Source: an uncultured Planctomycetia bacterium (lineage in GTDB: Bacteria > Omnitrophota > Gorgyraeia > 2-02-FULL-51-18). From it: 64,000 bases of DNA. The notes beneath the pieces are model-generated. The model worked only from the letters and a program-made list of their open reading frames with translations, was not told where the DNA came from and made no database searches. The position numbers and the translations under genes are program-made. Below are positions 1 through 64,000 of the stretch, piece by piece; positions within the stretch are counted from its first letter, which is position 1, and every line of letters starts with the position of its first letter. Location of the stretch: contig CAZSGP010000001.1 in NCBI GenBank assembly GCA_964606485.1, positions 225,085 to 289,084 of the forward strand. Direction: 5' to 3'.

Positions 1-3000
1 TCGAAGTCCGGTTCGAACGGTCCGTGGATTCCAATTATGAACCCGATTTCCGGTTTGGCGAATATCCCGAACTCTGGTTCGCTGTCCTGGACAGTGCCCG
101 ATGATATCACCAACAACGCCTATGTGAAGGTAGACGCTGCATCCGGTCCCGCGGTGAGCACGAAATCTCCCGCACAATTTAAAATCATGGCGCGTTTTGT
201 CATCACGGCTCCCACCGGCGGCGCTGTTCTTCTGGCGGGTCAAGACCAAACGATTTCTTGGAATAAGTGGGGTTCTGCGGCAACCACGGTCAGAATTGAA
301 CTTGCGACCGATGGAAGTGGCAATCCTCCAACCTACAACAAAATTCTTGATTTGAGCGCGCCGGCCGGAACGAGCACAGGCTCTTATAACTGGGCTGTCG
401 ATAACCCTGTGTCAGCAGCCAATAACGTAACGCCCACTGCGCGTCTAAGGATATACGACACAACCGACATTGACAGCGCGGCAACTTCTTCTAGTAATTT
501 CATCATTCGCGCAAGCTTTACGATGAGCCCGCTGATCGGAAGCGTTCCGCTCAAAGTCGGTGACACTTACGACGTGGTTTGGGCTAAAGTCGGTAATATT
601 CCTCAAGTCCTATTGCAGTATTCTCCGTTTAACAACTTTGGTGTCGATGCCCGCAACATTGAAGGTTCTGCGGCGGGCCTTGTGGCGAATGTGGGAGATT
701 CGGGCAAAGGAGATGGGCCTAACACCGCTCGCTTTGTGTGGACGGTACCGGACATCGACCCGGCAGAAGCTGACCATGTTTACTTGCGCGTTTCGGATCC
801 GAACGACTCCGGCGCCAAGAGCGTTTCCAACGAATTTATGATCAAGCCGAAGTTTACCGTAACTTCTCCGAATGGAAATGCGGATCCGAATCTTGCCGAA
901 AAATGGAAAGTAGGTATTTCTTATCCAATTACCTGGACGAGCTCCTCTGCTTTAGTGAATACGCCCACTGTAAAAGTTTCGTACTCCATAACCGGCGGCG
1001 CCTCATGGGTTCCTATTGCTACCGTTAGCAATAACGGGACCCGCAATTGGACGGTTCCGGATGCAATTTCGGAAGACGCTAAAATCCGCGTGGAAGATGC
1101 CAATGACGCCACGGCCTTCGATGATTCCAATGAAAATTTCAAAATCATCTCCAATTTCACTTCGATGGCGCCCAATGGCGGGCAGGTTCTAACGGTGGGC
1201 GACCTCACGCCGATCACATGGGGTTATCAGGGAACGGTGTCGAATGTAGAATTGTCTTACTCCACAGCAGGCTCCGATTTTTCTGCGGCGACTATTTTTG
1301 TTCCGTTTACGCAGGCGAATAATATTTCAACAAATCCGAATAATGGATCTCTGCCGAGCCAATGGACTGTGCCGGATGCGATTGGCTACAACACTAGAAT
1401 CAGAGTGAAGAGCTTTAATGACGACGGATACATTATTTCCGCGAGCGATTTCAGAATTAAAGGTAAGATCGAATTTAACTACGGCCAAGCTCCGCTTTCG
1501 GCCCCCATTTTGAGCGAGCCGGTGCCGATCGGTCAGCCCTACACGATTAAATGGAAAACAACCGGCACTATTCCTAACGTGAAGATTTTATATGATGTGA
1601 ATGACGGCAACGGAGCCGACAATAATCCCGGCACCGGAGACGAATTCTTGGGTGTCATCACAAATTCTGTTGCGAACACCGGCTCCTATGTATGGCCGGC
1701 TGTACCCGACCAAGGAACGGCATTTGCCAAAATTCGTGTGATCGATGCGCGTGTCGCTGAGGCAGACGTAATGGGCGATTCGGCCAAATTCAATATCGTG
1801 GGTAATTTGAGTGTGGTGACTCCAGCCGGCGCTGAAGCGTGGAAAGTGAATACGGCTCAGCAAGTCACATGGCATTGGGGCGGCACGATTCAACGCATTA
1901 AAGTTTCTTACACGACGAATCCAGCGGTGCTGGCATCCGATTCCAACGCTTGGACAACGGTCGAGACTATTGATTACGGCGCCAATAGCGGAAATGGAAA
2001 TAACGGTGCCGATCTTAGAACCTACAACTGGGCAATTCCGGACAGCATTTCACCGACGGTGCGCGTGAAAGTTGAAAATGCGGATGATTCGTCGGTATAC
2101 AGTGTGTCTCAGACCTTCAAAATCGTTGGTTCATTTAGAATCACCGCTCCAAATGGAAATGCGGATGTGACGCTGACCGATCGCTGGGTGACGAACGATG
2201 TATGGAATATTACTTGGGAAACCAACGGTAATATTCCGGCCGTCAAACTTCAATATTCCAATGACAATTTTGTGAGCGATATTCACGTCATCGACAATGC
2301 CGCTCCAAACGTACCCAATGGTTATTCAGGCGCTTATCCCTATGTCAGCAGCTATGCATGGCAAATTCCTGACGTGGTTCTTAAAGATGTCGGAGGCGCA
2401 TACACCGGACCCAATTTGGTGAAGGTCAGAGTGATTGACGCCAATGACGCGGCGGTGACCGATGTCTCCGATGATCCCTTCAAGATTGATTACTACAAAG
2501 TGACGTGGTTGTTGCGCGACTTGTCAACCTTTAAAGTTTTAACGGAATTGGGTGTCAAAGAGGTGAAATCATCAGACGCTAATTTCGTTCAATGGGTCGA
2601 GGCTGGTGTGGCTCAAGAATCTGCTCCCGGCGTATTACCTCCTTATAACCGCATTCAACCAACTCCGGCGGGGAGCTGGCTAGCCACATGGACTAAGACC
2701 GGTTATGGCGATGTGTCTCAGCTTGTGCTCTTAAACAAGAATCAACCGACGCTAGATCCGAAATATGTTATTTTCATGGAAACGACGGCCGTGCACATTT
2801 ATTTGGCCGAATCCAAATACAGCTTTGATCCGGGTAACAGCACGGTGATCCCGGCAATTCCGACTAAACTCGATATTATTGGTTGGCTCTCTCGTGACGG
2901 CGCCATCATCTCGGGTGTGGTGAACGCCAAAGTCGAAATTTACGACGGCACGACGCTAGTTGGAGGCGCGGCTATTCCTCTAGCGAAAGTGTTGGATGCC

Positions 3001-4188
3001 GGCACCGGAGCGGATACAGGCCTTTGGAATGCGAGCCGAACCAACGTAACGATCGCACCAATGAGCTTGCAGGCTGGTAAAACCTATATCGGCAAATGCT
3101 ACATGCAGATTGCAAGCCAAGTCGACGAAGACGTGTGGTATCAAACGCCGTCTGCGTTTGAAATCACCGCGTCCGTGAAACTTGAAGAGGTGAGAGCGAC
3201 CGTTGAGAAAAATATCGATAAACCGCTGTCACAATTCGCCACTGAAATGCAAGCGACTTTGGATAATCAGACGACCACTCTAACATCCAAGTTAGATGCT
3301 CAAACGGTAACTATACAGAGCACTCTGGATGCTCAGACTCAAATTATCACGTCCGCCATCACAGACTTTAATAATAGCGTCGCTAGCGCTATCACGGATC
3401 TCAATACGGCGGCCGATCGAAGCTTGGACGCGGCGGAAAACTTGGAAGACACGGCCAACAAATTTTCATGGAAAGCCGTTGTGGCTCCAAACCCGGCTCT
3501 CACCGGTGACTCGGTGATGTTGCAGGCGCAGGGACCGCCGAATCTCAAGCCGATTGTCAGTGTTTATAACAACACGAACAAGCAGGTTATTGCCGCGGCC
3601 ATTATGGAAGAAGAGTCTTTGCGCCCGGGCAATTACAGCTACACCTTTAAAGCCATGTCCTCAAGCTTCACTCCTGGTCAAGCGTATACGTACATTGTGA
3701 CGGAAGACGTCACGGGTGGTTTGGTGGCCGGTTCCGGATTCGTTGAAAGTATTTCGCTGACTGCCGTTGCCGGCTTGGCTAGCGCCGCACCTGCCGCTGA
3801 AAAAGCAGCCAAAGAAGCTGTGGAAGCCATCAAAGAACTTGAAACCACTATGGCTCGCGGCGGTGATTTGAAGAAAGCCCTTGTGAATTTACAGCGCTCC
3901 GTTGATTCCCTGCCGGATCAAGTCAGCAAGGTGAGCGGAGACACCAAGGGCGTTCGCTCTGCGGTGAACGAAATTTCCACTCGCTTGCAACAGCTCGCCG
4001 GAAACCAAGGGCTCGACTTTACTCAACTTTTTGCAAAAGCATTGGACGAAAATGCTAAAATAGAAGACATTCGCACCCGTTCCGGTGCCATTGTGAATTC
4101 ACTGGAACTCTTGGGGGCGATCGTCGAGAAGAGACTGGGTGGCGGCGACGAGCCGATTGTAGCGACCTTCCTGGAAGCTGCATCTTAA
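1..4188 (+). CDS. Giant secreted/cell-surface protein, 5'-truncated at the window edge. It has >=9 tandem ~90-100 aa Kre9/KNH-like (PF10342-like) beta-domains and a C-terminal coiled-coil region.
   Basis: The ORF is open to position 1 (first Met at 37). A recurring module reads 'F.I...F.ITAP.GG..L..G....ITW.......V.I.YS..G..W..I......W.VPD.IS..A.IRV.D.ND....D.SNE.FKI', with W(T/A)(V/I)PD motifs seen about 9 times. The C-terminal third has heptad-like 'LDAQT' repeats and a Lys/Ala/Glu coiled coil. Confidence 0.6.
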   Translation, partial: SKSGSNGPWIPIMNPISGLANIPNSGSLSWTVPDDITNNAYVKVDAASGPAVSTKSPAQFKIMARFVITAPTGGAVLLAGQDQTISWNKWGSAATTVRIELATDGSGNPPTYNKILDLSAPAGTSTGSYNWAVDNPVSAANNVTPTARLRIYDTTDIDSAATSSSNFIIRASFTMSPLIGSVPLKVGDTYDVVWAKVGNIPQVLLQYSPFNNFGVDARNIEGSAAGLVANVGDSGKGDGPNTARFVWTVPDIDPAEADHVYLRVSDPNDSGAKSVSNEFMIKPKFTVTSPNGNADPNLAEKWKVGISYPITWTSSSALVNTPTVKVSYSITGGASWVPIATVSNNGTRNWTVPDAISEDAKIRVEDANDATAFDDSNENFKIISNFTSMAPNGGQVLTVGDLTPITWGYQGTVSNVELSYSTAGSDFSAATIFVPFTQANNISTNPNNGSLPSQWTVPDAIGYNTRIRVKSFNDDGYIISASDFRIKGKIEFNYGQAPLSAPILSEPVPIGQPYTIKWKTTGTIPNVKILYDVNDGNGADNNPGTGDEFLGVITNSVANTGSYVWPAVPDQGTAFAKIRVIDARVAEADVMGDSAKFNIVGNLSVVTPAGAEAWKVNTAQQVTWHWGGTIQRIKVSYTTNPAVLASDSNAWTTVETIDYGANSGNGNNGADLRTYNWAIPDSISPTVRVKVENADDSSVYSVSQTFKIVGSFRITAPNGNADVTLTDRWVTNDVWNITWETNGNIPAVKLQYSNDNFVSDIHVIDNAAPNVPNGYSGAYPYVSSYAWQIPDVVLKDVGGAYTGPNLVKVRVIDANDAAVTDVSDDPFKIDYYKVTWLLRDLSTFKVLTELGVKEVKSSDANFVQWVEAGVAQESAPGVLPPYNRIQPTPAGSWLATWTKTGYGDVSQLVLLNKNQPTLDPKYVIFMETTAVHIYLAESKYSFDPGNSTVIPAIPTKLDIIGWLSRDGAIISGVVNAKVEIYDGTTLVGGAAIPLAKVLDAGTGADTGLWNASRTNVTIAPMSLQAGKTYIGKCYMQIASQVDEDVWYQTPSAFEITASVKLEEVRATVEKNIDKPLSQFATEMQATLDNQTTTLTSKLDAQTVTIQSTLDAQTQIITSAITDFNNSVASAITDLNTAADRSLDAAENLEDTANKFSWKAVVAPNPALTGDSVMLQAQGPPNLKPIVSVYNNTNKQVIAAAIMEEESLRPGNYSYTFKAMSSSFTPGQAYTYIVTEDVTGGLVAGSGFVESISLTAVAGLASAAPAAEKAAKEAVEAIKELETTMARGGDLKKALVNLQRSVDSLPDQVSKVSGDTKGVRSAVNEISTRLQQLAGNQGLDFTQLFAKALDENAKIEDIRTRSGAIVNSLELLGAIVEKRLGGGDEPIVATFLEAAS

Positions 4189-4213
4189 GGATTGATAAAT
4201 TGAGGGTGAATGA

Positions 4214-5002
4214 ATGAACGCTCGAAAAATTCTTCTGCTTACTTTATTCACAGCGCTTGTAGCTTCGTGGGCCGCTCACGAAGCTTATTCGGCGAGTGTT
4301 AAAATGAGAGTCGTGGTCGTTAATCCTTCCGATAAAAAAGAGCAAACCAAGTCCGTTCGCACTGAACTGCCGAAGGAAGTGAAGCAGAAAGACATTTTAG
4401 ATGCCGGTGGATTGGACATAGAGTACGATACCGAAAAGGGCGCTTTTTATGCCTCCAAAAATGACATTCCGCTAGCTCCTCTCGAGACTAAAATTTTTGA
4501 AATTGTCATGAACGACGTTTGGATTTGGCCTAAGGAAAACCTCGATTTCTTCCGTGAACAAACCAAAAAAATTGTGGCCAAATTAAAAGACACGTCGTTT
4601 GGCGAGCAGGCTGAACTCATCGCTAAAACCATTTATGGGCGTCTGGATGAAATTGAAACCAATCAGAACGATCAAAATGTTTCGCGTCAGCAGCACGTGG
4701 CGTATTTCCGCGAAGCCAATAAGACCATTGAGTCGGTGAAGGCGGATATCGAGCGACTGCAGAAACTGCTGATCACAGCAGGCGGCACGCCGAATCTCGA
4801 TCTTGTCGAAAACGCTGACGTGAAACTCAAATCCCCCAATACCAAAACGACCTGGATCGTTATCTTTGCCGTGATCTTGTTCGTCGCGATCTTGAGCGGC
4901 ACGTTTTACTTTACGTGGCTCAGGCAGTCCAGTAACTCGGACGCAGTATTTAAAAAAGAAAAAGACGCTTCTTTCGCTGAATTCAAACCCAAAAAAGAAT
5001 AG
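4214..5002 (+). CDS. Hypothetical exported protein with an N-terminal signal peptide and a C-terminal transmembrane anchor.
   Basis: The N-terminus 'MNARKILLLTLFTALVASWAAHEA' looks like a signal peptide. A single hydrophobic segment 'TTWIVIFAVILFVAILSGTFYF' lies near the C-terminus, followed by a Lys-rich tail. There is an 8-bp gap to the downstream epsilon gene. Confidence 0.45.
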   Translation: MNARKILLLTLFTALVASWAAHEAYSASVKMRVVVVNPSDKKEQTKSVRTELPKEVKQKDILDAGGLDIEYDTEKGAFYASKNDIPLAPLETKIFEIVMNDVWIWPKENLDFFREQTKKIVAKLKDTSFGEQAELIAKTIYGRLDEIETNQNDQNVSRQQHVAYFREANKTIESVKADIERLQKLLITAGGTPNLDLVENADVKLKSPNTKTTWIVIFAVILFVAILSGTFYFTWLRQSSNSDAVFKKEKDASFAEFKPKKE

Positions 5003-5009
5003 CGTATAA

Positions 5010-5255
5010 ATGGCGCTGACCCCGATTGAGGTGAAAGTCTTAAGTCCTCAGCGGCTCATTTTTGAAGGGCAAGCAAAGAGCATCATTCTCCCGGGAGAAT
5101 CGGGTGTTTTTGAAATTGCCCCGCATCACAAGCGTTTACTTTCCAGATTATTAGGCGGTTTTGTCATTATTGACAATAAGCGCATGTCGATTAAGCGCGG
5201 TGTAGTCAAGGCAGGCTTAAACAAAGTGACAATTATCGTTGAAGAAGATGATTAA
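5010..5255 (+). CDS. atpC: F-type ATPase epsilon subunit, N-terminal beta-sandwich domain only (81 aa). The C-terminal helical hairpin is absent.
   Basis: 'LTPIEVKVLSPQRLIFEGQAKSIILPGESGVFEIAPHHKRLLSRLLGGFVII' matches the epsilon consensus (LxVVTPE...PG..G..GILP.HAPLLT.L.PG.V.I). The protein stops after ~80 aa, with no helical domain. Confidence 0.7.
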   Translation: MALTPIEVKVLSPQRLIFEGQAKSIILPGESGVFEIAPHHKRLLSRLLGGFVIIDNKRMSIKRGVVKAGLNKVTIIVEEDD

Positions 5256-6804
5256 AAAAAACGCTCCGGTTATATTTATTTTTTTGATGGGGATTGGCCT
5301 TTATGTCAATTCTCTCTGCGGCCCATTTATCTATGACGATCTAGAGCTCGTCCGGAACAACGGCAAACTCCAAAGTTTCCAGGCTCTTTCGCAATCCTTT
5401 AAGCAGGATATTAATTTATCGACGGGCCGGACCGGTTTTTTTTACCGGCCCTTTCTTCAGGTGACTTATGCCTTGGACAGTCATTTTTGGAAGGGAAGGG
5501 TTTATGGGTATCATGCCACGAGCATTGTGCTTCACGCGCTTGCGGCTTTGGCGCTCGCTTCTTTAATTTTCATTCTTTTTGGAGATAAACTCGTCGCGTT
5601 TTTAACAGCTCTTTTGTGGCTCGTGCACCCTGTGCATACCGAAGCTGTTTCTTATATTTCAGGACGCGCCGATCCTCTGGCAGCACTCCTACTTTTGTTG
5701 GCGCTTATTTTTTATGTGAGGGGAGACTATGCACACCGGCTGCGAAATCTTTCCCTGCTCATCATTTTTTATGCGCTTGCACTCCTATCTAAAGAACATA
5801 GCCTTATTTTTTTAGCCCTGATCGCTCTCGTTCATCTTGTTTTTAAGAAGCGAATTCAGTGGCCGGCGCTAATTGCGGTAGCGACACTTTCTCTTTTTTA
5901 CGGTTTTTTACGATTTTCTCAGTTACAGACCTTGCTTTCAAATCCTCTCAATCCCAGTACACTTGCGGAGCGTTTACCCGGTTTTTTTGTGGCAGTTGCT
6001 AAATATTTCAAACTTCTCGCGTGGCCTACGAATCTGCGAATGGAGTATGGCCTAAAAATATTCACATTTGCGGACCCTAGAGCCATAGTGGGGGTTGGTA
6101 TTTTAGCGGCCCTCTTTGCCTCTCTCTATTTTTTAAGAAAAAACCGTGTCTGGGTTTTTGGAATCGGCTGGTTTCTCATCACACTTTTACCGGTATCCAA
6201 TCTTTTTCCCATCAATGCATTTATGGCGGAGCACTGGCTCTATCTGCCCTCAATGGGGCTATGGCTCGCTTTTGCCGGCTTATTTTCAAGGGTGCTCCAG
6301 TCTCGCAAGCGTCTAGTTGCGGCACTCGCTTTGGCTGCACTCGCTTCGATGTATAGCCAGGCGACAATGGCTCAAAACAGTTATTGGAGTGACGCGGTAC
6401 TCTTTTACGAACGCACGTTGAAATTTGAACCCAATAATGCGCGCATGTGCAATAACCTCGCCGGAGTTTACAAAGATAGGGGAGACTTTGAGAGCGCAAA
6501 AACTTTCTACCAAAAAGCAATTACCATTGATCCGAATATTGCCGATGTTTATTTTAATTTGGGGACGATTTACGCTCAGGAGAATGATTTGGGAACAGCC
6601 ATGGATTGTTACCAGAAAACCGTTGAGCTGAATCCCAATTTTGCGCTGGCCTACAACAACATGGGCGCGCTTTACCAGGCGCACGGTCAAAATGAGCTCG
6701 CTTTGCTACAATACGAAAAGGCACTAAAACTCAATCCAAACTACAAGCGAGCCGCTGAAAATCTTTCAAATATTAAAATGAGATTGGGGAAGAGCAATGG
6801 ATAA
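5239..6804 (+). CDS. TMTC/PMT-like GT-C family membrane glycosyltransferase (DUF1736-type) with C-terminal TPR repeats.
   Basis: About 10 predicted TM helices. 'FIYDD' acidic motif in loop 1 and 'HPVHTEAV' motif. The C-terminus has about 4 TPR units ('NNLAGVYKDRGDFESAKTFYQKAITIDPN...'). The start overlaps the atpC stop by 17 nt and the stop overlaps the atpE start by 8 nt. Confidence 0.7.
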   Translation: MKKMIKKNAPVIFIFLMGIGLYVNSLCGPFIYDDLELVRNNGKLQSFQALSQSFKQDINLSTGRTGFFYRPFLQVTYALDSHFWKGRVYGYHATSIVLHALAALALASLIFILFGDKLVAFLTALLWLVHPVHTEAVSYISGRADPLAALLLLLALIFYVRGDYAHRLRNLSLLIIFYALALLSKEHSLIFLALIALVHLVFKKRIQWPALIAVATLSLFYGFLRFSQLQTLLSNPLNPSTLAERLPGFFVAVAKYFKLLAWPTNLRMEYGLKIFTFADPRAIVGVGILAALFASLYFLRKNRVWVFGIGWFLITLLPVSNLFPINAFMAEHWLYLPSMGLWLAFAGLFSRVLQSRKRLVAALALAALASMYSQATMAQNSYWSDAVLFYERTLKFEPNNARMCNNLAGVYKDRGDFESAKTFYQKAITIDPNIADVYFNLGTIYAQENDLGTAMDCYQKTVELNPNFALAYNNMGALYQAHGQNELALLQYEKALKLNPNYKRAAENLSNIKMRLGKSNG

Positions 6805-7015
6805 AAATGTCGCTATTATTTTGGTCTTCACGCTTTGCATTTTGGGGCCAACCGCCATTATTGCCGCGGCAGGGCATGCCAGTATTTCAGCTCTCGGCCG
6901 TAATCCCTCGGCCGCTCCCAAGATCTTTACCGCTATGACGATGATGCTCATCTTTGGCGGTATGATTTCCATTGTGGCTCTGCTTGTTCTTTTTCAGCTT
7001 TACGCTACCAAATAA
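6797..7015 (+). CDS. atpE: F-type ATPase subunit c-like proteolipid (72 aa helical hairpin). It apparently lacks the conserved ion-binding Glu/Asp in helix 2.
   Basis: Two hydrophobic helices joined by the polar loop 'ALGRNPSAAPK' (compare the conserved c-subunit 'ARQP(E/D)' loop). Helix 1 is Ala/Gly-rich ('IIAAAGHASISALG'). It sits directly upstream of the b/delta gene. No acidic residue occurs anywhere in helix 2 ('IFTAMTMMLIFGGMISIVALLVLFQLYA'). Confidence 0.6.
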   Translation: MDKNVAIILVFTLCILGPTAIIAAAGHASISALGRNPSAAPKIFTAMTMMLIFGGMISIVALLVLFQLYATK

Positions 7016-7074
7016 AGACAGCCCCCCTCCTTGCTTTTTTTGTTAATTTTTGTTAAAATTTAGATAAAATTTAA

Positions 7075-7151
7075 TGTCATTGCGAGGAGCTTTTGCGACG
7101 AAGCAATCTAGATTTTAGAGCGAGATTGCTTCGCTGACGCTCGCAATGACA
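7075..7151. repeat. Copy 1 of a ~77-bp palindromic intergenic repeat (REP/MITE-like double-stem hairpin).
   Basis: tgtcattgcgag...gaagcaatct..agattgcttc...ctcgcaatgaca. The outer 12-bp and inner ~10-bp inverted repeats are shared with copies at ~22234 and ~25578. Coordinates are +/-2 nt. Confidence 0.75.
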
Positions 7152-7165
7152 AATAGGGGAGTTCG

Positions 7166-7894
7166 ATGCTATTTTTAGTTCTAGTGGTTATTCAGCTCGT
7201 CATCTTCGGTGTCCTGATTTTTCTCCTTAAAAACGTCCTCACCCGCAATGTCCGCACGGCGACCGCGCACCTGAATGAGTTGAACCAAGACTACACTCAA
7301 AAAATGGACGAAGCCAATAAGCGCATGCACGAAGCGGAAAAATTTTACGATGACGCGATTTTGCGATCCAAGACCGATGCCGAACGAGCAAAAATGGAAA
7401 TTTTAAAAGAGGCGCGGTCGCAAGATGAGCAGATTGTAGGGGATGCGCGAAAACAAAGCACCGAAATTTTGGAGCAGGCGCGCCGCGCGCGGGATCTCAT
7501 GATTGAAGAGATTGAACAGAAAATTGAAGTCCGCGCTGTTGAAAGGGCGAGCGAGTTTCTGGCTCAGATCCTTCCTTCTGAAATCAGTATGGATATGCAC
7601 ACTAAATGGACCGAGCAAATCCTTAAAAAAGGATTTTCGGATTTGTCGCGCATGAATTTTCCGGACGGGGAGCTCAAAGTAAAAATTATTTCGGCTTACG
7701 AATTGACAGCGGATCAAAAATCTCAAATCGAAGAAATTCTCCGCACCGCGCTCAAGCGTGAATTTTCTCTGGAAACAGCGTCCGACGTCAGTTTGGTTGC
7801 CGGTATCCAGGTAACAGTGGCCAGTATCGTGATTGACGGAACACTGAAATTTAAGATCCGGGAGATAGCCCGCCGTGCCCAACGAACTGAATAA
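7166..7894 (+). CDS. atpFH: Compact F-type ATPase b-delta fusion stator subunit. It has an N-terminal TM helix, a b-like coiled coil and a delta/OSCP C-terminal domain.
   Basis: N-terminal TM 'LFLVLVVIQLVIFGVLIFLL'. A charged coiled coil typical of subunit b. The C-terminus 'LVAGIQVTVASIVIDGTLKFKIREIARRA' matches the delta C-terminal consensus (LLGGV.V.IGD.VIDGSVRGRLERLA). At 242 aa it is too short to contain a delta N-terminal domain. Confidence 0.7.
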   Translation: MLFLVLVVIQLVIFGVLIFLLKNVLTRNVRTATAHLNELNQDYTQKMDEANKRMHEAEKFYDDAILRSKTDAERAKMEILKEARSQDEQIVGDARKQSTEILEQARRARDLMIEEIEQKIEVRAVERASEFLAQILPSEISMDMHTKWTEQILKKGFSDLSRMNFPDGELKVKIISAYELTADQKSQIEEILRTALKREFSLETASDVSLVAGIQVTVASIVIDGTLKFKIREIARRAQRTE

Positions 7895-8028
7895 TTGGCC
7901 GAAAAAGCCCATCTGCTGCGTTGCTCTCTGCGCTTCCTCAGTCGACGTACGTAAGCGTACGCCTTCTTCGGTCGCTTGGTCGCGCCTTGCATATAGGCTT
8001 TTTGGACCAATTATTGAAGACGGTGAAA

Positions 8029-9501
8029 ATGGCTCCTGATACGACTACGGCGCAGTTTGAAATGCGCGAAGTAGGGCATTTAAAATCCATTAAGCGCTTT
8101 ATTGCTGTGACCGACGACTTGAACTCCTGTATCAATGGCCAGCTCGTGGAGTTTGAAAAAGGAGCGCGCGGCATTGTCATGGGATTTACACACGACAAAA
8201 TTCAAATTTTAGTTCTAGGGCCCACCCAAGGAATCCGTTTGGGGGACGAAATTTATAATCGCGGCGAGTCCTTCAATCTCCCAGTGGGTGAAAAATTTAA
8301 AGGCCGCGTGGTGACCGCTCTCTGCGAGCCAGCGGACGGGCTCGGACCCATTCATGCAGATGACCGGTACCCGGTTTTTCAAGACGCACCCGGCATTATT
8401 GACCGCGAACAGCTCACCGAAACCATGGAAACCGGAACATTTGCGCTCGATGCCGGTATTCCTATTGCCAAAGGACAGCGCCAGCTTTTAATCGGCGACC
8501 GTGGAACGGGAAAAACAACAATCGGCATTGACGCCATTCTCAATCAAAAGGGAAAAGGTGTTATCTGTATTTATTGCGTGATTGGGAAACCGTATTCGAG
8601 CCTTGTCAAAACCTTAGGTCTCCTTCATGAACAGGGGGCGATGGAGCACACGATTGTCGTGAGTGCGGTCGCATCGACCTCTCCTGGTGAGCAGTACATC
8701 GCGCCGTACACTGCGGCGATGCTGGGCGAATATTTCATGAAATCCGGTCGTGATGTGCTTTGCATTTTTGACGATCTCACGAAGCACGCGTGGGTTTACC
8801 GACAAATTTCACTGCTCCTCGAGCGACCTCCGGGTCGCGAAGCGTATCCGGGTGACATTTTTTATATTCACTCTCAACTTTTAGAGCGCGCCGGGCGATT
8901 CACCAAAGATTTAAAGGGCGGTTCGATGACATTTTTACCGATTGTCGAAGTGCTGCAGGGGGACGTGACGGGTTACATCCCCACCAATATTATTTCCATC
9001 ACCGACGGGCAAACGTATTTTTCGACGAACCTTTATAACAAAGGCCACAAGCCCCCGATCGATTTCGGTTTGTCGGTGTCGCGTATTGGAAATAAGGGAC
9101 AGTGGTCGGCCATGAAAGACGTGTCGAAGAGTCTCCGCTTGGAATACCTTCAGTACCAGGAAATGCTTCAGATGACTCAGCTTCGCTCCGGAGGCCTTTC
9201 AAAAGACTCGGAGGCGCGTTTAAAGCGCGGGGAAGCGCTGACGCAGCTTTTAGTGCAGACCAAAAATAAACCGGTTTCTATTCCAGAACAAGTGTTTTTT
9301 TTAATTGCGCTCGGAAAAGGGGTTCTTGACCCGCTTCCTGCGGCACAGATCAAAAAATTTAAAGTGGAAATTTCCGACTTCGTCGATAAAAAAGACCCTG
9401 CAATTTTAAAAGAGCTCAACGAAACAAAAAAACTAACGGACGCAAACAAAGAAAAAATCGTGAACTGTTTAAAGCAGTATTTTGAAAGCGTGGGAGGCTA
9501 A
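8029..9501 (+). CDS. atpA: F-type ATPase alpha subunit.
   Basis: P-loop 'GDRGTGKTTIGIDAILNQKG' and overall F1-alpha architecture. The internal Met at 8029 was chosen because the upstream 36 codons look non-native. Confidence 0.9.
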   Translation: MAPDTTTAQFEMREVGHLKSIKRFIAVTDDLNSCINGQLVEFEKGARGIVMGFTHDKIQILVLGPTQGIRLGDEIYNRGESFNLPVGEKFKGRVVTALCEPADGLGPIHADDRYPVFQDAPGIIDREQLTETMETGTFALDAGIPIAKGQRQLLIGDRGTGKTTIGIDAILNQKGKGVICIYCVIGKPYSSLVKTLGLLHEQGAMEHTIVVSAVASTSPGEQYIAPYTAAMLGEYFMKSGRDVLCIFDDLTKHAWVYRQISLLLERPPGREAYPGDIFYIHSQLLERAGRFTKDLKGGSMTFLPIVEVLQGDVTGYIPTNIISITDGQTYFSTNLYNKGHKPPIDFGLSVSRIGNKGQWSAMKDVSKSLRLEYLQYQEMLQMTQLRSGGLSKDSEARLKRGEALTQLLVQTKNKPVSIPEQVFFLIALGKGVLDPLPAAQIKKFKVEISDFVDKKDPAILKELNETKKLTDANKEKIVNCLKQYFESVGG

Positions 9502-10358
9502 TGCTCCCAGCAACGTTCATCAAGCGGCAGATTGATTTCAATAAACAATTCCGCTCGCTCTTGGACGTGATGAAACTTGTGGCCGTATCCCAGTACCATA
9601 TTTTGGAAAAAAAGCTTCAGTATTTTGATTTGTTCGGTGAAGTGCTCACAGAGTTTTTTGATTCGATTGATGTGAGCCGTGTGAATCACCCTTTTTTAAA
9701 CGGGGGAGACAAGCCGGTAGGGGTTTTGGCGATCACGTCCGACGGGGGACTTTTAGGTGGCATGAACATGCAGGTCATTGCAAAGGCGGTGGATATTTTG
9801 TCGCGTCAGCCAGGAAAGCTGATCATCGTGGGGGAACGTGGACAGATTTATGCGCAGGGTTTTGGAATGTCCTTCACCTACTTTACCGGGATCATCGACA
9901 ACGAGCGCTACGCGCAGGCGATGACGGTGCGGGATTATGTGACGCAGGAAATTTTAAATGGAAATTTAGGGGGATTAAAAGTGGTGTTTCCGAGAGCGTT
10001 GTCGCTCGTGATGAATAAAATTGAAGTCGAGACGCTCGTACCCTTTACGCGTAAAGACGCCGAGGGTGCCGCGCCTAAAACTGGCGGAAGTCTAGCGCAA
10101 GTGATTTTAGAAACGCGCCCTGAAGACATTGCGGAATACTTGGTTTACTTGTACGTAGGGGAGCGGCTATACGAAGTGTTTGGCATGGCGCGACTCGCCG
10201 AACAAGCGGCACGTTTTGTGCACTTGGAAGAAAGCTGTCAAAAAATTCAGGATATGAACAATAAATTGCTCCTTCAGTATTTTAAACGACGTCATGAAAT
10301 TATCGATTCCAATATGCGCGAACTTTTTTCCGCAAAGAAAGCTTATGCCGATGGCTGA
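9501..10358 (+). CDS. atpG: F-type ATPase gamma subunit.
   Basis: 285 aa, gamma-like N- and C-terminal helices ('...LYVGERLYEVFGMARLAEQAARFVHLEES...'). It overlaps the alpha stop by 1 nt and the beta start by 8-14 nt. Confidence 0.8.
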   Translation: MLPATFIKRQIDFNKQFRSLLDVMKLVAVSQYHILEKKLQYFDLFGEVLTEFFDSIDVSRVNHPFLNGGDKPVGVLAITSDGGLLGGMNMQVIAKAVDILSRQPGKLIIVGERGQIYAQGFGMSFTYFTGIIDNERYAQAMTVRDYVTQEILNGNLGGLKVVFPRALSLVMNKIEVETLVPFTRKDAEGAAPKTGGSLAQVILETRPEDIAEYLVYLYVGERLYEVFGMARLAEQAARFVHLEESCQKIQDMNNKLLLQYFKRRHEIIDSNMRELFSAKKAYADG

Positions 10359-11757
10359 GGATAAGAAAATTTTAACGCCGGGAAAAGTAGTGGGTGTTCA
10401 AGGTCCCGTGGTGGACGTGCGGTTTACCCTTCAAAAGGACGTGCCCGATATTTACAACGTCATTCATGTTCAGTCCATGGACAACCGAAAAGTAACGCTT
10501 GAAGTCGTGGAGCATTTGCCTGGAAATTTAGCGCGCTGTATCGCCATCGAATCCACTCAAAATCTTCAGCGTTTTGCCGTGGGCCAACCGTCTGGAAAAC
10601 CCGTTGAAATTCCGGTCGGGGACTGTCTTTATACGCGCTGCGTGAATGTGCTCGGCCAGCCCATCGACAAAATGGGTCCGATTGAGTCTAATCTTTACAT
10701 GCCTATCCGCCGGCCGGAGTCGGGCACGCGAGTTCCGGACTTTAGTAAACAAAAGCGCCGTGGCGAAGAAGTGCTAGAAACGGGTATTAAAATTATCGAT
10801 CTGCTTTACCCGCTCGTCAAAGGAACAAAAACGGGGATCTTAGGGGGAGCGGGTCTTGGAAAAAGCGTTATCACGCTCGAAGTCATTCACCACGTCGTGC
10901 AAAAACATCAGGGTTCGTGCGTTTTTGCGGGTATCGGAGAGCGCTTGCGCGAAGGAAACGAACTTTTTTATGAACTGCGTGAACATGATCTTCACACCAA
11001 AACCATGCTCGTGTTTGGACAGATGAATGACCCGCCCGGCGCGCGTTTCGGTGTGGCTATGACCGGAATCACCATGGCTGAAGCCGTGCAAAAACAAAAC
11101 AAAGACGTGATCTTCTTTGCCGACAACGTGTTTCGTTTTATTCAAGCCGGAGCCGAAATTTCGACCCTGCTTGGCCGCGTGCCGTCCGAAACAGGGTATC
11201 AACCGACACTCATTTCCGAGTCGAGCGAATTTCATGAACGCATCCGCGAAGGGCAGGGCACCGGCGGATCGATCACCTCTATTGAAGCCGTTTACGTTCC
11301 CGCCGACGACATGACCGACCCTGCCGTCGTGGCCATCTTCTCATTTTTAAATTCTTTAATGGTGCTTTCCCGCGAACGCGTGCAGATGGGACTTTACCCA
11401 GCGATTGACCCGCTTCAATCGTCCTCGTCTAATTTAGATCCGGACGTGGTGGGCCAGCGCCATTACGACGCCTCCCAAGAAGTTATGCGCGTGTTCCAAA
11501 AATACGAAGAACTCCGCCGCATCGTTATGGTGATCGGAATCGACGAATTGTCCAAAGCCGACCGTACGATTTACGAACGCGCCCGGAAAATGCAATTTTT
11601 TCTGACTCAGCCTTTCGCCGTAGCAGAACGCTACACCGGCAAAAAGGGCGAGCACGTCCCCATCCGCAACACGCTAGATGGCTGTGAAAGAATATTATCT
11701 GGTAAAATGGACCGCAAACCTGAGCAAGAGTTTTACATGATCGGATCATTGGTTTGA
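10351..11757 (+). CDS. atpD: F-type ATPase beta subunit (catalytic).
   Basis: Walker A 'GGAGLGKSV', 'VFAGIGERLREGNELF' and DELS motif 'DELSKADR'. The start is at MAEDKK (10351) or MPMAEDKK (10345). Confidence 0.9.
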   Translation: MAEDKKILTPGKVVGVQGPVVDVRFTLQKDVPDIYNVIHVQSMDNRKVTLEVVEHLPGNLARCIAIESTQNLQRFAVGQPSGKPVEIPVGDCLYTRCVNVLGQPIDKMGPIESNLYMPIRRPESGTRVPDFSKQKRRGEEVLETGIKIIDLLYPLVKGTKTGILGGAGLGKSVITLEVIHHVVQKHQGSCVFAGIGERLREGNELFYELREHDLHTKTMLVFGQMNDPPGARFGVAMTGITMAEAVQKQNKDVIFFADNVFRFIQAGAEISTLLGRVPSETGYQPTLISESSEFHERIREGQGTGGSITSIEAVYVPADDMTDPAVVAIFSFLNSLMVLSRERVQMGLYPAIDPLQSSSSNLDPDVVGQRHYDASQEVMRVFQKYEELRRIVMVIGIDELSKADRTIYERARKMQFFLTQPFAVAERYTGKKGEHVPIRNTLDGCERILSGKMDRKPEQEFYMIGSLV

Positions 11758-11776
11758 TAAACCACAAAGGAAAAAT

Positions 11777-12232
11777 ATGCTTCTAGGAGAACGCTTAGTC
11801 AGACTCGGTAAAATTACCGAAGATCAATTGAATGAAGCGCTGACAGAGCAAAAAAATACGAGTGAGTTTTTGGGGAATATTTTGCTCCGGCGTGCTTGGA
11901 TTCGTGAAGACGACTTAACCGAAGTTTTATCCGAGCAGTTCGAGATGCCTTTTATGAAACTCAAGAACGAGTATCTTGACTGGAATTTGATTTTGACATT
12001 TTCGTCAACACTTGTCGTAGAACACAAATGCGTCCCCTTTCGAAAAGACGAAAAAGGGTACACGGTTGCGATCACCAATCCTTTAGACGCGATGGCTATC
12101 AGTGAGGCAGAGAAGCTGGCGCAAAGGGGAGACCGGGTTTCGATTGTTTTGGTGACGCCCAGTCAGATGCATACGGTGATTCGTGAGTATCAAAAACGTT
12201 TATCCGATAAAATAAAAGGACTATTGGGGTAA
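11777..12232 (+). CDS. Stand-alone MshEN/T2SSE_N domain protein (GspE N-terminal domain, a likely c-di-GMP-binding module).
   Basis: 'LGERLVRLGKITEDQLNEALTEQ' fits the MshEN motif RLG..L(V/I)..G.I....L..AL..Q. A good RBS lies 20 nt after the atpD stop. Confidence 0.65.
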   Translation: MLLGERLVRLGKITEDQLNEALTEQKNTSEFLGNILLRRAWIREDDLTEVLSEQFEMPFMKLKNEYLDWNLILTFSSTLVVEHKCVPFRKDEKGYTVAITNPLDAMAISEAEKLAQRGDRVSIVLVTPSQMHTVIREYQKRLSDKIKGLLG

Positions 12233-12238
12233 AAGCGC

Positions 12239-14404
12239 GTGATTACTAAAATTGACACCACGCTCGTCAAACTTCTCGTCGAAAAAAATTTAATCGACCA
12301 GGAAACACTTTCGCCCTTTATCGAAGAAGCGGGAAAATCCAAAGACAATCTTTATGTGCTCCTTTTGCGCTCCGGAAAATTTCCAGAAGAGCGTTTGCTT
12401 TTAGGGCTTTCAGAGGCAATGAAAGTTCCGCTGGTGGAGCTTGGGTCTAAGCAGCCGGACACCACGGTGATTGAAAAAGTACCGCTTAAGATTGCCGAGT
12501 ACTATAAACTCGTTCCGCTCAAAATCGAAAATCGAAGGCTCACTATTGCCATTTCAGCGCCCTTTGATGTCCGCACCCAAGATGACATTCACACTCATTT
12601 GGGCTTTGATCTGGACCTGGTTTTAGCCAGAGAGAAAGATGTCTTAGACGCCATTAAACGTTTCTACGGATTCGCGACCGGAACCATCAATGAAATGATC
12701 GCGTCCGGTTCAGATATTGCGACAACCCTGCCGGACCGCGCTTTTGAAGCCGTGGAAAACATTGAAAAGCTCGCCGGTGACGCATCGATTGCAAAGCTTG
12801 TGAATCAGATTATTCTAGAGGCATTTCGAAAACGCGCGACCGATATTCACTTAGAGCCTTACCGCGGAAAAGTAAAACTACGCTACCGCATTGACGGCAC
12901 GCTGTACAACGCGAACGTTCCGCCTGAAATTGGCCGTTTTATTTTGCCTATTTTGTCGCGCATTAAAATCATGTCGAATTTAAACATCGTCGAAAAACGT
13001 CTCCCGCAAGACGGGCGCGCGATTGTAAAAATTGAAGACACTCAGCTTGACCTTCGCGTGTCCTCGATCCCCACGCCTTACGGCGAAAGTGTGGTGGTGA
13101 GAATGCTCCCCATGAACCGCGTGATCAGTCTCACTCAACTCGGGCTCGGCAACCGGGAACTCAATTTATTTCAGACGATGATTAAAAAACCACACGGAAT
13201 TATTTTTATCACGGGTCCGACCGGCAGCGGAAAAAGCACGACTCTTTACGCGTGTCTCAATCAGCTCAACTCCGACGACCGGAAAATTATCACGATTGAA
13301 GATCCGGTTGAATACGAAATGGAGGGCGTCACTCAAATTCAAGTGGCCGGCAACATTGGCCTTGATTTTGCAAAAGGTTTGCGCAGTATCCTGCGTCATG
13401 ACCCAGACGTCATCATGGTGGGAGAGGTTCGCGATCTCGAGACTGCTGAAACAGCCATCCGCGTCGCACTCACCGGACATCTTGTTTTTTCAACGCTTCA
13501 CACCAACGATTCGGCAAGCTCTGTTACGCGTTTAGTGGATATTGGTGTTGAGCCGTATCTTGTTTCCTCGAGCGTTGAAGCGTTTATTGCTCAGCGACTT
13601 GTGCGAACGATTTGTTCGCATTGTAAACAAGAAGACAAGACGATGACGCAGTACGAAGCCAAAAAATTAATCGCCAAAGAAACGGACACCAAAGTAGACG
13701 ATGTGCGGCTTTTTTATGGCAAAGGATGCAATCAGTGCAATAACACTGGCTTCTGGGGACGCGTGGCCATTTATGAAATTCTTCTCATGAACGACAAGTT
13801 GAGAGATCTTGTGATGCAGAAAGCGTCGGCGGAAGAAATTAAAAAACTAGCCGTGGCTCAAGGCATGCGCACGCTTCGCCAGGATGGTTGGGAAAAAGTG
13901 TTGGCCGGTGTCACGACGCCGGAAGAAATTTTAAAAGTAGCCCCGGCAGATAAGGCAGGGGAGATTCTCTCGCCCGAACTTAGATCTGAAGAACCCGTTT
14001 CCACGAAGGAAGCAGCGGAAAATATTATTTCCCGTTACAACGATCGCCGTCAATTTGAACGCTTAAAAGACACGGTGAATATTCGTTACCGGATTATCAA
14101 ATCCAAAGACCCGATTCGCAAAATGGCTCCGAGCTCCGAAGAGTACACCGTCACGAAAGACGTGTCTGCGGGCGGACTACTGCTTGTCACGCGAGAAAGT
14201 ATTCCGGTCGGATCGATACTCGAGCTAAAAGTAGAATTGCCCGACGGACCCCCAGCTATTGAATGTTTAGCGAAGGTGATGCGCGAAGAGGAGCTCGTCA
14301 AAGAAAATATGTTTCAGCTCGGCATTTGCTTTTTAGATCTCACGGGTTCTCAGCGAGCGCGTTTGTTCAAGTATGTTGAGACGGAAGGCGGAGTGGCCGC
14401 ATGA
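12239..14404 (+). CDS. gspE: Type II secretion / type IV pilus assembly ATPase (GspE/PilB family) with a C-terminal PilZ domain.
   Basis: T2SSE_N N-terminal domain. Walker A 'GPTGSGKST', Walker B 'DPDVIMVGEVRD', His-box 'LVFSTLHTNDSAS' and tetracysteine 'CSHCK...CNQCNNTG'. C-terminal extension with PilZ motifs 'DRRQFER' and 'DVSAGGLLL'. Probable GTG start. Confidence 0.9.
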   Translation: MITKIDTTLVKLLVEKNLIDQETLSPFIEEAGKSKDNLYVLLLRSGKFPEERLLLGLSEAMKVPLVELGSKQPDTTVIEKVPLKIAEYYKLVPLKIENRRLTIAISAPFDVRTQDDIHTHLGFDLDLVLAREKDVLDAIKRFYGFATGTINEMIASGSDIATTLPDRAFEAVENIEKLAGDASIAKLVNQIILEAFRKRATDIHLEPYRGKVKLRYRIDGTLYNANVPPEIGRFILPILSRIKIMSNLNIVEKRLPQDGRAIVKIEDTQLDLRVSSIPTPYGESVVVRMLPMNRVISLTQLGLGNRELNLFQTMIKKPHGIIFITGPTGSGKSTTLYACLNQLNSDDRKIITIEDPVEYEMEGVTQIQVAGNIGLDFAKGLRSILRHDPDVIMVGEVRDLETAETAIRVALTGHLVFSTLHTNDSASSVTRLVDIGVEPYLVSSSVEAFIAQRLVRTICSHCKQEDKTMTQYEAKKLIAKETDTKVDDVRLFYGKGCNQCNNTGFWGRVAIYEILLMNDKLRDLVMQKASAEEIKKLAVAQGMRTLRQDGWEKVLAGVTTPEEILKVAPADKAGEILSPELRSEEPVSTKEAAENIISRYNDRRQFERLKDTVNIRYRIIKSKDPIRKMAPSSEEYTVTKDVSAGGLLLVTRESIPVGSILELKVELPDGPPAIECLAKVMREEELVKENMFQLGICFLDLTGSQRARLFKYVETEGGVAA

Positions 14405-15654
14405 TTTATTCGTACCGGGCTAAAAAAGGGCCCAAAGAGCTCGTAGAAGGAACGATAGAAGCGCTGACTGTCGAGGATGCGATTGAGCGGCTCAGCGAAA
14501 AAGGGCTTTTGCCAATCGACGTTCAAGAAGCTAAAGTTCAAGCGGTCGAAGCGCCGAGTCCCCGCGCATCGACGAAGCCTTTACCGCGCAGTCAGCCGGG
14601 CCGCATTACACTTTTTGGAGGGATACGGTCGTCCGAGATCACTGTTCTTTCCCGGCAATTGGCGAGCCTGCTCAAAGCGGGCGTGCCTATTTTGCAAGGT
14701 CTTTGGATTTTGTCCGAACAAACTCAAAATCCGAAACTTAAAAAAGTTTTGACGCACATTCAAGAAGAGGTTAATAACGGTAAATCTCTCTCAGCGATTT
14801 TTTCGCTCTACCCAAAATATTTTCCTCCTATTTACATTGCCATGATTCGCACCGGAGAAGATAGCGGCACGCTTGACTCGGCCCTTTCTCGAATTGCCGA
14901 ATACCGCCGCAAACAGGAAGAAATGCGCTCGCGTGTTCTTTCGGCGATGGCGTACCCGATTCTCATGGCCATCACCGGAGCGGGAACCGTGATATTTATG
15001 CTCACGTTCGTGATTCCAAAGCTAACCAAACTATTTGCAAATTTAGGCCAGAGTCTGCCGGCTCCCACGCGCATTCTGATGACGATGAGTGAATTTTTAA
15101 AACAGCCGGCATTTTGGGGTGTGATCGGCATTCTTGTTGTGGCATTTAATTTATGGGTAAGACTTGCTCCGCAAATGGCACGCGCGGCGTGGAGCGCATT
15201 TAGTTTGAAATTGCCCATCATTAAAGGATTTGTGATGAAATCCGAGATGGCGCGTTTTTCAAGAACCATGGAGCTTCTTTTAAAATCGGGCGTCACGGTT
15301 TTAAGAGCCATTGAAATTACGACGCCGGTTTTAAAGAATGTAATTTTGCGCGCTGAATTTTCAAAGGCCTACCAATCCATCACCGGGGGAGGGTCGCTCG
15401 GAAAATCTTTAAAGGAATCCAAAATAGTGCCGATGTTTGTTTCAAACCTGATCTCGATTGGCGAAGAATCCGGAAAATTAGACGACACAATGAGCGAAAT
15501 CGCGGACTTATATGAACGCGAAACCGACGAGGCGATCCGCGTGATGACCTCGCTGATGGAACCGCTGATGATTTTAGTGATGGGCGGCATTGTGGGTTTT
15601 ATTGTGATTGCGATGATGTTGCCGATGTTTGAATTGAATATGGCAGTTAAATGA
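14401..15654 (+). CDS. gspF: T2SS/T4P platform protein (GspF/PilC family).
   Basis: Duplicated GspF domain architecture with three TM segments. The 4-nt start/stop overlap with gspE is typical. Confidence 0.9.
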   Translation: MIYSYRAKKGPKELVEGTIEALTVEDAIERLSEKGLLPIDVQEAKVQAVEAPSPRASTKPLPRSQPGRITLFGGIRSSEITVLSRQLASLLKAGVPILQGLWILSEQTQNPKLKKVLTHIQEEVNNGKSLSAIFSLYPKYFPPIYIAMIRTGEDSGTLDSALSRIAEYRRKQEEMRSRVLSAMAYPILMAITGAGTVIFMLTFVIPKLTKLFANLGQSLPAPTRILMTMSEFLKQPAFWGVIGILVVAFNLWVRLAPQMARAAWSAFSLKLPIIKGFVMKSEMARFSRTMELLLKSGVTVLRAIEITTPVLKNVILRAEFSKAYQSITGGGSLGKSLKESKIVPMFVSNLISIGEESGKLDDTMSEIADLYERETDEAIRVMTSLMEPLMILVMGGIVGFIVIAMMLPMFELNMAVK

Positions 15655-16535
15655 ATGCAAAACAATCGCAAAACGTCGACGGGTCCTGCCGGCGGTTGTC
15701 CGTTCGGAACCACCTGCGGTGGCTTCCGAGACGGACGCCTACCGCCGTCACCCCTCGACGTTTCGCGATTTTAAGCATTCTCGCTCTATCGATCTGCTGG
15801 TGTTTGGGGGTAGGGGCAGCCGACTGGCAAGAAGTCAAAGGCGATCACTTCATCGTGTATTACATGCAGAACGAGAAGTTCGCCAAAGACACAGCGCATA
15901 AAGCCGAGCAGTATTATGTGAGCATTGCCGACGAACTGGGGTATCCGCGCTACTCCAATTTTTGGCAGTGGGATAACCGGGTTAAAATTTATATTTACCC
16001 AACCCAAGCGGATTATTTAAAGGGGTCGGGCGAGCCAGCGTGGTCGAAGGGCTTCGCGCGCTACAAAACGAAGGACATTTTGACGTATGAGTGGAGCGAC
16101 AGTTTTTTAGAAGCTTTGCTCCCGCATGAAATTACCCATTTAATTTTTAGGGATTTTGTTGGATTCAAAGGCGAAATTCCTCTCTGGATGGACGAGGGGG
16201 TTGCGCAGTGGCAGGAGCCTAAGAAACGGGAAGCTGCCAAAGAAATTGCGAGATATCTTTTAAAGAACCAAAAAGCATTTACGTTTGAATCGCTGATGCA
16301 AATGGACATTCGCGGTTCAAAAAATGAAGAAGAAGTTTACAATTTTTACATGCAATCGGTGACGATTGTGGATTTTATGGTCAAGCGCTACGGCGCGCAA
16401 AGTTTTACCGAGTTCTGCCGGCAGTTGCGGGATGGGAAATCGCTGAATGAAGCTTTGCGGTTTGCTTACCCTGCATCGGGCGGGAATATTGAAAATTTGG
16501 AGAAAGAATGGAAAAAAGTCGTGATGGAGGAATGA
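15651..16535 (+). CDS. Membrane-anchored HExxH-motif protein (putative zinc metallopeptidase-like) embedded in the secretion/pilus operon.
   Basis: Arg-rich N-terminus, then one TM ('FAILSILALSICWCLGVGAA'). 'LPHEITHLIF' HExxH motif. ATGA overlap with the gspF stop. Confidence 0.5.
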   Translation: MNAKQSQNVDGSCRRLSVRNHLRWLPRRTPTAVTPRRFAILSILALSICWCLGVGAADWQEVKGDHFIVYYMQNEKFAKDTAHKAEQYYVSIADELGYPRYSNFWQWDNRVKIYIYPTQADYLKGSGEPAWSKGFARYKTKDILTYEWSDSFLEALLPHEITHLIFRDFVGFKGEIPLWMDEGVAQWQEPKKREAAKEIARYLLKNQKAFTFESLMQMDIRGSKNEEEVYNFYMQSVTIVDFMVKRYGAQSFTEFCRQLRDGKSLNEALRFAYPASGGNIENLEKEWKKVVMEE

Positions 16536-16948
16536 TGATGAAGAACAATAAAAGTGGTTTTACCCTGATCGAATTGATGCTCGTGGTTATTATTATCGGC
16601 GCGCTCGTGGCGATGGTGATGCCGCGTTTAGCCGGTCGTTCCGAGCAAGCCAAAACAGCGGCCGCTCAAGCGGATATCAGTGCCAATATTGCAACCGCTC
16701 TCAAGTTGTACGAGCTCGATAACGGGCACTATCCCGGAACGGATGAGGGCGGACTAAGCGCGCTGCAAACCAAGCCCGGCAACGCTAATAATTGGAAGGG
16801 TCCTTATATTGAAAAGAAGCCTCTGGATCCATGGGGCCGTGAATATCAATACAAGTGTCCGGGCCAACACCGCACTTATGATTACGATCTCTATTCTCTG
16901 GGTCCTGACGGCCAGGAAAGCACGGATGATCCCAAAAACTGGCAATAA
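16532..16948 (+). CDS. gspG: Major pseudopilin (GspG / type IV pilin-like).
   Basis: Class III signal 'KSGFTLIELMLVVIIIGAL' with G|F cleavage and Glu+5. C-terminal GspG-like 'GPYIEKKPLDPWGREYQY'. Confidence 0.85.
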   Translation: MMMKNNKSGFTLIELMLVVIIIGALVAMVMPRLAGRSEQAKTAAAQADISANIATALKLYELDNGHYPGTDEGGLSALQTKPGNANNWKGPYIEKKPLDPWGREYQYKCPGQHRTYDYDLYSLGPDGQESTDDPKNWQ

Positions 16949-17321
16949 GGGGTTTACGCTCGTTGAGCTGATGGTCACGGTGTCCGTTTTGTCTTTGGGC
17001 CTCGTGCTTATCAACGGGTCTTTGCTTCGGATTGCGGACTTGCTAAGCCGCTACAATAATTCACTTGCAGGTTACCGCTGGATGAACGAAAAAATCTGGG
17101 AGTCCAAAGAAGCTTTGTTTTATTCTGAGGAGCCCTCTTCCAGTACCAGTGGTACTGGTGTGATGTCCTTAAACCGAAAGGATGCTTATTGGGTGTTGAG
17201 AGATGAAGATGTTGCCGGTGCCAAAGGAACGCATCTGCTCGACTTGTCTCTCGGGTGGCAACAGGGGCAGGAATTTATTAAGATTACGAAAACGTGTTAT
17301 GCCTCCAGGTCGACGACCTAG
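16926..17321 (+). CDS. Minor pseudopilin (GspH/I-like).
   Basis: 'NKGFTLVELMVTVSVLSLGL' prepilin signal. The internal Met start overlaps the gspG 3' end. Confidence 0.7.
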   Translation: MIPKTGNKGFTLVELMVTVSVLSLGLVLINGSLLRIADLLSRYNNSLAGYRWMNEKIWESKEALFYSEEPSSSTSGTGVMSLNRKDAYWVLRDEDVAGAKGTHLLDLSLGWQQGQEFIKITKTCYASRSTT

Positions 17322-17916
17322 ACTTACCGGTGGATGCGCGGGATTTTCTCTCGTCGAGCTTCTCATCGTTGTTACGCTTGTTCCGATTATTTCTTTAGCG
17401 ATATTTTTTTGTTTCCGCAACTCTACGCTTTTATGGCAGACCTTAAATCAAGAGATGCCCGAAGAAAATATCGCTATTTTTAATCTTCGCGCCGAAACGG
17501 ATTTTAGACAAGCGCTGAGGTATAAAACCATTCCATTTTTTGGATCCGCTCAAGAAGTCTCTTTTGCGGATTATGTTCAAACTCTCGAAACCGTTGGGGG
17601 CGAACACGGAATCGGGGAAGTGAAATACCGCTACGATGAAACGAAGCAGATCGTGATTCGTGAAGAGAGGAATATGAGCGATCTCCACACTCAAAAGCTT
17701 AGAATGTCGAAGGTTGTTTTGCAAAACGTCGACAATTTTTTACTCAGCTACTTAGGGAAGAACGAGCAGACTCACCAGTATGTTTGGCACGAAGAGTGGC
17801 AGCAGCCCGGACGCAAGAGTCTTCCGTGCGCCGTGAAACTTGACTATACCCAAACCACCAGTTTGGGCAATCAGACTTACACCGCCGTTTTTGAAATTCC
17901 GACGGGCGAAGGCTAA
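17299..17916 (+). CDS. Minor pseudopilin (GspJ-like).
   Basis: 'AGFSLVELLIVVTLVPIISLAIFF' prepilin signal. The start was chosen at the internal Met upstream of the signal. Confidence 0.65.
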   Translation: MPPGRRPRLTGGCAGFSLVELLIVVTLVPIISLAIFFCFRNSTLLWQTLNQEMPEENIAIFNLRAETDFRQALRYKTIPFFGSAQEVSFADYVQTLETVGGEHGIGEVKYRYDETKQIVIREERNMSDLHTQKLRMSKVVLQNVDNFLLSYLGKNEQTHQYVWHEEWQQPGRKSLPCAVKLDYTQTTSLGNQTYTAVFEIPTGEG

Positions 17917-17919
17917 GGC

Positions 17920-18933
17920 ATGCGCCAATCTTCAAAAGGGAGCATTTTAGTTTTGTCCTTGTGGGTGCTGGCACTCACGAGCTCTTTTGCTGTAAGTTTG
18001 GGTTATGGGGTTCGTCAGAAAATGACGCTGCTCTCCAGATTAGAAACGCACGCCATACAGTTCCCAATCACCGAAACGGGTGTTCAAAAAGCGCGCGGCA
18101 TGCTGATGGCCGCCGGACCCGTTCAAACCTGGGATTGTCTTTTTGATCCCTGGTATAACAATAAAAGCGCATTCGCCTCGATAGAACTGCCGGAAGGGAC
18201 TTGCCGCGTCACGACGGAGATTTCAGACGGCCACAGCGACACCAAAAAAACGATCTATGGAATAATCGATGAAGAGCGGAAAATTAACATCAACGTATCC
18301 GACGCCAAAACAATTTCCCGCTTGATTCAAAAAGCGGCGTCACTGAGTGAAGGTGAGGCGGATAGTTTGGCCTACAACATCGTCGATTGGCGAGACTCCG
18401 ATTCTTTTTACGGACACCCTAATTTTGGCGCGGAAGATAAGGACTACGAGGATAATAATCCGCCATACGAAGCCAAAGATTCGAATTACGAAACGATTGA
18501 AGAATTATTTTTGGTAAAAGACATAACGGGTAAAATTTTTGCTAAAATAGCGCCTTATCTTACGGTGTACGGTGAAGGCGCCGTGAATATCAACACAGCT
18601 TCCGAGGAAGCGCTGTTTGCGCTTGGATTTGACGAGGGGCTGCTGGATAAAATTTTTCAATACCGCGCCGGAGTCGACCGCGAAGAAGGCACCGCCGATG
18701 ACCGTGTTTTTAGGGAAGCTCAAAATATCGTGAGCGATTTAAATGGTTTTGTGCTTCTGAATCCCACTGAAAAAATTCCTTTGGAAAATGCGGTGGATAA
18801 AGAGATTGTTGGAGTTAGCTCTCTGCACTTTCGAGTTCACTCGGTGGGGCTTCTCAAAAAAGAAGTGCCGCCCATGGAAATTGATGCGGTGGTCACAAAA
18901 AAAGGTCAGATAGTGTCGCTGAGGATTCTGTAA
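17920..18933 (+). CDS. gspK: Minor pseudopilin GspK.
   Basis: 'RQSSKGSILVLSLWVLALTS' GspK-type N-terminus. Helix-hairpin-helix-like 'NINTASEEALFALGFDEGLLDKIFQYRA'. Confidence 0.7.
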   Translation: MRQSSKGSILVLSLWVLALTSSFAVSLGYGVRQKMTLLSRLETHAIQFPITETGVQKARGMLMAAGPVQTWDCLFDPWYNNKSAFASIELPEGTCRVTTEISDGHSDTKKTIYGIIDEERKININVSDAKTISRLIQKAASLSEGEADSLAYNIVDWRDSDSFYGHPNFGAEDKDYEDNNPPYEAKDSNYETIEELFLVKDITGKIFAKIAPYLTVYGEGAVNINTASEEALFALGFDEGLLDKIFQYRAGVDREEGTADDRVFREAQNIVSDLNGFVLLNPTEKIPLENAVDKEIVGVSSLHFRVHSVGLLKKEVPPMEIDAVVTKKGQIVSLRIL

Positions 18934-18937
18934 TCGC

Positions 18938-20383
18938 ATGAAAAAGACCGGAGATTTTTTAGGAATTGAGATCGGGGCGACGCATCTTAAGATTGCGCAC
19001 GTGCGCTCGACAGGTTTGCGGCGCGAAGTAGTGGATTTGATCGCTCAAGAAATCCGGGAAATGAACGACGAAGATGTCGCGGCTTTTATCAAGCGTTCAA
19101 CTGCGTCTCTTAATTTAAAGGATCCTGTTGTTTATTTGAGCGTGCCGCTTCATGCCGTGATCACGCGAAGCATTGAAATTCCATCCCGCGATCCCGAAGA
19201 AATTAAGGAAATCGTAAATCTCCAAGCTAGCCGCCACACTCCCTACTCGCGCTCGGAAATTATTATCGATATGTCAACGCTCGGTGTGGTTCGGGAAAAC
19301 TACACCAAAGTGCTTCTTGTTATAGCGCCCAGAGATTTGGTCACGCGCCAAACAAAAATACTTCAGCGCGCGGGGATGGCCCTTAAGAAAGTGATTTTTT
19401 CACCCGAAGGTCTTTGTATAGCCGTTTCAAAAATTTTAAATATCGAAAATTCTGATGCCACCGTGGCCGTGATTCACATGGACTCGGCCTATACGAGTTT
19501 TTTAGTCACCCAGCGCTCTAAAATCTTGTACGTGAGAGGCATTTCGATTGGGGCTGAACAGCTGATGAATGAAAGGGAATTGTACGCTGAAAAATTTGTC
19601 GACGAATTGACTAAGTCGCTCGAATCTTACACCGCTGACGAAGCGGGCCCCAAAATTTCTCAGGCGGTGTTAACCGGTGTACTGGGCGAGGCAACGGATC
19701 TGGATGACCTTTTCCGGGAATCCCTTCAAATGTCAATTCGACACCAGACTTACTTCAACACATTTACCATTTCGGCGGGTGCTCGGGCCGTGGCAGTCGC
19801 TTCCAAAATGGTTTCTTTTTTTGGAGTGGTCAGCTCGCTCTTACTGTTTGATAAGATAAAAATCGATCTCGTGACCGAAGAGCGGAGGCTAGAGCTCGAA
19901 CTGCATGCACGCGCTAAGCAAATGCTCACGACCGGCGTTTTAACATTGATCGTCCTTGTGTTTTTATTCACCACGTTTACGAGTAAAATCTATTTTAAGA
20001 AAACCTATCTCCATAATTTAATCGCCCGTTACCAGCACACGAAAGAGGAGGCCAAGGGTCTTGAAGAAGTGTTTTCAAAGACACAGGTGATAAAGGATTA
20101 TTTGTCGGGCCGCGGCCAGTCGCTCGAGGCCTTGACACAGGTGTATGATGCGCTTCCTGGGGATGTAAGGGTGGTTGGACTGCGCTACGACGAAGCAGAG
20201 AGATTTACGGTCCGAGGAACATCACGCAGCATGTCGTCCGTGTTTGCATTTGTGACGAATCTAGAAAAATCAAGCGAGTTTCAGAACGTCAAAGCCAAAT
20301 ATGTCACTGCGCGCGCCGAGGAAGGCCAGGACGTGCAAGATTTTGAGATTTCCATGATGATTGAGAAAGGTTCGGGAGCCTAA
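18938..20383 (+). CDS. GspL-like assembly protein. It has a PilM-type actin-like cytoplasmic domain fused to a TM and a PilN-like periplasmic domain.
   Basis: N-terminus 'FLGIEIGATHLKIAHV' (PilM/actin-like fold). A mid-protein TM 'LTLIVLVFLFTTFTS'. Position in the cluster. Confidence 0.55.
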   Translation: MKKTGDFLGIEIGATHLKIAHVRSTGLRREVVDLIAQEIREMNDEDVAAFIKRSTASLNLKDPVVYLSVPLHAVITRSIEIPSRDPEEIKEIVNLQASRHTPYSRSEIIIDMSTLGVVRENYTKVLLVIAPRDLVTRQTKILQRAGMALKKVIFSPEGLCIAVSKILNIENSDATVAVIHMDSAYTSFLVTQRSKILYVRGISIGAEQLMNERELYAEKFVDELTKSLESYTADEAGPKISQAVLTGVLGEATDLDDLFRESLQMSIRHQTYFNTFTISAGARAVAVASKMVSFFGVVSSLLLFDKIKIDLVTEERRLELELHARAKQMLTTGVLTLIVLVFLFTTFTSKIYFKKTYLHNLIARYQHTKEEAKGLEEVFSKTQVIKDYLSGRGQSLEALTQVYDALPGDVRVVGLRYDEAERFTVRGTSRSMSSVFAFVTNLEKSSEFQNVKAKYVTARAEEGQDVQDFEISMMIEKGSGA

Positions 20384-20943
20384 TGCTTTCAAAATTCTCC
20401 GCGTTTTATCAAAAATTTTCTAAAAGAGAAAAACAAATCTTTTGGGGGACCGCTTTGGTTGTCGGGTTCCTTGTTGTTGACCGCGTAGCTCTCGGTCCTG
20501 CCGTCGGAAAAGTGGGGCAGTTAGACTCTCAGATCAAGCAGGAAGAATCCGCCATCCGTAAATCCATGAGTGTGTTGCTTAGAAAAGAGCAGATTGCTCA
20601 GGAAAGTAAGCAGTTTGAGGTTTTTTCGGTAGAAGCCAAAAATCCCGAAGAAGAGATGGTTGGTTTTTTAAAGGAACTTGAAACCATCGCGAGCCAATCC
20701 TCTGTCAATCTTTCGTACGTGAAGCCCGGAAGTTCCGATGAGTCCGGCGGAAAAACACGGAAGTATTACGCTTCTTTGGAATGCGAAGCGCAAATGGAGC
20801 AGATCGCCGGATTTTTCCATAGCCTCGAAAGTTCGACCAAGCTACTTAAAATTGAAAAATACGAAATCCAGCCAAAATCAAAAGAGTCGAGCCTCGCTCG
20901 CTGCACCATGACGGTTTCAAAAACCGTTCTTCTTAAAATTTAA
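20383..20943 (+). CDS. GspM/PilO-like inner-membrane assembly protein.
   Basis: Single N-terminal TM ('IFWGTALVVGFLVV'), then a periplasmic domain. Last gene of the cluster, with an ATGA overlap. Confidence 0.4.
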   Translation: MLSKFSAFYQKFSKREKQIFWGTALVVGFLVVDRVALGPAVGKVGQLDSQIKQEESAIRKSMSVLLRKEQIAQESKQFEVFSVEAKNPEEEMVGFLKELETIASQSSVNLSYVKPGSSDESGGKTRKYYASLECEAQMEQIAGFFHSLESSTKLLKIEKYEIQPKSKESSLARCTMTVSKTVLLKI

Positions 20944-20947
20944 ATTG

Positions 20948-21646
20948 TTAGGATTTTAAAGGTTCCGCGGCAGAATTGTCTGCGGCGGGAGGTTCAGAGG
21001 GATTTTGGCGAGCCTCTTTTTTCTTGATCCAATCTTCCAGCTGTTTCGCGTAGCTTAGAGAGCCCATCAGCTTGAGTTGACCAGCCTGTTTAAAGGCAGA
21101 GTTTTTATCACCCAGTTGGTAATAGGCGCCACCCAGCCCCAAATACGCTTCCTCGAAGCGGGGATTGAGCGCCACGCTTTTTTCATAGGCTTCAACAGCT
21201 TCTTTGAAATTGCCGGACCCAGCATTTAAGAGGCCTAGTTCATACCAGACCTTAAAACTAGCAGGGGATAGTTCCAGTGCTTTTTTATAAGCTTCTTTAG
21301 ACTTTTGGATGTCCGCTTTGTTGGCATAAATCAAAGCAAGATTCCGGTACGCTTGGAAGTTAGGGTCGAGCTTTACTGCCTTCTCAGCGTGGGAGACCGC
21401 CTTATTCATTTCGCCGATGTTTCCGTAAGCGAGCGCAATGAAAAGATGAGCTTTTGGATTATTGGGCTCTAGTTTTAAAGCGTCTTGGTAAAAAGAGACA
21501 GCTTTTTGATAGCTGCGGGCCCGAATGGATTCAGATGCTTTTTGAAGGAGCTCTTCAGCGCTTTCCGCACGAGCGAAGGCTGAAGCTAGAACAACGGGTG
21601 TCAGCAGTAAAAGAAAGGTAAGACGGCTAAGATATTTTTTTTTCAC
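20948..21646 (-). CDS. Secreted TPR-repeat protein.
   Basis: Signal peptide 'MKKKYLSRLTFLLLLTPVVLASAFA'. About 5 TPR units. Confidence 0.7.
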   Translation of the reverse strand: MKKKYLSRLTFLLLLTPVVLASAFARAESAEELLQKASESIRARSYQKAVSFYQDALKLEPNNPKAHLFIALAYGNIGEMNKAVSHAEKAVKLDPNFQAYRNLALIYANKADIQKSKEAYKKALELSPASFKVWYELGLLNAGSGNFKEAVEAYEKSVALNPRFEEAYLGLGGAYYQLGDKNSAFKQAGQLKLMGSLSYAKQLEDWIKKKEARQNPSEPPAADNSAAEPLKS

Positions 21647-22182
21647 TACTTCAGATAGATCCGAGTAATCTTCTGCTCGGACAAGGGTTTGTCGCTTGAA
21701 TCGGTTTGGGTCTGGCTAATTTTTTGAACAATGTCATAACCCGAAATAACCTCTCCAAAAATCGTGTGACGATTATTGAGATGCGGCGTTGGAACAGTGG
21801 TGATGAAAAACTGGCTTCCGTTCGTGCGCGGCCCGCGATTGGCCATGGCAAGCAGGCCCGGACGGTCGAACTGAATTTTGTCAGAGAATTCGTCTGCAAA
21901 GTCTTCACCCCATACCGATTCTCCGCCCATACCCGTTGCCGTGGGGTCTCCGCCTTGAACCATAAAATTTTTAATGACGCGGTGAAATACGGTGCCGTCG
22001 TAGTAGTGTTTTTCGGCAAGCTTGATCAGATTTTCACACGCCTTAGGGGCGATGTCAGGGAAGAGTTTTACTTCGAACGATCCTTGATTGGTTTCAAAAA
22101 CAACAACCGGATTTTCAGCAGCCTTGCAGTTTGTGTTGAGTAAAAAAAGAAAAGAGGCGAACAGGATTGAGATTTTTTTCAT
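21646..22182 (-). CDS. ppiA: Periplasmic cyclophilin-type peptidyl-prolyl cis-trans isomerase.
   Basis: 'FHRVIKNFMVQGGDP', 'ANRGPRTNGSQFFITT' and 'HTIFGEVISGYDIV'. The signal peptide begins at the internal Met (MKKISILFASFLF). Confidence 0.85.
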   Translation of the reverse strand: MKKISILFASFLFLLNTNCKAAENPVVVFETNQGSFEVKLFPDIAPKACENLIKLAEKHYYDGTVFHRVIKNFMVQGGDPTATGMGGESVWGEDFADEFSDKIQFDRPGLLAMANRGPRTNGSQFFITTVPTPHLNNRHTIFGEVISGYDIVQKISQTQTDSSDKPLSEQKITRIYLK

Positions 22183-22233
22183 AATAGAAGTTAATTTACT
22201 ATTTTTAAGCATTCTTGTCAAACGGTTGGCGAT

Positions 22234-22309
22234 TGTCATTGCGAGCGAAGCGAAGCAATCTCGCTTTTAAGAGCATGATTGCTTCGTCGCTGCGCTTCTC
22301 GCAATGACA
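22234..22309. repeat. Copy 2 of the ~77-bp palindromic intergenic repeat.
   Basis: tgtcattgcgagcgaagcgaagcaatctcgc...gattgcttcgtcgctgcgcttctcgcaatgaca. It lies between divergent genes. Confidence 0.75.
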
Positions 22310-22374
22310 CGAGACGTTTCTTTAATTGCGAAGCCACCCATTTTTGTTTAGAATAACCCCCGAATCGAGTAAAA

Positions 22375-22719
22375 ATGATTAAAAAAATAGTAGCTCTCGT
22401 TTGGATTGGTTTTGCGCTTAACCTCGAGTTTGTTTCAGCGGCAGAGGATAAAGCCTTAAAAAGCTCTGATGGAGCTAATTTTGAGTACAAAACCGTTACC
22501 ACCAAAGAGGGTTTGGTGTTTCGCGTGCCGGATGATATGCCGATCGAAGAGCGAAGTGGCGTGCAGGCCCCGATTCCCTTCGATGAGTACGTATACGGAA
22601 AATTTAAAAAGATGGAAAATCGCTTTAAAGCCCTCAACGAAAGAATGGACCGCCTGGAGAAAGATTTGGAGTTGTTGAAACCCGCAAAAGAAAAAGAAAA
22701 GGCTATTCTTAAAACATGA
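22375..22719 (+). CDS. Small secreted protein with a C-terminal coiled coil.
   Basis: Signal peptide 'MIKKIVALVWIGFALNLEFVSAAED'. The charged coiled-coil tail reads 'MENRFKALNERMDRLEKDLELLK'. Confidence 0.45.
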   Translation: MIKKIVALVWIGFALNLEFVSAAEDKALKSSDGANFEYKTVTTKEGLVFRVPDDMPIEERSGVQAPIPFDEYVYGKFKKMENRFKALNERMDRLEKDLELLKPAKEKEKAILKT

Positions 22720-23528
22720 TGATTTCCCGAAGCCGGACTTTTTCAAACTTTTTTTTAGCCGTTCTCGCAGGTGTTGCTTTATTTGTGAATGGTTGTGCCC
22801 ACGCGCCGCGAGTAAGCACGCCGCCTTCGTTTCAGATGCCAGCGCCGAGCGGCGGCATTCCCATTCAGCACACCGTGATTCGCGGGGAAACGCTTTACCG
22901 GATCGCCAAAACTTACAACGTAGACGTGAGTGATGTGATGCGCGCCAATCATATTTACAATCCCACGCAACTAGCTTCCGGACAAATTCTTATTATTCCT
23001 CAGCCAGCCGTGCCCGTGATTACTCCTGGTATTCAAGAACCGATAACGCTGGAAGCGATGGAAAAAATAACCGGCCCCAAAAAAAATGTTTATCCGTGGG
23101 AGACGATTACTGTTCATCACAGCGGAACTCTCACGGGAAGTGCGCGGCTTTTTGACAAAGATCATCGTCGCCGCAAAATGGGCGGACTCTTCTATCATTT
23201 TGTAATCGGCAATGGAACACGCACGCCCGAAGGTTCGGTGGAGTTGGGGTGGCGATGGCTCAAGCAGGTTAAGGCCAATCGACCTAACGACATTCAGATT
23301 TGTTTAGTCGGAAATTTCGATGAGCAGAACGTTTCGGAGCGCCAGCTGAATTCGTTGGTTAATTTGACAGCACTTTTACAACACCAGTACAACATCCCAT
23401 TGTCCGCGGTCCGTCAGCATTGCGACATTCCTGGTAAGCATACCGATTGCCCTGGTAAAAAATTTCCATTTTCAAAGCTTTTGTCTAAACTCTCTCAAAA
23501 ATCCACCGATCCCTACTTCCGGAAATGA
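22716..23528 (+). CDS. LysM-domain N-acetylmuramoyl-L-alanine amidase (amidase_2/PGRP-like) lipoprotein.
   Basis: Lipobox 'FVNGC'. LysM 'HTVIRGETLYRIAKTYNVDVSDVMRANHIYNPTQLASGQILIIP'. The amidase_2-like 'ITVHHSG...HCDIPGKHTDCPG'. Confidence 0.7.
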   Translation: MMISRSRTFSNFFLAVLAGVALFVNGCAHAPRVSTPPSFQMPAPSGGIPIQHTVIRGETLYRIAKTYNVDVSDVMRANHIYNPTQLASGQILIIPQPAVPVITPGIQEPITLEAMEKITGPKKNVYPWETITVHHSGTLTGSARLFDKDHRRRKMGGLFYHFVIGNGTRTPEGSVELGWRWLKQVKANRPNDIQICLVGNFDEQNVSERQLNSLVNLTALLQHQYNIPLSAVRQHCDIPGKHTDCPGKKFPFSKLLSKLSQKSTDPYFRK

Positions 23529-23585
23529 TTCGCCTCGTCATCCTGAGGCGTTTTTTGCCGAAGGATCTTTTCCGGACGATAGGAT

Positions 23586-24650
23586 ATGAAAACAAAGATT
23601 CTTAAGGCAAACCCCCCATCCATTAAGCTAGCCGCAAAAATTCTAAAAAAAGGCGGCCTTGTCGCATTTCCCACTGAAACCGTTTACGGTTTGGGGGCCG
23701 ATGCGTTCAACTCGCGAGCCGTTGCTAAAATTTTCGAAGCGAAAAACCGCCCGCATTTCGACCCCTTGATTGTGCATATTTCAAGTTTCGATCAACTTGA
23801 AACGCTTTGGAAAGAATTTTCGCCGACCGCTAAAAAATTAGCGCACGCTTTTTGGCCGGGTCCTCTAACGCTGGTGCTACCCAAAAAAAGGGAAGTGCCG
23901 GATTTGGTGACAGCGGGGCTTGAGACTGTTGCTGTGCGCATGCCCGCGCATCCGGTGGCGCTGAAACTCTTACAGGTATTTGGGTCGCCGATTGCCGCAC
24001 CGAGCGCCAATCTATTCAATCGCACGAGCCCCACTCAGGCCGAGGCAGTTCGGGATGATTTGGGTGGCCGAATCGATCTTATTTTGGACGGAGGCCCTTG
24101 TCGCGTGGGGGTGGAGTCAACCGTTTTGAAATTAGAAGGCAGTAAGGCGATTCTTCTGAGGCCGGGAGGCGTGCCAGTCGAGGCTATTCGAGCCATTTGC
24201 CCGGTGCATTTAGAGCGTCGTAAAAAAGGAGTTAAAAAATTTTATTCCCCCGGCGAACAAGAAACGCATTATGCGCCGCTCACTCCATTTGTCATGATGG
24301 GGGAGAGCCGAGCGCAGTTCCAAAAATCGCTTCGGCGATATTTTAAAATTTGCACCGAACAAAAAATTAGAACTCCCCGGATAGGCGGAATTTTTTTTAA
24401 AAAGCCGCTTCAAAGCCCGCTTCTTCGGAAAACGCTGACGCTTTCCAAAACGGGAAGTTTGACCGAGAGCGCTTCAAATCTCTTTAAAATGATCCGTGGG
24501 CTTGATAAAATCAAACTTGATTTGATGATCGCAGAGCCGGTGAAGTCTAAAGAGTTAGGCGTTGCCATCACGAACCGTTTGAGCAAGGCCACCTCCGGAA
24601 AAGTTGGAATCAAAATTTTTTTTAACGATTGGATAAGGAAAAACAGTTAG
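23586..24650 (+). CDS. tsaC: L-threonylcarbamoyladenylate synthase (Sua5/YrdC family, long form).
   Basis: 'VAFPTETVYGLGADAFN' and 'KNRPHFDPLIVHI'. A Sua5 C-terminal domain is present. Confidence 0.85.
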   Translation: MKTKILKANPPSIKLAAKILKKGGLVAFPTETVYGLGADAFNSRAVAKIFEAKNRPHFDPLIVHISSFDQLETLWKEFSPTAKKLAHAFWPGPLTLVLPKKREVPDLVTAGLETVAVRMPAHPVALKLLQVFGSPIAAPSANLFNRTSPTQAEAVRDDLGGRIDLILDGGPCRVGVESTVLKLEGSKAILLRPGGVPVEAIRAICPVHLERRKKGVKKFYSPGEQETHYAPLTPFVMMGESRAQFQKSLRRYFKICTEQKIRTPRIGGIFFKKPLQSPLLRKTLTLSKTGSLTESASNLFKMIRGLDKIKLDLMIAEPVKSKELGVAITNRLSKATSGKVGIKIFFNDWIRKNS

Positions 24651-24659
24651 AGGAGAACG

Positions 24660-25577
24660 ATGAAGCCTGCCATGGAAAATAGCGCACCCGTTATGGAAAC
24701 CAAGCTCCCGCTTAAACTTTTAAATCGCGGAAAAGTGCGCGATATTTATGAGGTGAGCTCCGATCGATTATTGATTATCACGACCGATCGCCTGAGCGCA
24801 TTTGACGTTGTGCTTCCGACACCCATCCCTGACAAGGGAAAAGTCTTGAATCAGATTTCTTTATTTTGGTTTGAGAAATTTAAAGATCTTTTGCCAAATC
24901 ACATTATCGCATCGGACGTTTCAAAGATGGGTTTTGACCGCTCCTTTGTTTCCGAGTATGGAAGAGTTTTAGAAGGCCGCTCAATCTTGGTGCACCGGGC
25001 AAAGCCCATGCCGGTTGAGTGCGTGGTGCGCGGGTTTATCGCAGGCTCCGGTTGGAACGACTATAAAAAAACGGGCGCTGTTTGTGGGCACGTTTTACCG
25101 CAGGGCTTAAAGCAATGCCAGGAACTTGCCGAGCCACTCTTTACGCCGTCCACTAAGGCCACCGAAGGTCACGACCTCAACATCGGTTTCAAAGAAACGG
25201 TGGATCTGGTTGGTAAAGAAATTGCCGAAAAGCTCCGCGACTTCACCATTCTTATATATAAGGAAGGGGTGAAGTTTGCCAAAACAAAGGGCATCTTGAT
25301 TGCCGACACGAAGTTTGAATTTGGAATGTTTAACGGAAAACTGATTCTGATTGATGAGGTCTTAACCCCGGATAGCTCCCGTTTCTGGCCGAAGGATACC
25401 TATAAAGAAGGTCAGGACCAGCCGAGTCTCGACAAGCAGATTGTCCGCAATTTTCTAACCGAATCCGGTTGGGACAAAACCCCTCCGGGTCCTGTATTGC
25501 CCACGACCATCATGGAGCAAACTTCAAAAGCGTATAAGGATGTGTTTAAGCGTCTCACGGGCGCAGAACTCGCTTGA
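24660..25577 (+). CDS. purC: Phosphoribosylaminoimidazole-succinocarboxamide (SAICAR) synthase.
   Basis: 'LLNRGKVRDIYEV', 'LLIITTDRLSAFDVVLP' and 'ILIADTKFEFG'. Confidence 0.9.
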   Translation: MKPAMENSAPVMETKLPLKLLNRGKVRDIYEVSSDRLLIITTDRLSAFDVVLPTPIPDKGKVLNQISLFWFEKFKDLLPNHIIASDVSKMGFDRSFVSEYGRVLEGRSILVHRAKPMPVECVVRGFIAGSGWNDYKKTGAVCGHVLPQGLKQCQELAEPLFTPSTKATEGHDLNIGFKETVDLVGKEIAEKLRDFTILIYKEGVKFAKTKGILIADTKFEFGMFNGKLILIDEVLTPDSSRFWPKDTYKEGQDQPSLDKQIVRNFLTESGWDKTPPGPVLPTTIMEQTSKAYKDVFKRLTGAELA

Positions 25578-25654
25578 TGTCATTGCGAGGAGCGAAGCGA
25601 CGAAGCAATCTCGTTTTTAAAATCAAGATTGCTTTGCTAGCGCTCGCAATGACA
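25578..25654. repeat. Copy 3 of the ~77-bp palindromic repeat, starting immediately after the purC stop codon.
   Basis: tgtcattgcgaggagcgaagcgacgaagcaatctcg...gattgctttgctagcgctcgcaatgaca. Confidence 0.75.
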
Positions 25655-26341
25655 ACAATTGCTTTTCTTTGCGCTGACCCACCAGTTTATTCGAAAGGCA
25701 ATCTTTCGATTTGCATGGCTACGGTTAAGCGCGTGGATTTAAAAAACGATCAAGGCGAGTGGATTACCGTGATCGAACCGGACAAGGCTATCGACATCGA
25801 AAACGATCCGCTTTCCATTTCTTTTTTTAATAGCGGACGCATCCCTGCGGGAAATTATGAAAATTTTAGAGTGGTGTTGTCCGAACACTTTCAGTTTTCA
25901 GGCGAGGACCACGGTAATTTCACCACCGAAGGCGGGGAGTTGGAGCTTAGAGGGGATGCGAAGCTTGCTAAGAATCTCCCGGGAATTATAACCGCGTTCA
26001 AAGAAAAAGCTCCCACCTGGAACGATAAAACCGAAGGCATGATGAAAGAGCATTTTAATTTTAACAATGCCGACCCGGATGACGACATTACGATTGTTGC
26101 GGATTCGGACTTAAAGAGCCCCATCAAAATCGCCAAAGGCTCTTTTGTGCAGATTGAAGTTGAAATTCATACGGGCGGGTCTCTGCGTTTTGCCTCTTCG
26201 GACGTGATTAGTTTTAATTTGCTCCCATCCTCCCGGAAGGGGATGTTGTTTTTGTTTCCCAATCAAATCGAAAATCTAGTGGTTACGGTGGACGGCGATC
26301 AGCGGATCATCCCCGGCGAGCAGGTCAAAATCGCCCTTTAG
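25649..26341 (+). CDS. Hypothetical protein. The start is uncertain because the N-terminus of the long ORF is encoded by the palindromic repeat.
   Basis: ORF 25574-26341. The first ~25 codons overlap repeat copy 3, so an internal Met (~25649 or later) is the likely start. No recognisable motifs. Confidence 0.35.
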   Translation: MTTIAFLCADPPVYSKGNLSICMATVKRVDLKNDQGEWITVIEPDKAIDIENDPLSISFFNSGRIPAGNYENFRVVLSEHFQFSGEDHGNFTTEGGELELRGDAKLAKNLPGIITAFKEKAPTWNDKTEGMMKEHFNFNNADPDDDITIVADSDLKSPIKIAKGSFVQIEVEIHTGGSLRFASSDVISFNLLPSSRKGMLFLFPNQIENLVVTVDGDQRIIPGEQVKIAL

Positions 26342-26555
26342 CCAAATCAAGTCTTGTTAAGCATTGTTAATTTATAGGTAAGCGCCTATGTTTTTAGCAA
26401 TGAATCAATTTTTTTATTGCAATCAGCATATTTATTTAGTAAGTTGTCTGTATTCATAGGGATTTAAAGAGGCGCATTCCTATTTTTTAATAAACCCGCG
26501 CGGCTTTAAACCAGAACACAAATCACTTTTAACAATTCTAAATGGAGAATGAAAT

Positions 26556-28631
26556 ATGAAAAAATGGATTTCTGGATTTTTAGCGGTCACGATGATCGCC
26601 GTATGGGCAACACCTAGCTTTGCCGTTCAAACAACAGCCGGTACTCCCGAGGCTATTGTGGCGGAAGGTATATTGAACGGGGTTACATTTGGTGGCGCCC
26701 ATGTTCTTACAGTTGCAGATAACGAAAATATCAACACCGCTGCTAATGCGGTTGGTGTAACTTCAGGTGCGGATGGTCAGGGTACGATTACTTTTGCGGG
26801 TACTTCAACGGTATCGGGCACTGTGGGTACAAACGCTGCTAACGATCTATTAGCAATCAACGCTGGAGCCGCGGGAGAAACGGTCACACTTTCGGGCAAC
26901 GCTTTTATTTTAACATCGACGGTAACGGGAACTGGTACTTTGGCGTTGGGAGCTAATCTCACAGGAACGTCAGTTGCGTTTGGCGCGGACGGAACAGTTA
27001 CGGCGGCTAGCGGAAACACGATTGCGGCCGCTTTTACGGGCGCTGCAAATGTGGGAACTATTACCTATGCCGGCGGAAATACACAAACTGGAAATATCGG
27101 AAATAACGGCGTCAAACAGGTGAATATCACAACTGGTGATGTGAACGTGACGGGTAACGTTCTAGCTTCTCGCGTGGCGACAAGCACTGGGGATTTAATC
27201 ATTACCGGAACTTTCAATAATACGATGGCCGGTGACACACCCGCGATAAATTCGACGGTAGCGGGACCTCTAGCCACTCAGTACGGTCAAATCACAAGTG
27301 GCGGCGCGGCAACCGTTGTTGCGGATACTTTGGTTACGTTGAATGTGACCGGTTATATTGCAAACGGAACTACGTTGACCATTGTTGACGGAACCGGTGG
27401 TGCGGGCGTAGCAACATTGTCCAGCGCTATCGTGGACAATAGCGCCAATTTGTCCTTTGCTCAAGATGCAGCAGATACAGCCAACCTAGTTTTAACGGCA
27501 ACACGCTTAAGTACGTCTTCAGTTACAACCTCCGCCAATGCGAATTCAGTTGCAACAGCAGCTACGGCAGCGGCAACAGCAGCTCCAACGAGCGCGCTTG
27601 CTACTGATATTGGTCAAATCGATAAGCTATCAACGGTAACAGCAACGGATGCAGCGTATTCCCAGCTCGACCCTAATGTTAGCGGGGGAGCTGTTGGTGG
27701 ATCTATGAGTGCTTTGAACGGCGGCATTCAATCCATCACATCTCGCAATGAAAGCGTTCGCGGTGGAACCTCCAGCGGTATTTCAGCGGGTGATCTTTGG
27801 CAGAGCGCTGAGATTTGGGCAAAGGGTTTTGGAAATTTTGCCGACCAAGATAACCGTGGCGGCGTGAACGGTTACGACGCTGACACATGGGGAACCACGA
27901 TCGGTGTGGACGGACCTATTAACGAAGAATGGCGTTTGGGCGGTGCGGGTGGTTATGCCATCAGTGACGTCGATACCAAAAACGAAAATAGCACGGCTGA
28001 TATCGACAGCGTCCAAGGAAGCATTTACGCAACCTATGACAGCGGCCCGTGGTTTTTGGATACGTCATTTACCTTCGCGTGGAATATGTACGATGCCGCG
28101 CGTGGTATTGCGTTTGGAACCATTAATCGTGTTGCATCCAGCGACTATGACGGACAGCAGTATTCCGGATATGTCGGCACCGGCTACGTTTACGCGTACG
28201 AGGGTTGGGAAATTACCCCCATGGCCTCGTTCCAGTATACGCATATCGCCATCGACGGTTACACAGAAACAGGCGCTGGAGCTTTGAATCTCGTCGTTGA
28301 TTCTCAGGATTATGATGTGGCCCAATCTGGTTTAGGGATTAAGTTTGCTTACCCTGTTAAAGATCAGAGCGGCACGTTTACACCCGAAGTTCATACGAAA
28401 TGGCTGTATGACTTTGTCGGAGATGAACAAGCGACAACCTCCACTTTTACGGGTGGCGGCGCTTCGTTTAGCACTCGCGGTTACGATCCTGCCCAGCATA
28501 GCTTCAATGTGGGCGGCGGACTCTCGTGGAAATCCAAAGGAAACTGGACGGTTGAAGGCACCTATGATCTTGAACTGAAAGAAGATTTTAGCGCACACAC
28601 CGGCCTTTTAACGGTGAAATACGCTTACTAA
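26556..28631 (+). CDS. Autotransporter (type Va) outer-membrane protein with a Thr/Gly/Ala-rich passenger and a C-terminal beta-barrel translocator.
   Basis: Signal peptide 'MKKWISGFLAVTMIAVWATPSFA'. A repetitive T/G/A/N passenger. The autotransporter beta-domain signature reads 'WAKGFGNFADQDNRGG...DADTWGTTIGVD'. The C-terminus 'TVKYAY' ends with an aromatic residue. Confidence 0.8.
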   Translation: MKKWISGFLAVTMIAVWATPSFAVQTTAGTPEAIVAEGILNGVTFGGAHVLTVADNENINTAANAVGVTSGADGQGTITFAGTSTVSGTVGTNAANDLLAINAGAAGETVTLSGNAFILTSTVTGTGTLALGANLTGTSVAFGADGTVTAASGNTIAAAFTGAANVGTITYAGGNTQTGNIGNNGVKQVNITTGDVNVTGNVLASRVATSTGDLIITGTFNNTMAGDTPAINSTVAGPLATQYGQITSGGAATVVADTLVTLNVTGYIANGTTLTIVDGTGGAGVATLSSAIVDNSANLSFAQDAADTANLVLTATRLSTSSVTTSANANSVATAATAAATAAPTSALATDIGQIDKLSTVTATDAAYSQLDPNVSGGAVGGSMSALNGGIQSITSRNESVRGGTSSGISAGDLWQSAEIWAKGFGNFADQDNRGGVNGYDADTWGTTIGVDGPINEEWRLGGAGGYAISDVDTKNENSTADIDSVQGSIYATYDSGPWFLDTSFTFAWNMYDAARGIAFGTINRVASSDYDGQQYSGYVGTGYVYAYEGWEITPMASFQYTHIAIDGYTETGAGALNLVVDSQDYDVAQSGLGIKFAYPVKDQSGTFTPEVHTKWLYDFVGDEQATTSTFTGGGASFSTRGYDPAQHSFNVGGGLSWKSKGNWTVEGTYDLELKEDFSAHTGLLTVKYAY

Positions 28632-28640
28632 TTTAGAGCG

Positions 28641-29516
28641 TTGAACACTTCGGCAAAAGCCCTCGCGCAAAACGCGGGGGCTTTTGTTTTTCTGCTATTG
28701 CTCTCAGGCTGCGCCACTGTCGCGTCCTCTTTAGACAGGCAGGCCGGTATCAATGACTTTGGTCGCCGGCATGGATTTGTCCGCGAAGCGGTTCCCACTT
28801 CATTTTTTAAGCTGACCGCATTTTCTAAAATTAAAAAACAGGGCGAACCCCTTCACATTTACATTGAGGGGGATGGAAGAGCGTGGCTTTCTAAAACAAG
28901 AATCTCAGATGACCCTACACCGTTTCACGCGATGGCTCTGGAGCTCGCGTCCAAAGACCCCGCTCCCAATGTGGTGTATTTGGCGAGGCCCTGCCAATTT
29001 ACCCCGATGTCAGAAGAGCCTCACTATGATTCTGACTATTGGTCCACCAAGCGTTTTTCAAAAGAAGTGATTGATTCTGAAAACGAAGCGATCGATTTTT
29101 TTAAACAGAAGTCTGGTGCTAGGAAAGTAGAGTTGACGGGGTATTCTGGGGGTGCCGCGGTAGCTGTTCTTATTTGTGCGAGGCGTCAAGATATTCAAGC
29201 CTTACGAACAGTGGCTGGAAATTTGGACCCCGAAGCGCTCAACCGGCATCACCGGGTCGATTCGCTGGATGGCTCTTTAGACCCCATGGATGCGGCGTAT
29301 TGGATTGCAAAAATTCCCCAAAGACATTTTATTGGCGGCAAAGACAAGATTGTGCCCCCATTCATCGTGAATAATTTTGCTCTAAAAATGGGCCCTTCGA
29401 ATGTTTTTTCAATCACCGCGGTAAAGGACGCGTCCCATACCGAAGGTTGGGTGGAGAAATGGCCAGCTTTATTGGCGCTCCCGTTGGAGTCGGCCGAGAA
29501 CAGTGTGGTAGAATAG
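28641..29516 (+). CDS. Lipoprotein with a serine-hydrolase (alpha/beta-hydrolase-like) nucleophile elbow.
   Basis: Lipobox 'LLLLSGC'. 'GYSGGAAVAVLI' GxSxG. The start is uncertain (TTG) and the N-terminus overlaps a terminator hairpin. Confidence 0.45.
   Translation: MNTSAKALAQNAGAFVFLLLLSGCATVASSLDRQAGINDFGRRHGFVREAVPTSFFKLTAFSKIKKQGEPLHIYIEGDGRAWLSKTRISDDPTPFHAMALELASKDPAPNVVYLARPCQFTPMSEEPHYDSDYWSTKRFSKEVIDSENEAIDFFKQKSGARKVELTGYSGGAAVAVLICARRQDIQALRTVAGNLDPEALNRHHRVDSLDGSLDPMDAAYWIAKIPQRHFIGGKDKIVPPFIVNNFALKMGPSNVFSITAVKDASHTEGWVEKWPALLALPLESAENSVVE
28659..28691 (+). terminator. Rho-independent terminator downstream of the autotransporter gene.
   Basis: A 9-bp GC-rich stem gccctcgcg/cgcgggggc (one G·U) with loop caaaa, followed by ttttgttttt. 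It overlaps the TTG-initiated start of the next ORF. Confidence 0.5.
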
Positions 29517-29520
29517 CGCT

Positions 29521-29874
29521 ATGGGTGAACAGGACAATCGAAAAGATCCCCGCGTTTCTCATGGATTTATCGTTCAGTACCGCTTGTCGCCCGGCGAAAA
29601 TCCGTGGAACGCATCGCCCGTTTTAGATCTGAGTGTCACGGGTTGCCGCTTAAAAACGGGCACTGCGTTTAGCTCAGGCCAGCAAGTTGAGCTCCGGCTA
29701 AGGATTGCCGGACAGGGCCAGCCGTTTAATATTATGGGCACAGTGATGCACGCCCGAAAACTTGAGGGCGGGCTTTTTGAAATCGGGCTAAAGTTTGAAG
29801 CTCTTGATGAAACACAGTTAAATATTTTAAAAGAAACCATTAATTTTTTTATCAAACCACAAGGCAGGTCTTAA
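29521..29874 (+). CDS. Stand-alone PilZ-domain protein (c-di-GMP receptor).
   Basis: 'NRKDPRVSHG' (RxxxR) and 'DLSVTGCRLKT' (DxSxxG). Confidence 0.7.
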   Translation: MGEQDNRKDPRVSHGFIVQYRLSPGENPWNASPVLDLSVTGCRLKTGTAFSSGQQVELRLRIAGQGQPFNIMGTVMHARKLEGGLFEIGLKFEALDETQLNILKETINFFIKPQGRS

Positions 29875-29876
29875 TT

Positions 29877-30458
29877 ATGGCACTCACACCCTCCACGATG
29901 ATCGCGCTTAAAACGAAGGCGCCCGATTTTTCTTTGCCGGACGTGATATCGGGTCGCAAAATTTCTCTTCATAATTTTGAAAAGAAAAAAGCGCTACTCG
30001 TAATGTTTATTTGTTCCCATTGTCCGTATGTTCAGCACATTAAGCATGGACTCGCACGCTTAGGGAAGGATTACGCAACCAAAGATTTGGGTATTGTGGC
30101 CATTAGCTCCAACGATGCCATAAAGTACCCGGATGATTCTCCGAAGGGTCTTGCTGGAATGGCTAAGACGCTCGGATTTAATTTCCCATTTTGTTTCGAT
30201 GAATCGCAGGAAGTTGCAAAAGATTACTCGGCGGCGTGCACACCCGATTTTTTCTTGTTCGATAAAAAGAGAGAGCTTGTTTACCGGGGTCAGCTGGACG
30301 ATAGCCGTCCTGGAAACGGAAAGCCGGTAAACGGGAAGGATTTGCGCGCGGCCATTGAGGCTGTGCTTGCCGGGAAGCCGGTGAGCGCCGCTCAAAAAGC
30401 GAGTGTGGGTTGTAACATTAAATGGAAAACTGGAAACGAACCGGATTACGCTAGCTAA
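29877..30458 (+). CDS. Thioredoxin-fold redoxin-family protein (thiol-disulfide oxidoreductase).
   Basis: 'MFICSHCPYV' CxxC in a redoxin/TlpA-like context. Confidence 0.6.
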   Translation: MALTPSTMIALKTKAPDFSLPDVISGRKISLHNFEKKKALLVMFICSHCPYVQHIKHGLARLGKDYATKDLGIVAISSNDAIKYPDDSPKGLAGMAKTLGFNFPFCFDESQEVAKDYSAACTPDFFLFDKKRELVYRGQLDDSRPGNGKPVNGKDLRAAIEAVLAGKPVSAAQKASVGCNIKWKTGNEPDYAS

Positions 30459-30460
30459 CG

Positions 30461-31081
30461 ATGAACTTTAATAAAATTTTAGCCGCCGTTACACTTCTTT
30501 TTTTATGCATCGCTTCTGTGTTTGGAGCAAAGCTTTTAAGGACTTCTTTCCTGAAACCCTTTGACCGCAATGCGGCGCGTTCGGTGGGCCCTGTGGACGC
30601 TCCGGTCCAAGTCATTGAGCATATGGATTACCAATGCCACACCTGCAAGCAAGCTTCTGGTCAGATTGAGAAATACTTAGAGGAATATCCTGGCACGATT
30701 CGCCTTCAGATCCAGTTTCATTATTTCGATTCTCATCCGTCTGGCCGAAAAGCTGCAATTTTTGCCGAATGCGCGTCTCACGAGGGGAAATTTTGGCCGT
30801 TCCATAAGCTTCTTTTCGAGCGGCAAGAAGATTGGATAAAGGCGCCGAATCTGGATACCATTTTTTCCGGCTACGCCAAGGAGATGGGAATTCAAAATGA
30901 AAAATTTCAAAACTGCGTCGACAGTTTAGAAACACTTAAAACGGTAAAATCCGAACGCGATTACGGGACAGTTTTGGGAGTGGAGTACACGCCCACTTTT
31001 TTTATTAACGGGAAGATGGCTGTGGGCTCCGAAGGTTTTGAAAAAGAGATTCAGTCTCAATTGCCCAGGAGATCGAAATGA
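30461..31081 (+). CDS. DsbA-like thiol:disulfide interchange protein, membrane-anchored.
   Basis: N-terminal TM. 'YQCHTCKQ' CxxC. DsbA-like length and context. Confidence 0.6.
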   Translation: MNFNKILAAVTLLFLCIASVFGAKLLRTSFLKPFDRNAARSVGPVDAPVQVIEHMDYQCHTCKQASGQIEKYLEEYPGTIRLQIQFHYFDSHPSGRKAAIFAECASHEGKFWPFHKLLFERQEDWIKAPNLDTIFSGYAKEMGIQNEKFQNCVDSLETLKTVKSERDYGTVLGVEYTPTFFINGKMAVGSEGFEKEIQSQLPRRSK

Positions 31082-31515
31082 TTTGGATTTTTAGAATTTT
31101 AATCGGCGCTCTGTTTACGTTTTCAGGATTCATGAAACTAATTCATCCCGTTGAAAATTTTACGGCGGTGCTTCAAAGCTACGACCTGTTTAGCGCGTCC
31201 ATTTCTGCTATCATCGCAAATACTTTTCCGTGGATGGAGTTTATCACCGGGGTATTTTTGTTGCTGGGTCTCTGGACCCGGATTGCTTTAGCGATTAGCT
31301 TTCTCATGAACCTTGTGTTTATCTCCATTTTAAGCCAGGCGCTGGTGCGCGAGCTTCCGGTAACGGATTGCGGATGTTTTGGGGGAGCCTTTTTTCTCAA
31401 GCCTTGGCAAACGCTCGTGATGGATATTGGCATTGCCCTTATTTTTATTTGCTTATTCATTTCTCTCCGGCAGACAAAATCGTTAAGTCTTGACCGCTTT
31501 TTTGATCACGACTAA
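31078..31515 (+). CDS. DoxX/MauE-family membrane protein.
   Basis: Four TM helices. 'TDCGCFGG' motif characteristic of MauE/DoxX-like proteins. It is coupled to the upstream DsbA-like gene. Confidence 0.6.
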   Translation: MIWIFRILIGALFTFSGFMKLIHPVENFTAVLQSYDLFSASISAIIANTFPWMEFITGVFLLLGLWTRIALAISFLMNLVFISILSQALVRELPVTDCGCFGGAFFLKPWQTLVMDIGIALIFICLFISLRQTKSLSLDRFFDHD

Positions 31516-31544
31516 ACCCAAGCCGTACAAACTCGAGACAGAAA

Positions 31545-32369
31545 ATGAAGTCTAAAATCAGCCTGCTTGTTTTTTCCTCAATTCTTTTAAGTACAAGTCT
31601 AAGCTTTGCGGCGCTTCCCGATCATCCATTGATAGACAAAGCTAAAAGCAACCGAGCGGAGCGTGTGGATTATGCACTGAAGAGCGGTGCAACGGTTAAA
31701 CTCACCCAAGATCAAAAAAGCTATGTGCTCACCTGGTTTCCCGAGGGGACAGATGAAAGCCATTTGCCGCCGATAGTGGTAACCCTTCATGGGCATGGGG
31801 GGTATGCATTCGATGATTTTTATGTTTGGCACCCTTTTCTGAAGCAGCGCGGGTACGGTTTTATGGCTATTCAGTGGTGGATCGGGGACAGCGAGAAAAC
31901 GAGCGATTATTTGATGCCGCAGGAAATTTACCGGATTATCGACCAAAATTTTAAAAAGTTGGGTGTAGAGCCGGGACGTGCAATGCTTCATGGGTTTAGT
32001 CGCGGTTCGGCCAATATTTACCCTGTTGCGGCCATGGATCAGAGTTTGAAGAATCATTATTTCTCTCTTTTTGTGGCCAATGCGGGACGCGCCAACTCTG
32101 GCTATCCGCCGGTTCATGAAATTGAACAGGGAAGATTCGGTGAGAGACCATTTGAGGGCACACATTGGGTGACGTTCGCGGGTGGGAAGGACACAAATCC
32201 CGATCGTGACGGAATTCCAGGTATGCGCGAAACGGGGGATTGGATTCAGCGGTACGGTGGAACGCTAGATCTTGCCATTGAAGATCCAAGCGCCGATCAT
32301 GGCGGGTTTCACCGAAGCCCTAAGAACTGCGAAGCTGCGTTAGACGTTTTTGATCGATTAAGAGTATAA
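31545..32369 (+). CDS. Secreted alpha/beta-hydrolase (esterase/depolymerase-like).
   Basis: Signal peptide. 'LHGFSRGS' GxSxG. 'HGHGG' oxyanion-like motif. Confidence 0.55.
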   Translation: MKSKISLLVFSSILLSTSLSFAALPDHPLIDKAKSNRAERVDYALKSGATVKLTQDQKSYVLTWFPEGTDESHLPPIVVTLHGHGGYAFDDFYVWHPFLKQRGYGFMAIQWWIGDSEKTSDYLMPQEIYRIIDQNFKKLGVEPGRAMLHGFSRGSANIYPVAAMDQSLKNHYFSLFVANAGRANSGYPPVHEIEQGRFGERPFEGTHWVTFAGGKDTNPDRDGIPGMRETGDWIQRYGGTLDLAIEDPSADHGGFHRSPKNCEAALDVFDRLRV

Positions 32370-32700
32370 TCCCCACCTATGAAAAAGCTTTTTCTTCAAA
32401 CTTTCGGTTGCCAGTTGTATCTCGAACTTAAACTTTTCAAATACCAAGTCTGCTCCTAATTCTCCTCCCCAAGAAGTAAATTCAAACATCTTTCTAGTCT
32501 TTCAAGCCGTCGCAGGGGGCTTACAAACAGCCCTTGCGGATAAGCCAGAGGCTATTTCATGACATCAATGACGCTAAAAAATCCAGAAGTAGTTGAGGTT
32601 GAAGCAAATGTCACCTATTTGCCTGGTATTAAAGGACATGGGGAAGTTTGTGTCAGTCTACCAAAGAAATTAACAAGCCAAAAATTCGGAGTTTAAGGGT

Positions 32701-33207
32701 ATGGGATATGAACCTGTAAAAGATGAGACGAAAGGGCAATACCTAAAGATCTGGACCCATTATTGCGTTGGACACATGAGCCAGGAGGAGCTCGCCAAGC
32801 TCTTCAATTGCAGCCAGGACACGGTCGCAAATGCCATTAACTGGGCCGCAGAGAACAGGACGCAGTTCAATACGCCAATCCTGGCTGAAGCGGCCAAAGA
32901 GTCTCTAGAAAGCCGCTTGCGGGAACTTAAGAATGACCTTGTAAGAATTAAGGAGTCGGAGCCCGTGAACTGGAATGCCGTTATTGGCATGAATAAGCTC
33001 ATTAAAGAGAATGAAGAGCTTCTGTGGAAGCTTCAAGCTGTAATACAGGATAGAAGCGTCATTACGTTGAATGCATCACAAATTAACCAGGTGGTAAAAG
33101 CGCGGGACGAAATATTGGAAGGAATGACAGATGACGAACGGCAAGCCCTCATATCCGGAATTAGACAAGCTATTACAAGGCAAGACAACGACCAAAAAGG
33201 AGATTGA
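32701..33207 (+). CDS. Putative phage terminase small subunit (HTH protein).
   Basis: HTH 'SQEELAKLFNCSQDTVANAINWA'. A coiled-coil C-terminus. Position upstream of, and overlapping, the large terminase. Confidence 0.45.
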   Translation: MGYEPVKDETKGQYLKIWTHYCVGHMSQEELAKLFNCSQDTVANAINWAAENRTQFNTPILAEAAKESLESRLRELKNDLVRIKESEPVNWNAVIGMNKLIKENEELLWKLQAVIQDRSVITLNASQINQVVKARDEILEGMTDDERQALISGIRQAITRQDNDQKGD

Positions 33208-34687
33208 GGATCTTCTTTGGTTGTTGGAACATCCCGAATATGAATACCGGGTTGTGGATATCCGGACTTTCATTGAGAGTCCTGACTACCTAAACGCCAA
33301 AGCCGAGTGTTGGCCGAGCATTGTAGAGGACCTTGAACAACTCTTTAATGGCGCTTACACAGAAGCTGTATTTTGCGAAGGCATCGGCAGCGGAAAGTCC
33401 TACAAGTCCTCTATCATTATTACCTATATGGTCTATAGAGTCCTTTGCCTTCGGGAGCCTCAAAGATATTTCAATCTAGCCAAGGGGAGCCCCATTTGTT
33501 TTATCAACTTGTCGGTCCGGGCAGAACAAAGTAAAAAGGTCGTGTTTGGTGAAATAAAAAGCCGTGTTGATAATAGTCCCTGGTTCAGAAACCACTACCC
33601 TCCAGATTCAGATATAAAGTCTGAATTGAGATTCCCAAAAAATATTGCCGTATTCCCCGGTAACTCTCGGGAAACATTTCCTTTGGGGTTCAATGTTCTG
33701 GGTGGCGTCATGGACGAAGCCGCTTTTTATACAGAAACCGATGACCATGACGTTGCCGAGGAAATGTTTAATGCTCTTCATAGCCGCATCAAAAATCGAT
33801 TCGGTGACAAAGGACTACTTGTCATGATCAGCTCGCCTCGCTATATAGATGACTTCATTGAGCTTAAAATGAAAGAAGCCGAAACCAATCCCAATATATT
33901 CAGCCGCAGAAAAATGCTCTGGGACTCAAAGCCCGCACATGCCTTCTGCGGAAAGCGAATCGATTTCCAAGAATATAAAATCCCGATTGAGTTTGAGCTC
34001 GAAGCTAAACGAAATCCTGAAACTTTCAAGCGAGATTTTATGGCTATTCCTGCCATGGCGCTTGAACCTTTTTTCAAATGTACTGATCTTGTGGAAAAGT
34101 GTATCGACCCAAAATTAGAACATCCGTTTGATGAATACGGGAAATTTAAGCCATGGTTTAAGGGTAAGCCCAGCCTTTATCACTACATTCACGTCGATCT
34201 TGGTCACAAAAGAGATGCCACAGGAATAGCGATGGCGCATGACGAGGGTGATAATGTTATTGTCGATTTTATGCGCCGTATCAAAGCGCCGCCGGGAGGG
34301 GAGATCTTTTTTAAAGACATTCGAGAAATGATTCTTCACATGAAGAATAAACTTCAATTCAAGATAGACAAGGTCACCTTCGACGGCTGGCAGTCTATTG
34401 ATAGTATCCAAATCCTAAAAGAAAATTGGATCAAATGTGAGGTCTTGAGTATTGATAGGGATACTGAGGCCTATGACACGTTAAAGGAAAAGATGTATCA
34501 GGGTCAGCTAAAGTGCTATCGGTATGAACCTTTTTTCGATGAACTTAAAAGACTGGAGCTGCTTGCAGGGACTAAAGTGGATCACCCACCGCATGGCTCC
34601 AAGGATGTGGCTGACGCCGTTGCTGGGGCGGTCCATGGAGCTGTTGAGAACGCAGGGAAGATCCGCGAGGTTCGGGTTTACTACTAA
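33131..34687 (+). CDS. Phage terminase large subunit.
   Basis: Walker A-like 'CEGIGSGKSYKS'. Walker B 'GGVMDEAAFY'. C-terminal nuclease-like region with acidic residues. 518 aa. Confidence 0.6.
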   Translation: MTNGKPSYPELDKLLQGKTTTKKEIEDLLWLLEHPEYEYRVVDIRTFIESPDYLNAKAECWPSIVEDLEQLFNGAYTEAVFCEGIGSGKSYKSSIIITYMVYRVLCLREPQRYFNLAKGSPICFINLSVRAEQSKKVVFGEIKSRVDNSPWFRNHYPPDSDIKSELRFPKNIAVFPGNSRETFPLGFNVLGGVMDEAAFYTETDDHDVAEEMFNALHSRIKNRFGDKGLLVMISSPRYIDDFIELKMKEAETNPNIFSRRKMLWDSKPAHAFCGKRIDFQEYKIPIEFELEAKRNPETFKRDFMAIPAMALEPFFKCTDLVEKCIDPKLEHPFDEYGKFKPWFKGKPSLYHYIHVDLGHKRDATGIAMAHDEGDNVIVDFMRRIKAPPGGEIFFKDIREMILHMKNKLQFKIDKVTFDGWQSIDSIQILKENWIKCEVLSIDRDTEAYDTLKEKMYQGQLKCYRYEPFFDELKRLELLAGTKVDHPPHGSKDVADAVAGAVHGAVENAGKIREVRVYY

Positions 34688-34943
34688 ATGGGGTGTCAGT
34701 TCCGGCCTTTAACTTGCCCCGTTTATTTGAGATTAAACATACAATTTCGTCATCATTCTTGCCTAATTGATAGTCCACGATGCAGTAGCATTATGAACAG
34801 TAAGCACTTAGGGAAGTATTGATGCGATGGAGTTGTATTTCTGGTTTAGATTATTTGCGATTAAATCTACTATTTAATTATAAATAAACTGAGTGATCAG
34901 GAAACCGAGATGATACGAGTGACAACGGAAAGGGACGCGCCAG

Positions 34944-35858
34944 ATGAAGCAGGAAATAGCCGAGTTTTTAGCTTATAAGGCCACAGAAAGGGGGCTCACA
35001 CCCCGGACTATAGAGGCATATCGCCACGATTTGGCTAAATTCGGGCAATTTGTAGCCAAAGAAACGGGTTCGCAAGCCACTATTGCCAATATCGACCAAT
35101 ATACGATCAAAGCGTATTTGCAGTTTCTGGCAAATACCGGTATTAAGAAAAGCAACGCTACCGTTACGAGGGGCAGGAAACTCGCGACCCTCAAATCCTT
35201 TTTTAAATATCTTGCCGTTGAGGGTAAGGTTAAGACCGATCCCGCCAATTTGGTGAAGATGCCAAAGGTCAAACGGAAAGAGCCATCCTACCTTACCGAG
35301 CAGGAATATAAGCGGCTTATACGAACGGTCCAGAAGAACGCTACTCAATACTTCAAGCTCCGGGATATTGCTATCATCAATATGCTTTTGGGGATGGGAC
35401 TACGTTTAAGCGAATTGGTAGGGTTGAATGTTGGGAGCGTTAATTTTGAAGACGGAGTTATCAAAGTCACCAGAAAGGGAAACCAGGAGAGAACTCTTCC
35501 CACAAATGACGACGTAATGATTTGTCTACAACGCTATTTAAAGAGTAGGAAAGATGTCTTGTATGCTTCGCCTTTATTTTTGAGCAAACGCAATCAGCGG
35601 ATTGATGGCGCTACCGTTTGGTATCTCGTTAAGAAATATCTGAAACAGGCTCAAATTGAAAAAGACAAATTGTCCCCACATACCTTGCGACATACATTTG
35701 CAACCACTTTATTAAAGCAGGGTGTTAACATACTTGCCATAAAGGAATTGATGTCGCACCGTAATCTACGCACCACAGAGCGATATCTTCATATTGCTGG
35801 TGCAGATCTACGAGCAGCTGTTGGAAAGATTCAATTAAACGTTAAAGAAAATGATTAG
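34944..35858 (+). CDS. Tyrosine site-specific recombinase/integrase (XerC/D-phage integrase family).
   Basis: 'HTLRHTFATTLLKQGVNILAIKELMSHRNLRTTERYLHI' (R...HxxR...Y catalytic box). Confidence 0.85.
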   Translation: MKQEIAEFLAYKATERGLTPRTIEAYRHDLAKFGQFVAKETGSQATIANIDQYTIKAYLQFLANTGIKKSNATVTRGRKLATLKSFFKYLAVEGKVKTDPANLVKMPKVKRKEPSYLTEQEYKRLIRTVQKNATQYFKLRDIAIINMLLGMGLRLSELVGLNVGSVNFEDGVIKVTRKGNQERTLPTNDDVMICLQRYLKSRKDVLYASPLFLSKRNQRIDGATVWYLVKKYLKQAQIEKDKLSPHTLRHTFATTLLKQGVNILAIKELMSHRNLRTTERYLHIAGADLRAAVGKIQLNVKEND

Positions 35859-35944
35859 ACGTAGCGTATTTTTCCGCATGATGCCAATACGCTAGAAAAT
35901 AGTTCTCGTTAATGTAAATAAAATTTGCTAGAATCCTTAGCGTC

Positions 35945-36232
35945 ATGAAACAAAAGCTGCTAATAAAAATTGTTTTCACTTTCTTGCTTGCGATTGCCTC
36001 ATTTCATTTGAGTGGCATCGAGTCGGCTTTTTGTGATGACGGGATCGTATCCGGAAATGTCGAATCACATGGTTGCATGATTTGTCAGTCTGGCAATCAC
36101 TCAATAAGCCTTGAGAAAGGCATCGTTTCAATTTTCACCGAAATTCCCGTATCGTTCATTTCTCCCGAAGTATTCCTCCAGAGGCTCCAAACGCCTACTC
36201 GCTATATTCTTCGACCCCCGATTTCCGCTTAA
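35945..36232 (+). CDS. Small secreted Cys/His-containing protein (possible metal-binding).
   Basis: Signal peptide 'MKQKLLIKIVFTFLLAIASF'. 'HGCMICQSGNH'. Confidence 0.3.
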   Translation: MKQKLLIKIVFTFLLAIASFHLSGIESAFCDDGIVSGNVESHGCMICQSGNHSISLEKGIVSIFTEIPVSFISPEVFLQRLQTPTRYILRPPISA

Positions 36233-36299
36233 CCATAGCACGTCCTTTTTCGTTCTAAATTAATCAAAACAGCAGTTGTTTTCTACCTATAGGTGAAAT

Positions 36300-37595
36300 G
36301 TGTATAAGTCTATTTTTTATACGATGCATTGGGTCTTGGTCGCACTACTCATGACGACAAGCGCATTTGCTGATACGGATGCGTTAAATTCCGACATTTT
36401 GGTAAGCGAAGTCTTGGAAAAAAATCCAGAGCTAAAAATATTTGAAGCCGAAATTACCGCAGCAAAAGGTTCTCGTACGACCGCTGGACTTTGGGTTAAT
36501 CCTGAAGTCAGCGGCTCGCTTGGTCAAAAACGTGTTTGGAATAAAGACGATGAGCTGACTGGTAAAGGCAAGACAGGTGACCTATCGGTCGCGCAGACAT
36601 TTGAATGGCCGGGACGAATCGGTTTGCGAAAAGCAATTGCAAGTAAGGACATTGAATTAGCAGAATTGGGATTGGAGCAATTTAAGGCGCTACTTGTATC
36701 ACGCACGAAGGTCGCAATCTATGAATTACTTGCGGCGCAGGAAAAGGCTGTGGCAACACGTGAAGTCGCCGAGCATTTCAGCGCTTTGCGTGAGGTGCTT
36801 GTCCAGCGTGGACAGGCGGGACTCACGCCTCAGCTTGAAACCCGCGTGATCGAGGCTATGGAACTAAATATGCAGAGGAAGGCAAGCCAGGCATCTCTTG
36901 CAGCCCAAGCCGCACTGTTTGACCTGAACCAACTAAGAGGTTCTTCACCTGATGCCATAGCGCCTCTTGCCCGGTTAAATTTCTCATTTGGCCCGCTTGA
37001 AAAAGATCAAAAAACGCTTGTGACGCTCGCAAAGTCGGCTGATTTTGTGGTTCGCCAGAGAAAGATTGAGCTGGCTCGACAGAATTTTAAGGTAGGTCTT
37101 GCAGAAAACGAGCGCTTGCCAGCCGTTTCTATCGGACCTTCTATTTCACAGGAAAGAGCGGGGGATCGCGAGCGCGTTATTGCCGCAGCTGTATCCGTGC
37201 CGCTGCCGTTATGGGATCGCAATCAAGGAAATATTGATTCGACGAGAGCGCAGAGAGTTCAGGCCGAGACAGCCTTAACGCTCGCCGAGCGTGAAGCAGA
37301 GCGGCGGGTGATCGAAGCAGTGGCCACGTACGAAATCAAACTCAAAGAAATGACAAAGTGGCAGCCAGATTCTATTGAACATTTTAGAGAAGCCGCAGAG
37401 CTTGCCGACCGTCACTACAGGTTGGGAGCGGTGCCCGTTTCGACTTATATCGAACTTCAAACGCAGTATCTTGAAACCATCGAAGGTTTGCAGGATACCA
37501 AGAAAGAAGCGCTCGAAGCCGCAAATCAATTGGATATTTTAACAGGAGTAAATCTGAAGCTCGCCTCTATTGCTACCGGGGAGGCAGCCAAATGA
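36300..37595 (+). CDS. czcC: Outer-membrane efflux protein (TolC/CzcC family).
   Basis: Signal peptide. Two-repeat OEP architecture. Operon with an MFP and an RND pump. Confidence 0.8.
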   Translation: MYKSIFYTMHWVLVALLMTTSAFADTDALNSDILVSEVLEKNPELKIFEAEITAAKGSRTTAGLWVNPEVSGSLGQKRVWNKDDELTGKGKTGDLSVAQTFEWPGRIGLRKAIASKDIELAELGLEQFKALLVSRTKVAIYELLAAQEKAVATREVAEHFSALREVLVQRGQAGLTPQLETRVIEAMELNMQRKASQASLAAQAALFDLNQLRGSSPDAIAPLARLNFSFGPLEKDQKTLVTLAKSADFVVRQRKIELARQNFKVGLAENERLPAVSIGPSISQERAGDRERVIAAAVSVPLPLWDRNQGNIDSTRAQRVQAETALTLAEREAERRVIEAVATYEIKLKEMTKWQPDSIEHFREAAELADRHYRLGAVPVSTYIELQTQYLETIEGLQDTKKEALEAANQLDILTGVNLKLASIATGEAAK

Positions 37596-38344
37596 AGTCT
37601 TCCAGGTTTTTCAACTATTTTCTGATGTTCTTAATGGCCGTATCTTTAGCAGGATGCGGCGCGAAGGAAAGTAAGGACGCCGAACATGAGGAGTCGCCGT
37701 CTGGCGCGTCATTTAAGCCCGGCAAGGGCGTCATGTTTACTGATGAGACGAGTAAAATCCTCGGTCTTGAGACCGTAGAAGTCATTGAAGAAAATCTACC
37801 GCAAGTAGTTCGCTTTAACGTTCAGATTTTTGGAGAAACACATCGGTTTACACATTTGAATATGGATCACACGGGATGCGATGTGCACGGCTCCGGATTT
37901 CTGACAGCGGAAAAAGCGTCTCTCGTAGAGGCGAAACAGCCAGTTAAATTACTGACAGATGGTAATGAAATATTAGACGGCTTTGTCGTAGCGGTTCAAA
38001 AGCAACTTGCCTATGACGAAACCGAGGTCATAGTCGGCGTTACTAGCGCAACCGCAAAACTCAAAGACGGAGAGTTTGTGGCTGCTACGATTACGCTGCC
38101 CCGCGAAAAAGCGGTAACTGTGGTTCCCAAATCGTCGCTTCTGCGCACTTCAGGTGGCATGTTTGTCTATGTGACAAACGGCAACGCCTATTCTCGAACC
38201 GCTGTAAAGACAGGAACTGAATCTGACAATAAAATTGAAATAACCGATGGTTTATTCGCGGGTGATTACGTTGTGGTAAAGCCCGTTGAAACCCTCTGGC
38301 TTATCGAGCTTCGTGCTACCAAAGGAGGGGGACACTCCCACTAA
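37592..38344 (+). CDS. czcB: Short, hairpin-less membrane-fusion (periplasmic adaptor) lipoprotein of an RND system.
   Basis: Lipobox 'SLAGCG'. MFP beta-barrel/membrane-proximal C-terminus 'VPKSSLLRTSGGMFVYV...GDYVVVKPVETL'. Only 250 aa with no alpha-hairpin region. A His-rich tail 'GGGHSH'. Confidence 0.6.
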   Translation: MKSSRFFNYFLMFLMAVSLAGCGAKESKDAEHEESPSGASFKPGKGVMFTDETSKILGLETVEVIEENLPQVVRFNVQIFGETHRFTHLNMDHTGCDVHGSGFLTAEKASLVEAKQPVKLLTDGNEILDGFVVAVQKQLAYDETEVIVGVTSATAKLKDGEFVAATITLPREKAVTVVPKSSLLRTSGGMFVYVTNGNAYSRTAVKTGTESDNKIEITDGLFAGDYVVVKPVETLWLIELRATKGGGHSH

Positions 38345-38346
38345 TT

Positions 38347-41300
38347 ATGCTAAACCAAATTTTAGAGTTTTCCGTTCGACAGAGGATGATTGTGATCATT
38401 GCCACGCTGGGCCTTGTTGGCATTGGTGTCTGGTCAGCAATTCGCTTGCCCATCGACGCAGTGCCCGATATCACCAATATTCAGGTGCAGGTTAACACGG
38501 AAGTGCCAGCACTTGCTCCCGAGGAGATCGAAAAGCTTGTCACGTTTCCGATAGAAAACGAAATGGCAGGTATTCCGGGGTTGACTGATCTTCGTTCCCT
38601 ATCCAAGTTTGGTCTCTCACAGGTCAACCTGGTCTTTAAGGATGGGACGGACATTTACCGTTCTCGACAACTTGTGAGCGAGCGTTTGCAAACGGTGACG
38701 GATGAACTTCCATCAGGTCTCACGCCGAAGCTTGCACCCATTAGCACCGGCCTTGGAGAAATATTTTATTACGTGATTGAGTATGCGCCTGATGCGCCTA
38801 AAAAATCTGCCACGCGTGAAGAGCAGCTTATGGAGCTTAAGCTCATTCACGATTTTCTCATTAAGCCACGCCTACGCTCGACCCCAGGTCTGGCAGAAGT
38901 CAATGCTTCAGGCGGTTACGAAAAGCAAATCGTTATTGAGGCCAACCCCGACAAACTTAAAAGTGTAGGTATGTCCTTTAGTGAAATTGCCGAGTCTATC
39001 GGCGAGAACGTAGAAAACGCAGGTGGTAGCGTGATCCAGATTGGCGGCGAACAGGTGGCTGTTCGGGCGGCGGGCCGGGTGCAAAGTATAGCGGAAATCG
39101 AGCAGTTGCCGCTTAAGTTCGGTGCGAGGGCAACACCGCTTCGGGTAAAGGATGTAGCCGAGGTTATTATCGGAAAAGCCGTGCGGGGCGGCGCTAGCAC
39201 TTACAACGGTGAAGAATGTGTCCTGGGTTCTGCGCTCATGCTTGCAGGGGAAAATAGCCGATTGGTCGCAAAAGCTGTTGATGAGAAGCTGAAAGAGCTA
39301 GGAAGCAAACTGCCTGAGGGCGTAAAGATTATCCCAGTTTATGACCGAACATTACTTGTTGACCGCACGATTCATACGGTCGAATCGAGTTTATTTGAAG
39401 GCGCAATCCTTGTTGTTGCCGTTTTACTTGTGATGTTAGGCAACTGGCGGGCTGCGCTAATTGTGACATTGGCCATTCCGCTTTCTATGCTCTTTGCCAT
39501 CACAGGCATGGTGCAAGGCAGGGTCTCAGGAAATCTTATGAGTTTGGGGGCCATTGATTTTGGACTCATAGTAGACGGTGCGGTTGTGATGGTTGAAAAC
39601 ATTATTCGCCATCTTGCTGAGAAACAGCATGAGCTTAAAAGGCGGCTCACTCCACCCGAGCGAACGCAAGAGGTGCTCTTAGCGACAAAAGAAGTGGCTA
39701 ATCCCATGTTTTTTGGAGTTCTTATTATTACGGTCGTTTATTTTCCGATCCTTGCGCTCACAGGTATCGAAGGAAAGATGTTTAGGCCTATGGCCATTAC
39801 CGTAATTTTTGCGCTGATGGGCTCACTTGTTCTAGCGCTGACCTTAATGCCTGCTCTGTGCTCTTACTTTTTGGGAGGTAACATTAAGGAAAAGGATTCG
39901 TGGCTCGTAAGTATGGCCAAGAAAGCGTATACACCGACTCTCGTTTTTGCGCTACGCTCAAGAAAAATTGTGATCGGCGTGGGTGTGACTCTGGTTATTT
40001 TAGCAATGCTTGTCTTTAATCGGCTGGGGGCAGAATTTGTCCCGCAGCTTGATGAAGGTTCATTTGCTACACATATGATCCGCACCACAAGCATTGACAT
40101 TGATGCCAGCATCGATATGCAGAAGCGTGGTGAGAAGATGCTCTTAGAAAAGTTCCCCGAGGTGGATTATATTTTTAGTCGCCTAGGAACGGCAGAAGTT
40201 GCCACCGACCCCATGGGTGTCAATGTCGCTGACACCTATATCATGTTCAAACCGCAGAATACTTGGCGAAAAATAAACGGGAGGCGTGCCACTAAAGATG
40301 ATTTAGCAAATCTTATGACGATGGAACTTGGCAAACATGTCCCCGGAGAGGCGCATCTGTTTAGCCAGCCCATTGAAATGCGTTTTAACGAAATTCTTGA
40401 AGGGACTCGAGCTGACATCGCTGTAAAAATATTTGGTGAAGATTTTGCAGTGATTGAAAAGATTGCGAGTGAGGCTCGTGAGATACTCGAGAAAGTGCCG
40501 GGTGCGGCAGACGTTGAGTTTGATGCCATGGGTAGAGCGCCGCTGCTGGAGATCATTCCAAAGCGATCTGCTATGAGCAAATATAATCTACACGCTGCAG
40601 AACTGAATCGAGTGGTGGAGACTGCCCTTGCCGGGCAGGAAGTTGGTAAATTAATTGAAGGCAACCGCCGCTTTGACATTGTGGTGCGTCTTAGCGAGGA
40701 TCTTCGGGAAAATATAGATGAGCTCAAGCGCTTGCCTGTGCGTGTGGACGATGGCGGGCTATTGACGCTTGGGCAAGTGGCTGATTTTCGTGTGGGCGAA
40801 CAGGTGGCGGCCATATCTCGCGAATACAGTCAGCGCCGTGGAGCTATCATGATCAATCTTCGAGGCCGGGATGTAGAAAGTTTTGTCCTTGAAGCACAGA
40901 AGAAAATCGCTGCAGAGATCAAGCTTCCTGAGGGCTACAGTATCGAGTTTGGTGGCCAGTTTAAGAACCTTATCGATGCAAAACGTCGGTTAGCTGTGGT
41001 TGTTCCGGGGGCGATGTCGCTCATCTTTATCCTGATTTTTGTAGCGCTTCGCAGTTTTCGTCAATCGCTTCTTGTTTTCTTGGCGGTGCCTCTGGCTGTA
41101 ACCGGGGGGATATTTGCGCTTGGACTCAGAGGGCTGCCGTTTAGTATTTCAGCGGGGGTCGGTTTTATCGCTGTAAGCGGCATCGCGGTCTTGAACGGCC
41201 TCATGATCATTACGTTCTTTAATCAGCTCAGGACGCGAGGAACGGATCTTCATACAACCGTTAAGGATGGGTCCCTTCTTCGTTTGCGTCCCATGCTTAT

Positions 41301-41499
41301 GACAGCACTCGTCGCTTCGCTTGGTTTTGTCCCAATGGCTATTGCCACCGGTGCCGGAGGCGAAGTCCAGCGCCCTCTGGCTACGGTAGTCATAGGTGGG
41401 ATTATCACTTCAACTTTTCTGACACTCGTATTGTTACCTGTGCTTTATGAGTGGATGGAAGGAAAAAATGCTAACGGAAAAATAGGAGTAAAAATATGA
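38347..41499 (+). CDS. czcA: Heavy-metal efflux RND transporter (CzcA/HME family).
   Basis: 1050 aa, 12-TM RND architecture. HME-type motifs (e.g. 'AIDFGLIVDGAVVMVEN'). Confidence 0.9.
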   Translation: MLNQILEFSVRQRMIVIIATLGLVGIGVWSAIRLPIDAVPDITNIQVQVNTEVPALAPEEIEKLVTFPIENEMAGIPGLTDLRSLSKFGLSQVNLVFKDGTDIYRSRQLVSERLQTVTDELPSGLTPKLAPISTGLGEIFYYVIEYAPDAPKKSATREEQLMELKLIHDFLIKPRLRSTPGLAEVNASGGYEKQIVIEANPDKLKSVGMSFSEIAESIGENVENAGGSVIQIGGEQVAVRAAGRVQSIAEIEQLPLKFGARATPLRVKDVAEVIIGKAVRGGASTYNGEECVLGSALMLAGENSRLVAKAVDEKLKELGSKLPEGVKIIPVYDRTLLVDRTIHTVESSLFEGAILVVAVLLVMLGNWRAALIVTLAIPLSMLFAITGMVQGRVSGNLMSLGAIDFGLIVDGAVVMVENIIRHLAEKQHELKRRLTPPERTQEVLLATKEVANPMFFGVLIITVVYFPILALTGIEGKMFRPMAITVIFALMGSLVLALTLMPALCSYFLGGNIKEKDSWLVSMAKKAYTPTLVFALRSRKIVIGVGVTLVILAMLVFNRLGAEFVPQLDEGSFATHMIRTTSIDIDASIDMQKRGEKMLLEKFPEVDYIFSRLGTAEVATDPMGVNVADTYIMFKPQNTWRKINGRRATKDDLANLMTMELGKHVPGEAHLFSQPIEMRFNEILEGTRADIAVKIFGEDFAVIEKIASEAREILEKVPGAADVEFDAMGRAPLLEIIPKRSAMSKYNLHAAELNRVVETALAGQEVGKLIEGNRRFDIVVRLSEDLRENIDELKRLPVRVDDGGLLTLGQVADFRVGEQVAAISREYSQRRGAIMINLRGRDVESFVLEAQKKIAAEIKLPEGYSIEFGGQFKNLIDAKRRLAVVVPGAMSLIFILIFVALRSFRQSLLVFLAVPLAVTGGIFALGLRGLPFSISAGVGFIAVSGIAVLNGLMIITFFNQLRTRGTDLHTTVKDGSLLRLRPMLMTALVASLGFVPMAIATGAGGEVQRPLATVVIGGIITSTFLTLVLLPVLYEWMEGKNANGKIGVKI

Positions 41500-41957
41500 A
41501 AACAGTATTCGCCTTATTCGCTCTCGTAGGAGTTCTCTGCGCTGCGCCTGCTATTTTAAACGCCGAAACAGGCCATGACCATGATCACAAGCAGTCGGGC
41601 GGCCCTAAAGGTGGGCGTTTTCTTGAAAATACGGACCCTCGCGCCGAGTTTTATGTCGAAAAAGATAACACAGTTACCGTTACTTTTTACGATGATGCAC
41701 TAAAGCCTGTTGCCGCTACTGACCAAAGCGTGACCGTCATTGCCGAGGCCAATGGCGAAAAAACACAGCTTGAGTTTGAAAAAAATGGCGATGTGCTTGT
41801 GAGTAAAGGAAAATTACCCGAAGCCGAAGGCTCTAATCTTGTCGTGCAGTTTAGGCAGTCAGTGGAGGCCAAACCGATCAACTTCCGGTTTGCATTGGAA
41901 AAAGGGATGTGCGACGTGTGCAAGCGGGCAGAGTACGCCTGTATTTGCGAACATTAA
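41496..41957 (+). CDS. Periplasmic His-rich / C-terminal Cys-cluster metal-binding protein.
   Basis: Signal peptide. 'ETGHDHDHKQSGG'. C-terminus 'CDVCKRAEYACICEH'. Confidence 0.5.
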   Translation: MKTVFALFALVGVLCAAPAILNAETGHDHDHKQSGGPKGGRFLENTDPRAEFYVEKDNTVTVTFYDDALKPVAATDQSVTVIAEANGEKTQLEFEKNGDVLVSKGKLPEAEGSNLVVQFRQSVEAKPINFRFALEKGMCDVCKRAEYACICEH

Positions 41958-42598
41958 AGGCACGACTACGAGGACATCTAGTGACTAAGTGTGGATGCAA
42001 TGATACGCCAAACGAAATAAATCCTGGATTCAGAAAGGCGGTCAAGATCGTCGCCCTCTTGAATCTGAGTTATTTTTTCATCGAGTTTGTTGTGGCTCGC
42101 AGCATTGGCTCTGTTTCTCTCTTTGCCGACAGCGTCGATTTCTTAGAAGATGCGTCGGTAAATCTCTTGATTCTTATTGCGATGAATTGGAGCAGCGTTC
42201 ATCGCGCCCGTGTGGGCATGTTACTGGCAGCTCTTATTCTCATTCCCGGCGCATCGGCACTTTGGGCGGCAGGGCAAAAGTTCTTTCTGTTTATCCCCCC
42301 GTCACCGGTTTCGCTATCAATTACGGGCGCAGGGGCGCTAGTTGTAAACTTCTCATGCGCACTTTTATTGACACGCTATCGGGAGCATTCGGGAAGCATG
42401 GCACGGGCAGCATTTCTTTCTGCCAGAAATGACGTGCTAGCCAATATTGCAATCATAGCCGCAGGGCTTATCACTGTTCTCATTCCCACCGCATGGCCAG
42501 ATTTAGTTGTCGGGCTTGCCATAGCTTTTATGAACATTGGAGCGGCTAAAGAGGTTTTTGAGGCAGCAAAGGAAGAACACGAGGAAGCCAGCGCTTGA
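41909..42598 (+). CDS. czcD: Cation diffusion facilitator family transporter (CzcD-like), N-terminal portion only.
   Basis: CDF-like TM helices ('IVALLNLSYFFIEFVVARSIGSVSLFADSVDFLEDA'). No cytoplasmic C-terminal domain. The start is uncertain and possibly an internal GTG. Confidence 0.6.
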   Translation: MRRVQAGRVRLYLRTLKARLRGHLVTKCGCNDTPNEINPGFRKAVKIVALLNLSYFFIEFVVARSIGSVSLFADSVDFLEDASVNLLILIAMNWSSVHRARVGMLLAALILIPGASALWAAGQKFFLFIPPSPVSLSITGAGALVVNFSCALLLTRYREHSGSMARAAFLSARNDVLANIAIIAAGLITVLIPTAWPDLVVGLAIAFMNIGAAKEVFEAAKEEHEEASA

Positions 42599-42663
42599 TC
42601 AAGCTTGTATAGTGACTATCATTGCTATCTGTATTAGATAGAGCTATAATCAAAAAATAATAT

Positions 42664-43080
42664 ATGAGAACAATTTATAAAGCCACCTCAACAGCGTTAG
42701 TTGTTTTTTTTCTACTTGCCTGCAATTTCTGTTTGGTAGAATGCACGTTCGCTTCGGAAGAACACGACCATTCGGCGAAAGTAAATGATGCTTCCGATCA
42801 CCACCATGGATCAGAAGAAAACCAGCAGCAATCCGATTCAGAAAAGCATGATGCCGCGTCTTTATGCTGTTCTTCGCTAGTAGCAGTCAAAAATATTTCA
42901 GATATTTCTGCAGGCTCAAAATATCTTAAAGAATCATTTTCTCAGGTTGCAGTATTTGAAGGAATTATTCCAAAGTTAAATAATGACTCTAAGTACGAAA
43001 TCGAATTTCCTCCGGGGGTATCACCGCCCTCGGTTTTTCTTTTAACCCACTTCACCCACGCACCTCCGGTTTCCCTCTAA
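42664..43080 (+). CDS. Secreted His-rich protein (putative metal-binding).
   Basis: Signal peptide. 'HDHSAKVNDASDHHHGSEEN'. Confidence 0.4.
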   Translation: MRTIYKATSTALVVFFLLACNFCLVECTFASEEHDHSAKVNDASDHHHGSEENQQQSDSEKHDAASLCCSSLVAVKNISDISAGSKYLKESFSQVAVFEGIIPKLNNDSKYEIEFPPGVSPPSVFLLTHFTHAPPVSL

Positions 43081-43154
43081 GCATTTCTTCGGAAAAAGCT
43101 AATTAGTAGCTTTTTCTTTCTTTTATTATTTTCAAATCAACGAAATGGTGGTTT

Positions 43155-44516
43155 ATGAATCGAAAAAAGAACTTATCTGTTCTATGTTTTCTTTTAGGAA
43201 ACTTATCCGCCCAAGTAGCGATGGCGGGCGATGCGGATCTTGCCAGGATCTCAAAAGACGTCTCTTCTCGAATTGATTTCAAAGTAGAGAGGACAAAATC
43301 AAGCACAGCGGGTGATTCTCAAGCTTTTTTCAAAGCGCCGCTTACAGTTGAAAGCGCTGTCCAAACGGCTCTTTCAAACAATCAATCCCTCCAAGCTGTT
43401 TTAGAATCTTGGGGTATCGCTAAAGCAGATTTTAATAGGACGCGACTACCTGAGAAGCCTGTCTTTGATGCCAGTTATCGAGTTCCGGATCACGACATTA
43501 ACGACAATGTTGAATTTGCCATCGAACAAGATTTCCTGAGCTTTGTTCTTTTTCCTTTAAAGAGCAACCTCGCTGGAGCCGAGCTTCACAAGGCGGAGCT
43601 CGAGATCACAAAAGAAGTCTTGGATCTGGTTTTCGACGTGAAATCCGCTTTCTATGAAGTCCAAGGTGAAACGGCGATGCTTGCCATGCGTAAAAGAGTG
43701 CTGGTGCAGGCCGAAGCTTCAGAAGAGTTGGCCAAGCGGCAGTTTGAAGCAGGTAACATCAGCGAACTTAAACTCGCAAGCGAAAGATCCATTTATCAAG
43801 ATAACAAACTTGAATACTTAAAAGCGGAAGCCGATCTCGTCCTAAAGACCGAAAGCTTAAATCGCCTCATGGGGTTTGGCGGAGAAGATCCATCATGGGA
43901 AGTAAAGGAAGAACTCGAGGAAATCCATGTTTCTGAGCCGTCTTATGACGAGCTTCTTTCAATAGGAATGTCAAAAAGGCTCGATCTTCTTATTGCCAGA
44001 AAAAATGTTGAAGCGCTAAGACACGCGCTATCGCTTAATCGTTTCGGCGTCTTGGGTCACCCGGAAGTAGGAATTAGCACCGAGAAAGATGTCGAAGGTG
44101 GGCGTGTCACAGGCCCTACCTTGCGGACGGAAGTTCCTATCTATGATCTTGGGCAGACTGAAGTTTCAAGGTCGGGTGCCGAGCTGAAACAGGCAGAGCT
44201 TAAACTTAAAGCTCTTGAAAACGACGTTCGCTCACAAATCAAACAGAAGAGAGACCATCTTTTTGCGATGCGGACACTTGTCGAGCAATATAAAAATTCT
44301 GTTATTCCAATCAAAGAAAAAGTAACAGGTGAAACGCTCAAACATCAGAACTACATGCTGGTGGGCAATTATGAACTCATTCGCGCCAAGCAAGAAGAGA
44401 TCCTTGCGAATAAAGAATACATAGAAGTCTTAAAGGACTATTGGATTGCAAGGTCTGATCTTGAGAAGGCTGTCAGCTCAAAGCTGCCAAATCACCAGGG
44501 AGGAACTCATGAGTAA
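43155..44516 (+). CDS. Outer-membrane efflux protein (TolC/CusC-like).
   Basis: Signal peptide. OEP repeat architecture. 453 aa. Confidence 0.75.
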   Translation: MNRKKNLSVLCFLLGNLSAQVAMAGDADLARISKDVSSRIDFKVERTKSSTAGDSQAFFKAPLTVESAVQTALSNNQSLQAVLESWGIAKADFNRTRLPEKPVFDASYRVPDHDINDNVEFAIEQDFLSFVLFPLKSNLAGAELHKAELEITKEVLDLVFDVKSAFYEVQGETAMLAMRKRVLVQAEASEELAKRQFEAGNISELKLASERSIYQDNKLEYLKAEADLVLKTESLNRLMGFGGEDPSWEVKEELEEIHVSEPSYDELLSIGMSKRLDLLIARKNVEALRHALSLNRFGVLGHPEVGISTEKDVEGGRVTGPTLRTEVPIYDLGQTEVSRSGAELKQAELKLKALENDVRSQIKQKRDHLFAMRTLVEQYKNSVIPIKEKVTGETLKHQNYMLVGNYELIRAKQEEILANKEYIEVLKDYWIARSDLEKAVSSKLPNHQGGTHE

Positions 44517-45933
44517 GAAATTTTTATTCGCATTATTGGTTGGTTTTTTTCTAGTCCAAGGCCCTACTGTGAAAGCCGAGGATTTGCCCTATACACCTGT
44601 TGTTACACTAAATGGCTCAACGCTTCCCTGGAAAATGGTGGATGGGGTTAAGGAATTTCATTTGATTGCGGAGGCCGTTGAATGGGAAGTGGCTCCCGGG
44701 ATGAAAATCAAAGCTTGGGGTTATAACGGGCAAACCCCCGGACCTACGATCGAGGCGGTGGAAGGAGACCGCGTCAGGATTCTTGTGACCAATAATTTTC
44801 CGGAGCCTACAGCTGTTCACTGGCATGGCCTCATATTGCCAAGTGGCATGGATGGTGTTCAGGGGCTTAATCAAAAAGCTATCATGCCGGGTGAAACATT
44901 CTCTTACGAATTCACTCTTAACCAACATGGTACCCAAATGTATCACTCCCACGGAGATGAAATGGTTCAGATGGGAATGGGGGCCATGGGATTTTTTATC
45001 ATTCATCCCAAGCACAGATCTCCGAAGATCGATAGAGATTATGCAATTTTTTTAAACGAATGGTTTGTCGAGCCAGGAAGTTCAAGACCTGACCCGAATG
45101 TGATGACTGAATTCAATATTTTTACGTTCAATAGCCGTGCGTTTCCAGGCACTGCACCTCTTCTTGCAAGACCAGGAGAACGTGTTCGCGTCCGTGTAGC
45201 GCATGTGGGACAGGATTTCCACGCGATTCACATGCATGGGCACAACTTCAAGATAGTGGCCACAGACGGTGGGGATATCCCCGAATCCGCCCAGTGGCCT
45301 GAAACCACGGTGGCTATTGGTCCCGGTCAAACACGGGACTACGAGTTTATTGCTATTCCTGGCGACTGGGCGCTTCACTGTCATTTGCGCCACCACCCCA
45401 TGAATGCAATGGGCCATGCTATTCCCAATCTCTTGGGAGTCAGCCAAAAAGGCATTGAGGAAACGATCAAAAAAGAGATCCCGGAGTACATGGCTATGGG
45501 TGAAACCGGCATGGGTGAACACGCCGATCACGCCAAGCACATGAAAGGCCCTGATAACACGCTTCCCATGATGGGTGGCGACGGCCCTTTTGGAAATGTC
45601 GGCATGGGTGGCATGTTTACTATTCTCAAAGTGCATGATGATATTCCAAATTTCAAAAACGCTGAGGAATATACAAAACAGGTGCAGCTACCCGGTGATT
45701 TTGGATGGTATAAAAACCCTCCCGGAACCGTGTCAGATATAGCGCCTGGCTATGAACAAAAAATGGATGTTTCCGGAAAGATTTACGTCTGCCCTATGCA
45801 TTCGGAAGTGCGGCAAAATACCCCAGGGCAATGTCCGAAATGCGGAATGAATTTAAAGCCTGAGTTAGATGCAGAAAGTAAGGAGGGTGACCCCAATACT
45901 TTCAAAGCAGTCGCTCCTCCGCACAAACATTAA
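44509..45933 (+). CDS. Multicopper oxidase (CopA/CueO-like) with a C-terminal CPMH...CPKCGM heavy-metal-binding domain.
   Basis: Signal peptide at the internal Met. Copper ligands 'HWHG', 'HSHGDE', 'HAIHMHGH' and 'HCHLRHH'. A Met/His-rich insert. C-terminus 'YVCPMHSEVRQNTPGQCPKCGM'. Confidence 0.8.
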   Translation: MSKKFLFALLVGFFLVQGPTVKAEDLPYTPVVTLNGSTLPWKMVDGVKEFHLIAEAVEWEVAPGMKIKAWGYNGQTPGPTIEAVEGDRVRILVTNNFPEPTAVHWHGLILPSGMDGVQGLNQKAIMPGETFSYEFTLNQHGTQMYHSHGDEMVQMGMGAMGFFIIHPKHRSPKIDRDYAIFLNEWFVEPGSSRPDPNVMTEFNIFTFNSRAFPGTAPLLARPGERVRVRVAHVGQDFHAIHMHGHNFKIVATDGGDIPESAQWPETTVAIGPGQTRDYEFIAIPGDWALHCHLRHHPMNAMGHAIPNLLGVSQKGIEETIKKEIPEYMAMGETGMGEHADHAKHMKGPDNTLPMMGGDGPFGNVGMGGMFTILKVHDDIPNFKNAEEYTKQVQLPGDFGWYKNPPGTVSDIAPGYEQKMDVSGKIYVCPMHSEVRQNTPGQCPKCGMNLKPELDAESKEGDPNTFKAVAPPHKH

Positions 45934-45948
45934 AAAAGGGAGGTTCCT

Positions 45949-46311
45949 ATGAAAAAGAAGGTGACGCTTTTACTTTTGGTCGTGGCTGGGTTTATTGCTG
46001 CGCCCATGTATTCCTTGGCTGAAAACCAGGGATTAAAAGCGAATGAAGTTTGCATGATGAACAACAAGTTCTTTGGAAAGGAACAAATCCCAGTCGAGGT
46101 GGAAGGGAAAACTTATTACGGTTGTTGCCAAGGTTGCAAAACAACCTTAAAAGAGAACCCGGCGACCCGCAAGTCCATTGACCCCTACACAGGAAAGGAG
46201 GTTGATAAAGCCGATGCCTTTATTGTTAAAAAGCCAAACGGATCGGACGAAGTTCTCTACTTTGAATCTAAAGAAACTTACGAGAGCTTTATAAAGAAAC
46301 ACATACAATAA
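45949..46311 (+). CDS. Secreted YHS/TRASH-like metal-binding protein.
   Basis: Signal peptide. 'GKTYYGCCQGCKTTLKENP'. Confidence 0.45.
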   Translation: MKKKVTLLLLVVAGFIAAPMYSLAENQGLKANEVCMMNNKFFGKEQIPVEVEGKTYYGCCQGCKTTLKENPATRKSIDPYTGKEVDKADAFIVKKPNGSDEVLYFESKETYESFIKKHIQ

Positions 46312-46325
46312 CAAAAGGAGACGAA

Positions 46326-46730
46326 GTGATGAAAAAAGCATTAGCATTAGGAATTGCATTGGGCTTACCGGCTTTTTTGGGATGGGGCATGGCTTTTGCT
46401 GAAGAAGGGCACCATGACCACGGAGGTCATGATCATACGGCAGGTGGTTCGGTAACAATTAAAGGCGAGCTTGTCGACTCGCTCTGCTACGTGGGAATGG
46501 CAGCCAAAGGGCCCGGGCACAAGCAGTGCGCGATTGATTGCGCGAAAGCAGGTATCCCGATAAGTATCGTTGAAGATGGAACCGGAAAAACGTATACGGT
46601 TCTTCCAAAAGAAGATAAAACAGGCTACCCCGCAGATGTTATTAGTAAAATGGGCGACAAGGTCACCCTGAAAGGCGACCTTTATGAAAACGGCGGCAAT
46701 AAGTATGTGGCCGTCGAGTCGGTGGAGTAA
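46326..46730 (+). CDS. Periplasmic His-rich metal-binding protein.
   Basis: Signal peptide. 'EEGHHDHGGHDHTAGG'. Cys pairs. Confidence 0.45.
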   Translation: MMKKALALGIALGLPAFLGWGMAFAEEGHHDHGGHDHTAGGSVTIKGELVDSLCYVGMAAKGPGHKQCAIDCAKAGIPISIVEDGTGKTYTVLPKEDKTGYPADVISKMGDKVTLKGDLYENGGNKYVAVESVE

Positions 46731-46733
46731 GCC

Positions 46734-47204
46734 ATGTTAGAGGGAGCGCGGCACTTACAGAATATTCACCCGCTTGTGATTCATTTTCCCATCGGGCTTC
46801 TGATGGGGGCTGCGCTCTTTTATTTTGCGGCATGGATTTTTAAGAAAGACGATCTTGCCAAGACAGGGTTCTGGGTGCTTTTACTCGGAGCCCTGTCTTT
46901 GGCGGTCGCCGTAGTAACAGGGCTTTATGCCGAGCAAGGAGTCATGGTCCACTTGTCGGTCAGAGACAAGATTCTTTCCCCCCACAAGAATTTCATGATT
47001 GCTACGGCAATCCTATGCGTGATGGCAACGCTGTGGGCCCTAATCCAAAGACCATTCCCAAAAAAAGGTAGGATTCTTTTTCTTTTATTGCTCTTAGCGA
47101 TGGTAGGCGCAATGACTCTTGGTGCGGACTTCGGCGGGAGACTCGTGTATGACTATAACGCCGGAGGAAATGCTTGCCCGCAACCAATCAAGTTTAAATT
47201 ATAG
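46734..47204 (+). CDS. 4-TM membrane protein (DUF2231-like), paralog 1.
   Basis: 'HPLVIHFPIGLL' N-terminal motif, shared with the next gene. Confidence 0.45.
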   Translation: MLEGARHLQNIHPLVIHFPIGLLMGAALFYFAAWIFKKDDLAKTGFWVLLLGALSLAVAVVTGLYAEQGVMVHLSVRDKILSPHKNFMIATAILCVMATLWALIQRPFPKKGRILFLLLLLAMVGAMTLGADFGGRLVYDYNAGGNACPQPIKFKL

Positions 47205-47226
47205 ATAAATTGTAAGCGGAGGACAC

Positions 47227-47793
47227 ATGTCTGAATTACTTGTGAGTGTGAAATGGGGTCTTGAAGGGGTTAAAGAGCTTATGAACGTTCACCCTCTTTT
47301 TACCCATTTTCCAATTGCTCTTCTTTTGTCTTCTCTAGGCTTTTATCTTTTGGGATTAGTATTTAAAAAAGAACATTTTTTGAAAACCGGGCAATGGACG
47401 CTTTATTTTGGGACGCTTGGATCGGCTTTCGCTGTCTGGACAGGGTTACAGGCAGGAAGTACCGTGCCTCATGATGATACGACTCATACCATGATCTTGG
47501 CGCATCAGTATTTAGGGATTACAGTGCTTGTGTTGAGTGCTCTTTTAAGCATTTGGCTTCTTGTATCAAAATCAAGTCTTCCGAAAACCAAGCCTGTTTT
47601 TGTAGGAGGATTATTCTTGATTGCGATTATTCTCCTTCAGCAGGTAGATTTTGGGGGACGTCTTGTTTTCTTCCACGGCGTGGGAATGGGACGGAAGAGT
47701 TTTGTGCTTAAAGACAAGACCCCTTCTACAATAGTAGGAATGGACGAGGTAATGCAAACGGAACATCACGAGCATGGGCAACACGCTCATTAG
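47227..47793 (+). CDS. 4-TM membrane protein (DUF2231-like), paralog 2, with a His-rich C-terminus.
   Basis: 'HPLFTHFPIALL'. C-terminus 'TEHHEHGQHAH'. Confidence 0.45.
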   Translation: MSELLVSVKWGLEGVKELMNVHPLFTHFPIALLLSSLGFYLLGLVFKKEHFLKTGQWTLYFGTLGSAFAVWTGLQAGSTVPHDDTTHTMILAHQYLGITVLVLSALLSIWLLVSKSSLPKTKPVFVGGLFLIAIILLQQVDFGGRLVFFHGVGMGRKSFVLKDKTPSTIVGMDEVMQTEHHEHGQHAH

Positions 47794-47826
47794 AGGTAGG
47801 CTTATAGAAGGGTAGAGGTCTAACTT

Positions 47827-48459
47827 GTGACAGAGCAGAATACTTTAAACTCACAACATTTGGCAAAAGTAGACGATGCGGGGGAAGATTGGTCGGTTTA
47901 TGCCAAGTTTGAAAAAGGTGATAAAGCGGCATTTCACCAGCTGTTTGATCGATACAAGAACAGGATTTTTAATCTTTCTTATCGTTTTGTTAAAAATGCC
48001 GCGACAGCTGAGGATATCGCGCAAGATGTCTTAATCAAAATCTATGAAAAAAAGGTCGAATTTCGTCCAAACACTAAATTCTCAACATGGATTTACCGTG
48101 TAACTGCGAACGCCTCTTTGGATCACATAAGAAAGAAGAGATTCTCCGGATTCTCGTTGAATCAGCCAATGGGTAATAACGAGGAAGAGGATGCGACTCC
48201 TGTCTTGGAAGTCATCGGAAACACAGATTTAGGTTCGCCATCCAAGGAATTAGAGAAAAAAGAGCTCAAGACAGTTGTAGAAAATGCCCTTCAGGCGCTG
48301 CCTGAGCGCCTAAGAGTCCCGATCATTCTTTTTCAATTCGAAGAAAATTCCTATCAGGAAATTGCTGGCATTCTCCAGATTTCAGTAAAAGCTGTTGAAC
48401 GCAGGATTTACCATGCAAAAGAGATTCTCCGGGATAAATTGTCCAAAAATCTCTCATAA
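47827..48459 (+). CDS. ECF-family RNA polymerase sigma-70 factor.
   Basis: Region 2 ('FHQLFDRYKNRIFNLSYRFVKNAATAEDIAQDVLIKIY'). Region 4 HTH ('YQEIAGILQISVKAVERRIYHAKEILRDKL'). Confidence 0.8.
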   Translation: MTEQNTLNSQHLAKVDDAGEDWSVYAKFEKGDKAAFHQLFDRYKNRIFNLSYRFVKNAATAEDIAQDVLIKIYEKKVEFRPNTKFSTWIYRVTANASLDHIRKKRFSGFSLNQPMGNNEEEDATPVLEVIGNTDLGSPSKELEKKELKTVVENALQALPERLRVPIILFQFEENSYQEIAGILQISVKAVERRIYHAKEILRDKLSKNLS

Positions 48460-48568
48460 GTCTTTTATTTTGATACAGATAAAATTTGTGGGGGTTTGAG
48501 AGAAGTTGAACGTTTAAATAAGTGGAAGCATTAAGATGAAACAGAAGGTTTAAACGGAGGATGCAGCC

Positions 48569-48784
48569 ATGAAAAAGATAGTCAGTGTAATGGGGCTTTT
48601 AGCGATGATAGCAACTTCAGCTTATGCTGTAGAAAGCGCGGGGACCGCGAAGCTATCGATCATTCAGTTCTCGGAAGCGCCTGAAAATCGGGGTATTCAC
48701 GGGCGGTTACTGGAAAGAAGGTACGAGGAATATAGGAACGGTCGCTTCGCCGTTACCACGCTGGATACAGCGCATTTGAGATAA
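48569..48784 (+). CDS. Small secreted hypothetical protein.
   Basis: RBS ggagg. Signal peptide 'MKKIVSVMGLLAMIATSAYA'. Confidence 0.3.
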   Translation: MKKIVSVMGLLAMIATSAYAVESAGTAKLSIIQFSEAPENRGIHGRLLERRYEEYRNGRFAVTTLDTAHLR

Positions 48785-49283
48785 TGCGCGTTAAGACAAA
48801 ATCTTGGGCTTGAGGATCGAGTGTTTGGATTCGGTCCAAAAGTCCAAGAGTGTTTTGGATAAAGAGTTTGAAATCAGCTGTTTCGGGACAGCAAGATGAA
48901 GCCTTCTCAAGTAAGGCCCGAGATTTTGGGATGTTCTTTTGATAGAGATATAAGCAGGCTAGATTGTAGGCGGCCTCGGAATCATTGGGGTTCAAAGCTA
49001 ATAGTTTTTCAAGGCAAGTCATTGCCTCAGTAAAGTTTTGGGTTGAAAAATGCGCAACAGCCAAATTGAAATAGACATCTTTAAAGTACGGATCTAGCGA
49101 GAGCGCATTCTTATAAGCTTCTATGGCAGCAACGGCTTGACCGTTTCTTAGGAGCTGGTCCCCTGAAGACTTAAGGGTTGTGGCGCTTATTGCTGATTCC
49201 TGCGCGCCAGAAGCTGATGATAGACCTATCGATAAGACGCCTACAAGGACCACCAGTTGAACTAAGGGTTTTTTAAGTTTCAT
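48753..49283 (-). CDS. Secreted TPR-repeat protein.
   Basis: Signal peptide. About 3 TPR units. Confidence 0.6.
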   Translation of the reverse strand: MKLKKPLVQLVVLVGVLSIGLSSASGAQESAISATTLKSSGDQLLRNGQAVAAIEAYKNALSLDPYFKDVYFNLAVAHFSTQNFTEAMTCLEKLLALNPNDSEAAYNLACLYLYQKNIPKSRALLEKASSCCPETADFKLFIQNTLGLLDRIQTLDPQAQDFVLTRIISNALYPAW

Positions 49284-49392
49284 ATAAAAACTATAGCCTA
49301 TGGTTGTTACGGGTGGGTAACGGGGGAATTAAGAAATTTTTTAGGGGGTTTGCGGGTTCTGGTGCGTTTCATGGGTAGGTGAAGGGGGAAGG

Positions 49393-49899
49393 GTGATATC
49401 AATGAAAAAGCTCTGCGGGCTGGACAAAAAAGAATTGATGAAATGGGTCGACGGGGCTCTTGACGGCAATAAAGCGGCGATCGTTTCTGGGCATCTTAAA
49501 GGATGCGTCTCGTGTCGCCAAGAGGAAGAAGCCATTCATCGTTTAAACGGGCTTTTACGAAGTCCTCAAGAGAATATCGAGGTTTCGCGAGGTTTTGAAA
49601 CCGTTTTTTGGTCAAAAGTTTCCGAGCGGCAAAGTTTACCGTGGCTTGAAAGACTACTGAATAGTCTTGAAGCTTTGGTCCCTACGCCAAATTTCAGGCA
49701 AGCCGTTGCGTTCTCGATCTTAGCATTTTTTATCGGAAACATAGGCGGATTTGGTTGGGAGCTTGGGCAAGGTGCTTTTGCCGCAACATCTCCGGCGTCC
49801 ATCCGTCATTTTTCAGGTTTACAGGAGTTTAAAGGCATTTCGTCTTCTTCACTAGCTGCAACTTATTTAACGGCAGTCCAAATCGAGGGTTCTAAATGA
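49393..49899 (+). CDS. Putative zinc-finger (zf-HC2) anti-sigma factor.
   Basis: 'HLKGCVSCRQ' H-x3-C-x2-C. A mid-protein TM ('AFSILAFFIGNIGGFGW'). Downstream of the ECF sigma. Confidence 0.5.
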   Translation: MISMKKLCGLDKKELMKWVDGALDGNKAAIVSGHLKGCVSCRQEEEAIHRLNGLLRSPQENIEVSRGFETVFWSKVSERQSLPWLERLLNSLEALVPTPNFRQAVAFSILAFFIGNIGGFGWELGQGAFAATSPASIRHFSGLQEFKGISSSSLAATYLTAVQIEGSK

Positions 49900-50363
49900 A
49901 AAAATTACTCCTCTTCACAGTGATCGTGTCCGCCGTGACTTTGGGGGGACTCTGGAGCGGTAAAAAATTCTGCAGCATGATGTCGATGCCAGGGCGTTCC
50001 AGCCAAGCTATGTATTCTGAGATGGGCTTGGACGCTTCTCAGACAGAGTCCGTGAGAAAGCTTGAAACAGCTTTTCGTAAAGAGGTGGATGCCCTTTGTA
50101 TGCGAATTTGTGAAGAGCGCGTGGATCTCCTTAAAGAGATCAAAAATAAACGCATCAGTCATGAAGCCATCGACAAAAGAGTGGAGGAGATCGGTCAACT
50201 TCAAATTTCTCTCGAGAAAAAAGTTATTTCTCATATTCTCCAGGTGGATAAGGGCCTGACGCCTTCCCAAAGCGCCGCGTATCTCGAAAGGATTTATCAG
50301 AGACAGTGTCAGATGGCTGCTCAAAGCGGGTACGGTGAGAATCTTAATAAGATGAAAGAGTGA
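49896..50363 (+). CDS. Periplasmic Spy/CpxP/ZraP-family (LTxxQ) protein.
   Basis: Signal peptide. 'LDASQTESV' and 'LTPSQSAAYLERI' LTxxQ motifs. Confidence 0.55.
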   Translation: MKKLLLFTVIVSAVTLGGLWSGKKFCSMMSMPGRSSQAMYSEMGLDASQTESVRKLETAFRKEVDALCMRICEERVDLLKEIKNKRISHEAIDKRVEEIGQLQISLEKKVISHILQVDKGLTPSQSAAYLERIYQRQCQMAAQSGYGENLNKMKE

Positions 50364-50366
50364 AAA

Positions 50367-50699
50367 ATGAACACCACAATCACTGATACTATTGATCTCT
50401 GGCGGCGCTTAGGATTGGAAGAGCTGTATGAGCAAGTCCGCAAGACGGAAGAGGCAACTCAAGCTTTCGGCCAAACGCTTAAGAGTCTTCCTAAGTGCAA
50501 GAAGTGTGCACGTTCGATGCTTCTCCTCGGACTTCAAGAATCTGGCGACAAACTTAGTGTGCAACTTATCAGTCTTGGAATATTATCTTCTGCTCTCAAA
50601 GATGCGGTTGCGGCTGCGGAGAAAGCTTGCGCAGACATGGGGCAAAACGCGTCATCGCCGTGCTGCTGTGCAGGAGAGCCTTGCATGTGTCACGACTGA
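50367..50699 (+). CDS. Small Cys-rich protein (C-terminus 'CCCAGEPCMCHD'), possible cytoplasmic metal-binding protein.
   Basis: ORF with RBS. Cys cluster at the C-terminus. It overlaps only the non-native 5' extension of the next ORF. Confidence 0.4.
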   Translation: MNTTITDTIDLWRRLGLEELYEQVRKTEEATQAFGQTLKSLPKCKKCARSMLLLGLQESGDKLSVQLISLGILSSALKDAVAAAEKACADMGQNASSPCCCAGEPCMCHD

Positions 50700-50715
50700 C
50701 CGGGGGAGAATTTCA

Positions 50716-52008
50716 TTGAAAAATAAAATAAAAGTTATATTTTTTGGGACGTTGTTTGTTTTGTCCAATGCTTTTGCGGCAAGTGAAAATATTACACTTC
50801 CGAAAGCAGTCGATGTAGTGAGCCTTCATGGTCTTGTTAACGATGCGCTTACAAAGAGTCCCGCCATTCAATCCAAAAAATCGCAGTATGAAGCTCTTCG
50901 GGCAAAAGTTATCAAGGCATGGCTTCCTGAAGACCCGATGGTCGGTGTTGACGTTGAGGGACAGCCGGAACTATTCAAGACGGGCGAGAGAATGAATTAT
51001 GAGTATATGGTTACGCAATCTGTTCCTTTTCCGACAAAACTTATTCTTAATGGGGTCATTGCTTCTAAAGAAGCCGACATGGCCTACCAGATGTACAAAG
51101 AAGAAGAGCGGGCTGTCGCTTGGAGAATAGAGCAGCCCTCTTATCAGCTTTTTTTGTCAAAGCGGACTCTCTTGGCGCTCAAAGAGAACAAGCAGCTCCT
51201 AGACCAGCTCTCCGGCATTGTCAGATCCCGCTATGAGGCTAACAAGACAGATCAATCGGACTATCTTAAAGTGAGGATCGAACTCGACCAAATATCGATT
51301 GAAATATTCGATTGGCAGCAAAAGTCCCACATCGCGGAGGCTGCGGTTTCAAGGCAGTTGAATAAGCCTTTGGATACCGCCTATCCGGTTAAAGAGCAGC
51401 TTAAACGTGTTCCGTTTTCTTTGACGCTTCCCGAGCTTGAAAAGATCGCTTTAGAAAAAAGACCTGAGCTTAAATCATTTGAAGTTGGCGTGGAACGCGC
51501 CAAAGCCTCAAGGCTTCTTTCCCAAACTGAATGGCTTCCGGACATTACAGGAAGAATTGAAGCAAGAAAATTCAACGGAGAGGATGAAATCCGTGAATAT
51601 GACAACTTTATCGGTTTTTCGGTGCCGGTCTGGTCGCTTTTAAAGGGGATCGGCGGGGGATGGGCAAGCGCTAAAAAGGATGTCGATGCTGCCCAATACC
51701 TGTATGCCGATATGAAAAACGAGACTCTTTTTAGGGTTTATGAGGCTTATGCCAAATTTGAATCTGCTCAAAATGCTCTCAATACCTATGAAAGCAGTAT
51801 TTTGCCCACCGCTAAACAGCAAGTGGATATCGCGATTTCATCCTACGAAGCAGGAAGGACCGATATTTTGAATCTCATAGACGCACAAAGAACTTTTAAA
51901 AATACTCAAATCGGCTATTACAAAGCCATGTCCGATTACGAGATGGCTTTGTCCGACCTTCGGCTCGTCGTTGGAGACGATTTGAAGAACGAGGGAGAAA
52001 GCGCATGA
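50716..52008 (+). CDS. cusC: Outer-membrane efflux protein (CusC/TolC family).
   Basis: The signal peptide begins at in-frame TTG ('LKNKIKVIFFGTLFVLSNAFAA'). OEP architecture. Operon with CusB and CusA. Confidence 0.75.
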   Translation: MKNKIKVIFFGTLFVLSNAFAASENITLPKAVDVVSLHGLVNDALTKSPAIQSKKSQYEALRAKVIKAWLPEDPMVGVDVEGQPELFKTGERMNYEYMVTQSVPFPTKLILNGVIASKEADMAYQMYKEEERAVAWRIEQPSYQLFLSKRTLLALKENKQLLDQLSGIVRSRYEANKTDQSDYLKVRIELDQISIEIFDWQQKSHIAEAAVSRQLNKPLDTAYPVKEQLKRVPFSLTLPELEKIALEKRPELKSFEVGVERAKASRLLSQTEWLPDITGRIEARKFNGEDEIREYDNFIGFSVPVWSLLKGIGGGWASAKKDVDAAQYLYADMKNETLFRVYEAYAKFESAQNALNTYESSILPTAKQQVDIAISSYEAGRTDILNLIDAQRTFKNTQIGYYKAMSDYEMALSDLRLVVGDDLKNEGESA

Positions 52009-53369
52009 AAATAAAGAAGGGTATTATTTTTATATTGATTGCCTTGGCCGTAGCTGGAGGAGTTGCGGTTGTTTTTCTGAATAAATCAAACCCCGCCGCA
52101 AATCATGCTCAGGCTGTTTATTATTGCCCAATGCATCCCACCTATACGTCCGACAAATCGGGAGATTGCCCGATCTGCAATATGAAACTTGTGAAGCGTG
52201 AAAGCGTTGAGCCATCAGTAGAGAAAGGTAATCCTCAGAAAGCGGAAGATATTTGCTACATGCACAATTGCCCAATGATGAAAAAGGGACAGAAGTGCCC
52301 AATGATGGTTATCGCCAAGGCCGGAGAGGCGGTTTCCTGCCCTGTTTGTGGTACGCACGTGGCTGAAGCAGGCACAACTGCCTCTGCAAAAAAGATTCTT
52401 TATTGGACAGATCCCATGATGCCTGGTTACAAGGCAGATAAGCCTGGGAAATCACCGATGGGCATGGATTTAGTCCCTGTCTATGACGAAACAGTCATGG
52501 AATCAGCGTCTGGGAGTTCTGTGCCTTCGGGGTACGCGCCGATTCTCGTCACACCGCAAAAGCGTCAATTTATTGGCGTTCGAACGGCAAAAGTTGAAAA
52601 GCGTGTGATCTCAAAGACGATACGTGCTGTAGGCCGTATTGCCTATGATCCTGAACTCTATCAAGCCGAGCAGGAATATATCTCGTCTACCCGGGCGTGG
52701 AAAGAGGCTGAAAAAAATACAAATCCTGAAGTCGAAGTAAATACCAAACGTCTTGTGGAATCAAGCCAAATGCGCCTTAGACTTCTCGGATTAAGCAAAG
52801 AACTGATTGATGAAGTTGCCACCTGGGATGGTCCTGACAAAAGTCTTCTATTGACTGACCCAAGCGGCAAGGCATGGCTTTATGCGCCGATCTATGAATA
52901 TGAATTGCCTTTGGTGAAAGTTGGTCAAACAATTTCAGTCGAGACTTCAGCGACCCTTGGGAAAACCCTGACCGGCACGATCCGTTCCATTGATTCGGTG
53001 TTTGATCCTATGACGCGTACCGCAAAGGTGAGGGCTGTTCTTACTGATCCTGATGGCGGTTTAAGGCCTGAAATGTTTGTGAATGCTTCGATCGCCGTAA
53101 ATTCCGGAGAAGTGCTCGCCATCCCAGAAGAGGCTGTTTTCAATACAGGAACAAAGCAAATCGTTTTTGTCGACAAGGGCCAAGGTATTTTCGAGCCTCG
53201 TGACGTAAAAGTAGGTTTCAAAGCGGATGGATTTTACGAATTAAAAGAGGGTGCTGTGGAAAGCGAGTCTGTTGTCACCAGCGGAAATTTCCTAATTGAT
53301 TCAGAAAGCCGGTTAAAGGCGGCTTTGGATGGGATGGGTGAAGGCGGTGGACACCAACATGGACAGTAA
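52005..53369 (+). CDS. cusB: Membrane-fusion protein (CusB-like) with an N-terminal CPMHP...CPxC metal-binding domain.
   Basis: 'YYCPMHPTYTSDKSGDCPICNM'. Additional Cys/Met motifs 'CYMHNCPMMKKGQKCPMM'. MFP beta-barrel C-terminus. Confidence 0.8.
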   Translation: MKIKKGIIFILIALAVAGGVAVVFLNKSNPAANHAQAVYYCPMHPTYTSDKSGDCPICNMKLVKRESVEPSVEKGNPQKAEDICYMHNCPMMKKGQKCPMMVIAKAGEAVSCPVCGTHVAEAGTTASAKKILYWTDPMMPGYKADKPGKSPMGMDLVPVYDETVMESASGSSVPSGYAPILVTPQKRQFIGVRTAKVEKRVISKTIRAVGRIAYDPELYQAEQEYISSTRAWKEAEKNTNPEVEVNTKRLVESSQMRLRLLGLSKELIDEVATWDGPDKSLLLTDPSGKAWLYAPIYEYELPLVKVGQTISVETSATLGKTLTGTIRSIDSVFDPMTRTAKVRAVLTDPDGGLRPEMFVNASIAVNSGEVLAIPEEAVFNTGTKQIVFVDKGQGIFEPRDVKVGFKADGFYELKEGAVESESVVTSGNFLIDSESRLKAALDGMGEGGGHQHGQ

Positions 53370-56300
53370 TTCAGAACACCCATCGCTTAAACGCGGTGGG
53401 GTGATTGAAAAAATTATCGAGTTTTCAGCCCACAATAAATTTCTGGTGCTTATTTTTGTAGCTGTGGCACTTGGTTGGGCCGTTTGGGCGATGAAAAATG
53501 TGCCACTCGATGCCATACCGGATTTGTCCGACACGCAGGTTATTATCTACTCTCGGTGGGATCGAAGCCCGGACATTATTGAAGATCAGGTGACATACCC
53601 AATCGTGACGGCGATGCTGGGGGCTCCTCGCGTCAAAGCAATTCGTGGCTTTTCCGATTTTGGATTTTCTTATGTATATGTCATTTTCAAAGATGGAACG
53701 GATATCTACTGGGCCAGAAGCCGCACAATCGAATATTTAAGTAAAATTACACCGCGACTGCCGGAAGGAGTCCGCACCGAAATGGGACCTGATGCCACCG
53801 GTGTCGGGTGGGTGTTTCAATACGCGCTGGTGGACACTACTGGCAAAAATGATCTTCAGCAGTTAAGAAGTTTTCAAGACTGGTATCTCCGGTACTATCT
53901 TCAGAGCGTTCCTGGCGTCGCCGAAGTCGCCTCTATTGGAGGTTTTGTCAAACAATACCAAATCACCATTGATCCAAATCGATTAGTTGCTTATAACATT
54001 CCTCTTACCAAAGTAGTTGAAGCCATTCGGCAGTCCAACCAGGAGGTTGGTGGGCGGCTCTTGGAATTCTCCGGCGCTGAATACATGGTGCGAGGGCGAG
54101 GCTATGTCGAATCTGTACAAGACTTGGAGAAAGTCGTTGTTGGCACCGATCAAAAAGGAACGCCCATTCTTATTAAGAACGTCGGGTCGGTCGCATTGGG
54201 CCCTGATATTCGAAGAGGTTTGGCTGATCTTGATGGACAGGGAGACGTGGTGGGTGGCACCGTTATTATGCGCTCCGGCGAAAACGCTCTTAACGTCATC
54301 AACCGTGTGAAGGCGAAAATAAAAGAGATTGAGCCGTCTCTTCCTCCAGGCGTTAAATTAGAGGTTACGTATGATCGATCAGAGCTTATCCTTGAGGCAA
54401 TACACAACTTAAAAGAAAAGCTCATTGAGGAAATGATTATCGTTAGTATCGTGATCCTCATTTTCTTATGGCATTTTCCGTCAGCTGTCATTCCTATCGT
54501 CACAATCCCGATTTCAGTAATTCTGGCCTTTATCCCGTTTTATGGATTAGGTTTGACGTCCAATATTATGTCCTTGTCTGGTATTGCAATTTCAATCGGC
54601 GTTCTCGTGGATGGCGCGATTGTCGAAGTAGAAAATGCTTATAAACGTCTTGAGCAGTGGATCGAAGGCGGCCGAAAAGGGGATTATCATGTTGTTCGTC
54701 TCAATGCTTTGAAGGAAGTCGGTCCCTCCGTATTTTTTTCGCTCCTTGTGATCGCAGTGGCCTTCATGCCGATTTTTACGCTGATCGATCAAGAAGGCAG
54801 GCTTTTTAAACCACTGGCATGGGCAAAAAATCTTGCCATGGCAATTGCCGCGATACTCGCTATCACACTGGACCCGGCGATGCGAATGCTTTTTACCCAT
54901 ATGGAACCTATTCAAATTCGCTGGCCGTGGAAAAAGAAAATAGCCGCGCAAAGCCGTTCGGAAGCTATTGCTTCAAAAGTTGTCACCACTCTTGCCGTAG
55001 GAACCTATTACCAGGAAGAGAAACATCCGGTCAGTAAAGTTCTTTTCCGTGTGTACGAGCCTGCCTGTCGTTTTGTATTAAAGCATCGGAAAGGCACGAT
55101 CATTGCGGCTTTATTATTGGTTTTGAGCACTATTCCTGTCTATCTTAGTCTTGGCACGGAATTTATGCCTCCCCTTAAAGAAGGGGCGCTACTTTACATG
55201 CCGACAACTCTTCCCGGTATTTCTGTCACCGAAGCGCAAGCTCTCCTCCAAAAACAAGACCAGGTGCTAAAAAGTTTTCCCGAAGTCGAGCGCGTGTTCG
55301 GCAAATCGGGACGCATTGAAAGTTCCACCGATCCCGCTCCTTTTTCGATGATGGAAACCGTGGTTGTTCTTAAACCGGAAGAAGAATGGCGGAGAGTGAA
55401 ACGCTGGTACTCCTGGCTGCCCGATTGGATGGAGGCGCCTTTTCGTCCTTTTTGGCCGTGCCACATTTCATATGAACAGCTGATCGACGAAATGGATCAG
55501 TCGCTCAAAATCACGGGAGTCACCAACGCCTGGACGATGCCCATCAAAAACCGCATTGACATGTTGACCACGGGAGTCCGCACGCCGATTGGCATCAAAA
55601 TATTCGGTGCTGATGTCAAAAAGATTGAGGAACTTGGAACACATGTTGAGATGATTTTGAAAGATGTGAAGGGCACGAGGAGTATTTATGCCGAGCGGGT
55701 TGCTGGAGGTTATTTCGTTGATTTTAAGCTTAATCGCGATGAGATTGCGCGGTATGGATTGAGTGTCGCTGATGTCCAGATGGTGATCATGACAGCCATT
55801 GGCGGTGAGACCATCACGACGACCGTCGAAGGTCGCGAACGTTATTCCATCAATGTCCGCTATTCTCGGGAATTTCGTGATGATATCGAGAAGCTAAAGC
55901 GTGTGCTGGTGCCCACCGAAAGCGGCCAGCATATTCCGCTTGTCCAACTTGCGGATATACGGCTTGTCTCGGGCCCCTCAATGATTAGGAACGAAAATGG
56001 ACTTTTGGCAGGTTACGTCTATGTGGATATGGCGGGACGCGACATTGGCGGTTATGTGGAGGAAGCAAAAAAGATAGTCGCCAAAGAACTGAAACTGCCG
56101 CCCGGCTATTCACTCCTATGGAGCGGACAATATGAAAATATGATGAGAGTCAAGGAACGACTTAAAGTCATTCTCCCCCTTACAATTTTCATTATCTGCC
56201 TTTTGCTTTATATGAATACGAAATCTATCGTCAAAGCGGGCATTGTGATGCTCGCCGTACCGTTTTCGCTTATAGGGGCGGTTTGGCTGTTATGGGCTTT

Positions 56301-56727
56301 GGGGTATAACGTTTCGATTGCGGTGTGGGTGGGGATGATCGCGCTCATGGGGCTTGATGCCGAGACGGGTGTGTTCATGCTTTTATTTTTGGATTTGTCC
56401 TACCACGATGCGGTGGATAAGAAAAAAATGAGGAACGAAAAAGATCTTGAAGAGGCCATCATTCACGGAGCCGTTAAGCGGGTGCGGCCCAAAATGATGA
56501 CGGTAATGGCAGCGTTTATGGGACTTCTACCGATCATGTGGTCAACGGGGGCAGGCGCCGATGTCATGAAACGTATTGCCACTCCGATGGTGGGAGGACT
56601 CATTACCTCGTTTATGCTCGAGCTTCTGGTTTATCCTGCCGTCTACGCTATTTGGAAGTGGAAATTTGAGATGCGTGAAGGAAAAGCGGCGTGGGTTCTA
56701 AAGCAGAACGAAGTGGTGTCTTCGTAA
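53359..56727 (+). CDS. cusA: Heavy-metal efflux RND transporter (CusA-like).
   Basis: ~1120 aa RND pump. Met-rich HME/Cu-type features. The start was chosen at MDSNSEHP. Confidence 0.9.
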   Translation: MDSNSEHPSLKRGGVIEKIIEFSAHNKFLVLIFVAVALGWAVWAMKNVPLDAIPDLSDTQVIIYSRWDRSPDIIEDQVTYPIVTAMLGAPRVKAIRGFSDFGFSYVYVIFKDGTDIYWARSRTIEYLSKITPRLPEGVRTEMGPDATGVGWVFQYALVDTTGKNDLQQLRSFQDWYLRYYLQSVPGVAEVASIGGFVKQYQITIDPNRLVAYNIPLTKVVEAIRQSNQEVGGRLLEFSGAEYMVRGRGYVESVQDLEKVVVGTDQKGTPILIKNVGSVALGPDIRRGLADLDGQGDVVGGTVIMRSGENALNVINRVKAKIKEIEPSLPPGVKLEVTYDRSELILEAIHNLKEKLIEEMIIVSIVILIFLWHFPSAVIPIVTIPISVILAFIPFYGLGLTSNIMSLSGIAISIGVLVDGAIVEVENAYKRLEQWIEGGRKGDYHVVRLNALKEVGPSVFFSLLVIAVAFMPIFTLIDQEGRLFKPLAWAKNLAMAIAAILAITLDPAMRMLFTHMEPIQIRWPWKKKIAAQSRSEAIASKVVTTLAVGTYYQEEKHPVSKVLFRVYEPACRFVLKHRKGTIIAALLLVLSTIPVYLSLGTEFMPPLKEGALLYMPTTLPGISVTEAQALLQKQDQVLKSFPEVERVFGKSGRIESSTDPAPFSMMETVVVLKPEEEWRRVKRWYSWLPDWMEAPFRPFWPCHISYEQLIDEMDQSLKITGVTNAWTMPIKNRIDMLTTGVRTPIGIKIFGADVKKIEELGTHVEMILKDVKGTRSIYAERVAGGYFVDFKLNRDEIARYGLSVADVQMVIMTAIGGETITTTVEGRERYSINVRYSREFRDDIEKLKRVLVPTESGQHIPLVQLADIRLVSGPSMIRNENGLLAGYVYVDMAGRDIGGYVEEAKKIVAKELKLPPGYSLLWSGQYENMMRVKERLKVILPLTIFIICLLLYMNTKSIVKAGIVMLAVPFSLIGAVWLLWALGYNVSIAVWVGMIALMGLDAETGVFMLLFLDLSYHDAVDKKKMRNEKDLEEAIIHGAVKRVRPKMMTVMAAFMGLLPIMWSTGAGADVMKRIATPMVGGLITSFMLELLVYPAVYAIWKWKFEMREGKAAWVLKQNEVVSS

Positions 56728-56736
56728 GAGGATCTC

Positions 56737-57105
56737 ATGAAAAATTTTAAGGGGCTGTTTGGACTTATTGGCATCGGTTGTTCGAGCCTTTGCTTTTTGG
56801 GATTGCCGGTTTTCATGGCACTTATTCCATTCGAATGGATGGGGTCTACACTCTTTCAGTGGACCATAAGAATTATGGTTTTTATTTCGCTTTATTTCTC
56901 GATATCGGCTGCATACGAAAGTTTCAAACTTCATCGTAACTTTGGACCCTTACTGATTCTATTACCAGTAAGTATTGTTTTAGTTTTGCTATCGTTTTAT
57001 TTGGTTCCAAGACCAATAGGCTGGCTGGCATTTGGCGTTTTTATTGTTTCTTGGTTTTGGAATCACATGCTTCTTCGGAAGATTTGCAATGTATCTTGCC
57101 ATTAG
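56737..57105 (+). CDS. Small 4-TM membrane protein.
   Basis: Hydrophobic throughout. 8 bp after the cusA stop. Confidence 0.35.
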   Translation: MKNFKGLFGLIGIGCSSLCFLGLPVFMALIPFEWMGSTLFQWTIRIMVFISLYFSISAAYESFKLHRNFGPLLILLPVSIVLVLLSFYLVPRPIGWLAFGVFIVSWFWNHMLLRKICNVSCH

Positions 57106-57342
57106 AGAGATGAGTCATGACTGAAGAAGATAAACAAAAGGAAAGAGAGATGGAAGGCCATTTCAAGGAACTGCGGCTTGCAGAACATGCGTTTTTTCGG
57201 GAAGCGTTTAAGGATATTAAAACAAAGTATCGACATTATGTTCTTTGGGTTCTTTTTATTTGCTTAATCCTTGTTCTTTTATGGTGCTTTTTTTCGTGCC
57301 CCTGGCTTCATAAGATAGGCCTTTGTCCAATGAGTCATTAAA

Positions 57343-58464
57343 ATGATAGCCACAATCACAATTAATCCATCCATCGATCAACACATGGTAATTGACAAGC
57401 TTGTCAAAGACGACGCTGTTCGTGTGCGCGAGATCAGTCGTTATCCAGGGGGCAAGGGAATCAATGTCTCGCGGGTTATTAAGGAGCTTGGTGGGGAAAC
57501 GATGGCCTTTTCAGTTGCGGGTGGTTGTGCAGGTTACATGTTAAAAAGTCTCATTAGTGATCAAGGATTTCCTTTTGAAACTATTGATGTTCTCGAAGAA
57601 ACACGGATTAACGTGATCATTACCGACAAGTCGGATCGCACGCAGACGCGGCTGCACGCCGATGGCCCCTTTGCCTCTTTGGATGTCACAGATCGCCTTT
57701 TCAGCTGCGTTTCGGGCTATGAGCCAATGCCTGAGTGGTGGGTGTTGGGTGGCAGCCTTCCTCCCGGCGCTCCCACTGATTTCTATGCGCGATTTATTCA
57801 ATTTTTCAAGGACGCGGGGGTCAAATGTTTTCTTGATGCGGATAACGATGCCCTTAAACTCGGTATTGAAGCCAAGCCATATTTTATTAAACCGAACGAA
57901 TATGAAATGAGCCGTCTTGCGGGCCGTGCTTTGCCAGATGAGGCTTCGATAATTGATGCTGCTTACGAAATCATAAATGGTGGAGTAGAAGTTGTTGCCG
58001 TAACACGCGGCCCCAAGGGGGCCCTTGTTATTACGAAGGAGTCTGTTTTGCGTGCCCAATCGCCCGATATCGAAACGAAAAGTAAGGTGGGTGCTGGAGA
58101 TTCCTTTCTTGCGGGGTGTGCTCTTGCATTATCGAGGGGACAAACAATGGAGGAGGCGCTCCGTTTGGGCATGGCAGCGGGAACTGCGGCTGTGATGCAC
58201 GAAGGAACATCGTTGTGTCGACGGGAAGATGTGGAGAAAATTGTTAGCCAGATTATTATTGAGAACGTAGAGCGTAAGAGCCAACCACCGGTTCGGACGT
58301 CCATTCAGAAGAAGCTCGATGTGGTTTGTGGGATGCAAGTAGATCCTAACCTCGCGCCGTTTGAGGCAAGCTATGAAGGCGAAGATTTCCGGTTTTGCTC
58401 GTTGAAGTGTGAAGAGCGGTTTTTGAAAGATCCCAAGCGATACACCAAAGATGTGGTGCGTTAA
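57343..58464 (+). CDS. PfkB-family carbohydrate kinase (1-phosphofructokinase/tagatose-6-P kinase-like) fused to a C-terminal YHS metal-binding domain.
   Basis: 'TINPSIDQ', 'GGKGINVSR' and 'GAGDSF' PfkB motifs. C-terminus 'VVCGMQVDPN...GEDFRFCSLKCEERF' YHS. Confidence 0.65.
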   Translation: MIATITINPSIDQHMVIDKLVKDDAVRVREISRYPGGKGINVSRVIKELGGETMAFSVAGGCAGYMLKSLISDQGFPFETIDVLEETRINVIITDKSDRTQTRLHADGPFASLDVTDRLFSCVSGYEPMPEWWVLGGSLPPGAPTDFYARFIQFFKDAGVKCFLDADNDALKLGIEAKPYFIKPNEYEMSRLAGRALPDEASIIDAAYEIINGGVEVVAVTRGPKGALVITKESVLRAQSPDIETKSKVGAGDSFLAGCALALSRGQTMEEALRLGMAAGTAAVMHEGTSLCRREDVEKIVSQIIIENVERKSQPPVRTSIQKKLDVVCGMQVDPNLAPFEASYEGEDFRFCSLKCEERFLKDPKRYTKDVVR

Positions 58465-58534
58465 GGATGTAGTTTGTTTGTAATAATGTGATGGCAATGT
58501 AAGTACGTCTGTTTTAAAAACATAGGAGGGATAG

Positions 58535-58756
58535 ATGAAAAAGCTCGGAATTCTGATGTTGGGACTGATGATGATGGCGCCGATGGTCGGCGCTGAGGAA
58601 GAAACCGTGAAGGTTTTCCAGTGCCCGATGGACGGTTATATGGTTGCCGCCAAATGCCCGCACTGCGGAATGGATATGGAGAAAAAGGAAGTGAAAATCG
58701 CGGAGTATCAGGCCGCTATCGAAAAACAGCAAGCGAAGATGAAGGGACGTTCTTAA
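58535..58756 (+). CDS. Small secreted protein carrying the CPM..CPHCGM heavy-metal-binding motif.
   Basis: Signal peptide 'MKKLGILMLGLMMMAPMVGA'. 'FQCPMDGYMVAAKCPHCGMDM'. Confidence 0.55.
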   Translation: MKKLGILMLGLMMMAPMVGAEEETVKVFQCPMDGYMVAAKCPHCGMDMEKKEVKIAEYQAAIEKQQAKMKGRS

Positions 58757-58770
58757 TCATTCAGCCCGGG

Positions 58771-58806
58771 CCAGCAGGCGACGAATCGTCTGCTGGTCTT
58801 TTTTGA
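58771..58806 (+). terminator. Rho-independent terminator.
   Basis: ccagcag-gcgacgAATcgtc-tgctgg hairpin followed by tcttttttg. Confidence 0.55.
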
Positions 58807-59138
58807 GATCAACATTGAATCTATCTGGACCAAAAGTTTAAGGTGTTATGCTTTGCAGGGATGGGGGACTATCTGGGGATGAGTAACCGTAGCTATTTCC
58901 CTGATAGACAATCAAGCAGTTGCCCTGATTTCGTAATGTTTGTCCTTGAATTAAGATGCCCCAGAGAAGGTGTATCCGCTTCATAAACTGAAACAGATTA
59001 CGAGGAAGATGGTAAAACCATTCTGGCTACTTTGAAGCCCGCTGCTCTGCTGGCGATGTTTAACACACACCCCAACTAGAAGGGGTGGCGCGGGAAGTGG
59101 AGGATACGATCTTAAAGATCATGAAGGAGGCGAAGTAA

Positions 59139-59381
59139 ATGGGTAAAAATCGTGGATTATGGATGATGTTAGGTTGTGCCTTGCCGCTGCTTTTAATTTT
59201 TGTGTTACCTCGTTTTGGAATAAGCGGAGGGGGTTCTTTATTCATCTTTATTATTTTAATGTTCGCCTGCCACTTATTCATGATGGGTGGACACGGAGGG
59301 CATGGCGAGCACAATGATAACGAAGAGGGTGGGCAAAGCAAACATAAAGACAAAAAGGAGGCTGGGCATGGGTGCCATTAA
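59139..59381 (+). CDS. Small membrane protein with a His-rich C-terminal tail.
   Basis: Two TM segments. 'GGHGGHGEHNDNEEGGQSKHKDKKEAGHGCH'. Confidence 0.45.
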   Translation: MGKNRGLWMMLGCALPLLLIFVLPRFGISGGGSLFIFIILMFACHLFMMGGHGGHGEHNDNEEGGQSKHKDKKEAGHGCH

Positions 59382-59646
59382 TATAAAAAGGTTCGGCTTC
59401 GCTTTTGGAGCCACATTTGCGTTGTTACGTCTAGGTTGCTTTTTTGTTATGGCTACCGTAGGAAAAGACATTTCGATTCGTTTCTTTAATAGTCTTTTGC
59501 ACGGCCTTGACGTAACTTCAATCATTAGGATGAATATGTCCATAGGAGAGATGGCTATAGGCATCATTGAGATATTTATTTTGGGCTGGCTTACCGGAGC
59601 CACAATCGCAAGTATCTACAATTGCGCCTGCCGAGTAAAAAACTAA
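59368..59646 (+). CDS. Small 3-TM membrane protein.
   Basis: In-frame Met within ORF 59287-59646, overlapping the previous gene's stop. Hydrophobic. Confidence 0.3.
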   Translation: MGAINIKRFGFAFGATFALLRLGCFFVMATVGKDISIRFFNSLLHGLDVTSIIRMNMSIGEMAIGIIEIFILGWLTGATIASIYNCACRVKN

Positions 59647-59675
59647 CACCGAATTATAAAGAAAGAAGGAGAAAA

Positions 59676-59861
59676 ATGAAAACATCGAACCCTGTAACCA
59701 AAGATCCTATCTGCGGAATGACCGTAGACGAATCATCCGCTATCTCTACAAAGCGCGATGGACAGACATTCTACTTTTGCAGTGACAACTGTAAACAAAA
59801 GTTTCTGTCCACACCCGCTGGCACAAAGCCCGAAGAAAAGTCTCACGGTTGTTGCGGTTAA
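59676..59861 (+). CDS. YHS-domain metal-binding protein.
   Basis: RBS aaggag. 'ICGMTVDE...GQTFYFCSDNCKQKF'. C-terminal 'HGCCG'. Confidence 0.6.
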   Translation: MKTSNPVTKDPICGMTVDESSAISTKRDGQTFYFCSDNCKQKFLSTPAGTKPEEKSHGCCG

Positions 59862-59917
59862 CATCAAAGCAGAAAAAAATAAAGAATAACCAAGATATAA
59901 TTAACATAGGAGAATAA

Positions 59918-60031
59918 ATGAAAAAACTACTATTTCTAGTCTTAATTACGTTAATGGTTGGAACTGTCTCAGGATGTCAAAATAGCGCCAACGACCATAA
60001 CATGTCTGCGGAGCAACACGCGAAGATGTAA
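59918..60031 (+). CDS. Small (37 aa) putative lipoprotein.
   Basis: Strong RBS aggagaataaATG. 'MKKLLFLVLITLMVGTVSGC' lipobox. Not in the ORF track (<60 aa). Confidence 0.3.
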   Translation: MKKLLFLVLITLMVGTVSGCQNSANDHNMSAEQHAKM

Positions 60032-60057
60032 ATAATGCAAACTAGGATAATATCTTT

Positions 60058-62169
60058 ATGATTTACACATGTCCCATGCACCCGGAAGTGGTTCAGGAGG
60101 GGCCGGGCTCTTGTCCTAAATGCGGAATGTCTCTCGAACCGAAAGACGCTTCCGTCTCGGTAGAAAATAAGGAATACCAAGACATGTCCCGCAGGTTCTG
60201 GGGTAGTCTTTTTCTTTCGCTTCCCATCATTCTTCTGGCATTTGGAGAAATGCTGCCAGGCAAGCCAATAGGGAAGATCCTTTCGATGAAGCTTGTAAAT
60301 TGGATTGAGTTTTTATTTGCCACGCCGGTTGTCTTGTGGGGTGGGTTTCCGTTTTTTGAACGCGGAATTGCTTCCGTGATCAGGCGTAGCTTGAATATGT
60401 TTACGCTAATCGCTTTGGGGGTGGGCGTGGCCTACGTTTACAGCACCATCGCTACCATCATACCGTGGATTTTTCCTTCAAATTTCCAGGGACATGGCGG
60501 GGAGGTTCTTGTCTATTTCGAGGCAGCCGCTGTAATCACCGTTTTGGTTTTATTGGGCCAGGTTTTGGAACTCAAAGCCCGCACCCAAACAAGTGAAGCG
60601 ATCAAAGCTCTTTTAAATCTCGCGCCAAAGATGGCAAGAATCATTGCTTCTGATGGAACAGAAAATGACATTCCGCTAGAGCAGGTGAAGCGTGGTGATA
60701 GGCTACGTATCCGACCGGGTGAAAAAGTGCCCACAGACGGCGTTGTTCTTGAAGGCTCAAGTTCCGTGGATGAATCGATGGTCACCGGTGAATCCATTCC
60801 AATAGAAAAAGTAAAAGACCTGAAAGTCATAGGTGGCACCGTGAACGGTACGGGAGCATTGATTGTTCAGGCTGAACGCGTTGGTAGCGAAACATTACTT
60901 TCTCAGATCGTTCATATGGTAAGCGAAGCTCAACGAAGCCGTGCGCCGATCCAGCGTCTGGCTGACACAGTCTCTGGTTATTTTGTTCCGCTTGTGATTT
61001 TCGTAGCAATTTTAACCTCGCTTATCTGGGGGTTCTTTGGCCCTGAACCGAGAATGGCCTATGCTCTCGTGAATGCGGTCGCAGTTCTTATCATCGCTTG
61101 TCCTTGCGCGTTGGGGCTTGCCACGCCTATGTCCATCATGGTGGGGGTGGGTCGCGGCGCCACAGCTGGAGTTCTTATCAAAAATGCGGAAGCTCTCGAG
61201 GTTTTTCAAAAGGTTGACACGTTAATTTTTGATAAAACGGGAACTCTTACAGAAGGCAAGCCGAAACTTGTTTCCCTGACAACAGAAGTAGGGTTAAGCG
61301 AAATGGAATTCTTACATCTTGCGGCCAGTCTTGAACGTGGGAGTGAGCACCCACTAGCACAAGCGATTGTGAAAGAAGCTGAATCTAAAAGCGTCTCGTT
61401 AGTTGAAGCCAAAGATTTTAAATCAATAACGGGTAAGGGTGTCATGGGAACTGTGGATGGTAGAAGTATCGTTCTTGGAAATCAAAAATGGATCGAGGAG
61501 CTTGGCATCTCACCGGCAAGATTTACTACTAAGGCCGATGAATTACGAAAAGACGGGCAAACTGTCATGTTTTTGGCGGATAAGGCACGGGCGCTTGGAA
61601 TTCTAGGCGTTTCCGATTCTATTAAGTCATCGACTCCTGAGGCGATCCAATTGCTTCACAAAGAAGGCCTTAAGCTCATCATGGTTACCGGCGATAATCA
61701 AGTCACCGCCGAAGCCGTAGCAAAAAAATTGGGCATCGATGAAGTAAGGGCGGGGGTTTTGCCTGAACAAAAAGGCGAGATTATCAAAGAGCTTCAGTCC
61801 AAAGGCAGGCACGTCGCGATGGCTGGGGATGGTGTGAATGATGCTCCGGCACTTGCCATAGCGAATGTTGGGATCGCGATGGGTACGGGAACGGATGTAG
61901 CCATGCAAAGTGCAGGAGTGACTCTGGTCAAGGGAGATTTGCGTGGGATTGCAAAAGCTAGGAAACTCAGTCGAGCCACAATGAGAAACATTCGTCAGAA
62001 TTTATTTTTTGCCTTTATTTATAATATTTTAGGCGTGCCCATTGCAGCAGGGATTCTTTACCCCTTCTTTGGAATACTACTCTCTCCGGTCATTGCGAGT
62101 GCGGCGATGAGTTTTAGTTCGGTGTCCGTCGTAGCCAATGCCTTGAGATTGCATAGAACTTCGTTATAG
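60058..62169 (+). CDS. copA: Copper-translocating P1B-type ATPase with an N-terminal CPMHPE...CPKCGM metal-binding domain.
   Basis: '[22 protein letters not shown]'. TM 'CPC' motif ('[12 protein letters not shown]'). 'DKTGTLT', 'GDGVNDAP' and 'HP' motif ('SEHPLA'). Confidence 0.9.
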
Positions 62170-62329
62170 AGACAGTTTTTCAATTAGTTTTGGATGAAAT
62201 TTTAGATCAAAAATGGTATAATATCTATAGTCGAAAAATCTCGCCTTTACGTTTCCCTTTCATAGCTCGGCTTGTTGAAGTTGCTTCGCTTAAATTAAAA
62301 AGTCTTAATCCTGTTTTCATGCGTCGTTA

Positions 62330-63643
62330 ATGGAAACACATGTAAAGTCTATCAGGAGTTCCTGTATGAAAGAAAAAGACCAATCGATCGAGACCCTACG
62401 GGGTCTTGCTATAATTCTCGTCGTAGCCGGATACATTATCCGAGACGACTTAGGCCATAATGGCCATACGCTGATTTCCTCCGCATTAAACTTTTCCTAT
62501 TATCTGCTTAAGCCGATCCGAATGCCTCTTTTTACTGTCATATCGGCATATCTTTATGCTGAATCTCCTGCTATACGTGAGACGTTTAAGAAACTGGTGA
62601 CTGGTAAGGCTCGTCGTATCGTGATCCCATTTACTGCTGTATCGGCGATGCAATATATTTTTTATCATATTTTTCATGTGAAGGGTCCGCACCCTTTACA
62701 GGAAATCTATAAAATTTACCTGTGGCCTTTTGAGCAATTCTGGTTCCTGTATTCCATTTTCTGCATTTTCATTTTCGTTGGCTTTATGGACTCCATAAAG
62801 GCATTCGATACCTTTAAGAAATGGAGTCTATGGTTTGTTTTAGCGTTGGCACTTAACGCTGCTTTTGAGCCAACTCGTCTTTTCTCAATAAATGGAACTA
62901 ATTACCTTCTACCGTTCTTCTTGTTGGGTTACGGAATCAGGCGCTACACGAAAGAACTTTTTACACCTCGAATGGTAGCTGTTTACTTTGGGGTTGCGTC
63001 AACCGCTTACGCATATTACGTTTCTATGTATGTAAGGCATTTGACGGACAATCCCAAATTGATCGCTCTTTTAATTTCAATTTCAGCAGTGCCTTTAATT
63101 TTCCATTATCGAAGGACTGTTCCATTTTTTGCAAAAATCGGTTACTACGCTTTCGGCATCCATGTTTTTAACAAAATAGCCTCTACATTTCCAAGAATGG
63201 TATTTGAGTGCTATGGCATTCGTGAGGATGGCATTCTTTTCGTGACCTATTTGACTGTAGGTATTAGCCTGGCCATTCTCATGCAACTTATTGCCGAGCA
63301 GTATTCATTTACTAGGAAATACGTGCTCGGGCTTAAAGATCCTCTTAAAAGCAAACCGACAGTTGAGTTTAGGCCTTTACCGGTTTTTCATTCATGGGCT
63401 CGCGTTAGAGCCTCGTTAGTAGCCGTCACGGCAATAATGGGGCTTTTTGTTATGAATCGCGCATCACTCGCCAACGCTTTAGATAGAATCGCTTTTCAGA
63501 CAACAGGCTCATGCATTGGAATGCATCAAAGTCATGAATGCACTTTTGTTTGCAAAAATTGTAAAAGCTCGTGTCATCACCCTAACCCTAAATCCCACCA
63601 AAACCCCGCCAACTCATCCACGTTTTCAAAGTCAGCTTTATGA
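62330..63643 (+). CDS. Acyltransferase family 3 (OafA/YrhL-like) membrane protein with a Cys/His-rich C-terminal tail.
   Basis: 'ETLRGLAIILVVAGYI' acyltransferase_3 N-terminal signature. About 10 TM segments. C-terminus 'CIGMHQSHECTFVCKNCKSSCHHPNPKSHQNP'. Confidence 0.6.
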   Translation: METHVKSIRSSCMKEKDQSIETLRGLAIILVVAGYIIRDDLGHNGHTLISSALNFSYYLLKPIRMPLFTVISAYLYAESPAIRETFKKLVTGKARRIVIPFTAVSAMQYIFYHIFHVKGPHPLQEIYKIYLWPFEQFWFLYSIFCIFIFVGFMDSIKAFDTFKKWSLWFVLALALNAAFEPTRLFSINGTNYLLPFFLLGYGIRRYTKELFTPRMVAVYFGVASTAYAYYVSMYVRHLTDNPKLIALLISISAVPLIFHYRRTVPFFAKIGYYAFGIHVFNKIASTFPRMVFECYGIREDGILFVTYLTVGISLAILMQLIAEQYSFTRKYVLGLKDPLKSKPTVEFRPLPVFHSWARVRASLVAVTAIMGLFVMNRASLANALDRIAFQTTGSCIGMHQSHECTFVCKNCKSSCHHPNPKSHQNPANSSTFSKSAL

Positions 63644-64000
63644 TGATTATTTGGGATACTACTGGGATACATCACTGCCTCCATTAAATGCATCTGGATG
63701 GCACTAGAAGCATAAGAACTCCAGAGTGTTATGAGAAACTACCCTCTTAAAGCAAAAATGTGGTACAATCCCAATACAATTAAATAACAAATCAAAGCGA
63801 TCCAGCATCGCGTAGGTTTGACACGGTATGGCAAGGTATGGCTGGGTTACGACACGGTTTGGTGTGTCATAGCCTGGCCTTTTTTATTTCCAGGGCGTAG
63901 CAAATGAAGAGCAGTTTACGAAACAATTAACATTTAAAATATAGAAAGGACATGAAAATGATTTACCAGTTAGGTTACGCAAAAGGAGTGCAAGGCGGTC

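Follow-up and report, generated by a model that had tools for sequence, protein, structure and literature searches.

Omnitrophota are known to carry 'symbiotic' non-respiratory F-type ATPase/type-IVa pilus loci (Seymour et al. 2023, Nat Microbiol, PMC10066038). The α subunits of these loci fall outside the respiratory clade, and type-IVa pilus genes were found within 10 kb in 57 of 66 contigs; the loci were called 'type 2/3', a classification made from α and β trees only. A 2026 survey of 176 complete genomes found F-type α/β in 125 and a recognisable γ in only 30, with V/A-type ATPases in most Gorgyraeia. F1-like ATPases power both gliding and the MIB-MIP surface system in Mycoplasma (PMC3369863, PMC11864180, PMC12994834). 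The locus analyzed here lies in a 64-kb stretch of Omnitrophota DNA (the window) and is a member of the PMC10066038 set: it comes from the same phylum, is recognized by the same α/β-based evidence and has the same position by PilB/PilC-type genes. Its non-respiratory status and pilus-gene neighbourhood were thus already known.

Organization of the locus

Subunit identities were assigned by Pfam and NCBIfam profile searches. The ATPase genes, with one additional gene, occupy positions 5010-11757 within the following series of features.

1..4188, + strand: giant surface-protein ORF, 3′ part; frame 1 is stop-free from base 1 to 4188 (gene call)
4214..5002, + strand: 'p262', conserved membrane-anchor module of unknown family
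5010..5255, + strand: ε, N-terminal β-sandwich only, 81 aa; PF02823 (ATP-synt_DE_N), E 6e-13, residues 7-78
5248..6804, + strand: GT-C glycosyltransferase (GT) with PMT_2/TMTC-like membrane domain and C-terminal TPRs, 518 aa
6797..7015, + strand: c-like subunit, 72 aa; ATP-synt_C (PF00137), 23.8 bits, just below the 24-bit cutoff
7075..7151, + strand: imperfect long hairpin, c→b/δ intergenic; inverted repeats of 12 and 11 nt
7166..7894, + strand: b/δ fusion, 242 aa; OSCP C-terminal part, E 9e-13; weak ATP-synt_B match
8029..9501, + strand: α, 490 aa, near-canonical F1 α; atpA 528 bits, cutoff 484 (NCBIfam)
9501..10358, + strand: γ, 285 aa, divergent; PF00231 (ATP-synt), E 1e-35
10351..11757, + strand: β, 468 aa, complete catalytic site; atpD 551 bits, cutoff 463 (NCBIfam)
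11777..12232, + strand: small MshEN-domain protein of c-di-GMP-binding type; PF05157; NF053729 c-di-GMP motif, E 8.5e-18
12239-14404, + strand: PilB/GspE-type ATPase with MshEN and C-terminal PilZ; T2SSE, E 2e-129
14401-15654, + strand: PilC/GspF platform protein; T2SSF, E 7e-65
16508..20943, + strand: pseudopilin and assembly genes (GspG-like major pilin, N-methyl minor pilins, J-like, K-like, PilM-PilN fusion, PilO); Pfam T2SSG, N_methyl, T2SSJ, T2SSK_1st, PilM_2+PilN, PilO

An ORF check found all seven ORFs of the initial annotation, from ε to β, at their annotated positions on the + strand. The start of the GT gene is more likely to be ATG 5248 than TTG 5239. The genes had also been described as tightly coupled, and this holds at four of the six junctions: the overlaps are 8 nt for ε/GT, 8 nt for GT/c (ATGGATAA), 1 nt for α/γ and 8 nt for γ/β. 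It does not hold for c→b/δ and b/δ→α, where gaps of 150 nt and 134 nt are present. The first of these gaps contains the stable hairpin, found in one copy only within the window; the RNA fold of 7016-7165 has an energy of -46.7 kcal/mol (z = -4.4). Its role may lie in mRNA processing or stability, where it would set the expression of c relative to that of the other subunits.

The locus belongs to an Omnitrophota module with members in 295 species genomes, and some MAGs hold two copies. In 80 related loci the order is [giant ORF]–p262 anchor–ε–c–b/δ–α–γ–β–(MshEN)–PilB–PilC, the MshEN gene being present between β and PilB in many of them. The non-canonical order with ε first, reported initially for the window alone, is thus the norm; the run from ε to β is kept in the relatives and the GT insert of the window is not, while differing insertions occur at the same junctions in other lineages. 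All six ATPase genes are found together in 56 of the 80 loci, many of the remainder being short contigs. Median intergenic gaps along p262–ε–c–b/δ–α–γ–β are 16, 3, 52, -11, 6 and -14 nt, so that ε and c abut. The distance from the end of β to PilB, 482 nt in the window, is below 700 nt in 50 of 51 loci, and PilC adjoins PilB in 44 of 45.

The giant ORF contains Kre9/KNH-like Ig repeats (Pfam PF10342) and continues past the left end of the window; on a matching Logan contig it reaches at least 2683 aa. Related loci with sufficient DNA on that side usually have a large ORF directly upstream of p262 or fused to it; this ORF can be followed for up to about 2,900 aa until it leaves the 10-kb flank, and fusion is observed in 30 of 71 loci. 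p262 combines a signal peptide with a β-sandwich and a bundle of three helices; its one TM helix is strongly conserved, and its short tail is cytoplasmic. Conservation of the TM helix and the tail is unusually high. That the module adjoins the pilus genes and the giant ORF may be a matter of co-regulation rather than of a physical link.

Subunit anatomy and the missing subunit a

The catalytic site of β is intact. For this subunit, with its start revised to ATG 10351, PDB matches are F1 β at 440-482 bits and Mycoplasma mobile G1 β at 334 bits; across 60 loci there is no variation in the Walker A Lys, the Glu/Arg of GER-REGN, the Walker B Asp or DELS..DR. The best PDB matches of α are bacterial F1 α (430-477 bits). 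Its start was set at ATG 8029, homologues beginning about 10 residues ahead of FE(V/M)REVG; the resulting N-terminus is about 13 residues shorter than that of Bacillus α and the N-terminal helix is missing. The arginine finger of α is Lys in the window (K341; ...NKGHKPPIDFGLSVSR aligned opposite ...YSGIRPAINVGLSVSR of PDB F1 α). Among 69 loci this position is K in 49 (71%), R in 17 and M in 3. As in F1 finger mutants, Lys at this position should slow catalysis, and loci with Lys or Met may have very low ATPase turnover.

ε is 74-87 aa long in all 78 family members and lacks the C-terminal inhibitory helices. γ, conserved in 64 loci, scores 90.9 bits to TIGR01146 against a cutoff of 194. The b/δ protein (236-250 aa in 75 loci) has an N-terminal TM helix, a coiled coil and a δ (OSCP) C-terminal domain. 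It matches positions 100-170 only of the 172 in the OSCP profile, the δ N-terminal domain being missing; over its whole length it is matched best by TIGR03321, the model for N-ATPase b (E 1e-11).

In the c subunit of the window Gly55 replaces the TM2 ion-binding carboxylate, and neither TM helix has an acidic residue. This position was located by profile alignment to the solved c subunit 9itj_H, whose Glu falls opposite. Over 81 loci position 55 is E in 32, Q in 28, A in 9 and T in 5, the others having S, G or V, and the cytoplasmic loop GRNPSAAPK, which contacts γ/ε, is invariant. Free variation at position 55 together with an invariant loop points to selection on rotor assembly and not on ion binding. 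Some family members could nevertheless still bind ions, to judge by the c-ring Glu that 40% of the family retain.

The reported absence of subunit a from the 64-kb window was confirmed by a survey of TM ORFs, Pfam identities and a search for AtpB fragments. No window ORF with at least four predicted TM helices is subunit a: Pfam identified CDF, DUF2231, MauE, RND, P-type ATPase and acyltransferase proteins, and the GT, with its GT-C fold, is the only such ORF to which Pfam gave no other identity. The E. coli AtpB query, which scores 191 bits as ATP-synt_A, was compared by phmmer --max with all six-frame fragments from the window and from the 80 related loci and gave no AtpB-like fragment better than E = 0.16. 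Within ±10 kb of the 80 loci only eight ORFs with at least four TM helices were found, each on the strand opposite the module and the majority in overlap with mapped genes, and no multi-pass membrane gene was seen. The loss of subunit a is thus conserved across the 80 loci within ±10 kb.

Proposed function and alternative explanations

The initial annotation proposed an F1Fo-derived machine without subunit a that serves something other than chemiosmotic ATP synthesis. This proposal stands, and the missing carboxylate of c adds to it: loss of subunit a, a variable c carboxylate and the domain losses together make ion-coupled ATP synthesis by the module appear very unlikely. We propose, with a probability of roughly 0.55, that the module is an ATPase that hydrolyses ATP for mechanical work at the cell surface and does not make ATP. 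The complex would consist of α3β3γε together with a c-ring and the b/δ stalk; it has lost subunit a and would no longer require its c-ring to bind ions. ATP hydrolysis at the intact β sites would turn, or at least strain, the γε–c-ring rotor against the b/δ stalk, with no ion crossing the membrane; the missing inhibitory ε C-domain and the Lys finger of α would fit such a hydrolysis-only motor. Work might be transferred in the membrane, by contact with the c-ring or b, to the single-pass p262 anchor, which is either the C-terminal end of a giant secreted protein or the product of a gene immediately downstream of the giant gene. It may also reach the adjoining c-di-GMP-controlled PilB/PilC pilus-like apparatus. 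The output could be movement, tension or deployment of a surface structure for attachment or predation.

A membrane-tethered F1 could alternatively act as an assembly or secretion ATPase, its α3β3γ head working like FliI6–FliJ in type III secretion and taking part in the unfolding, loading or export of the giant protein or pilins, with the c-ring and b/δ serving as a membrane dock only and rotation in the membrane having no role. We consider this unlikely. It agrees with the position of the module next to a very large exported protein and PilB/PilC, with the ancestry that α and β share with FliI/SctN (second-tier NCBIfam matches), and with the difficulty of picturing productive torque in the absence of a subunit-a-type membrane stator. 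However, the lack of variation in the c loop and the conservation of γ and of the ε N-domain indicate that the rotor connection is under selection, and the b helix would provide an anchor at less expense than a c-ring. The locus, moreover, already has its own dedicated PilB ATPase, and the ordinary signal peptides and TM anchors of the giant protein and p262 fit Sec export.

It is considerably less probable that the module is an ordinary ion-coupled F-ATPase/ATP synthase with subunit a encoded elsewhere in the genome, as might be suggested by α and β scores above the curated atpA/atpD cutoffs and by the Glu of 32 of the 81 c subunits. The window c argues against this, as do the Q, A, T, S, G or V found at the ion site in 60% of the family, the absence of subunit a within ±10 kb in 80 loci, the loss of the δ N-domain, α N-terminal helix and ε C-domain, and a non-Arg α finger in 75%. 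Published trees also set these enzymes apart from the respiratory F-ATPases of the same phylum.

The initial annotation implied that the c-ring has the GT, in place of subunit a, as its partner in the membrane. The GT gene is indeed located where atpB normally is, is translationally coupled to ε and c, and encodes the only multi-pass membrane protein of the operon. Comparative data largely refute this model, which we regard as highly improbable: among the 77 related loci with both ε and c, not one has a gene of the GT family between them, and the only weak GT-family matches among related loci, in L064 and L080, are both downstream of β. A cryptic subunit-a domain had been considered for this ORF, but its fold is an ordinary GT-C membrane fold; the acidic DD motif that follows TM1 is invariant, and the C-terminal part has TPR repeats. 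Its relatives, 40-44% identical, form a large Omnitrophota family in which a genome has several paralogs, located in unrelated gene neighbourhoods. The gene is a lineage-specific insertion encoding a true GT-C/TPR enzyme, which probably glycosylates exported partners and would be outside the motor.

Decay into a non-functional atp operon remnant, though compatible with the losses of subunit a, carboxylate, Arg finger and several domains, is scarcely credible given the grouping of the six genes, the invariance of catalytic and rotor-interface residues across 60-81 species, the overlapping start and stop codons, and the spread over 295 species with two copies in some MAGs.

Comparison with known systems

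PMC10066038 makes no mention of subunit a, c, the c-ring carboxylate, the ε/δ/α truncations, the Lys finger, p262 or the upstream giant ORF, and neither the subunit-level anatomy nor the link between p262 and the giant gene was found in the literature searched. It is these features that the present analysis adds.

The Mycoplasma Type 2/Type 3 'F1-like X0' ATPases and the module are both F1-derived α/β/γ/ε sets without subunit a, genetically linked to surface machinery, for which ATP-driven extracytoplasmic work is proposed or shown. The Mycoplasma clusters have no c or b/δ homologues and contain unrelated membrane proteins instead (PMC3369863), whereas the module keeps c and b/δ. The window scores far below the cutoffs of the NCBIfam Mycoplasma models, and also below its canonical atpA/atpD scores; similarly, M. 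mobile G1 β gives 334 bits against window β compared with about 480 for canonical β. The Mycoplasma precedent invoked initially is reasonable for function but not for membership.

N-ATPases (Dibrova et al. 2010, PMC2881411) share with the module the run c–b–α–γ and a long b (~245 aa) with a δ-like C-terminus and no separate δ gene. Unlike the module, their operons have subunit a, AtpQ/AtpR and a Na+-binding c. All alt_F1F0 model scores of the window operon are far below cutoff (α 491/750, β 499/752, γ 35/282, b 45/225).

The GT shares the GT-C fold, the DD motif and the C-terminal TPRs with TMTC/PMT-type protein glycosyltransferases, but it is below the PMT_2 cutoff and DUF1736 was not detected in it.

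Finally, α, β, γ, ε, c and b/δ of the module are true homologues of the canonical bacterial F1Fo subunits, and α and β most resemble those of Bacillus-type F1 (430-482 bits). The module and canonical atpIBEFHAGDC share the core order c–b–δ–α–γ–β, with ε moved to the front in the module. Compared with canonical F1Fo, the module has no subunit a, a lost or variable c-ring carboxylate, an ε without its C-terminal domain, a fused b and δ without the δ N-domain, an α without its N-terminal helix and, in most cases, Lys in place of the α Arg finger.

Gene content and order of the locus

Identification against Pfam and NCBIfam revealed seven ORFs at 5010-11757, all on the + strand and in the same direction.

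Genes of the F-ATPase-like locus (coordinates, strand, product).
5010-5255, +, ε, 81 aa; β-sandwich domain alone
5248-6804, +, membrane/TPR protein (GT), 518 aa; membrane part without Pfam match
6797-7015, +, c-like, 72 aa; ATP-synt_C 23.8 bits, slightly below cutoff
7166-7894, +, b/δ fusion, 242 aa; OSCP C-terminal part only; the N-ATPase b model is the best whole-length match
8029-9501, +, α, 490 aa; atpA 528 bits against a cutoff of 484
9501-10358, +, γ, 285 aa; divergent
10351-11757, +, β, 468 aa; atpD 551 bits against a cutoff of 463

Overlaps of 8 nt (ε/GT, GT/c and γ/β) or 1 nt (α/γ) join most of these genes. Gaps are present between c and b/δ (150 nt) and between b/δ and α (134 nt with the α start at ATG 8029, which was chosen because homologues indicate that start). 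The c→b/δ intergenic region (7016-7165) contains an imperfect long hairpin at 7075-7151, with an RNA fold of -46.7 kcal/mol (z = -4.4) and no further copy in the window; this hairpin may set how strongly c, a many-copy subunit, is expressed relative to the other subunits. A scan of the operon for promoters and terminators revealed no enrichment over shuffled sequences.

With one genome scanned for each species, relatives of the c-like gene were found in 295 genomes. The 80 related loci that were fetched (numbered with L) are almost all titled Omnitrophota, some being otherwise labelled, e.g. uncultured Planctomycetia; among named relatives, Omnitrophica RIFCSPHIGHO2_02_FULL_51_18 (L048) is the closest. 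Mapping of the window proteins onto all loci revealed a single order, large ORF / p262 – ε – c – b/δ – α – γ – β – (MshEN) – PilB – PilC, where p262 is a 262-aa membrane-anchor gene product (4214-5002 in the window). Median intergenic gaps inside the module are 16, 3, 52, -11, 6 and -14 nt. The placement of ε before c, to which the initial annotation had drawn attention, is shared by the related MAGs together with the rest of this order. A divergent order (α-like, α-like, ε, c, b/δ, γ, β, PilB, PilC) was observed in L044 (6703-13408) and L046, from MAGs 'bacterium ELA405/ELA441'; the two upstream α paralogs are 48% identical to the window α, and no α is located between b/δ and γ.

The Walker A, catalytic Glu/Arg and Walker B of β are invariant in the family, and the locus has the catalytic α3β3 pair with the complete β active site of canonical F1Fo. 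At the arginine-finger position of α, confirmed by alignment to a solved α, the canonical arginine is replaced by Lys in the window; the family has Lys in 49 cases, Arg in 17 and Met in three (n=69). The length of ε is 74-87 aa in 78/78 cases and that of b/δ is 236-250 aa. The OSCP match in the window is limited to profile positions 100-170 and is fused to b, the window α starts approximately 13 residues later than Bacillus α, and the locus lacks a complete peripheral stalk, in which δ accompanies b and binds the α N-terminal helix by its N-domain.

Subunit a, the c-like protein and the glycosyltransferase

The absence of atpB from the 64-kb window, reported in the initial annotation, was confirmed by a survey of TM helices and Pfam matches and by a fragment search. 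HMM searches of the operon ORFs matched ATP-synt_C (23.8 bits) and the C-terminal part of OSCP, and an ATP-synt_A subunit a, with its essential Arg and ion half-channels, was not found in the window. Each window ORF with at least four predicted TM helices either has another identity or is GT, and the remaining larger ORFs are unrelated. An AtpB query, which as a positive control scored 191 bits to ATP-synt_A, gave no match to six-frame fragments of the window and the 80 related loci. Within ±10 kb of these loci no subunit a was found either; only eight ORFs with at least four TM helices were present there; all eight are encoded on the other strand, and most overlap mapped genes.

Neither helix of the window c-like protein contains an acidic residue. 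Profile alignment placed Gly55 opposite the essential Glu of the solved c subunit 9itj_H, the conserved TM2 carboxylate (Glu/Asp) of canonical c being thereby lost. In working ion-driven c-rings this carboxylate is essentially fixed. Position 55 is A, G, T or S in almost all of the 120 closest database relatives, and across 81 species-level loci it is E (32), Q (28), A (9), T (5) or, in the remainder, S/G/V; neither the cytoplasmic loop LGRNPS-APK nor Gln67 varies. Because the residue varies among the 81 loci while the loop does not, position 55 is unconstrained in the family and the rotor-contact loop fixed. The window c subunit is predicted to be incapable of ion binding; with Glu still present in 40% of the family, some residual binding of ions may persist in certain lineages. 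A cross-table of the c-ring residue and the α finger residue revealed no association.

GT takes the slot in which subunit a normally sits, and a role as its stand-in was considered. This idea did not hold, since a GT-family gene is present between ε and c in none of the 77 related loci holding both genes. Weak matches to the family were found only in L064 and L080, in both downstream of β. GT and its relatives form a very large Omnitrophota family of 'TPR proteins' at 40-44% identity, and a single contig can carry several paralogs. The 518-aa insert has a GT-C membrane fold, and the DD motif (D30, D31) that follows TM1 in the first external loop does not vary among 35 sequences. PMT_2 (cutoff 26.1) did not match the window GT; among five full-length homologues at 39-43% identity, four reach scores of 27.6-33.3. 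The C-terminal TPR domain is located at residues 400-500 (TPR_1, E 3e-27). Judged from its sequence, GT is a real TMTC-like enzyme inserted between ε and c, and most plausibly it glycosylates exported neighbours.

At the same junctions, other lineages carry small insertions of other kinds. In L041 (1304-1738), ε and c are separated by a 144-aa ORF that is, by eye, predicted to be four-helix-bundle-like, and two additional ORFs, one predicted to be vWA-like, are present between p262 and ε in L030 (7794-9741).

The p262 anchor, the pilus genes and the proposed working

The p262 gene is kept just upstream of ε in 71 of the 80 loci. In 30 of these 71 it is fused to the end of an ORF (600 aa or longer), of which it makes up the last ~240 residues; many of the fused ORFs are longer than 3,000 aa and extend past the 10-kb flank. 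The gene is separate in the other 41, and in most of those with enough upstream DNA a large ORF ends just before it. The large ORF of the window fills 1-4188, continues past the left edge (its length on the matching contig is at least 2683 aa) and carries Kre9/KNH-type Ig repeats. The predicted structure of p262 (pLDDT 88.6) combines a signal peptide, a β-sandwich and a three-helix bundle with a single TM helix and a short tail, the last two of which contain many invariant residues. Family and fold searches with p262 gave no match that assigns function. A profile search detected 961 cluster representatives, which are stand-alone, tandem or the C-termini of giant proteins. Many relatives (P0307, P0309, P0312 and others) are 410-690 aa long with 2-3 tandem β-sandwich plus helical-bundle ectodomains, and the p262 module is therefore likely to be a repeatable extracellular unit. 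Two full giant-ORF/p262/ATPase/PilB modules are present in each of the MAGs JAQURC01 (L038, L059) and CAYJSE01 (L006, L007), which suggests one motor for each giant protein.

The downstream genes encode an MshEN protein, a PilB-type ATPase with MshEN and PilZ, PilC, pseudopilins, PilM-N and PilO; PilB, PilC, the pilins and PilMNO are located at 12239-20943. Genetic linkage is obligate between the module and two partners, the single-pass anchor of a giant protein that is exported and a pilus-like system under c-di-GMP control. Type II secretion-like and pilZ genes near giant genes were described by West-Roberts et al. (2023), with the ATPase unmentioned. Between PilC and the major pseudopilin, the gene at 15651-16535 specifies a Peptidase_MA_2 family protein, unusual for a pilus operon. 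Directly after the pilus genes, on the - strand (20948-22239), are genes for a TPR protein and for a peptidyl-prolyl isomerase of cyclophilin type; the conserved PPIase that West-Roberts et al. (2023) found near giant-gene secretion loci is instead of the Rotamase_2 type.

Further along the window, at 26556-28631, a 691-aa protein has a C-terminal autotransporter β-domain (E 1e-68). An integrase gene (34944-35858) is followed, in the region 34944-62169, by a metal-resistance island, probably a mobile acquisition, with outer-membrane efflux proteins at 36300, 43155 and 50428, RND pumps at 38347-41499 and 53329-56727, a CDF transporter at 41909, and HMBD-containing multicopper oxidase, CusB-like adaptor and P-type ATPase at 44446, 52005 and 60058, respectively.

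As judged by conservation, the rotor (γ, ε N-domain and c loop) is under strong selection, the ion site is not required in the family, an ε inhibitory domain is lacking and the stalk attachment is reduced. We favour, at a probability of about 0.55, an ATP-driven, ion-free mechanical output that is used at the cell surface. ATP hydrolysis by the complex would turn or strain the c-ring with no ions moved, and p262 or the b helix would receive the mechanical output within the membrane, for use at the surface. Such a motor would probably be slow because the α finger is Lys.

A non-rotary role in assembly or secretion seems unlikely. The boldest reading, also an unlikely one, is that the c-ring, free of the carboxylate, truly works as a rotor across the membrane and passes ATP-driven F1 torque to the p262 helix in the membrane plane and on to the giant extracellular protein. 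If true, the module would be a rotary winch or drill reeling, twisting or stiffening a micrometre-scale adhesin in predation, and the first known F-type motor sending mechanical work, not ions, across a membrane. That the enzyme is an ordinary ion-coupled one whose subunit a lies at another place in the genome is very unlikely, considering Gly55 of the window c, even with Glu kept in some lineages.

Rotary F-ATPases are defined by the coupling of the subunit-a/c-ring ion path to catalysis. With ion-free mechanical output as the preferred reading, the family (295 species genomes) would be a natural experiment on the purpose of a c-ring without ion movement, the c-ring, stalk and catalytic head having been kept, subunit a dropped and the ion-binding residue freed. 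It would also offer a purifiable candidate for powering giant surface proteins and pilus-like systems in Omnitrophota nanobacteria; Velamenicoccus archaeovorus, a predator in enrichment culture, reportedly has the locus. The family also explains a recurring puzzle of annotation, namely complete Omnitrophota genomes that have α and β and lack γ and the 'complete F1Fo'.

Comparison with known systems

The α/β head is common to the locus and to canonical ion-translocating F1Fo, but subunit a, the c carboxylate, the full stalk and the α arginine finger are missing in the window. As in the non-respiratory F-ATPase/T4aP loci of Omnitrophota (Seymour et al. 2023), α and β are located within 10 kb of type-IVa pilus genes; membership in that set rests on gene context, the placement of α being a ranking of HMM and PDB scores. 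The main text and supplements of that study (PMC10066038) contain no mention of subunit a, subunit c or a giant-gene link, and a 2026 preprint interpreted the divergent γ as 'incomplete F1Fo'. A literature search for a-less F-ATPases and carboxylate-free c-rings found nothing relevant. The loci themselves are already published; their Fo-level anatomy and the p262/giant-protein coupling were not found in the searchable literature.

N-ATPase was considered because the b subunit is long, and was rejected because of model scores and operon content. Against the alt_F1F0 cutoffs, α scored 491 vs 750, β 499 vs 752, γ 35 vs 282 and b 45 vs 225, and the locus contains no extra small membrane genes (AtpQ/AtpR) and no subunit a.

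Membership in the Mycoplasma F1-like types was likewise rejected, the scores falling below the cutoffs for MMOB1660/1670 (α 397 vs 600, β 415 vs 850) and MSC_0619/0618 (α 293 vs 520, β 372 vs 570), as well as below the canonical atpA and atpD scores. The closest matches of α and β are ordinary bacterial F1 (430-482 bits); Mycoplasma mobile G1 β scored 334 bits. The gliding motor and the MIB-MIP-associated ATPase of Mycoplasma are F1-derived motors serving surface machinery, and the latter depends on a β-like Walker A lysine. In the Mycoplasma Type 2/3 F1-like X0, a seven-gene cluster, unrelated membrane subunits stand in place of Fo (PMC3369863), whereas the window locus has c and b/δ homologues and its partner is the single-pass p262. 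The Mycoplasma precedent is extended to a Gram-negative-type envelope, with a membrane part that is different and more Fo-like.

Follow-up and report, generated by a model that had tools for sequence, protein, structure and literature searches.

Pilus-linked ATPase loci of the type discussed here are already published: for every class of Omnitrophota, non-respiratory F-type ATPase genes, named 'symbiotic', have been described that neighbour type-4a pilus clusters (Seymour et al. 2023, Nat Microbiol, PMC10066038). [quoted passage not shown] In the passages of its main text and supplements reached by term searches, a short epsilon, a c subunit without its carboxylate, a missing subunit a and a Lys in place of the arginine finger go unmentioned, and in its source data the KOs listed for one species cluster comprise those of a, b, c, alpha, beta, delta and gamma but none of epsilon, which is a hint only as to the epsilon of 'respiratory' Omnitrophota operons. 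The Mycoplasma clusters consist of seven genes without homologues of c, b and delta and with a 12-TM protein instead, and the epsilon-like subunit of these hydrolytic F1-like ATPases, a protein of 17 kDa, has two C-terminal helices (PMC3369863, PMC12994834).

The locus compared here lies in a 64-kb stretch of DNA that is referred to as a whole as the window. An atpC-like epsilon gene occupies positions 5010..5255 (+ strand), with an ATG start at 5010, 81 codons and a TAA stop at 5253-5255. The sole Pfam match of its product is ATP-synt_DE_N (PF02823; E=5.9e-13, 49.1 bits, cutoff 27), of which profile positions 2-78 of 80 are covered by epsilon residues 7-78, and the Pfam scan gave no match of the 81-aa protein to PF00401, the C-terminal two-helix hairpin. 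The NCBIfam epsilon models align over their first ~80 positions only. With TIGR01216, for example, residues 6-78 fall onto positions 2-79 of 130, and the score of 50.6 bits does not reach the equivalog cutoff of 67.25 because the alignment spans only the first ~80 model positions. The cutoff of NF009983, an NCBIfam model of 88 positions, is missed as well (21.7 bits vs 106), and on this profile comparison the window epsilons are a short-epsilon lineage separate from NF009983. Alignment to the 138-aa epsilon of T. elongatus (2rq6) covers chain residues 4-78 of the latter.

The AF2 model, built with 82 homologues as input, has a pLDDT of 92.8 and consists of eight strands and zero helices, the protein ending at the last strand. 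Its top Foldseek match in the PDB is the engineered, CTD-deleted epsilon of Bacillus PS3 (8yh8_H, 87 aa), while E. coli 1aqt is matched with a TMq of 0.86 and a TMt of 0.52 and therefore through the N-domain alone of the full-length epsilon. F-type gamma, alpha, beta and c subunits are encoded in the same cluster. The preliminary description of this DNA had reported an 81-aa epsilon limited to the beta-sandwich and without the hairpin; Pfam, NCBIfam, AF2 and Foldseek bear this out, with PF02823 found alone and an all-beta model, and confirm the protein as a genuine epsilon made of the beta-sandwich domain only.

A collection of 5.8 billion proteins yielded 82 homologues of this epsilon, all of them 56-88 aa long (median 81) with PF02823 as the only domain, which terminate a few residues past the conserved '..TIIVEE' strand. 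In the alignment of these 82 epsilons (A1), mean column identity is 60% and P28, G29, E30, G32, H40, G50 and G64 are invariant, and epsilon dN values of 0.17-0.56 stand beside a dS of at least 1.6 or saturated. The identical 81-aa protein is present in independent Logan and ENA assemblies and also on the NCBI record, a 546-kb contig. Downstream of the gene (5150 to 5800), the forward frames hold a 26-aa non-helical stub in the epsilon frame, a frame riddled with stops and the next gene; at E<=1, Pfam gave zero matches either to the stub or to the 151 N-terminal residues of the gene that follows. A frameshifted remnant of the C-terminal domain, for which the preliminary description had proposed a check, is thus found in no forward frame by translation and by Pfam at E<=1, and a frameshifted C-terminal domain was rejected. 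For the next gene, the start is ATG 5248 by the call made in L022, an identical contig, and TTG 5239 by the ORF listing; ATG 5248 overlaps the epsilon stop by 8 nt, in keeping with the earlier remark that the next ORF begins within the last epsilon codons. In six other loci the c-subunit coding sequence follows directly after the epsilon stop, and there is therefore no space for a second epsilon domain.

The cluster around epsilon is entirely on the + strand. Its first conserved gene encodes a giant surface protein, of which the 3' part, cut by the window start, lies at 37..4188 and has a match to a Kre9/KNH-like Ig domain; the protein reaches at least 2683 aa in L022. Homologues of the giant gene stand upstream of the cluster in L002-L008, and large ORFs, unrelated or uncompared, are in that position in L024 and L025. 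It is followed at 4214..5002 by a gene whose ~262-aa product carries a signal peptide and, at its C-terminus, a TM helix; sequences judged by eye to be related have 275 aa in L024 and 449 aa, apparently with two domain copies, in L025. Between epsilon and c, at 5248..6804, lies a gene for a 518-aa multi-TM protein with C-terminal TPR repeats (Pfam), which is found in the window's genome only and is missing at this site in L002-L008, L024, L025 and L027. The c subunit (72 aa) is encoded at 6797..7015, a b/delta fusion (242 aa) at 7166..7894, alpha at 7921..9501, gamma (285 aa; PF00231, E=1.2e-35) at 9501..10358 and beta at 10351..11757. T2SS/type-IV-pilus-like genes, recognised by Pfam, follow at 11777..20943 and comprise an MshEN protein, PilB/GspE with PilZ, PilC/GspF, a peptidase MA, GspG/J/K-like pseudopilins, a PilM-PilN fusion and a PilO-like protein. 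Scans of the 64-kb window for tRNAs and Rfam families gave zero matches.

This arrangement recurs. Gene order was compared for the loci of sufficient length (L002-L004 and L006-L008), where it is giant surface protein, ~262-aa protein, epsilon, c, b/delta, alpha, gamma, beta. In L002-L008, L024, L025 and L027 epsilon lies directly 5' of c, and the stop of the one often overlaps the start of the other; downstream of beta most loci have the MshEN protein, then PilB/GspE and more pilus/T2SS genes, the linkage of the ATPase cluster to pilus genes being repeated in L001-L009, L024, L025 and L027. The closest genomes are Omnitrophota MAGs, some of them labelled 'uncultured Planctomycetia', with beta identities of 76-85%. 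More divergent copies occur in another Omnitrophota MAG (L024, epsilon 81 aa), a Lentisphaerales MAG (L025, 77 aa) and a Planctomycetota-labelled MAG (L027, 76 aa).

Several other subunits of the cluster depart from those of a synthase. The c subunit scores 23.8 bits against PF00137 (cutoff 24), and the alignment places a Gly at the position of the conserved Glu, so that the ion-binding carboxylate is missing. Across the window's clade, Gly, Ala, Ser or Thr replaces this Glu, and TM2 is devoid of acidic residues in 119 of the best 120 c homologues. The Glu is still present in the divergent clusters L024, L025 and L027; the short epsilon and the Lys finger described below would therefore be older than the carboxylate loss, and the short epsilon thus appears not to be tied to it. 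Subunit a was sought with an HMM built from eight CPR a subunits and run on six-frame translations, and no match was obtained in the 64-kb window or in the flanks of up to 10 kb (less on shorter contigs) of 11 pilus-linked loci. The 518-aa membrane/TPR protein was considered as a divergent subunit a and rejected, as it has TPR-only Pfam matches and no HMM match and is absent elsewhere. A gene for subunit a may lie in another part of the genome, the window covering 64 kb of the 546-kb contig. The b/delta fusion consists of an N-terminal TM helix, a b-like coiled coil and the C-terminal part only of delta (OSCP): it matches positions 100-170 of 172 of PF00213, the delta N-domain being lost, and aligns end to end with TIGR03321 (alt-F1F0 b; E=1e-11, under cutoff).

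In alpha the P-loop is intact and a Lys stands in place of the arginine finger (E. coli alpha-R376; GHKPPIDFG in the window, 'GIRPAVN' in E. coli). The position of this Lys was confirmed by ungapped alignment to solved alpha chains, and it is shared by all other examined loci except L006. Beta keeps its catalytic residues, with an intact P-loop (GGAGLGKS), the Glu of GERxREG (GERLREG) and Walker B, and its DELSEED loop reads DELSKAD. From established F1 enzymology, replacement of the arginine finger by Lys points to slower, not faster hydrolysis. The Lys might reflect very slow catalysis or a non-catalytic role.

[quoted passage not shown] Against this background, the explanation that we favour, with moderate confidence, is that the short epsilon is a naturally reduced, functional rotor piece of an ion-gradient-independent, pilus-linked F-type ATPase of Omnitrophota. 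The 81-aa protein would be the complete epsilon of this complex and, going by the established role of the N-domain, its structural link between gamma and the c-ring. The complex would be a distinct F-type ATPase of the composition epsilon-c-b/delta-alpha-gamma-beta, with no subunit a found, and in Omnitrophota and related MAGs its genes would be transcribed together with those for large surface proteins and a T2SS/type-IV-pilus-like machine. Since its c-ring lacks the carboxylate and the search for subunit a yielded none, the pilus-linked ATPase of the window's clade probably does not use an ion gradient, and it would be restricted to ATP binding or hydrolysis tied to the adjacent pilus/T2SS-like system. 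With no gradient-dependent reversal left to prevent, the hairpin would then be dispensable; having nothing to regulate, it may have been lost or never inherited, which would make the loss of the CTD a consequence of the changed function and not its cause.

On the observed anatomy, conservation, synteny and residue changes, epsilon is predicted to bind gamma and c, and the enzyme to rotate. That c, b/delta, gamma and epsilon are all present speaks for a preserved rotor-stator architecture, and with every rotor and stator part in place it suggests rotation without ion coupling. The preliminary description had read the locus as a repurposed complex; this reading stands on c, a, alpha and the pilus linkage, whereas the argument from the short epsilon, on which the description had drawn, is weak.

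A further step can be proposed only tentatively, and we regard it as possible but on the doubtful side: the 81-aa epsilon may be the rotor foot of an ion-blind, ATP-driven rotary machine that powers the pilus/T2SS-like apparatus or the surface proteins. In such a machine, a gamma-epsilon-c-ring rotor would turn against an alpha3beta3-b/delta stator without subunit a and, in the window's clade, without the carboxylate, and torque or conformational work would be delivered either to the type-IV-pilus/T2SS-like apparatus encoded alongside or to the conserved surface proteins, membrane-anchored and giant. If true, the F-type rotary ATPase would have been independently re-used once more, in addition to synthesis/ion pumping and to the gliding and MIB-MIP antibody cleavage of Mycoplasma, and the ion-blind machine would be spread over MAGs labelled Omnitrophota, Lentisphaerales and Planctomycetota.

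A different weight is given to the epsilon truncation if the loss of the inhibitory arm is taken as an adaptation to a freely hydrolysing F1 motor, the truncation itself being the signature of a 'motor mode'. We consider this unlikely, although every member of the pilus-linked clusters has the short epsilon and the beta DELSEED loop, the relay of epsilon inhibition, is less acidic (DELSKAD). When the epsilon CTD is deleted, hydrolysis goes up 1.5- to 2-fold in E. coli, ~5-fold in Bacillus PS3 and ~7-fold in C. thermarum F1 but is unchanged in P. denitrificans, and in no case does ATP synthesis suffer (PMC8039183). Removal of the CTD releases a brake and does not bias the direction. Many alpha-proteobacterial epsilons are C-terminally truncated, and the conserved role of the subunit is the F1-Fo connection (PMC9317440). 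Moreover, the Mycoplasma ATPases are hydrolytic and yet have the two helices, and the Lys finger of the window suggests hydrolysis that is slower.

Short epsilons also occur outside pilus-linked clusters, and those made of the beta-sandwich alone are widespread in Bacteroidota. A profile of the window epsilon family had 3692 matches among 1.84 billion representatives, and in the best 150 of these 128 proteins have at most 103 aa and 19 have at least 120 aa. The named short epsilons, from which together with the other database proteins the Bacteroidota cases were established, include those of Tannerella forsythia (81 aa, annotated 'beta-sandwich domain protein'), Olivibacter and Sphingobacteriaceae (84 aa) and Chitinophagaceae and Flavisolibacter (85 aa); in a literature search, a direct statement that Bacteroidetes/Chlorobi epsilons lack the C-terminal domain was not found. 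On the 6.5-Mb chromosome of Olivibacter (L026), the gene for the 84-aa epsilon follows a canonical atpD with GGAGVGKT, GERTREG and DELSEED. Short epsilons in normal synthases of the same lineage were named in the preliminary description as evidence against its own interpretation; such epsilons are found in other phyla, namely in Bacteroidota. The nearest full-length relatives of the window family include Leptospirales/Spirochaetes, and in the CPR loci (beta 48% identical) the genes follow the canonical order a-c-b-delta-alpha-gamma-beta-epsilon, with epsilon ORFs of ~140-175 codons in which the helical hairpin is present. Because the Bacteroidota short epsilons serve normal synthases, epsilon length carries no functional signal by itself and is not very diagnostic. 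The step taken in the preliminary description from the missing hairpin to a complex favouring hydrolysis and motor mode is accordingly weak, and it is weakened further by the truncated alpha-proteobacterial epsilons, by CTD deletions that spare synthesis and by the helices kept in Mycoplasma.

With a short epsilon of the Bacteroidota kind and subunit a encoded elsewhere, the cluster might also specify an ordinary ATP synthase that makes ATP. Both catalytic subunits exceed the cutoffs of the standard models (528 bits vs 484 for alpha with TIGR00962, and 551 vs 463 for beta with TIGR01039), split atp operons exist, as in the atpD-atpC pair that stands alone in Olivibacter L026, and the c Glu is kept in L024, L025 and L027. 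Nevertheless, such a synthase is improbable: with no acidic TM2 residue in 119 of the best 120 c homologues, ions cannot be bound by the known mechanism, alpha has a Lys finger, subunit a was found in neither the 64-kb window nor the 11 other loci, and the cluster is invariably joined to pilus/T2SS genes. In addition, alpha was placed outside the respiratory clade (Seymour et al. 2023, PMC10066038). For the window's own alpha, a place in the non-respiratory clade is suggested only indirectly, by the Lys finger and by the beta identity of 76-85% to other pilus-linked loci.

It is more improbable still that the cluster is a decaying relic with the short epsilon as a functionless remnant; the joint loss of the epsilon CTD, the c carboxylate, subunit a, the arginine finger and the delta N-domain would fit decay, but all genes are intact, the same order is kept across MAGs labelled as three phyla, conservation is strong with dN well under dS, and the catalytic site of beta is intact. 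Finally, there is practically no chance that the short ORF is an artefact, whether through a frameshift, a misassembly or the decay of a full-length atpC into a pseudogene, and our own data already refute this: a run of eight A after the T of the epsilon stop codon (5254-5261) makes slippage possible in principle, but a +1 shift would merely join epsilon to the TPR membrane protein, which no other genome has at this site, so that slippage was rejected, and the same protein is obtained in independent assemblies, 82 of 82 homologues are short, a helical remnant is in no frame and the c gene begins at the epsilon stop in other genomes.

The favoured reading, a reduced but functional epsilon in a pilus-linked ATPase independent of an ion gradient, draws its interest from the locus as a whole. 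Taken alone, the short epsilon is one more natural case of a dispensable regulatory hairpin and a modest stand-alone finding, and it marks a separate, well-conserved short-epsilon family outside Bacteroidota. The pilus-linked ATPase, which almost certainly makes no ATP from an ion gradient, is defined by five joint departures, in the epsilon CTD, the c carboxylate, subunit a (none found), the Lys finger and the delta N-domain. As epsilon, gamma, c and b/delta are kept, the idea of a rotating, ion-uncoupled c-ring becomes concrete and testable, and the adjacency of epsilon and c together with the Lys finger offers hooks for the biochemistry and structure of the Omnitrophota 'symbiotic ATPase'.

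Compared with known systems, the Bacteroidota short epsilons have the same length, a single PF02823 domain and no hairpin, and the window epsilon is ~40% identical to that of Olivibacter. In Bacteroidota, however, epsilon follows atpD (beta-epsilon order) and beta carries DELSEED, whereas in the window epsilon opens the operon beside c. The window beta is 42% identical to that of Olivibacter, 48% to CPR and 54-57% within the pilus-linked clusters; a common origin with the Bacteroidota short epsilon is unsupported by these values, and the truncation is probably independent, given that the beta subunits are only 42% identical.

Structurally, the closest counterparts of the window epsilon are the engineered CTD deletions of PS3 (8yh8), E. 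coli and P. denitrificans (eps-delta88). These are laboratory constructs in chemiosmotic enzymes, in which the N-domain alone suffices for assembly and the brake is lost while synthesis is retained. The N-ATPase (alternate F1F0, atpDCQRBEFAG) is, like the window cluster, a second, divergent F-type operon without a separate delta and with a long b, but it differs in having AtpQ/AtpR, a subunit a and a c that binds ions, and its epsilon model spans 122 positions. The window falls below the cutoffs of all N-ATPase (alt-F1F0) models, with 14.5 bits vs 100 for the epsilon model TIGR03166.

[quoted passage not shown] Unlike those clusters, the window has c and b/delta and no 12-TM protein, and its alpha and beta fall under the cutoffs of the Mycoplasma-family NCBIfam models (397 bits vs 600 and 415 vs 850), further scores against this family being 293 bits vs 520 and 372 vs 570. 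With the 'symbiotic' loci of Omnitrophota, the window shares the phylum and the co-location of alpha/beta and pilus genes within 10 kb, as beta ends at 11757 and PilB starts at 12239, and one of its relatives, L008, comes from the RIFCSPHIGHO2_02_FULL_51_18 lineage, which is named as a class in the same study (Seymour et al. 2023, PMC10066038).

The alpha subunit (window 7921-9501, +) carries a lysine instead of the arginine finger, within the motif GHKPPIDFGLSVSR near 9040-9080, and is encoded alongside a beta subunit (10351-11757, +) with intact catalytic residues. Among the other pilus-linked loci, alpha could be read in ten, and nine of these share the Lys finger, only L006 having Arg; it extends to the Lentisphaerales and Planctomycetota-labelled loci. 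The Lentisphaerales locus (L025) has a pair of alpha-like genes, coding for 487 and 518 aa (7022-10004), both located 5' of epsilon, and no alpha-like gene between b/delta and gamma; in one of the two the finger motif is not recognisable.

In the c subunit (6797-7015, +) the conserved Glu position is occupied by Gly and the ion-binding carboxylate is absent; helix 2 is devoid of any acidic residue in 119 of 120 database homologues. The Glu is kept in the more divergent cluster copies of L024 (an Omnitrophota MAG), L025 and L027 (the Planctomycetota-labelled MAG). An HMM of CPR a subunits detected no subunit-a gene in the window (1-64000), nor in the flanks (up to 10 kb) of the pilus-linked F-type clusters L002-L009, L024, L025 and L027. 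The delta N-domain normally caps alpha; the b/delta fusion (7166-7894, +) is without this domain, its OSCP part being limited to the C-terminal third.

Epsilon and c are separated by an inserted gene (5248-6804, +) whose 518-aa product is a multi-TM protein ending in TPR repeats; the gene overlaps each neighbour by 8 nt, epsilon at its start and c at its stop. The N-terminal membrane part of this protein has no Pfam match, and the protein is not found at the epsilon-c position in any related locus. The TAA stop of epsilon leads into an A-run of eight A in total (5253-5262), which was weighed as a slippage site and dismissed.

Directly 5' of epsilon, a protein without family assignment is kept (4214-5002, +; 8260-9087 in L024; 5413-6762 in L025), with a signal-like N-terminus and a TM helix at its C-terminus. 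The L025 copy looks internally duplicated when its sequence is judged by eye. The first gene of the operon-like array shared with the ATPase and pilus genes encodes a giant surface protein with Kre9/KNH-like Ig repeats (37-4188, +); it extends beyond the window start, reaching at least 2683 aa on the identical contig of another assembly, and a 4513-aa gene takes its position in L024. On the other side of the ATPase genes come a stand-alone MshEN-domain protein and, after it, a PilB/GspE ATPase (11777-14404, +, for the two) that itself contains both an MshEN and a C-terminal PilZ domain, which suggests c-di-GMP control of the machine adjoining the ATPase cluster.

Elsewhere, window 43155-56727 (+) is probably a copper/silver resistance island. 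Outer-membrane efflux (OEP) genes occur there in two sets, and HlyD-type and AcrB/RND-type genes come after one of them; the region also encodes heavy-metal-binding (HMBD) domains, DUF2231 membrane proteins, a multicopper oxidase and an ECF sigma factor.

In canonical F-type enzymes, the C-terminal domain of epsilon exerts its inhibition through the DELSEED loop of beta, which passes it on. The window beta reads DELSKAD, with fewer acidic residues, and its relatives DELSKSD or DELSKQD, whereas Olivibacter (Bacteroidota) has an equally short epsilon yet retains DELSEED. Over its whole length the b/delta fusion can be aligned to TIGR03321, the b model of N-ATPases, with a score below the cutoff of that model. 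Finally, the protein encoded directly ahead of epsilon recalls, in its topology, proteins from the Mycoplasma F1-like clusters that combine a signal peptide with a C-terminal TM helix.

Follow-up and report, generated by a model that had tools for sequence, protein, structure and literature searches.

Gene content of the ATPase/pilus cluster

Analysis of the window, that is, the whole stretch of 64,000 nucleotides under study, indicated that it carries a cluster of genes on the forward strand arranged in the order giant protein, p262, epsilon, GT-C protein, c, b/delta, alpha, gamma, beta, MshEN-domain protein, PilB/GspE-PilZ, PilC/GspF, peptidase, pseudopilins and PilM/N. The first gene of the cluster (37..4188) is conserved and codes for the C-terminal 1383 aa of a giant surface protein with Ig-like repeats (weak Kre9_KNH Ig-like match), which exceeds 2683 aa in locus L001 and whose homologs come first in the cluster in the majority of related loci. 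The original prediction had described this protein as Ser/Thr-rich and encoded just upstream; upstream it is, but its Ser/Thr content is only moderate (S 8.6% and T 8.9%, 17.5% together) and a gene coding for 262 aa (4214..5002) intervenes before epsilon. The product of the latter, p262, is a bitopic protein of no Pfam family with an N-terminal signal or anchor and a C-terminal TM helix; it is conserved in the cluster and in many relatives is fused to the giant protein.

The epsilon-like gene (5010..5255) codes for 81 aa containing the beta-sandwich domain only, the C-terminal helices being absent (PF02823, E 5.9e-13; 76% identical to epsilon of the related locus L002). The c-subunit-like gene (6797..7015) codes for 72 aa (PF00137, E 5.5e-5, 23.8 bits against a cut-off of 24 bits), and alignment with ~65 homologs revealed a Gly at the position of the ion-binding carboxylate ('IFGGMIS'), where Glu is expected. 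These genes are followed by a b/delta fusion (7166..7894) composed of an N-terminal TM helix, a coiled coil and the C-terminal part of OSCP (PF00213, E 9e-13; TIGR03321 and the b/delta models below cut-off), and by the F1-like genes alpha (7921..9501, with TTG 7921 or ATG 8029 as start; PF00006, PF00306, PF02874; TIGR00962, 528 bits), gamma (9501..10358; PF00231, E 1.2e-35) and beta (10351..11757; PF00006, E 2.3e-66; 468 aa in the public gene call). The segment 11777..15654 codes for an MshEN-domain protein, a PilB/GspE-type ATPase with PilZ and a PilC/GspF platform protein (MshEN; T2SSE, E 1.7e-129; PilZ; T2SSF, E 6.9e-65). PilB starts at 12239, and the PilC, pseudopilin and PilM/N genes continue to ~20.4 kb, the pseudopilins being located at 16809-18933. 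This MshEN-PilB-PilC downstream half of the cluster is syntenic in ~100 loci.

The genes had been read as an ATPase operon, and F1-like subunits are indeed present; they do not form an ATP synthase, since subunit a is missing, epsilon is truncated, delta is fused to b and the c carboxylate is replaced by Gly. The absence of subunit a refers to ATP-synt_A, which the Pfam scans did not detect in any large ORF of the window that they covered, so that the pair that marks an F-type ATP synthase, subunit a and the c carboxylate, does not occur here. In Omnitrophota, Seymour et al. (2023, PMC10066038) have described a non-respiratory F-type-like ATPase whose genes lie together with those of a type-4 pilus, and T2SS-like loci beside giant genes were noted by West-Roberts et al. 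In the window the F1-like genes likewise lie less than 10 kb from T4P/T2SS-like genes. The 'symbiotic' ATPase/T4aP loci of Seymour et al., as far as the available part of that account describes them, resemble the window cluster in having genes for PilB, PilC and pseudopilins no more than 10 kb away from alpha, beta and gamma, and giant ORFs nearby. They differ in that 'glycosyltransferase' and 'tetratricopeptide' have zero occurrences in that part of the account (PMC10066038), which also makes no mention of a missing a subunit, a variable c carboxylate or a giant-protein/p262 cluster head. The type 2/3 F1-like ATPases of Mycoplasma (gliding motor, MIB-MIP) are similar in possessing alpha/beta-like subunits without a proton-conducting a and in serving a role other than ATP synthesis, and the NCBIfam gliding and MSC_0618/0619 models match window proteins below their cut-offs; in contrast to the Mycoplasma systems, the window cluster keeps c, b/delta, gamma and epsilon, and the canonical atpA and atpD models score higher. 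Judged by its genes, the host operon is a non-respiratory F1-like ATPase/type-IV-pilus-T2SS cluster of a type that has already been described.

The GT-C gene is located between the epsilon-like gene on its left and the c-subunit-like gene on its right, as had been proposed from the sequence and as the PF02823 and PF00137 matches of the neighbours confirm. Inspection of the sequence and of the ORF list likewise bore out an ORF on the forward strand from TTG 5239 to 6804, in which TTG 5239 (521 aa) and ATG 5248 (518 aa) are in-frame start options; public gene calls on two assemblies chose ATG 5248, giving a protein of 518 aa identical to P0001, and the gene is taken here as 5248..6804. The epsilon stop codon occupies 5253-5255, so the predicted 17-nt overlap with epsilon holds for TTG 5239 and is reduced to 8 nt (ATGATTAA) for ATG 5248. 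Some overlap is robust with either start because the next in-frame ATG would cut TM1. At the other end the GT-C stop codon (6802-6804) lies beyond the ATG of the c gene (6797), which gives the overlap of 8 nt originally claimed. This c start can be relied upon, as ~60 homologous c subunits have N-termini that line up with its 'MDKNVAII'. A consensus scan of 4000-8200 found no internal promoter or terminator beyond chance. Since stop and start codons overlap on both sides and the gene is embedded in the operon, its co-transcription with epsilon and c is likely, in line with the co-expression with ATPase parts that had been suggested, and translational coupling with the neighbours is possible. 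The 8-nt overlaps with both neighbours look adapted and not freshly inserted, an observation that does not sit easily with an insertion of the gene.

The membrane protein and its family

The N-terminal part of the protein (5248..6390) is a membrane domain with a predicted GT-C fold and 11 predicted TM helices, and the C-terminal part (6394..6783, residues ~383-512) is a TPR domain of ~4 repeats predicted to be periplasmic. The C-terminal TPR repeats of the original prediction were recovered by Pfam (TPR_1, E 2.6e-27; TPR_11; TPR_2), three to four of them at residues ~398-512, and appear as helical repeats in the AF2 model, which is confident and compact (pLDDT 92, pTM 0.91). The model shows 11 long helices followed by the TPR domain. 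Short loops on one side of the membrane are rich in K/R (MIKKN, KKRIQ, LRKN, QSRK) and the long loops opposite bear conserved acidic residues; loop charges and model together predict a cytoplasmic N-terminus and, as the number of TM helices is odd, a TPR domain on the outside, which agrees with the topology expected at the outset.

Both motifs on which the GT-C assignment had been based can be read from the sequence, 'FIYDD' with D30-D31 at nt 5335-5340 and 'HPVHTEAV' at residues 127-134 (nt 5626-5649). In all, the membrane domain contains DD (30-31), YRP (66-68), HPVHTE (127-132), RAD (140-142), KE (182-183), (R)MEY (264-267) and EHWLY (328-332). The D30-D31 pair follows TM1 directly, providing in the first extracytoplasmic loop the acidic catalytic motif (DD/DE) that, with a polytopic membrane domain of GT-C fold, characterises the GT-C superfamily, and both residues are invariant in 58 homologs.

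The proposed Pfam confirmation was obtained for the TPR part alone. Residues 1-381 gave no match to any Pfam family, PF08409 (DUF1736) and PF13231 (PMT_2) included, even at E<=10; no NCBIfam family was found for the TM domain either, so that the matches of the protein are TPR models exclusively. A sequence profile of the TM domain gave zero matches at E<=10 against all PDB chains, and the output of full-length profile and Foldseek searches against the PDB was dominated by TPR proteins. The GT-C fold and the TMTC-like architecture are consequently assigned because of predicted fold and motifs and not because of Pfam models; on this basis the proposed identity was upheld, the AF2 model and the motifs supporting a TMTC-like membrane protein of GT-C fold with an extracytoplasmic TPR domain.

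The motif table of Eisenhaber et al. for TMTCs (M1-M7: DD, SHKSYRP, RxD, KE(T/Q)xxT, DW, ERxxY; PMC7801869) was compared with the protein by inspection and not by a scored alignment. On that footing DD, YRP, RAD and KE are collinear with their TMTC counterparts, M5 is plausibly MEY, and the counterparts of M1-M4 and M7 have residue numbers nearly those of human TMTC3. The eukaryotic O-mannosyltransferases TMTC1-4 (GT-C/PMT clan; DUF1736 and TPR) share with the window protein 11 TM helices followed by a non-cytoplasmic TPR domain and an E-x-x-x-Y before TM10. TMTC3 shares, with residue numbers given first for the window protein and then for TMTC3, a DD pair in the first outer loop (D30/D31 and D31/D32), YRP (66-68 and 70-72), HP[VI]HT where TM3 ends (127-131 and, as HPIHT, ~130-134), RxD (140/142 and 143/145) and KE (182/183 and 188/189). 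On the contrary, the DUF1736 model, which covers the TM7-TM8 loop and is matched by human TMTCs at E<1e-30 (PMC7801869), has no match here, the strictly conserved Arg of M7 (ERxxY) is replaced by His (EHWLY), only ~4 TPRs are present and, the protein being bacterial, its donor would be a polyprenyl-phosphate sugar. The PMT/POMT O-mannosyltransferases and ArnT, for which GT-C structures have been solved, are more distant: sequence identity is 10-13%, the window protein has no MIR domain and PMT_2 is not matched, a weak match occurring in ~10% of its homologs. Literature searches for bacterial TMTC homologs coupled to ATPases and for TMTC-like enzymes in Omnitrophota returned nothing specific.

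Searches with the TM domain retrieved >1386 homologs (E<=1e-3; 38-47% identity), nearly all of them from Omnitrophota MAGs and mostly named 'tetratricopeptide repeat protein'; a precomputed PF13231 match was present in ~12 of the best 120. The best non-self match shares 47% identity, and no close ortholog was found among 5.8 billion clustered proteins. At least two family copies occur on several contigs, tandem paralogs with 4-nt overlaps are found elsewhere (L083, L167), and a second paralog, P0220, is carried by the window's own 546-kb contig. These sequence comparisons make the window gene one of the many copies in a paralogous family of Omnitrophota that is very large and diverges fast. 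The six nearest homologs by score or tree (P0002, P0003, P0115, P0033, P0088 and P0046) all lie outside an ATPase context, next to UvrD/PD-(D/E)XK genes, paralog arrays, GcpE, a heptosyltransferase, PilZ and another paralog. Two observations sit awkwardly with a GT-C enzyme: the lack of a match to any Pfam GT-C model, and position 264, a nearly invariant His in the family, which is Arg in the window copy.

The epsilon-c junction in related loci

The alpha subunit was used as a probe to collect loci, 80 of them in species-representative genomes and 80 in metagenomes, with a few contigs present in both sets, and the window proteins were mapped onto the ORFs of ~130 fetched loci of the host cluster type, which belong to Omnitrophota and to MAGs labelled Lentisphaerae, Kiritimatiellae, Planctomycetia and Nitrospirota. 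Epsilon and c are both visible in 106 loci, 58 from genomes (the window's own sequence among them) and 48 from metagenomes. In 103 of the 106, c follows epsilon at a distance of -136 to +247 nt. The genome set showed distances of -11 to +247 nt in 56 of 58 loci, 454 nt in L022 and 1541 nt solely in the window's own sequence; in the metagenome set the distance was <=222 nt in 45 of 48, the exceptions being two loci with b/delta between epsilon and c and one with an 815-nt gap that gave no GT-C match. Thus no relative among the 106 loci has a GT-C gene at this junction. The closest relative with a visible junction, L002 (alpha 76%, beta 82% and epsilon 76% identical), has an 80-nt epsilon-c spacer with a Shine-Dalgarno GGAGG of its own before c and no GT-C gene, while in L085 (alpha 74%) epsilon and c abut. 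The giant protein is conserved in relatives whose operon has no GT-C gene.

The original prediction had named operons of relatives lacking the gene as an argument against a functional link, and the arrangement sought in related genomes was indeed absent from all relatives among the 106 loci. As the cluster exists unchanged without the gene in ~100 genomes, the ATPase-like machine does not depend on it. The suggested link between GT-C protein and ATPase is, on these comparisons and given the unrelated contexts of the six nearest homologs, not supported.

Across all fetched loci, the GT-C TM domain matched the window's own sequence and L003 only. The contig of L003 (CAYJSE010000002.1), whose alpha is 74% identical, has its first nucleotide within a GT-C/TPR gene, so that any epsilon/c region upstream lies off the contig; this gene is followed by a 160-nt spacer and then by b/delta, with no c between. 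In L084 the end of the c gene lies directly upstream of b/delta. The presence of another GT-C/TPR gene directly upstream of b/delta in L003 is an observation that does not favour an insertion confined to one lineage. The L003 copy shares 36% identity with the window protein, the lowest value of the latter's 58 comparisons, and its best match in 5.8 billion proteins searched has 41% identity, no close ortholog being found. The NJ tree placed both copies in the same 6-member clade, where they were sisters in 12 of 200 bootstraps, and, judged by the identities of alpha, beta, gamma and b/delta, L003 is not a nearer relative of the window than L002 or L084 is. Two separate recruitments are suggested by the 36% identity of the copies and by their genomes not being each other's closest relatives; two independent insertions are possible, as is one old insertion followed by losses and rearrangement. 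No other family member was found in the remaining ~1.5 Mb of fetched flanking DNA. Two family genes within a single kilobase of this operon and none elsewhere in ~1.5 Mb are more than we would expect of random placement, and for this reason a modest probability is kept for a local functional link.

Origin and possible role of the GT-C gene

We favour, with a probability of about 70%, the reading that a TMTC-like GT-C copy was inserted, in this lineage only, into a conserved ATPase/pilus cluster and is not a component of the ATPase. The gene is probably a lineage-specific, co-transcribed insertion: a family copy would have entered the short epsilon-c spacer and would be co-transcribed there, perhaps with translational coupling. 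For the protein we infer co-expression with its neighbours, enzymatic activity, a donor and an acceptor along the following lines. The predicted fold together with the K182/E183 and E328 motifs points to a lipid-phosphate-linked sugar donor, and a polyprenyl-phosphate sugar would most likely be bound in a groove made up of the DD loop, K182/E183, the TM7-TM8 loop and E328. The TPR domain would recruit periplasmic or surface proteins, and their Ser/Thr residues would receive the sugar, in keeping with the mechanism proposed for TMTCs. By analogy with TMTCs, which in eukaryotes act on the Ig-like domains of cadherins (PMC7801869), reasonable candidates for the acceptor would be the giant Ig-repeat protein, p262 or the pilins.

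A dedicated functional coupling, in which the GT-C protein is co-expressed in order to O-glycosylate the giant Ig-repeat protein, pilins or p262 during export or assembly by the F1-like/PilB machinery, is an alternative that appears unlikely. It is consistent with the position of the gene, which lies inside the operon and overlaps the codons of each neighbour, with the fact that the window and L003 both have a GT-C/TPR gene less than 1 kb from the c and b/delta genes, and with the Ig-like repeats of the giant protein upstream, considering the cadherin substrates of TMTCs (PMC7801869). Against it, the junction is without the gene in the 106 related loci, which keep the giant protein, p262 and all ATPase/pilus genes, neither operon-embedded copy has a close ortholog among 5.8 billion proteins, and the acceptor role of the candidates is argued from analogy. 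A still more speculative version holds that TMTC-like enzymes were recruited twice independently in one small Omnitrophota sub-clade, in the window and in L003, as a built-in O-glycosylation of the giant Ig-repeat adhesin or of displayed pilins; we regard this as rather doubtful, and if true it would be a bacterial counterpart of the TMTC glycosylation of cadherin Ig-like domains.

It is improbable that the protein is a catalytically dead scaffold, that is, a TPR membrane adaptor in decay or without enzymatic function that the operon carries along. The window copy has the shortest TPR domain and forms the most divergent branch of the family, it lacks a Pfam GT-C match and it departs from the family at six highly conserved positions (Q70L, F124W, F148L, Y195V, H264R and F339W), all of which would fit decay. 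However, its frame is intact over 518 codons, the predicted fold is confident and compact, and 81 of the 87 family positions that are >=88% conserved are kept, including the invariant D30, D31, R67, E183 and E328 and thus DD, KE and E328, along with RxD.

An assembly or annotation artefact, either a chimeric join or a mis-called ORF, is suggested by the uniqueness of the arrangement to the window genome and is very improbable: two assemblies show the same arrangement, one being the NCBI assembly (546-kb contig) and the other a separate Logan assembly of SRR12487046, and the junctions lie inside continuous frames of conserved neighbours with homolog-matched termini. With these assemblies in agreement and the flanking ORFs intact, misassembly was rejected.

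In many F-type and N-type operons atpB is found just before the c gene. The GT-C gene occupies this place in a window where no ATP-synt_A was detected among the Pfam-scanned large ORFs and where c has lost its carboxylate, but a stator replacement, in which the polytopic GT-C protein would serve the c-ring as its membrane partner, is hardly credible: all of ~100 related clusters have neither subunit a nor the GT-C gene, so the ATPase-like machine works without either, and the protein keeps glycosyltransferase catalytic motifs and shows no a-subunit features. The GT-C protein as a substitute for subunit a was therefore rejected.

As first claimed, the arrangement would have represented a new machine tying protein glycosylation mechanically or stoichiometrically to a rotary ATPase. 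Because the comparative data do not support such a coupling, a machine of this kind is not worth pursuing on that ground. Three points remain of use. In Omnitrophota, TMTC-like periplasmic glycosyltransferases have undergone a very large expansion that is uncharacterised and is largely missed by the Pfam GT-C models. Should an enrichment be obtained, the window copy offers a natural set of candidate acceptors in the giant Ig-repeat protein, p262 and the pilins. Greater interest may attach to the host cluster, with its c-ring lacking an a subunit, its dispensable c carboxylate, its conserved giant protein and its PilB/PilC pair.

Synteny of the F1-like ATPase cluster

Comparison of about 130 loci indicated that the entire cluster (window 37-15654) is syntenic in Omnitrophota and in MAGs labelled Lentisphaerae, Kiritimatiellae, Victivallales, Planctomycetia and Nitrospirota, the genes being ordered giant Ig-repeat protein, p262, epsilon, c, b/delta, alpha, gamma, beta, (MshEN), PilB and PilC. 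Co-location of the ATPase and pilus genes is contained in the 2023 description of such loci in Omnitrophota (PMC10066038), the consulted portion of which makes no mention of the giant-protein/p262 head or of the missing a subunit. The bitopic protein p262 (262 aa, window 4214-5002) belongs to no family in Pfam; combined ORFs for the giant protein and p262 occur in L004, L008, L010 and other loci.

A variant cluster with two tandem alpha-like genes and the permuted order p262, alpha', alpha, epsilon, c, b/delta, gamma, beta was found in L050, L054, L060-L068, L070, L140, L143, L146 and L149, whose hosts are mostly MAGs labelled Lentisphaerae, Victivallales and Kiritimatiellae. In L118, L125 and L131 b/delta precedes c.

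The c subunit and ion translocation

Alignment of the window c gene (6797-7015) with those of L002-L073 and L085-L150 revealed a GRNPSAAPKI loop as a distinctive mark of the c subunit in the F1-like cluster, and showed that the ion-binding carboxylate is not conserved across these clusters. The carboxylate position is occupied by Glu in most relatives and by Gln in about ten, by Gly in the window and Ser in L002, and by Ala, Phe or Met in others. Since the carboxylate is variable and none of the F1-like clusters compared carries an a subunit, the sequences suggest that the c-ring does not serve to translocate ions.

Apparent fusions of the F1-like head with a PilB-type ATPase

Pfam analysis of L045 identified two fused ORFs (4050-6398 and 6358-9408), one joining alpha and gamma and one joining beta, MshEN and a complete T2SSE/PilB ATPase. 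A DUF4388 extension was found at the C-terminal end of beta in L038 (3378-5585) and L040 (4083-6314). Provided that they are not assembly errors, these ORFs would constitute evidence of the Rosetta-stone type for an F1-like head and a PilB-type ATPase that work as a single physical unit.

Repeats and other genes of the window

The dispersed intergenic palindrome TTGCGAG-N7-GCGACGAAGCAATC gave two matches with at most three mismatches in the window, at 22277-22304 (-) and 25583-25610 (+), against none expected. A more diverged copy between c and b/delta (7076-7150), recognised by eye, forms a long hairpin inside the operon (-46.7 kcal/mol, z -3.4).

Two small stand-alone TPR proteins (Pfam; 20948-21646 (-) and 48753-49283 (-)) are 33-38% identical to the TPR domain of the GT-C protein; the former closes the pilus-like gene block and adjoins a cyclophilin gene. 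At 34944-62169 a tyrosine recombinase (34944-35858) precedes a long heavy-metal resistance block with two RND pumps and their OEP and HlyD partners, a multicopper oxidase, HMBD domains, CDF, an ECF sigma factor and a P-type ATPase. The GC skew is raised there, and the block may be an integrated island.
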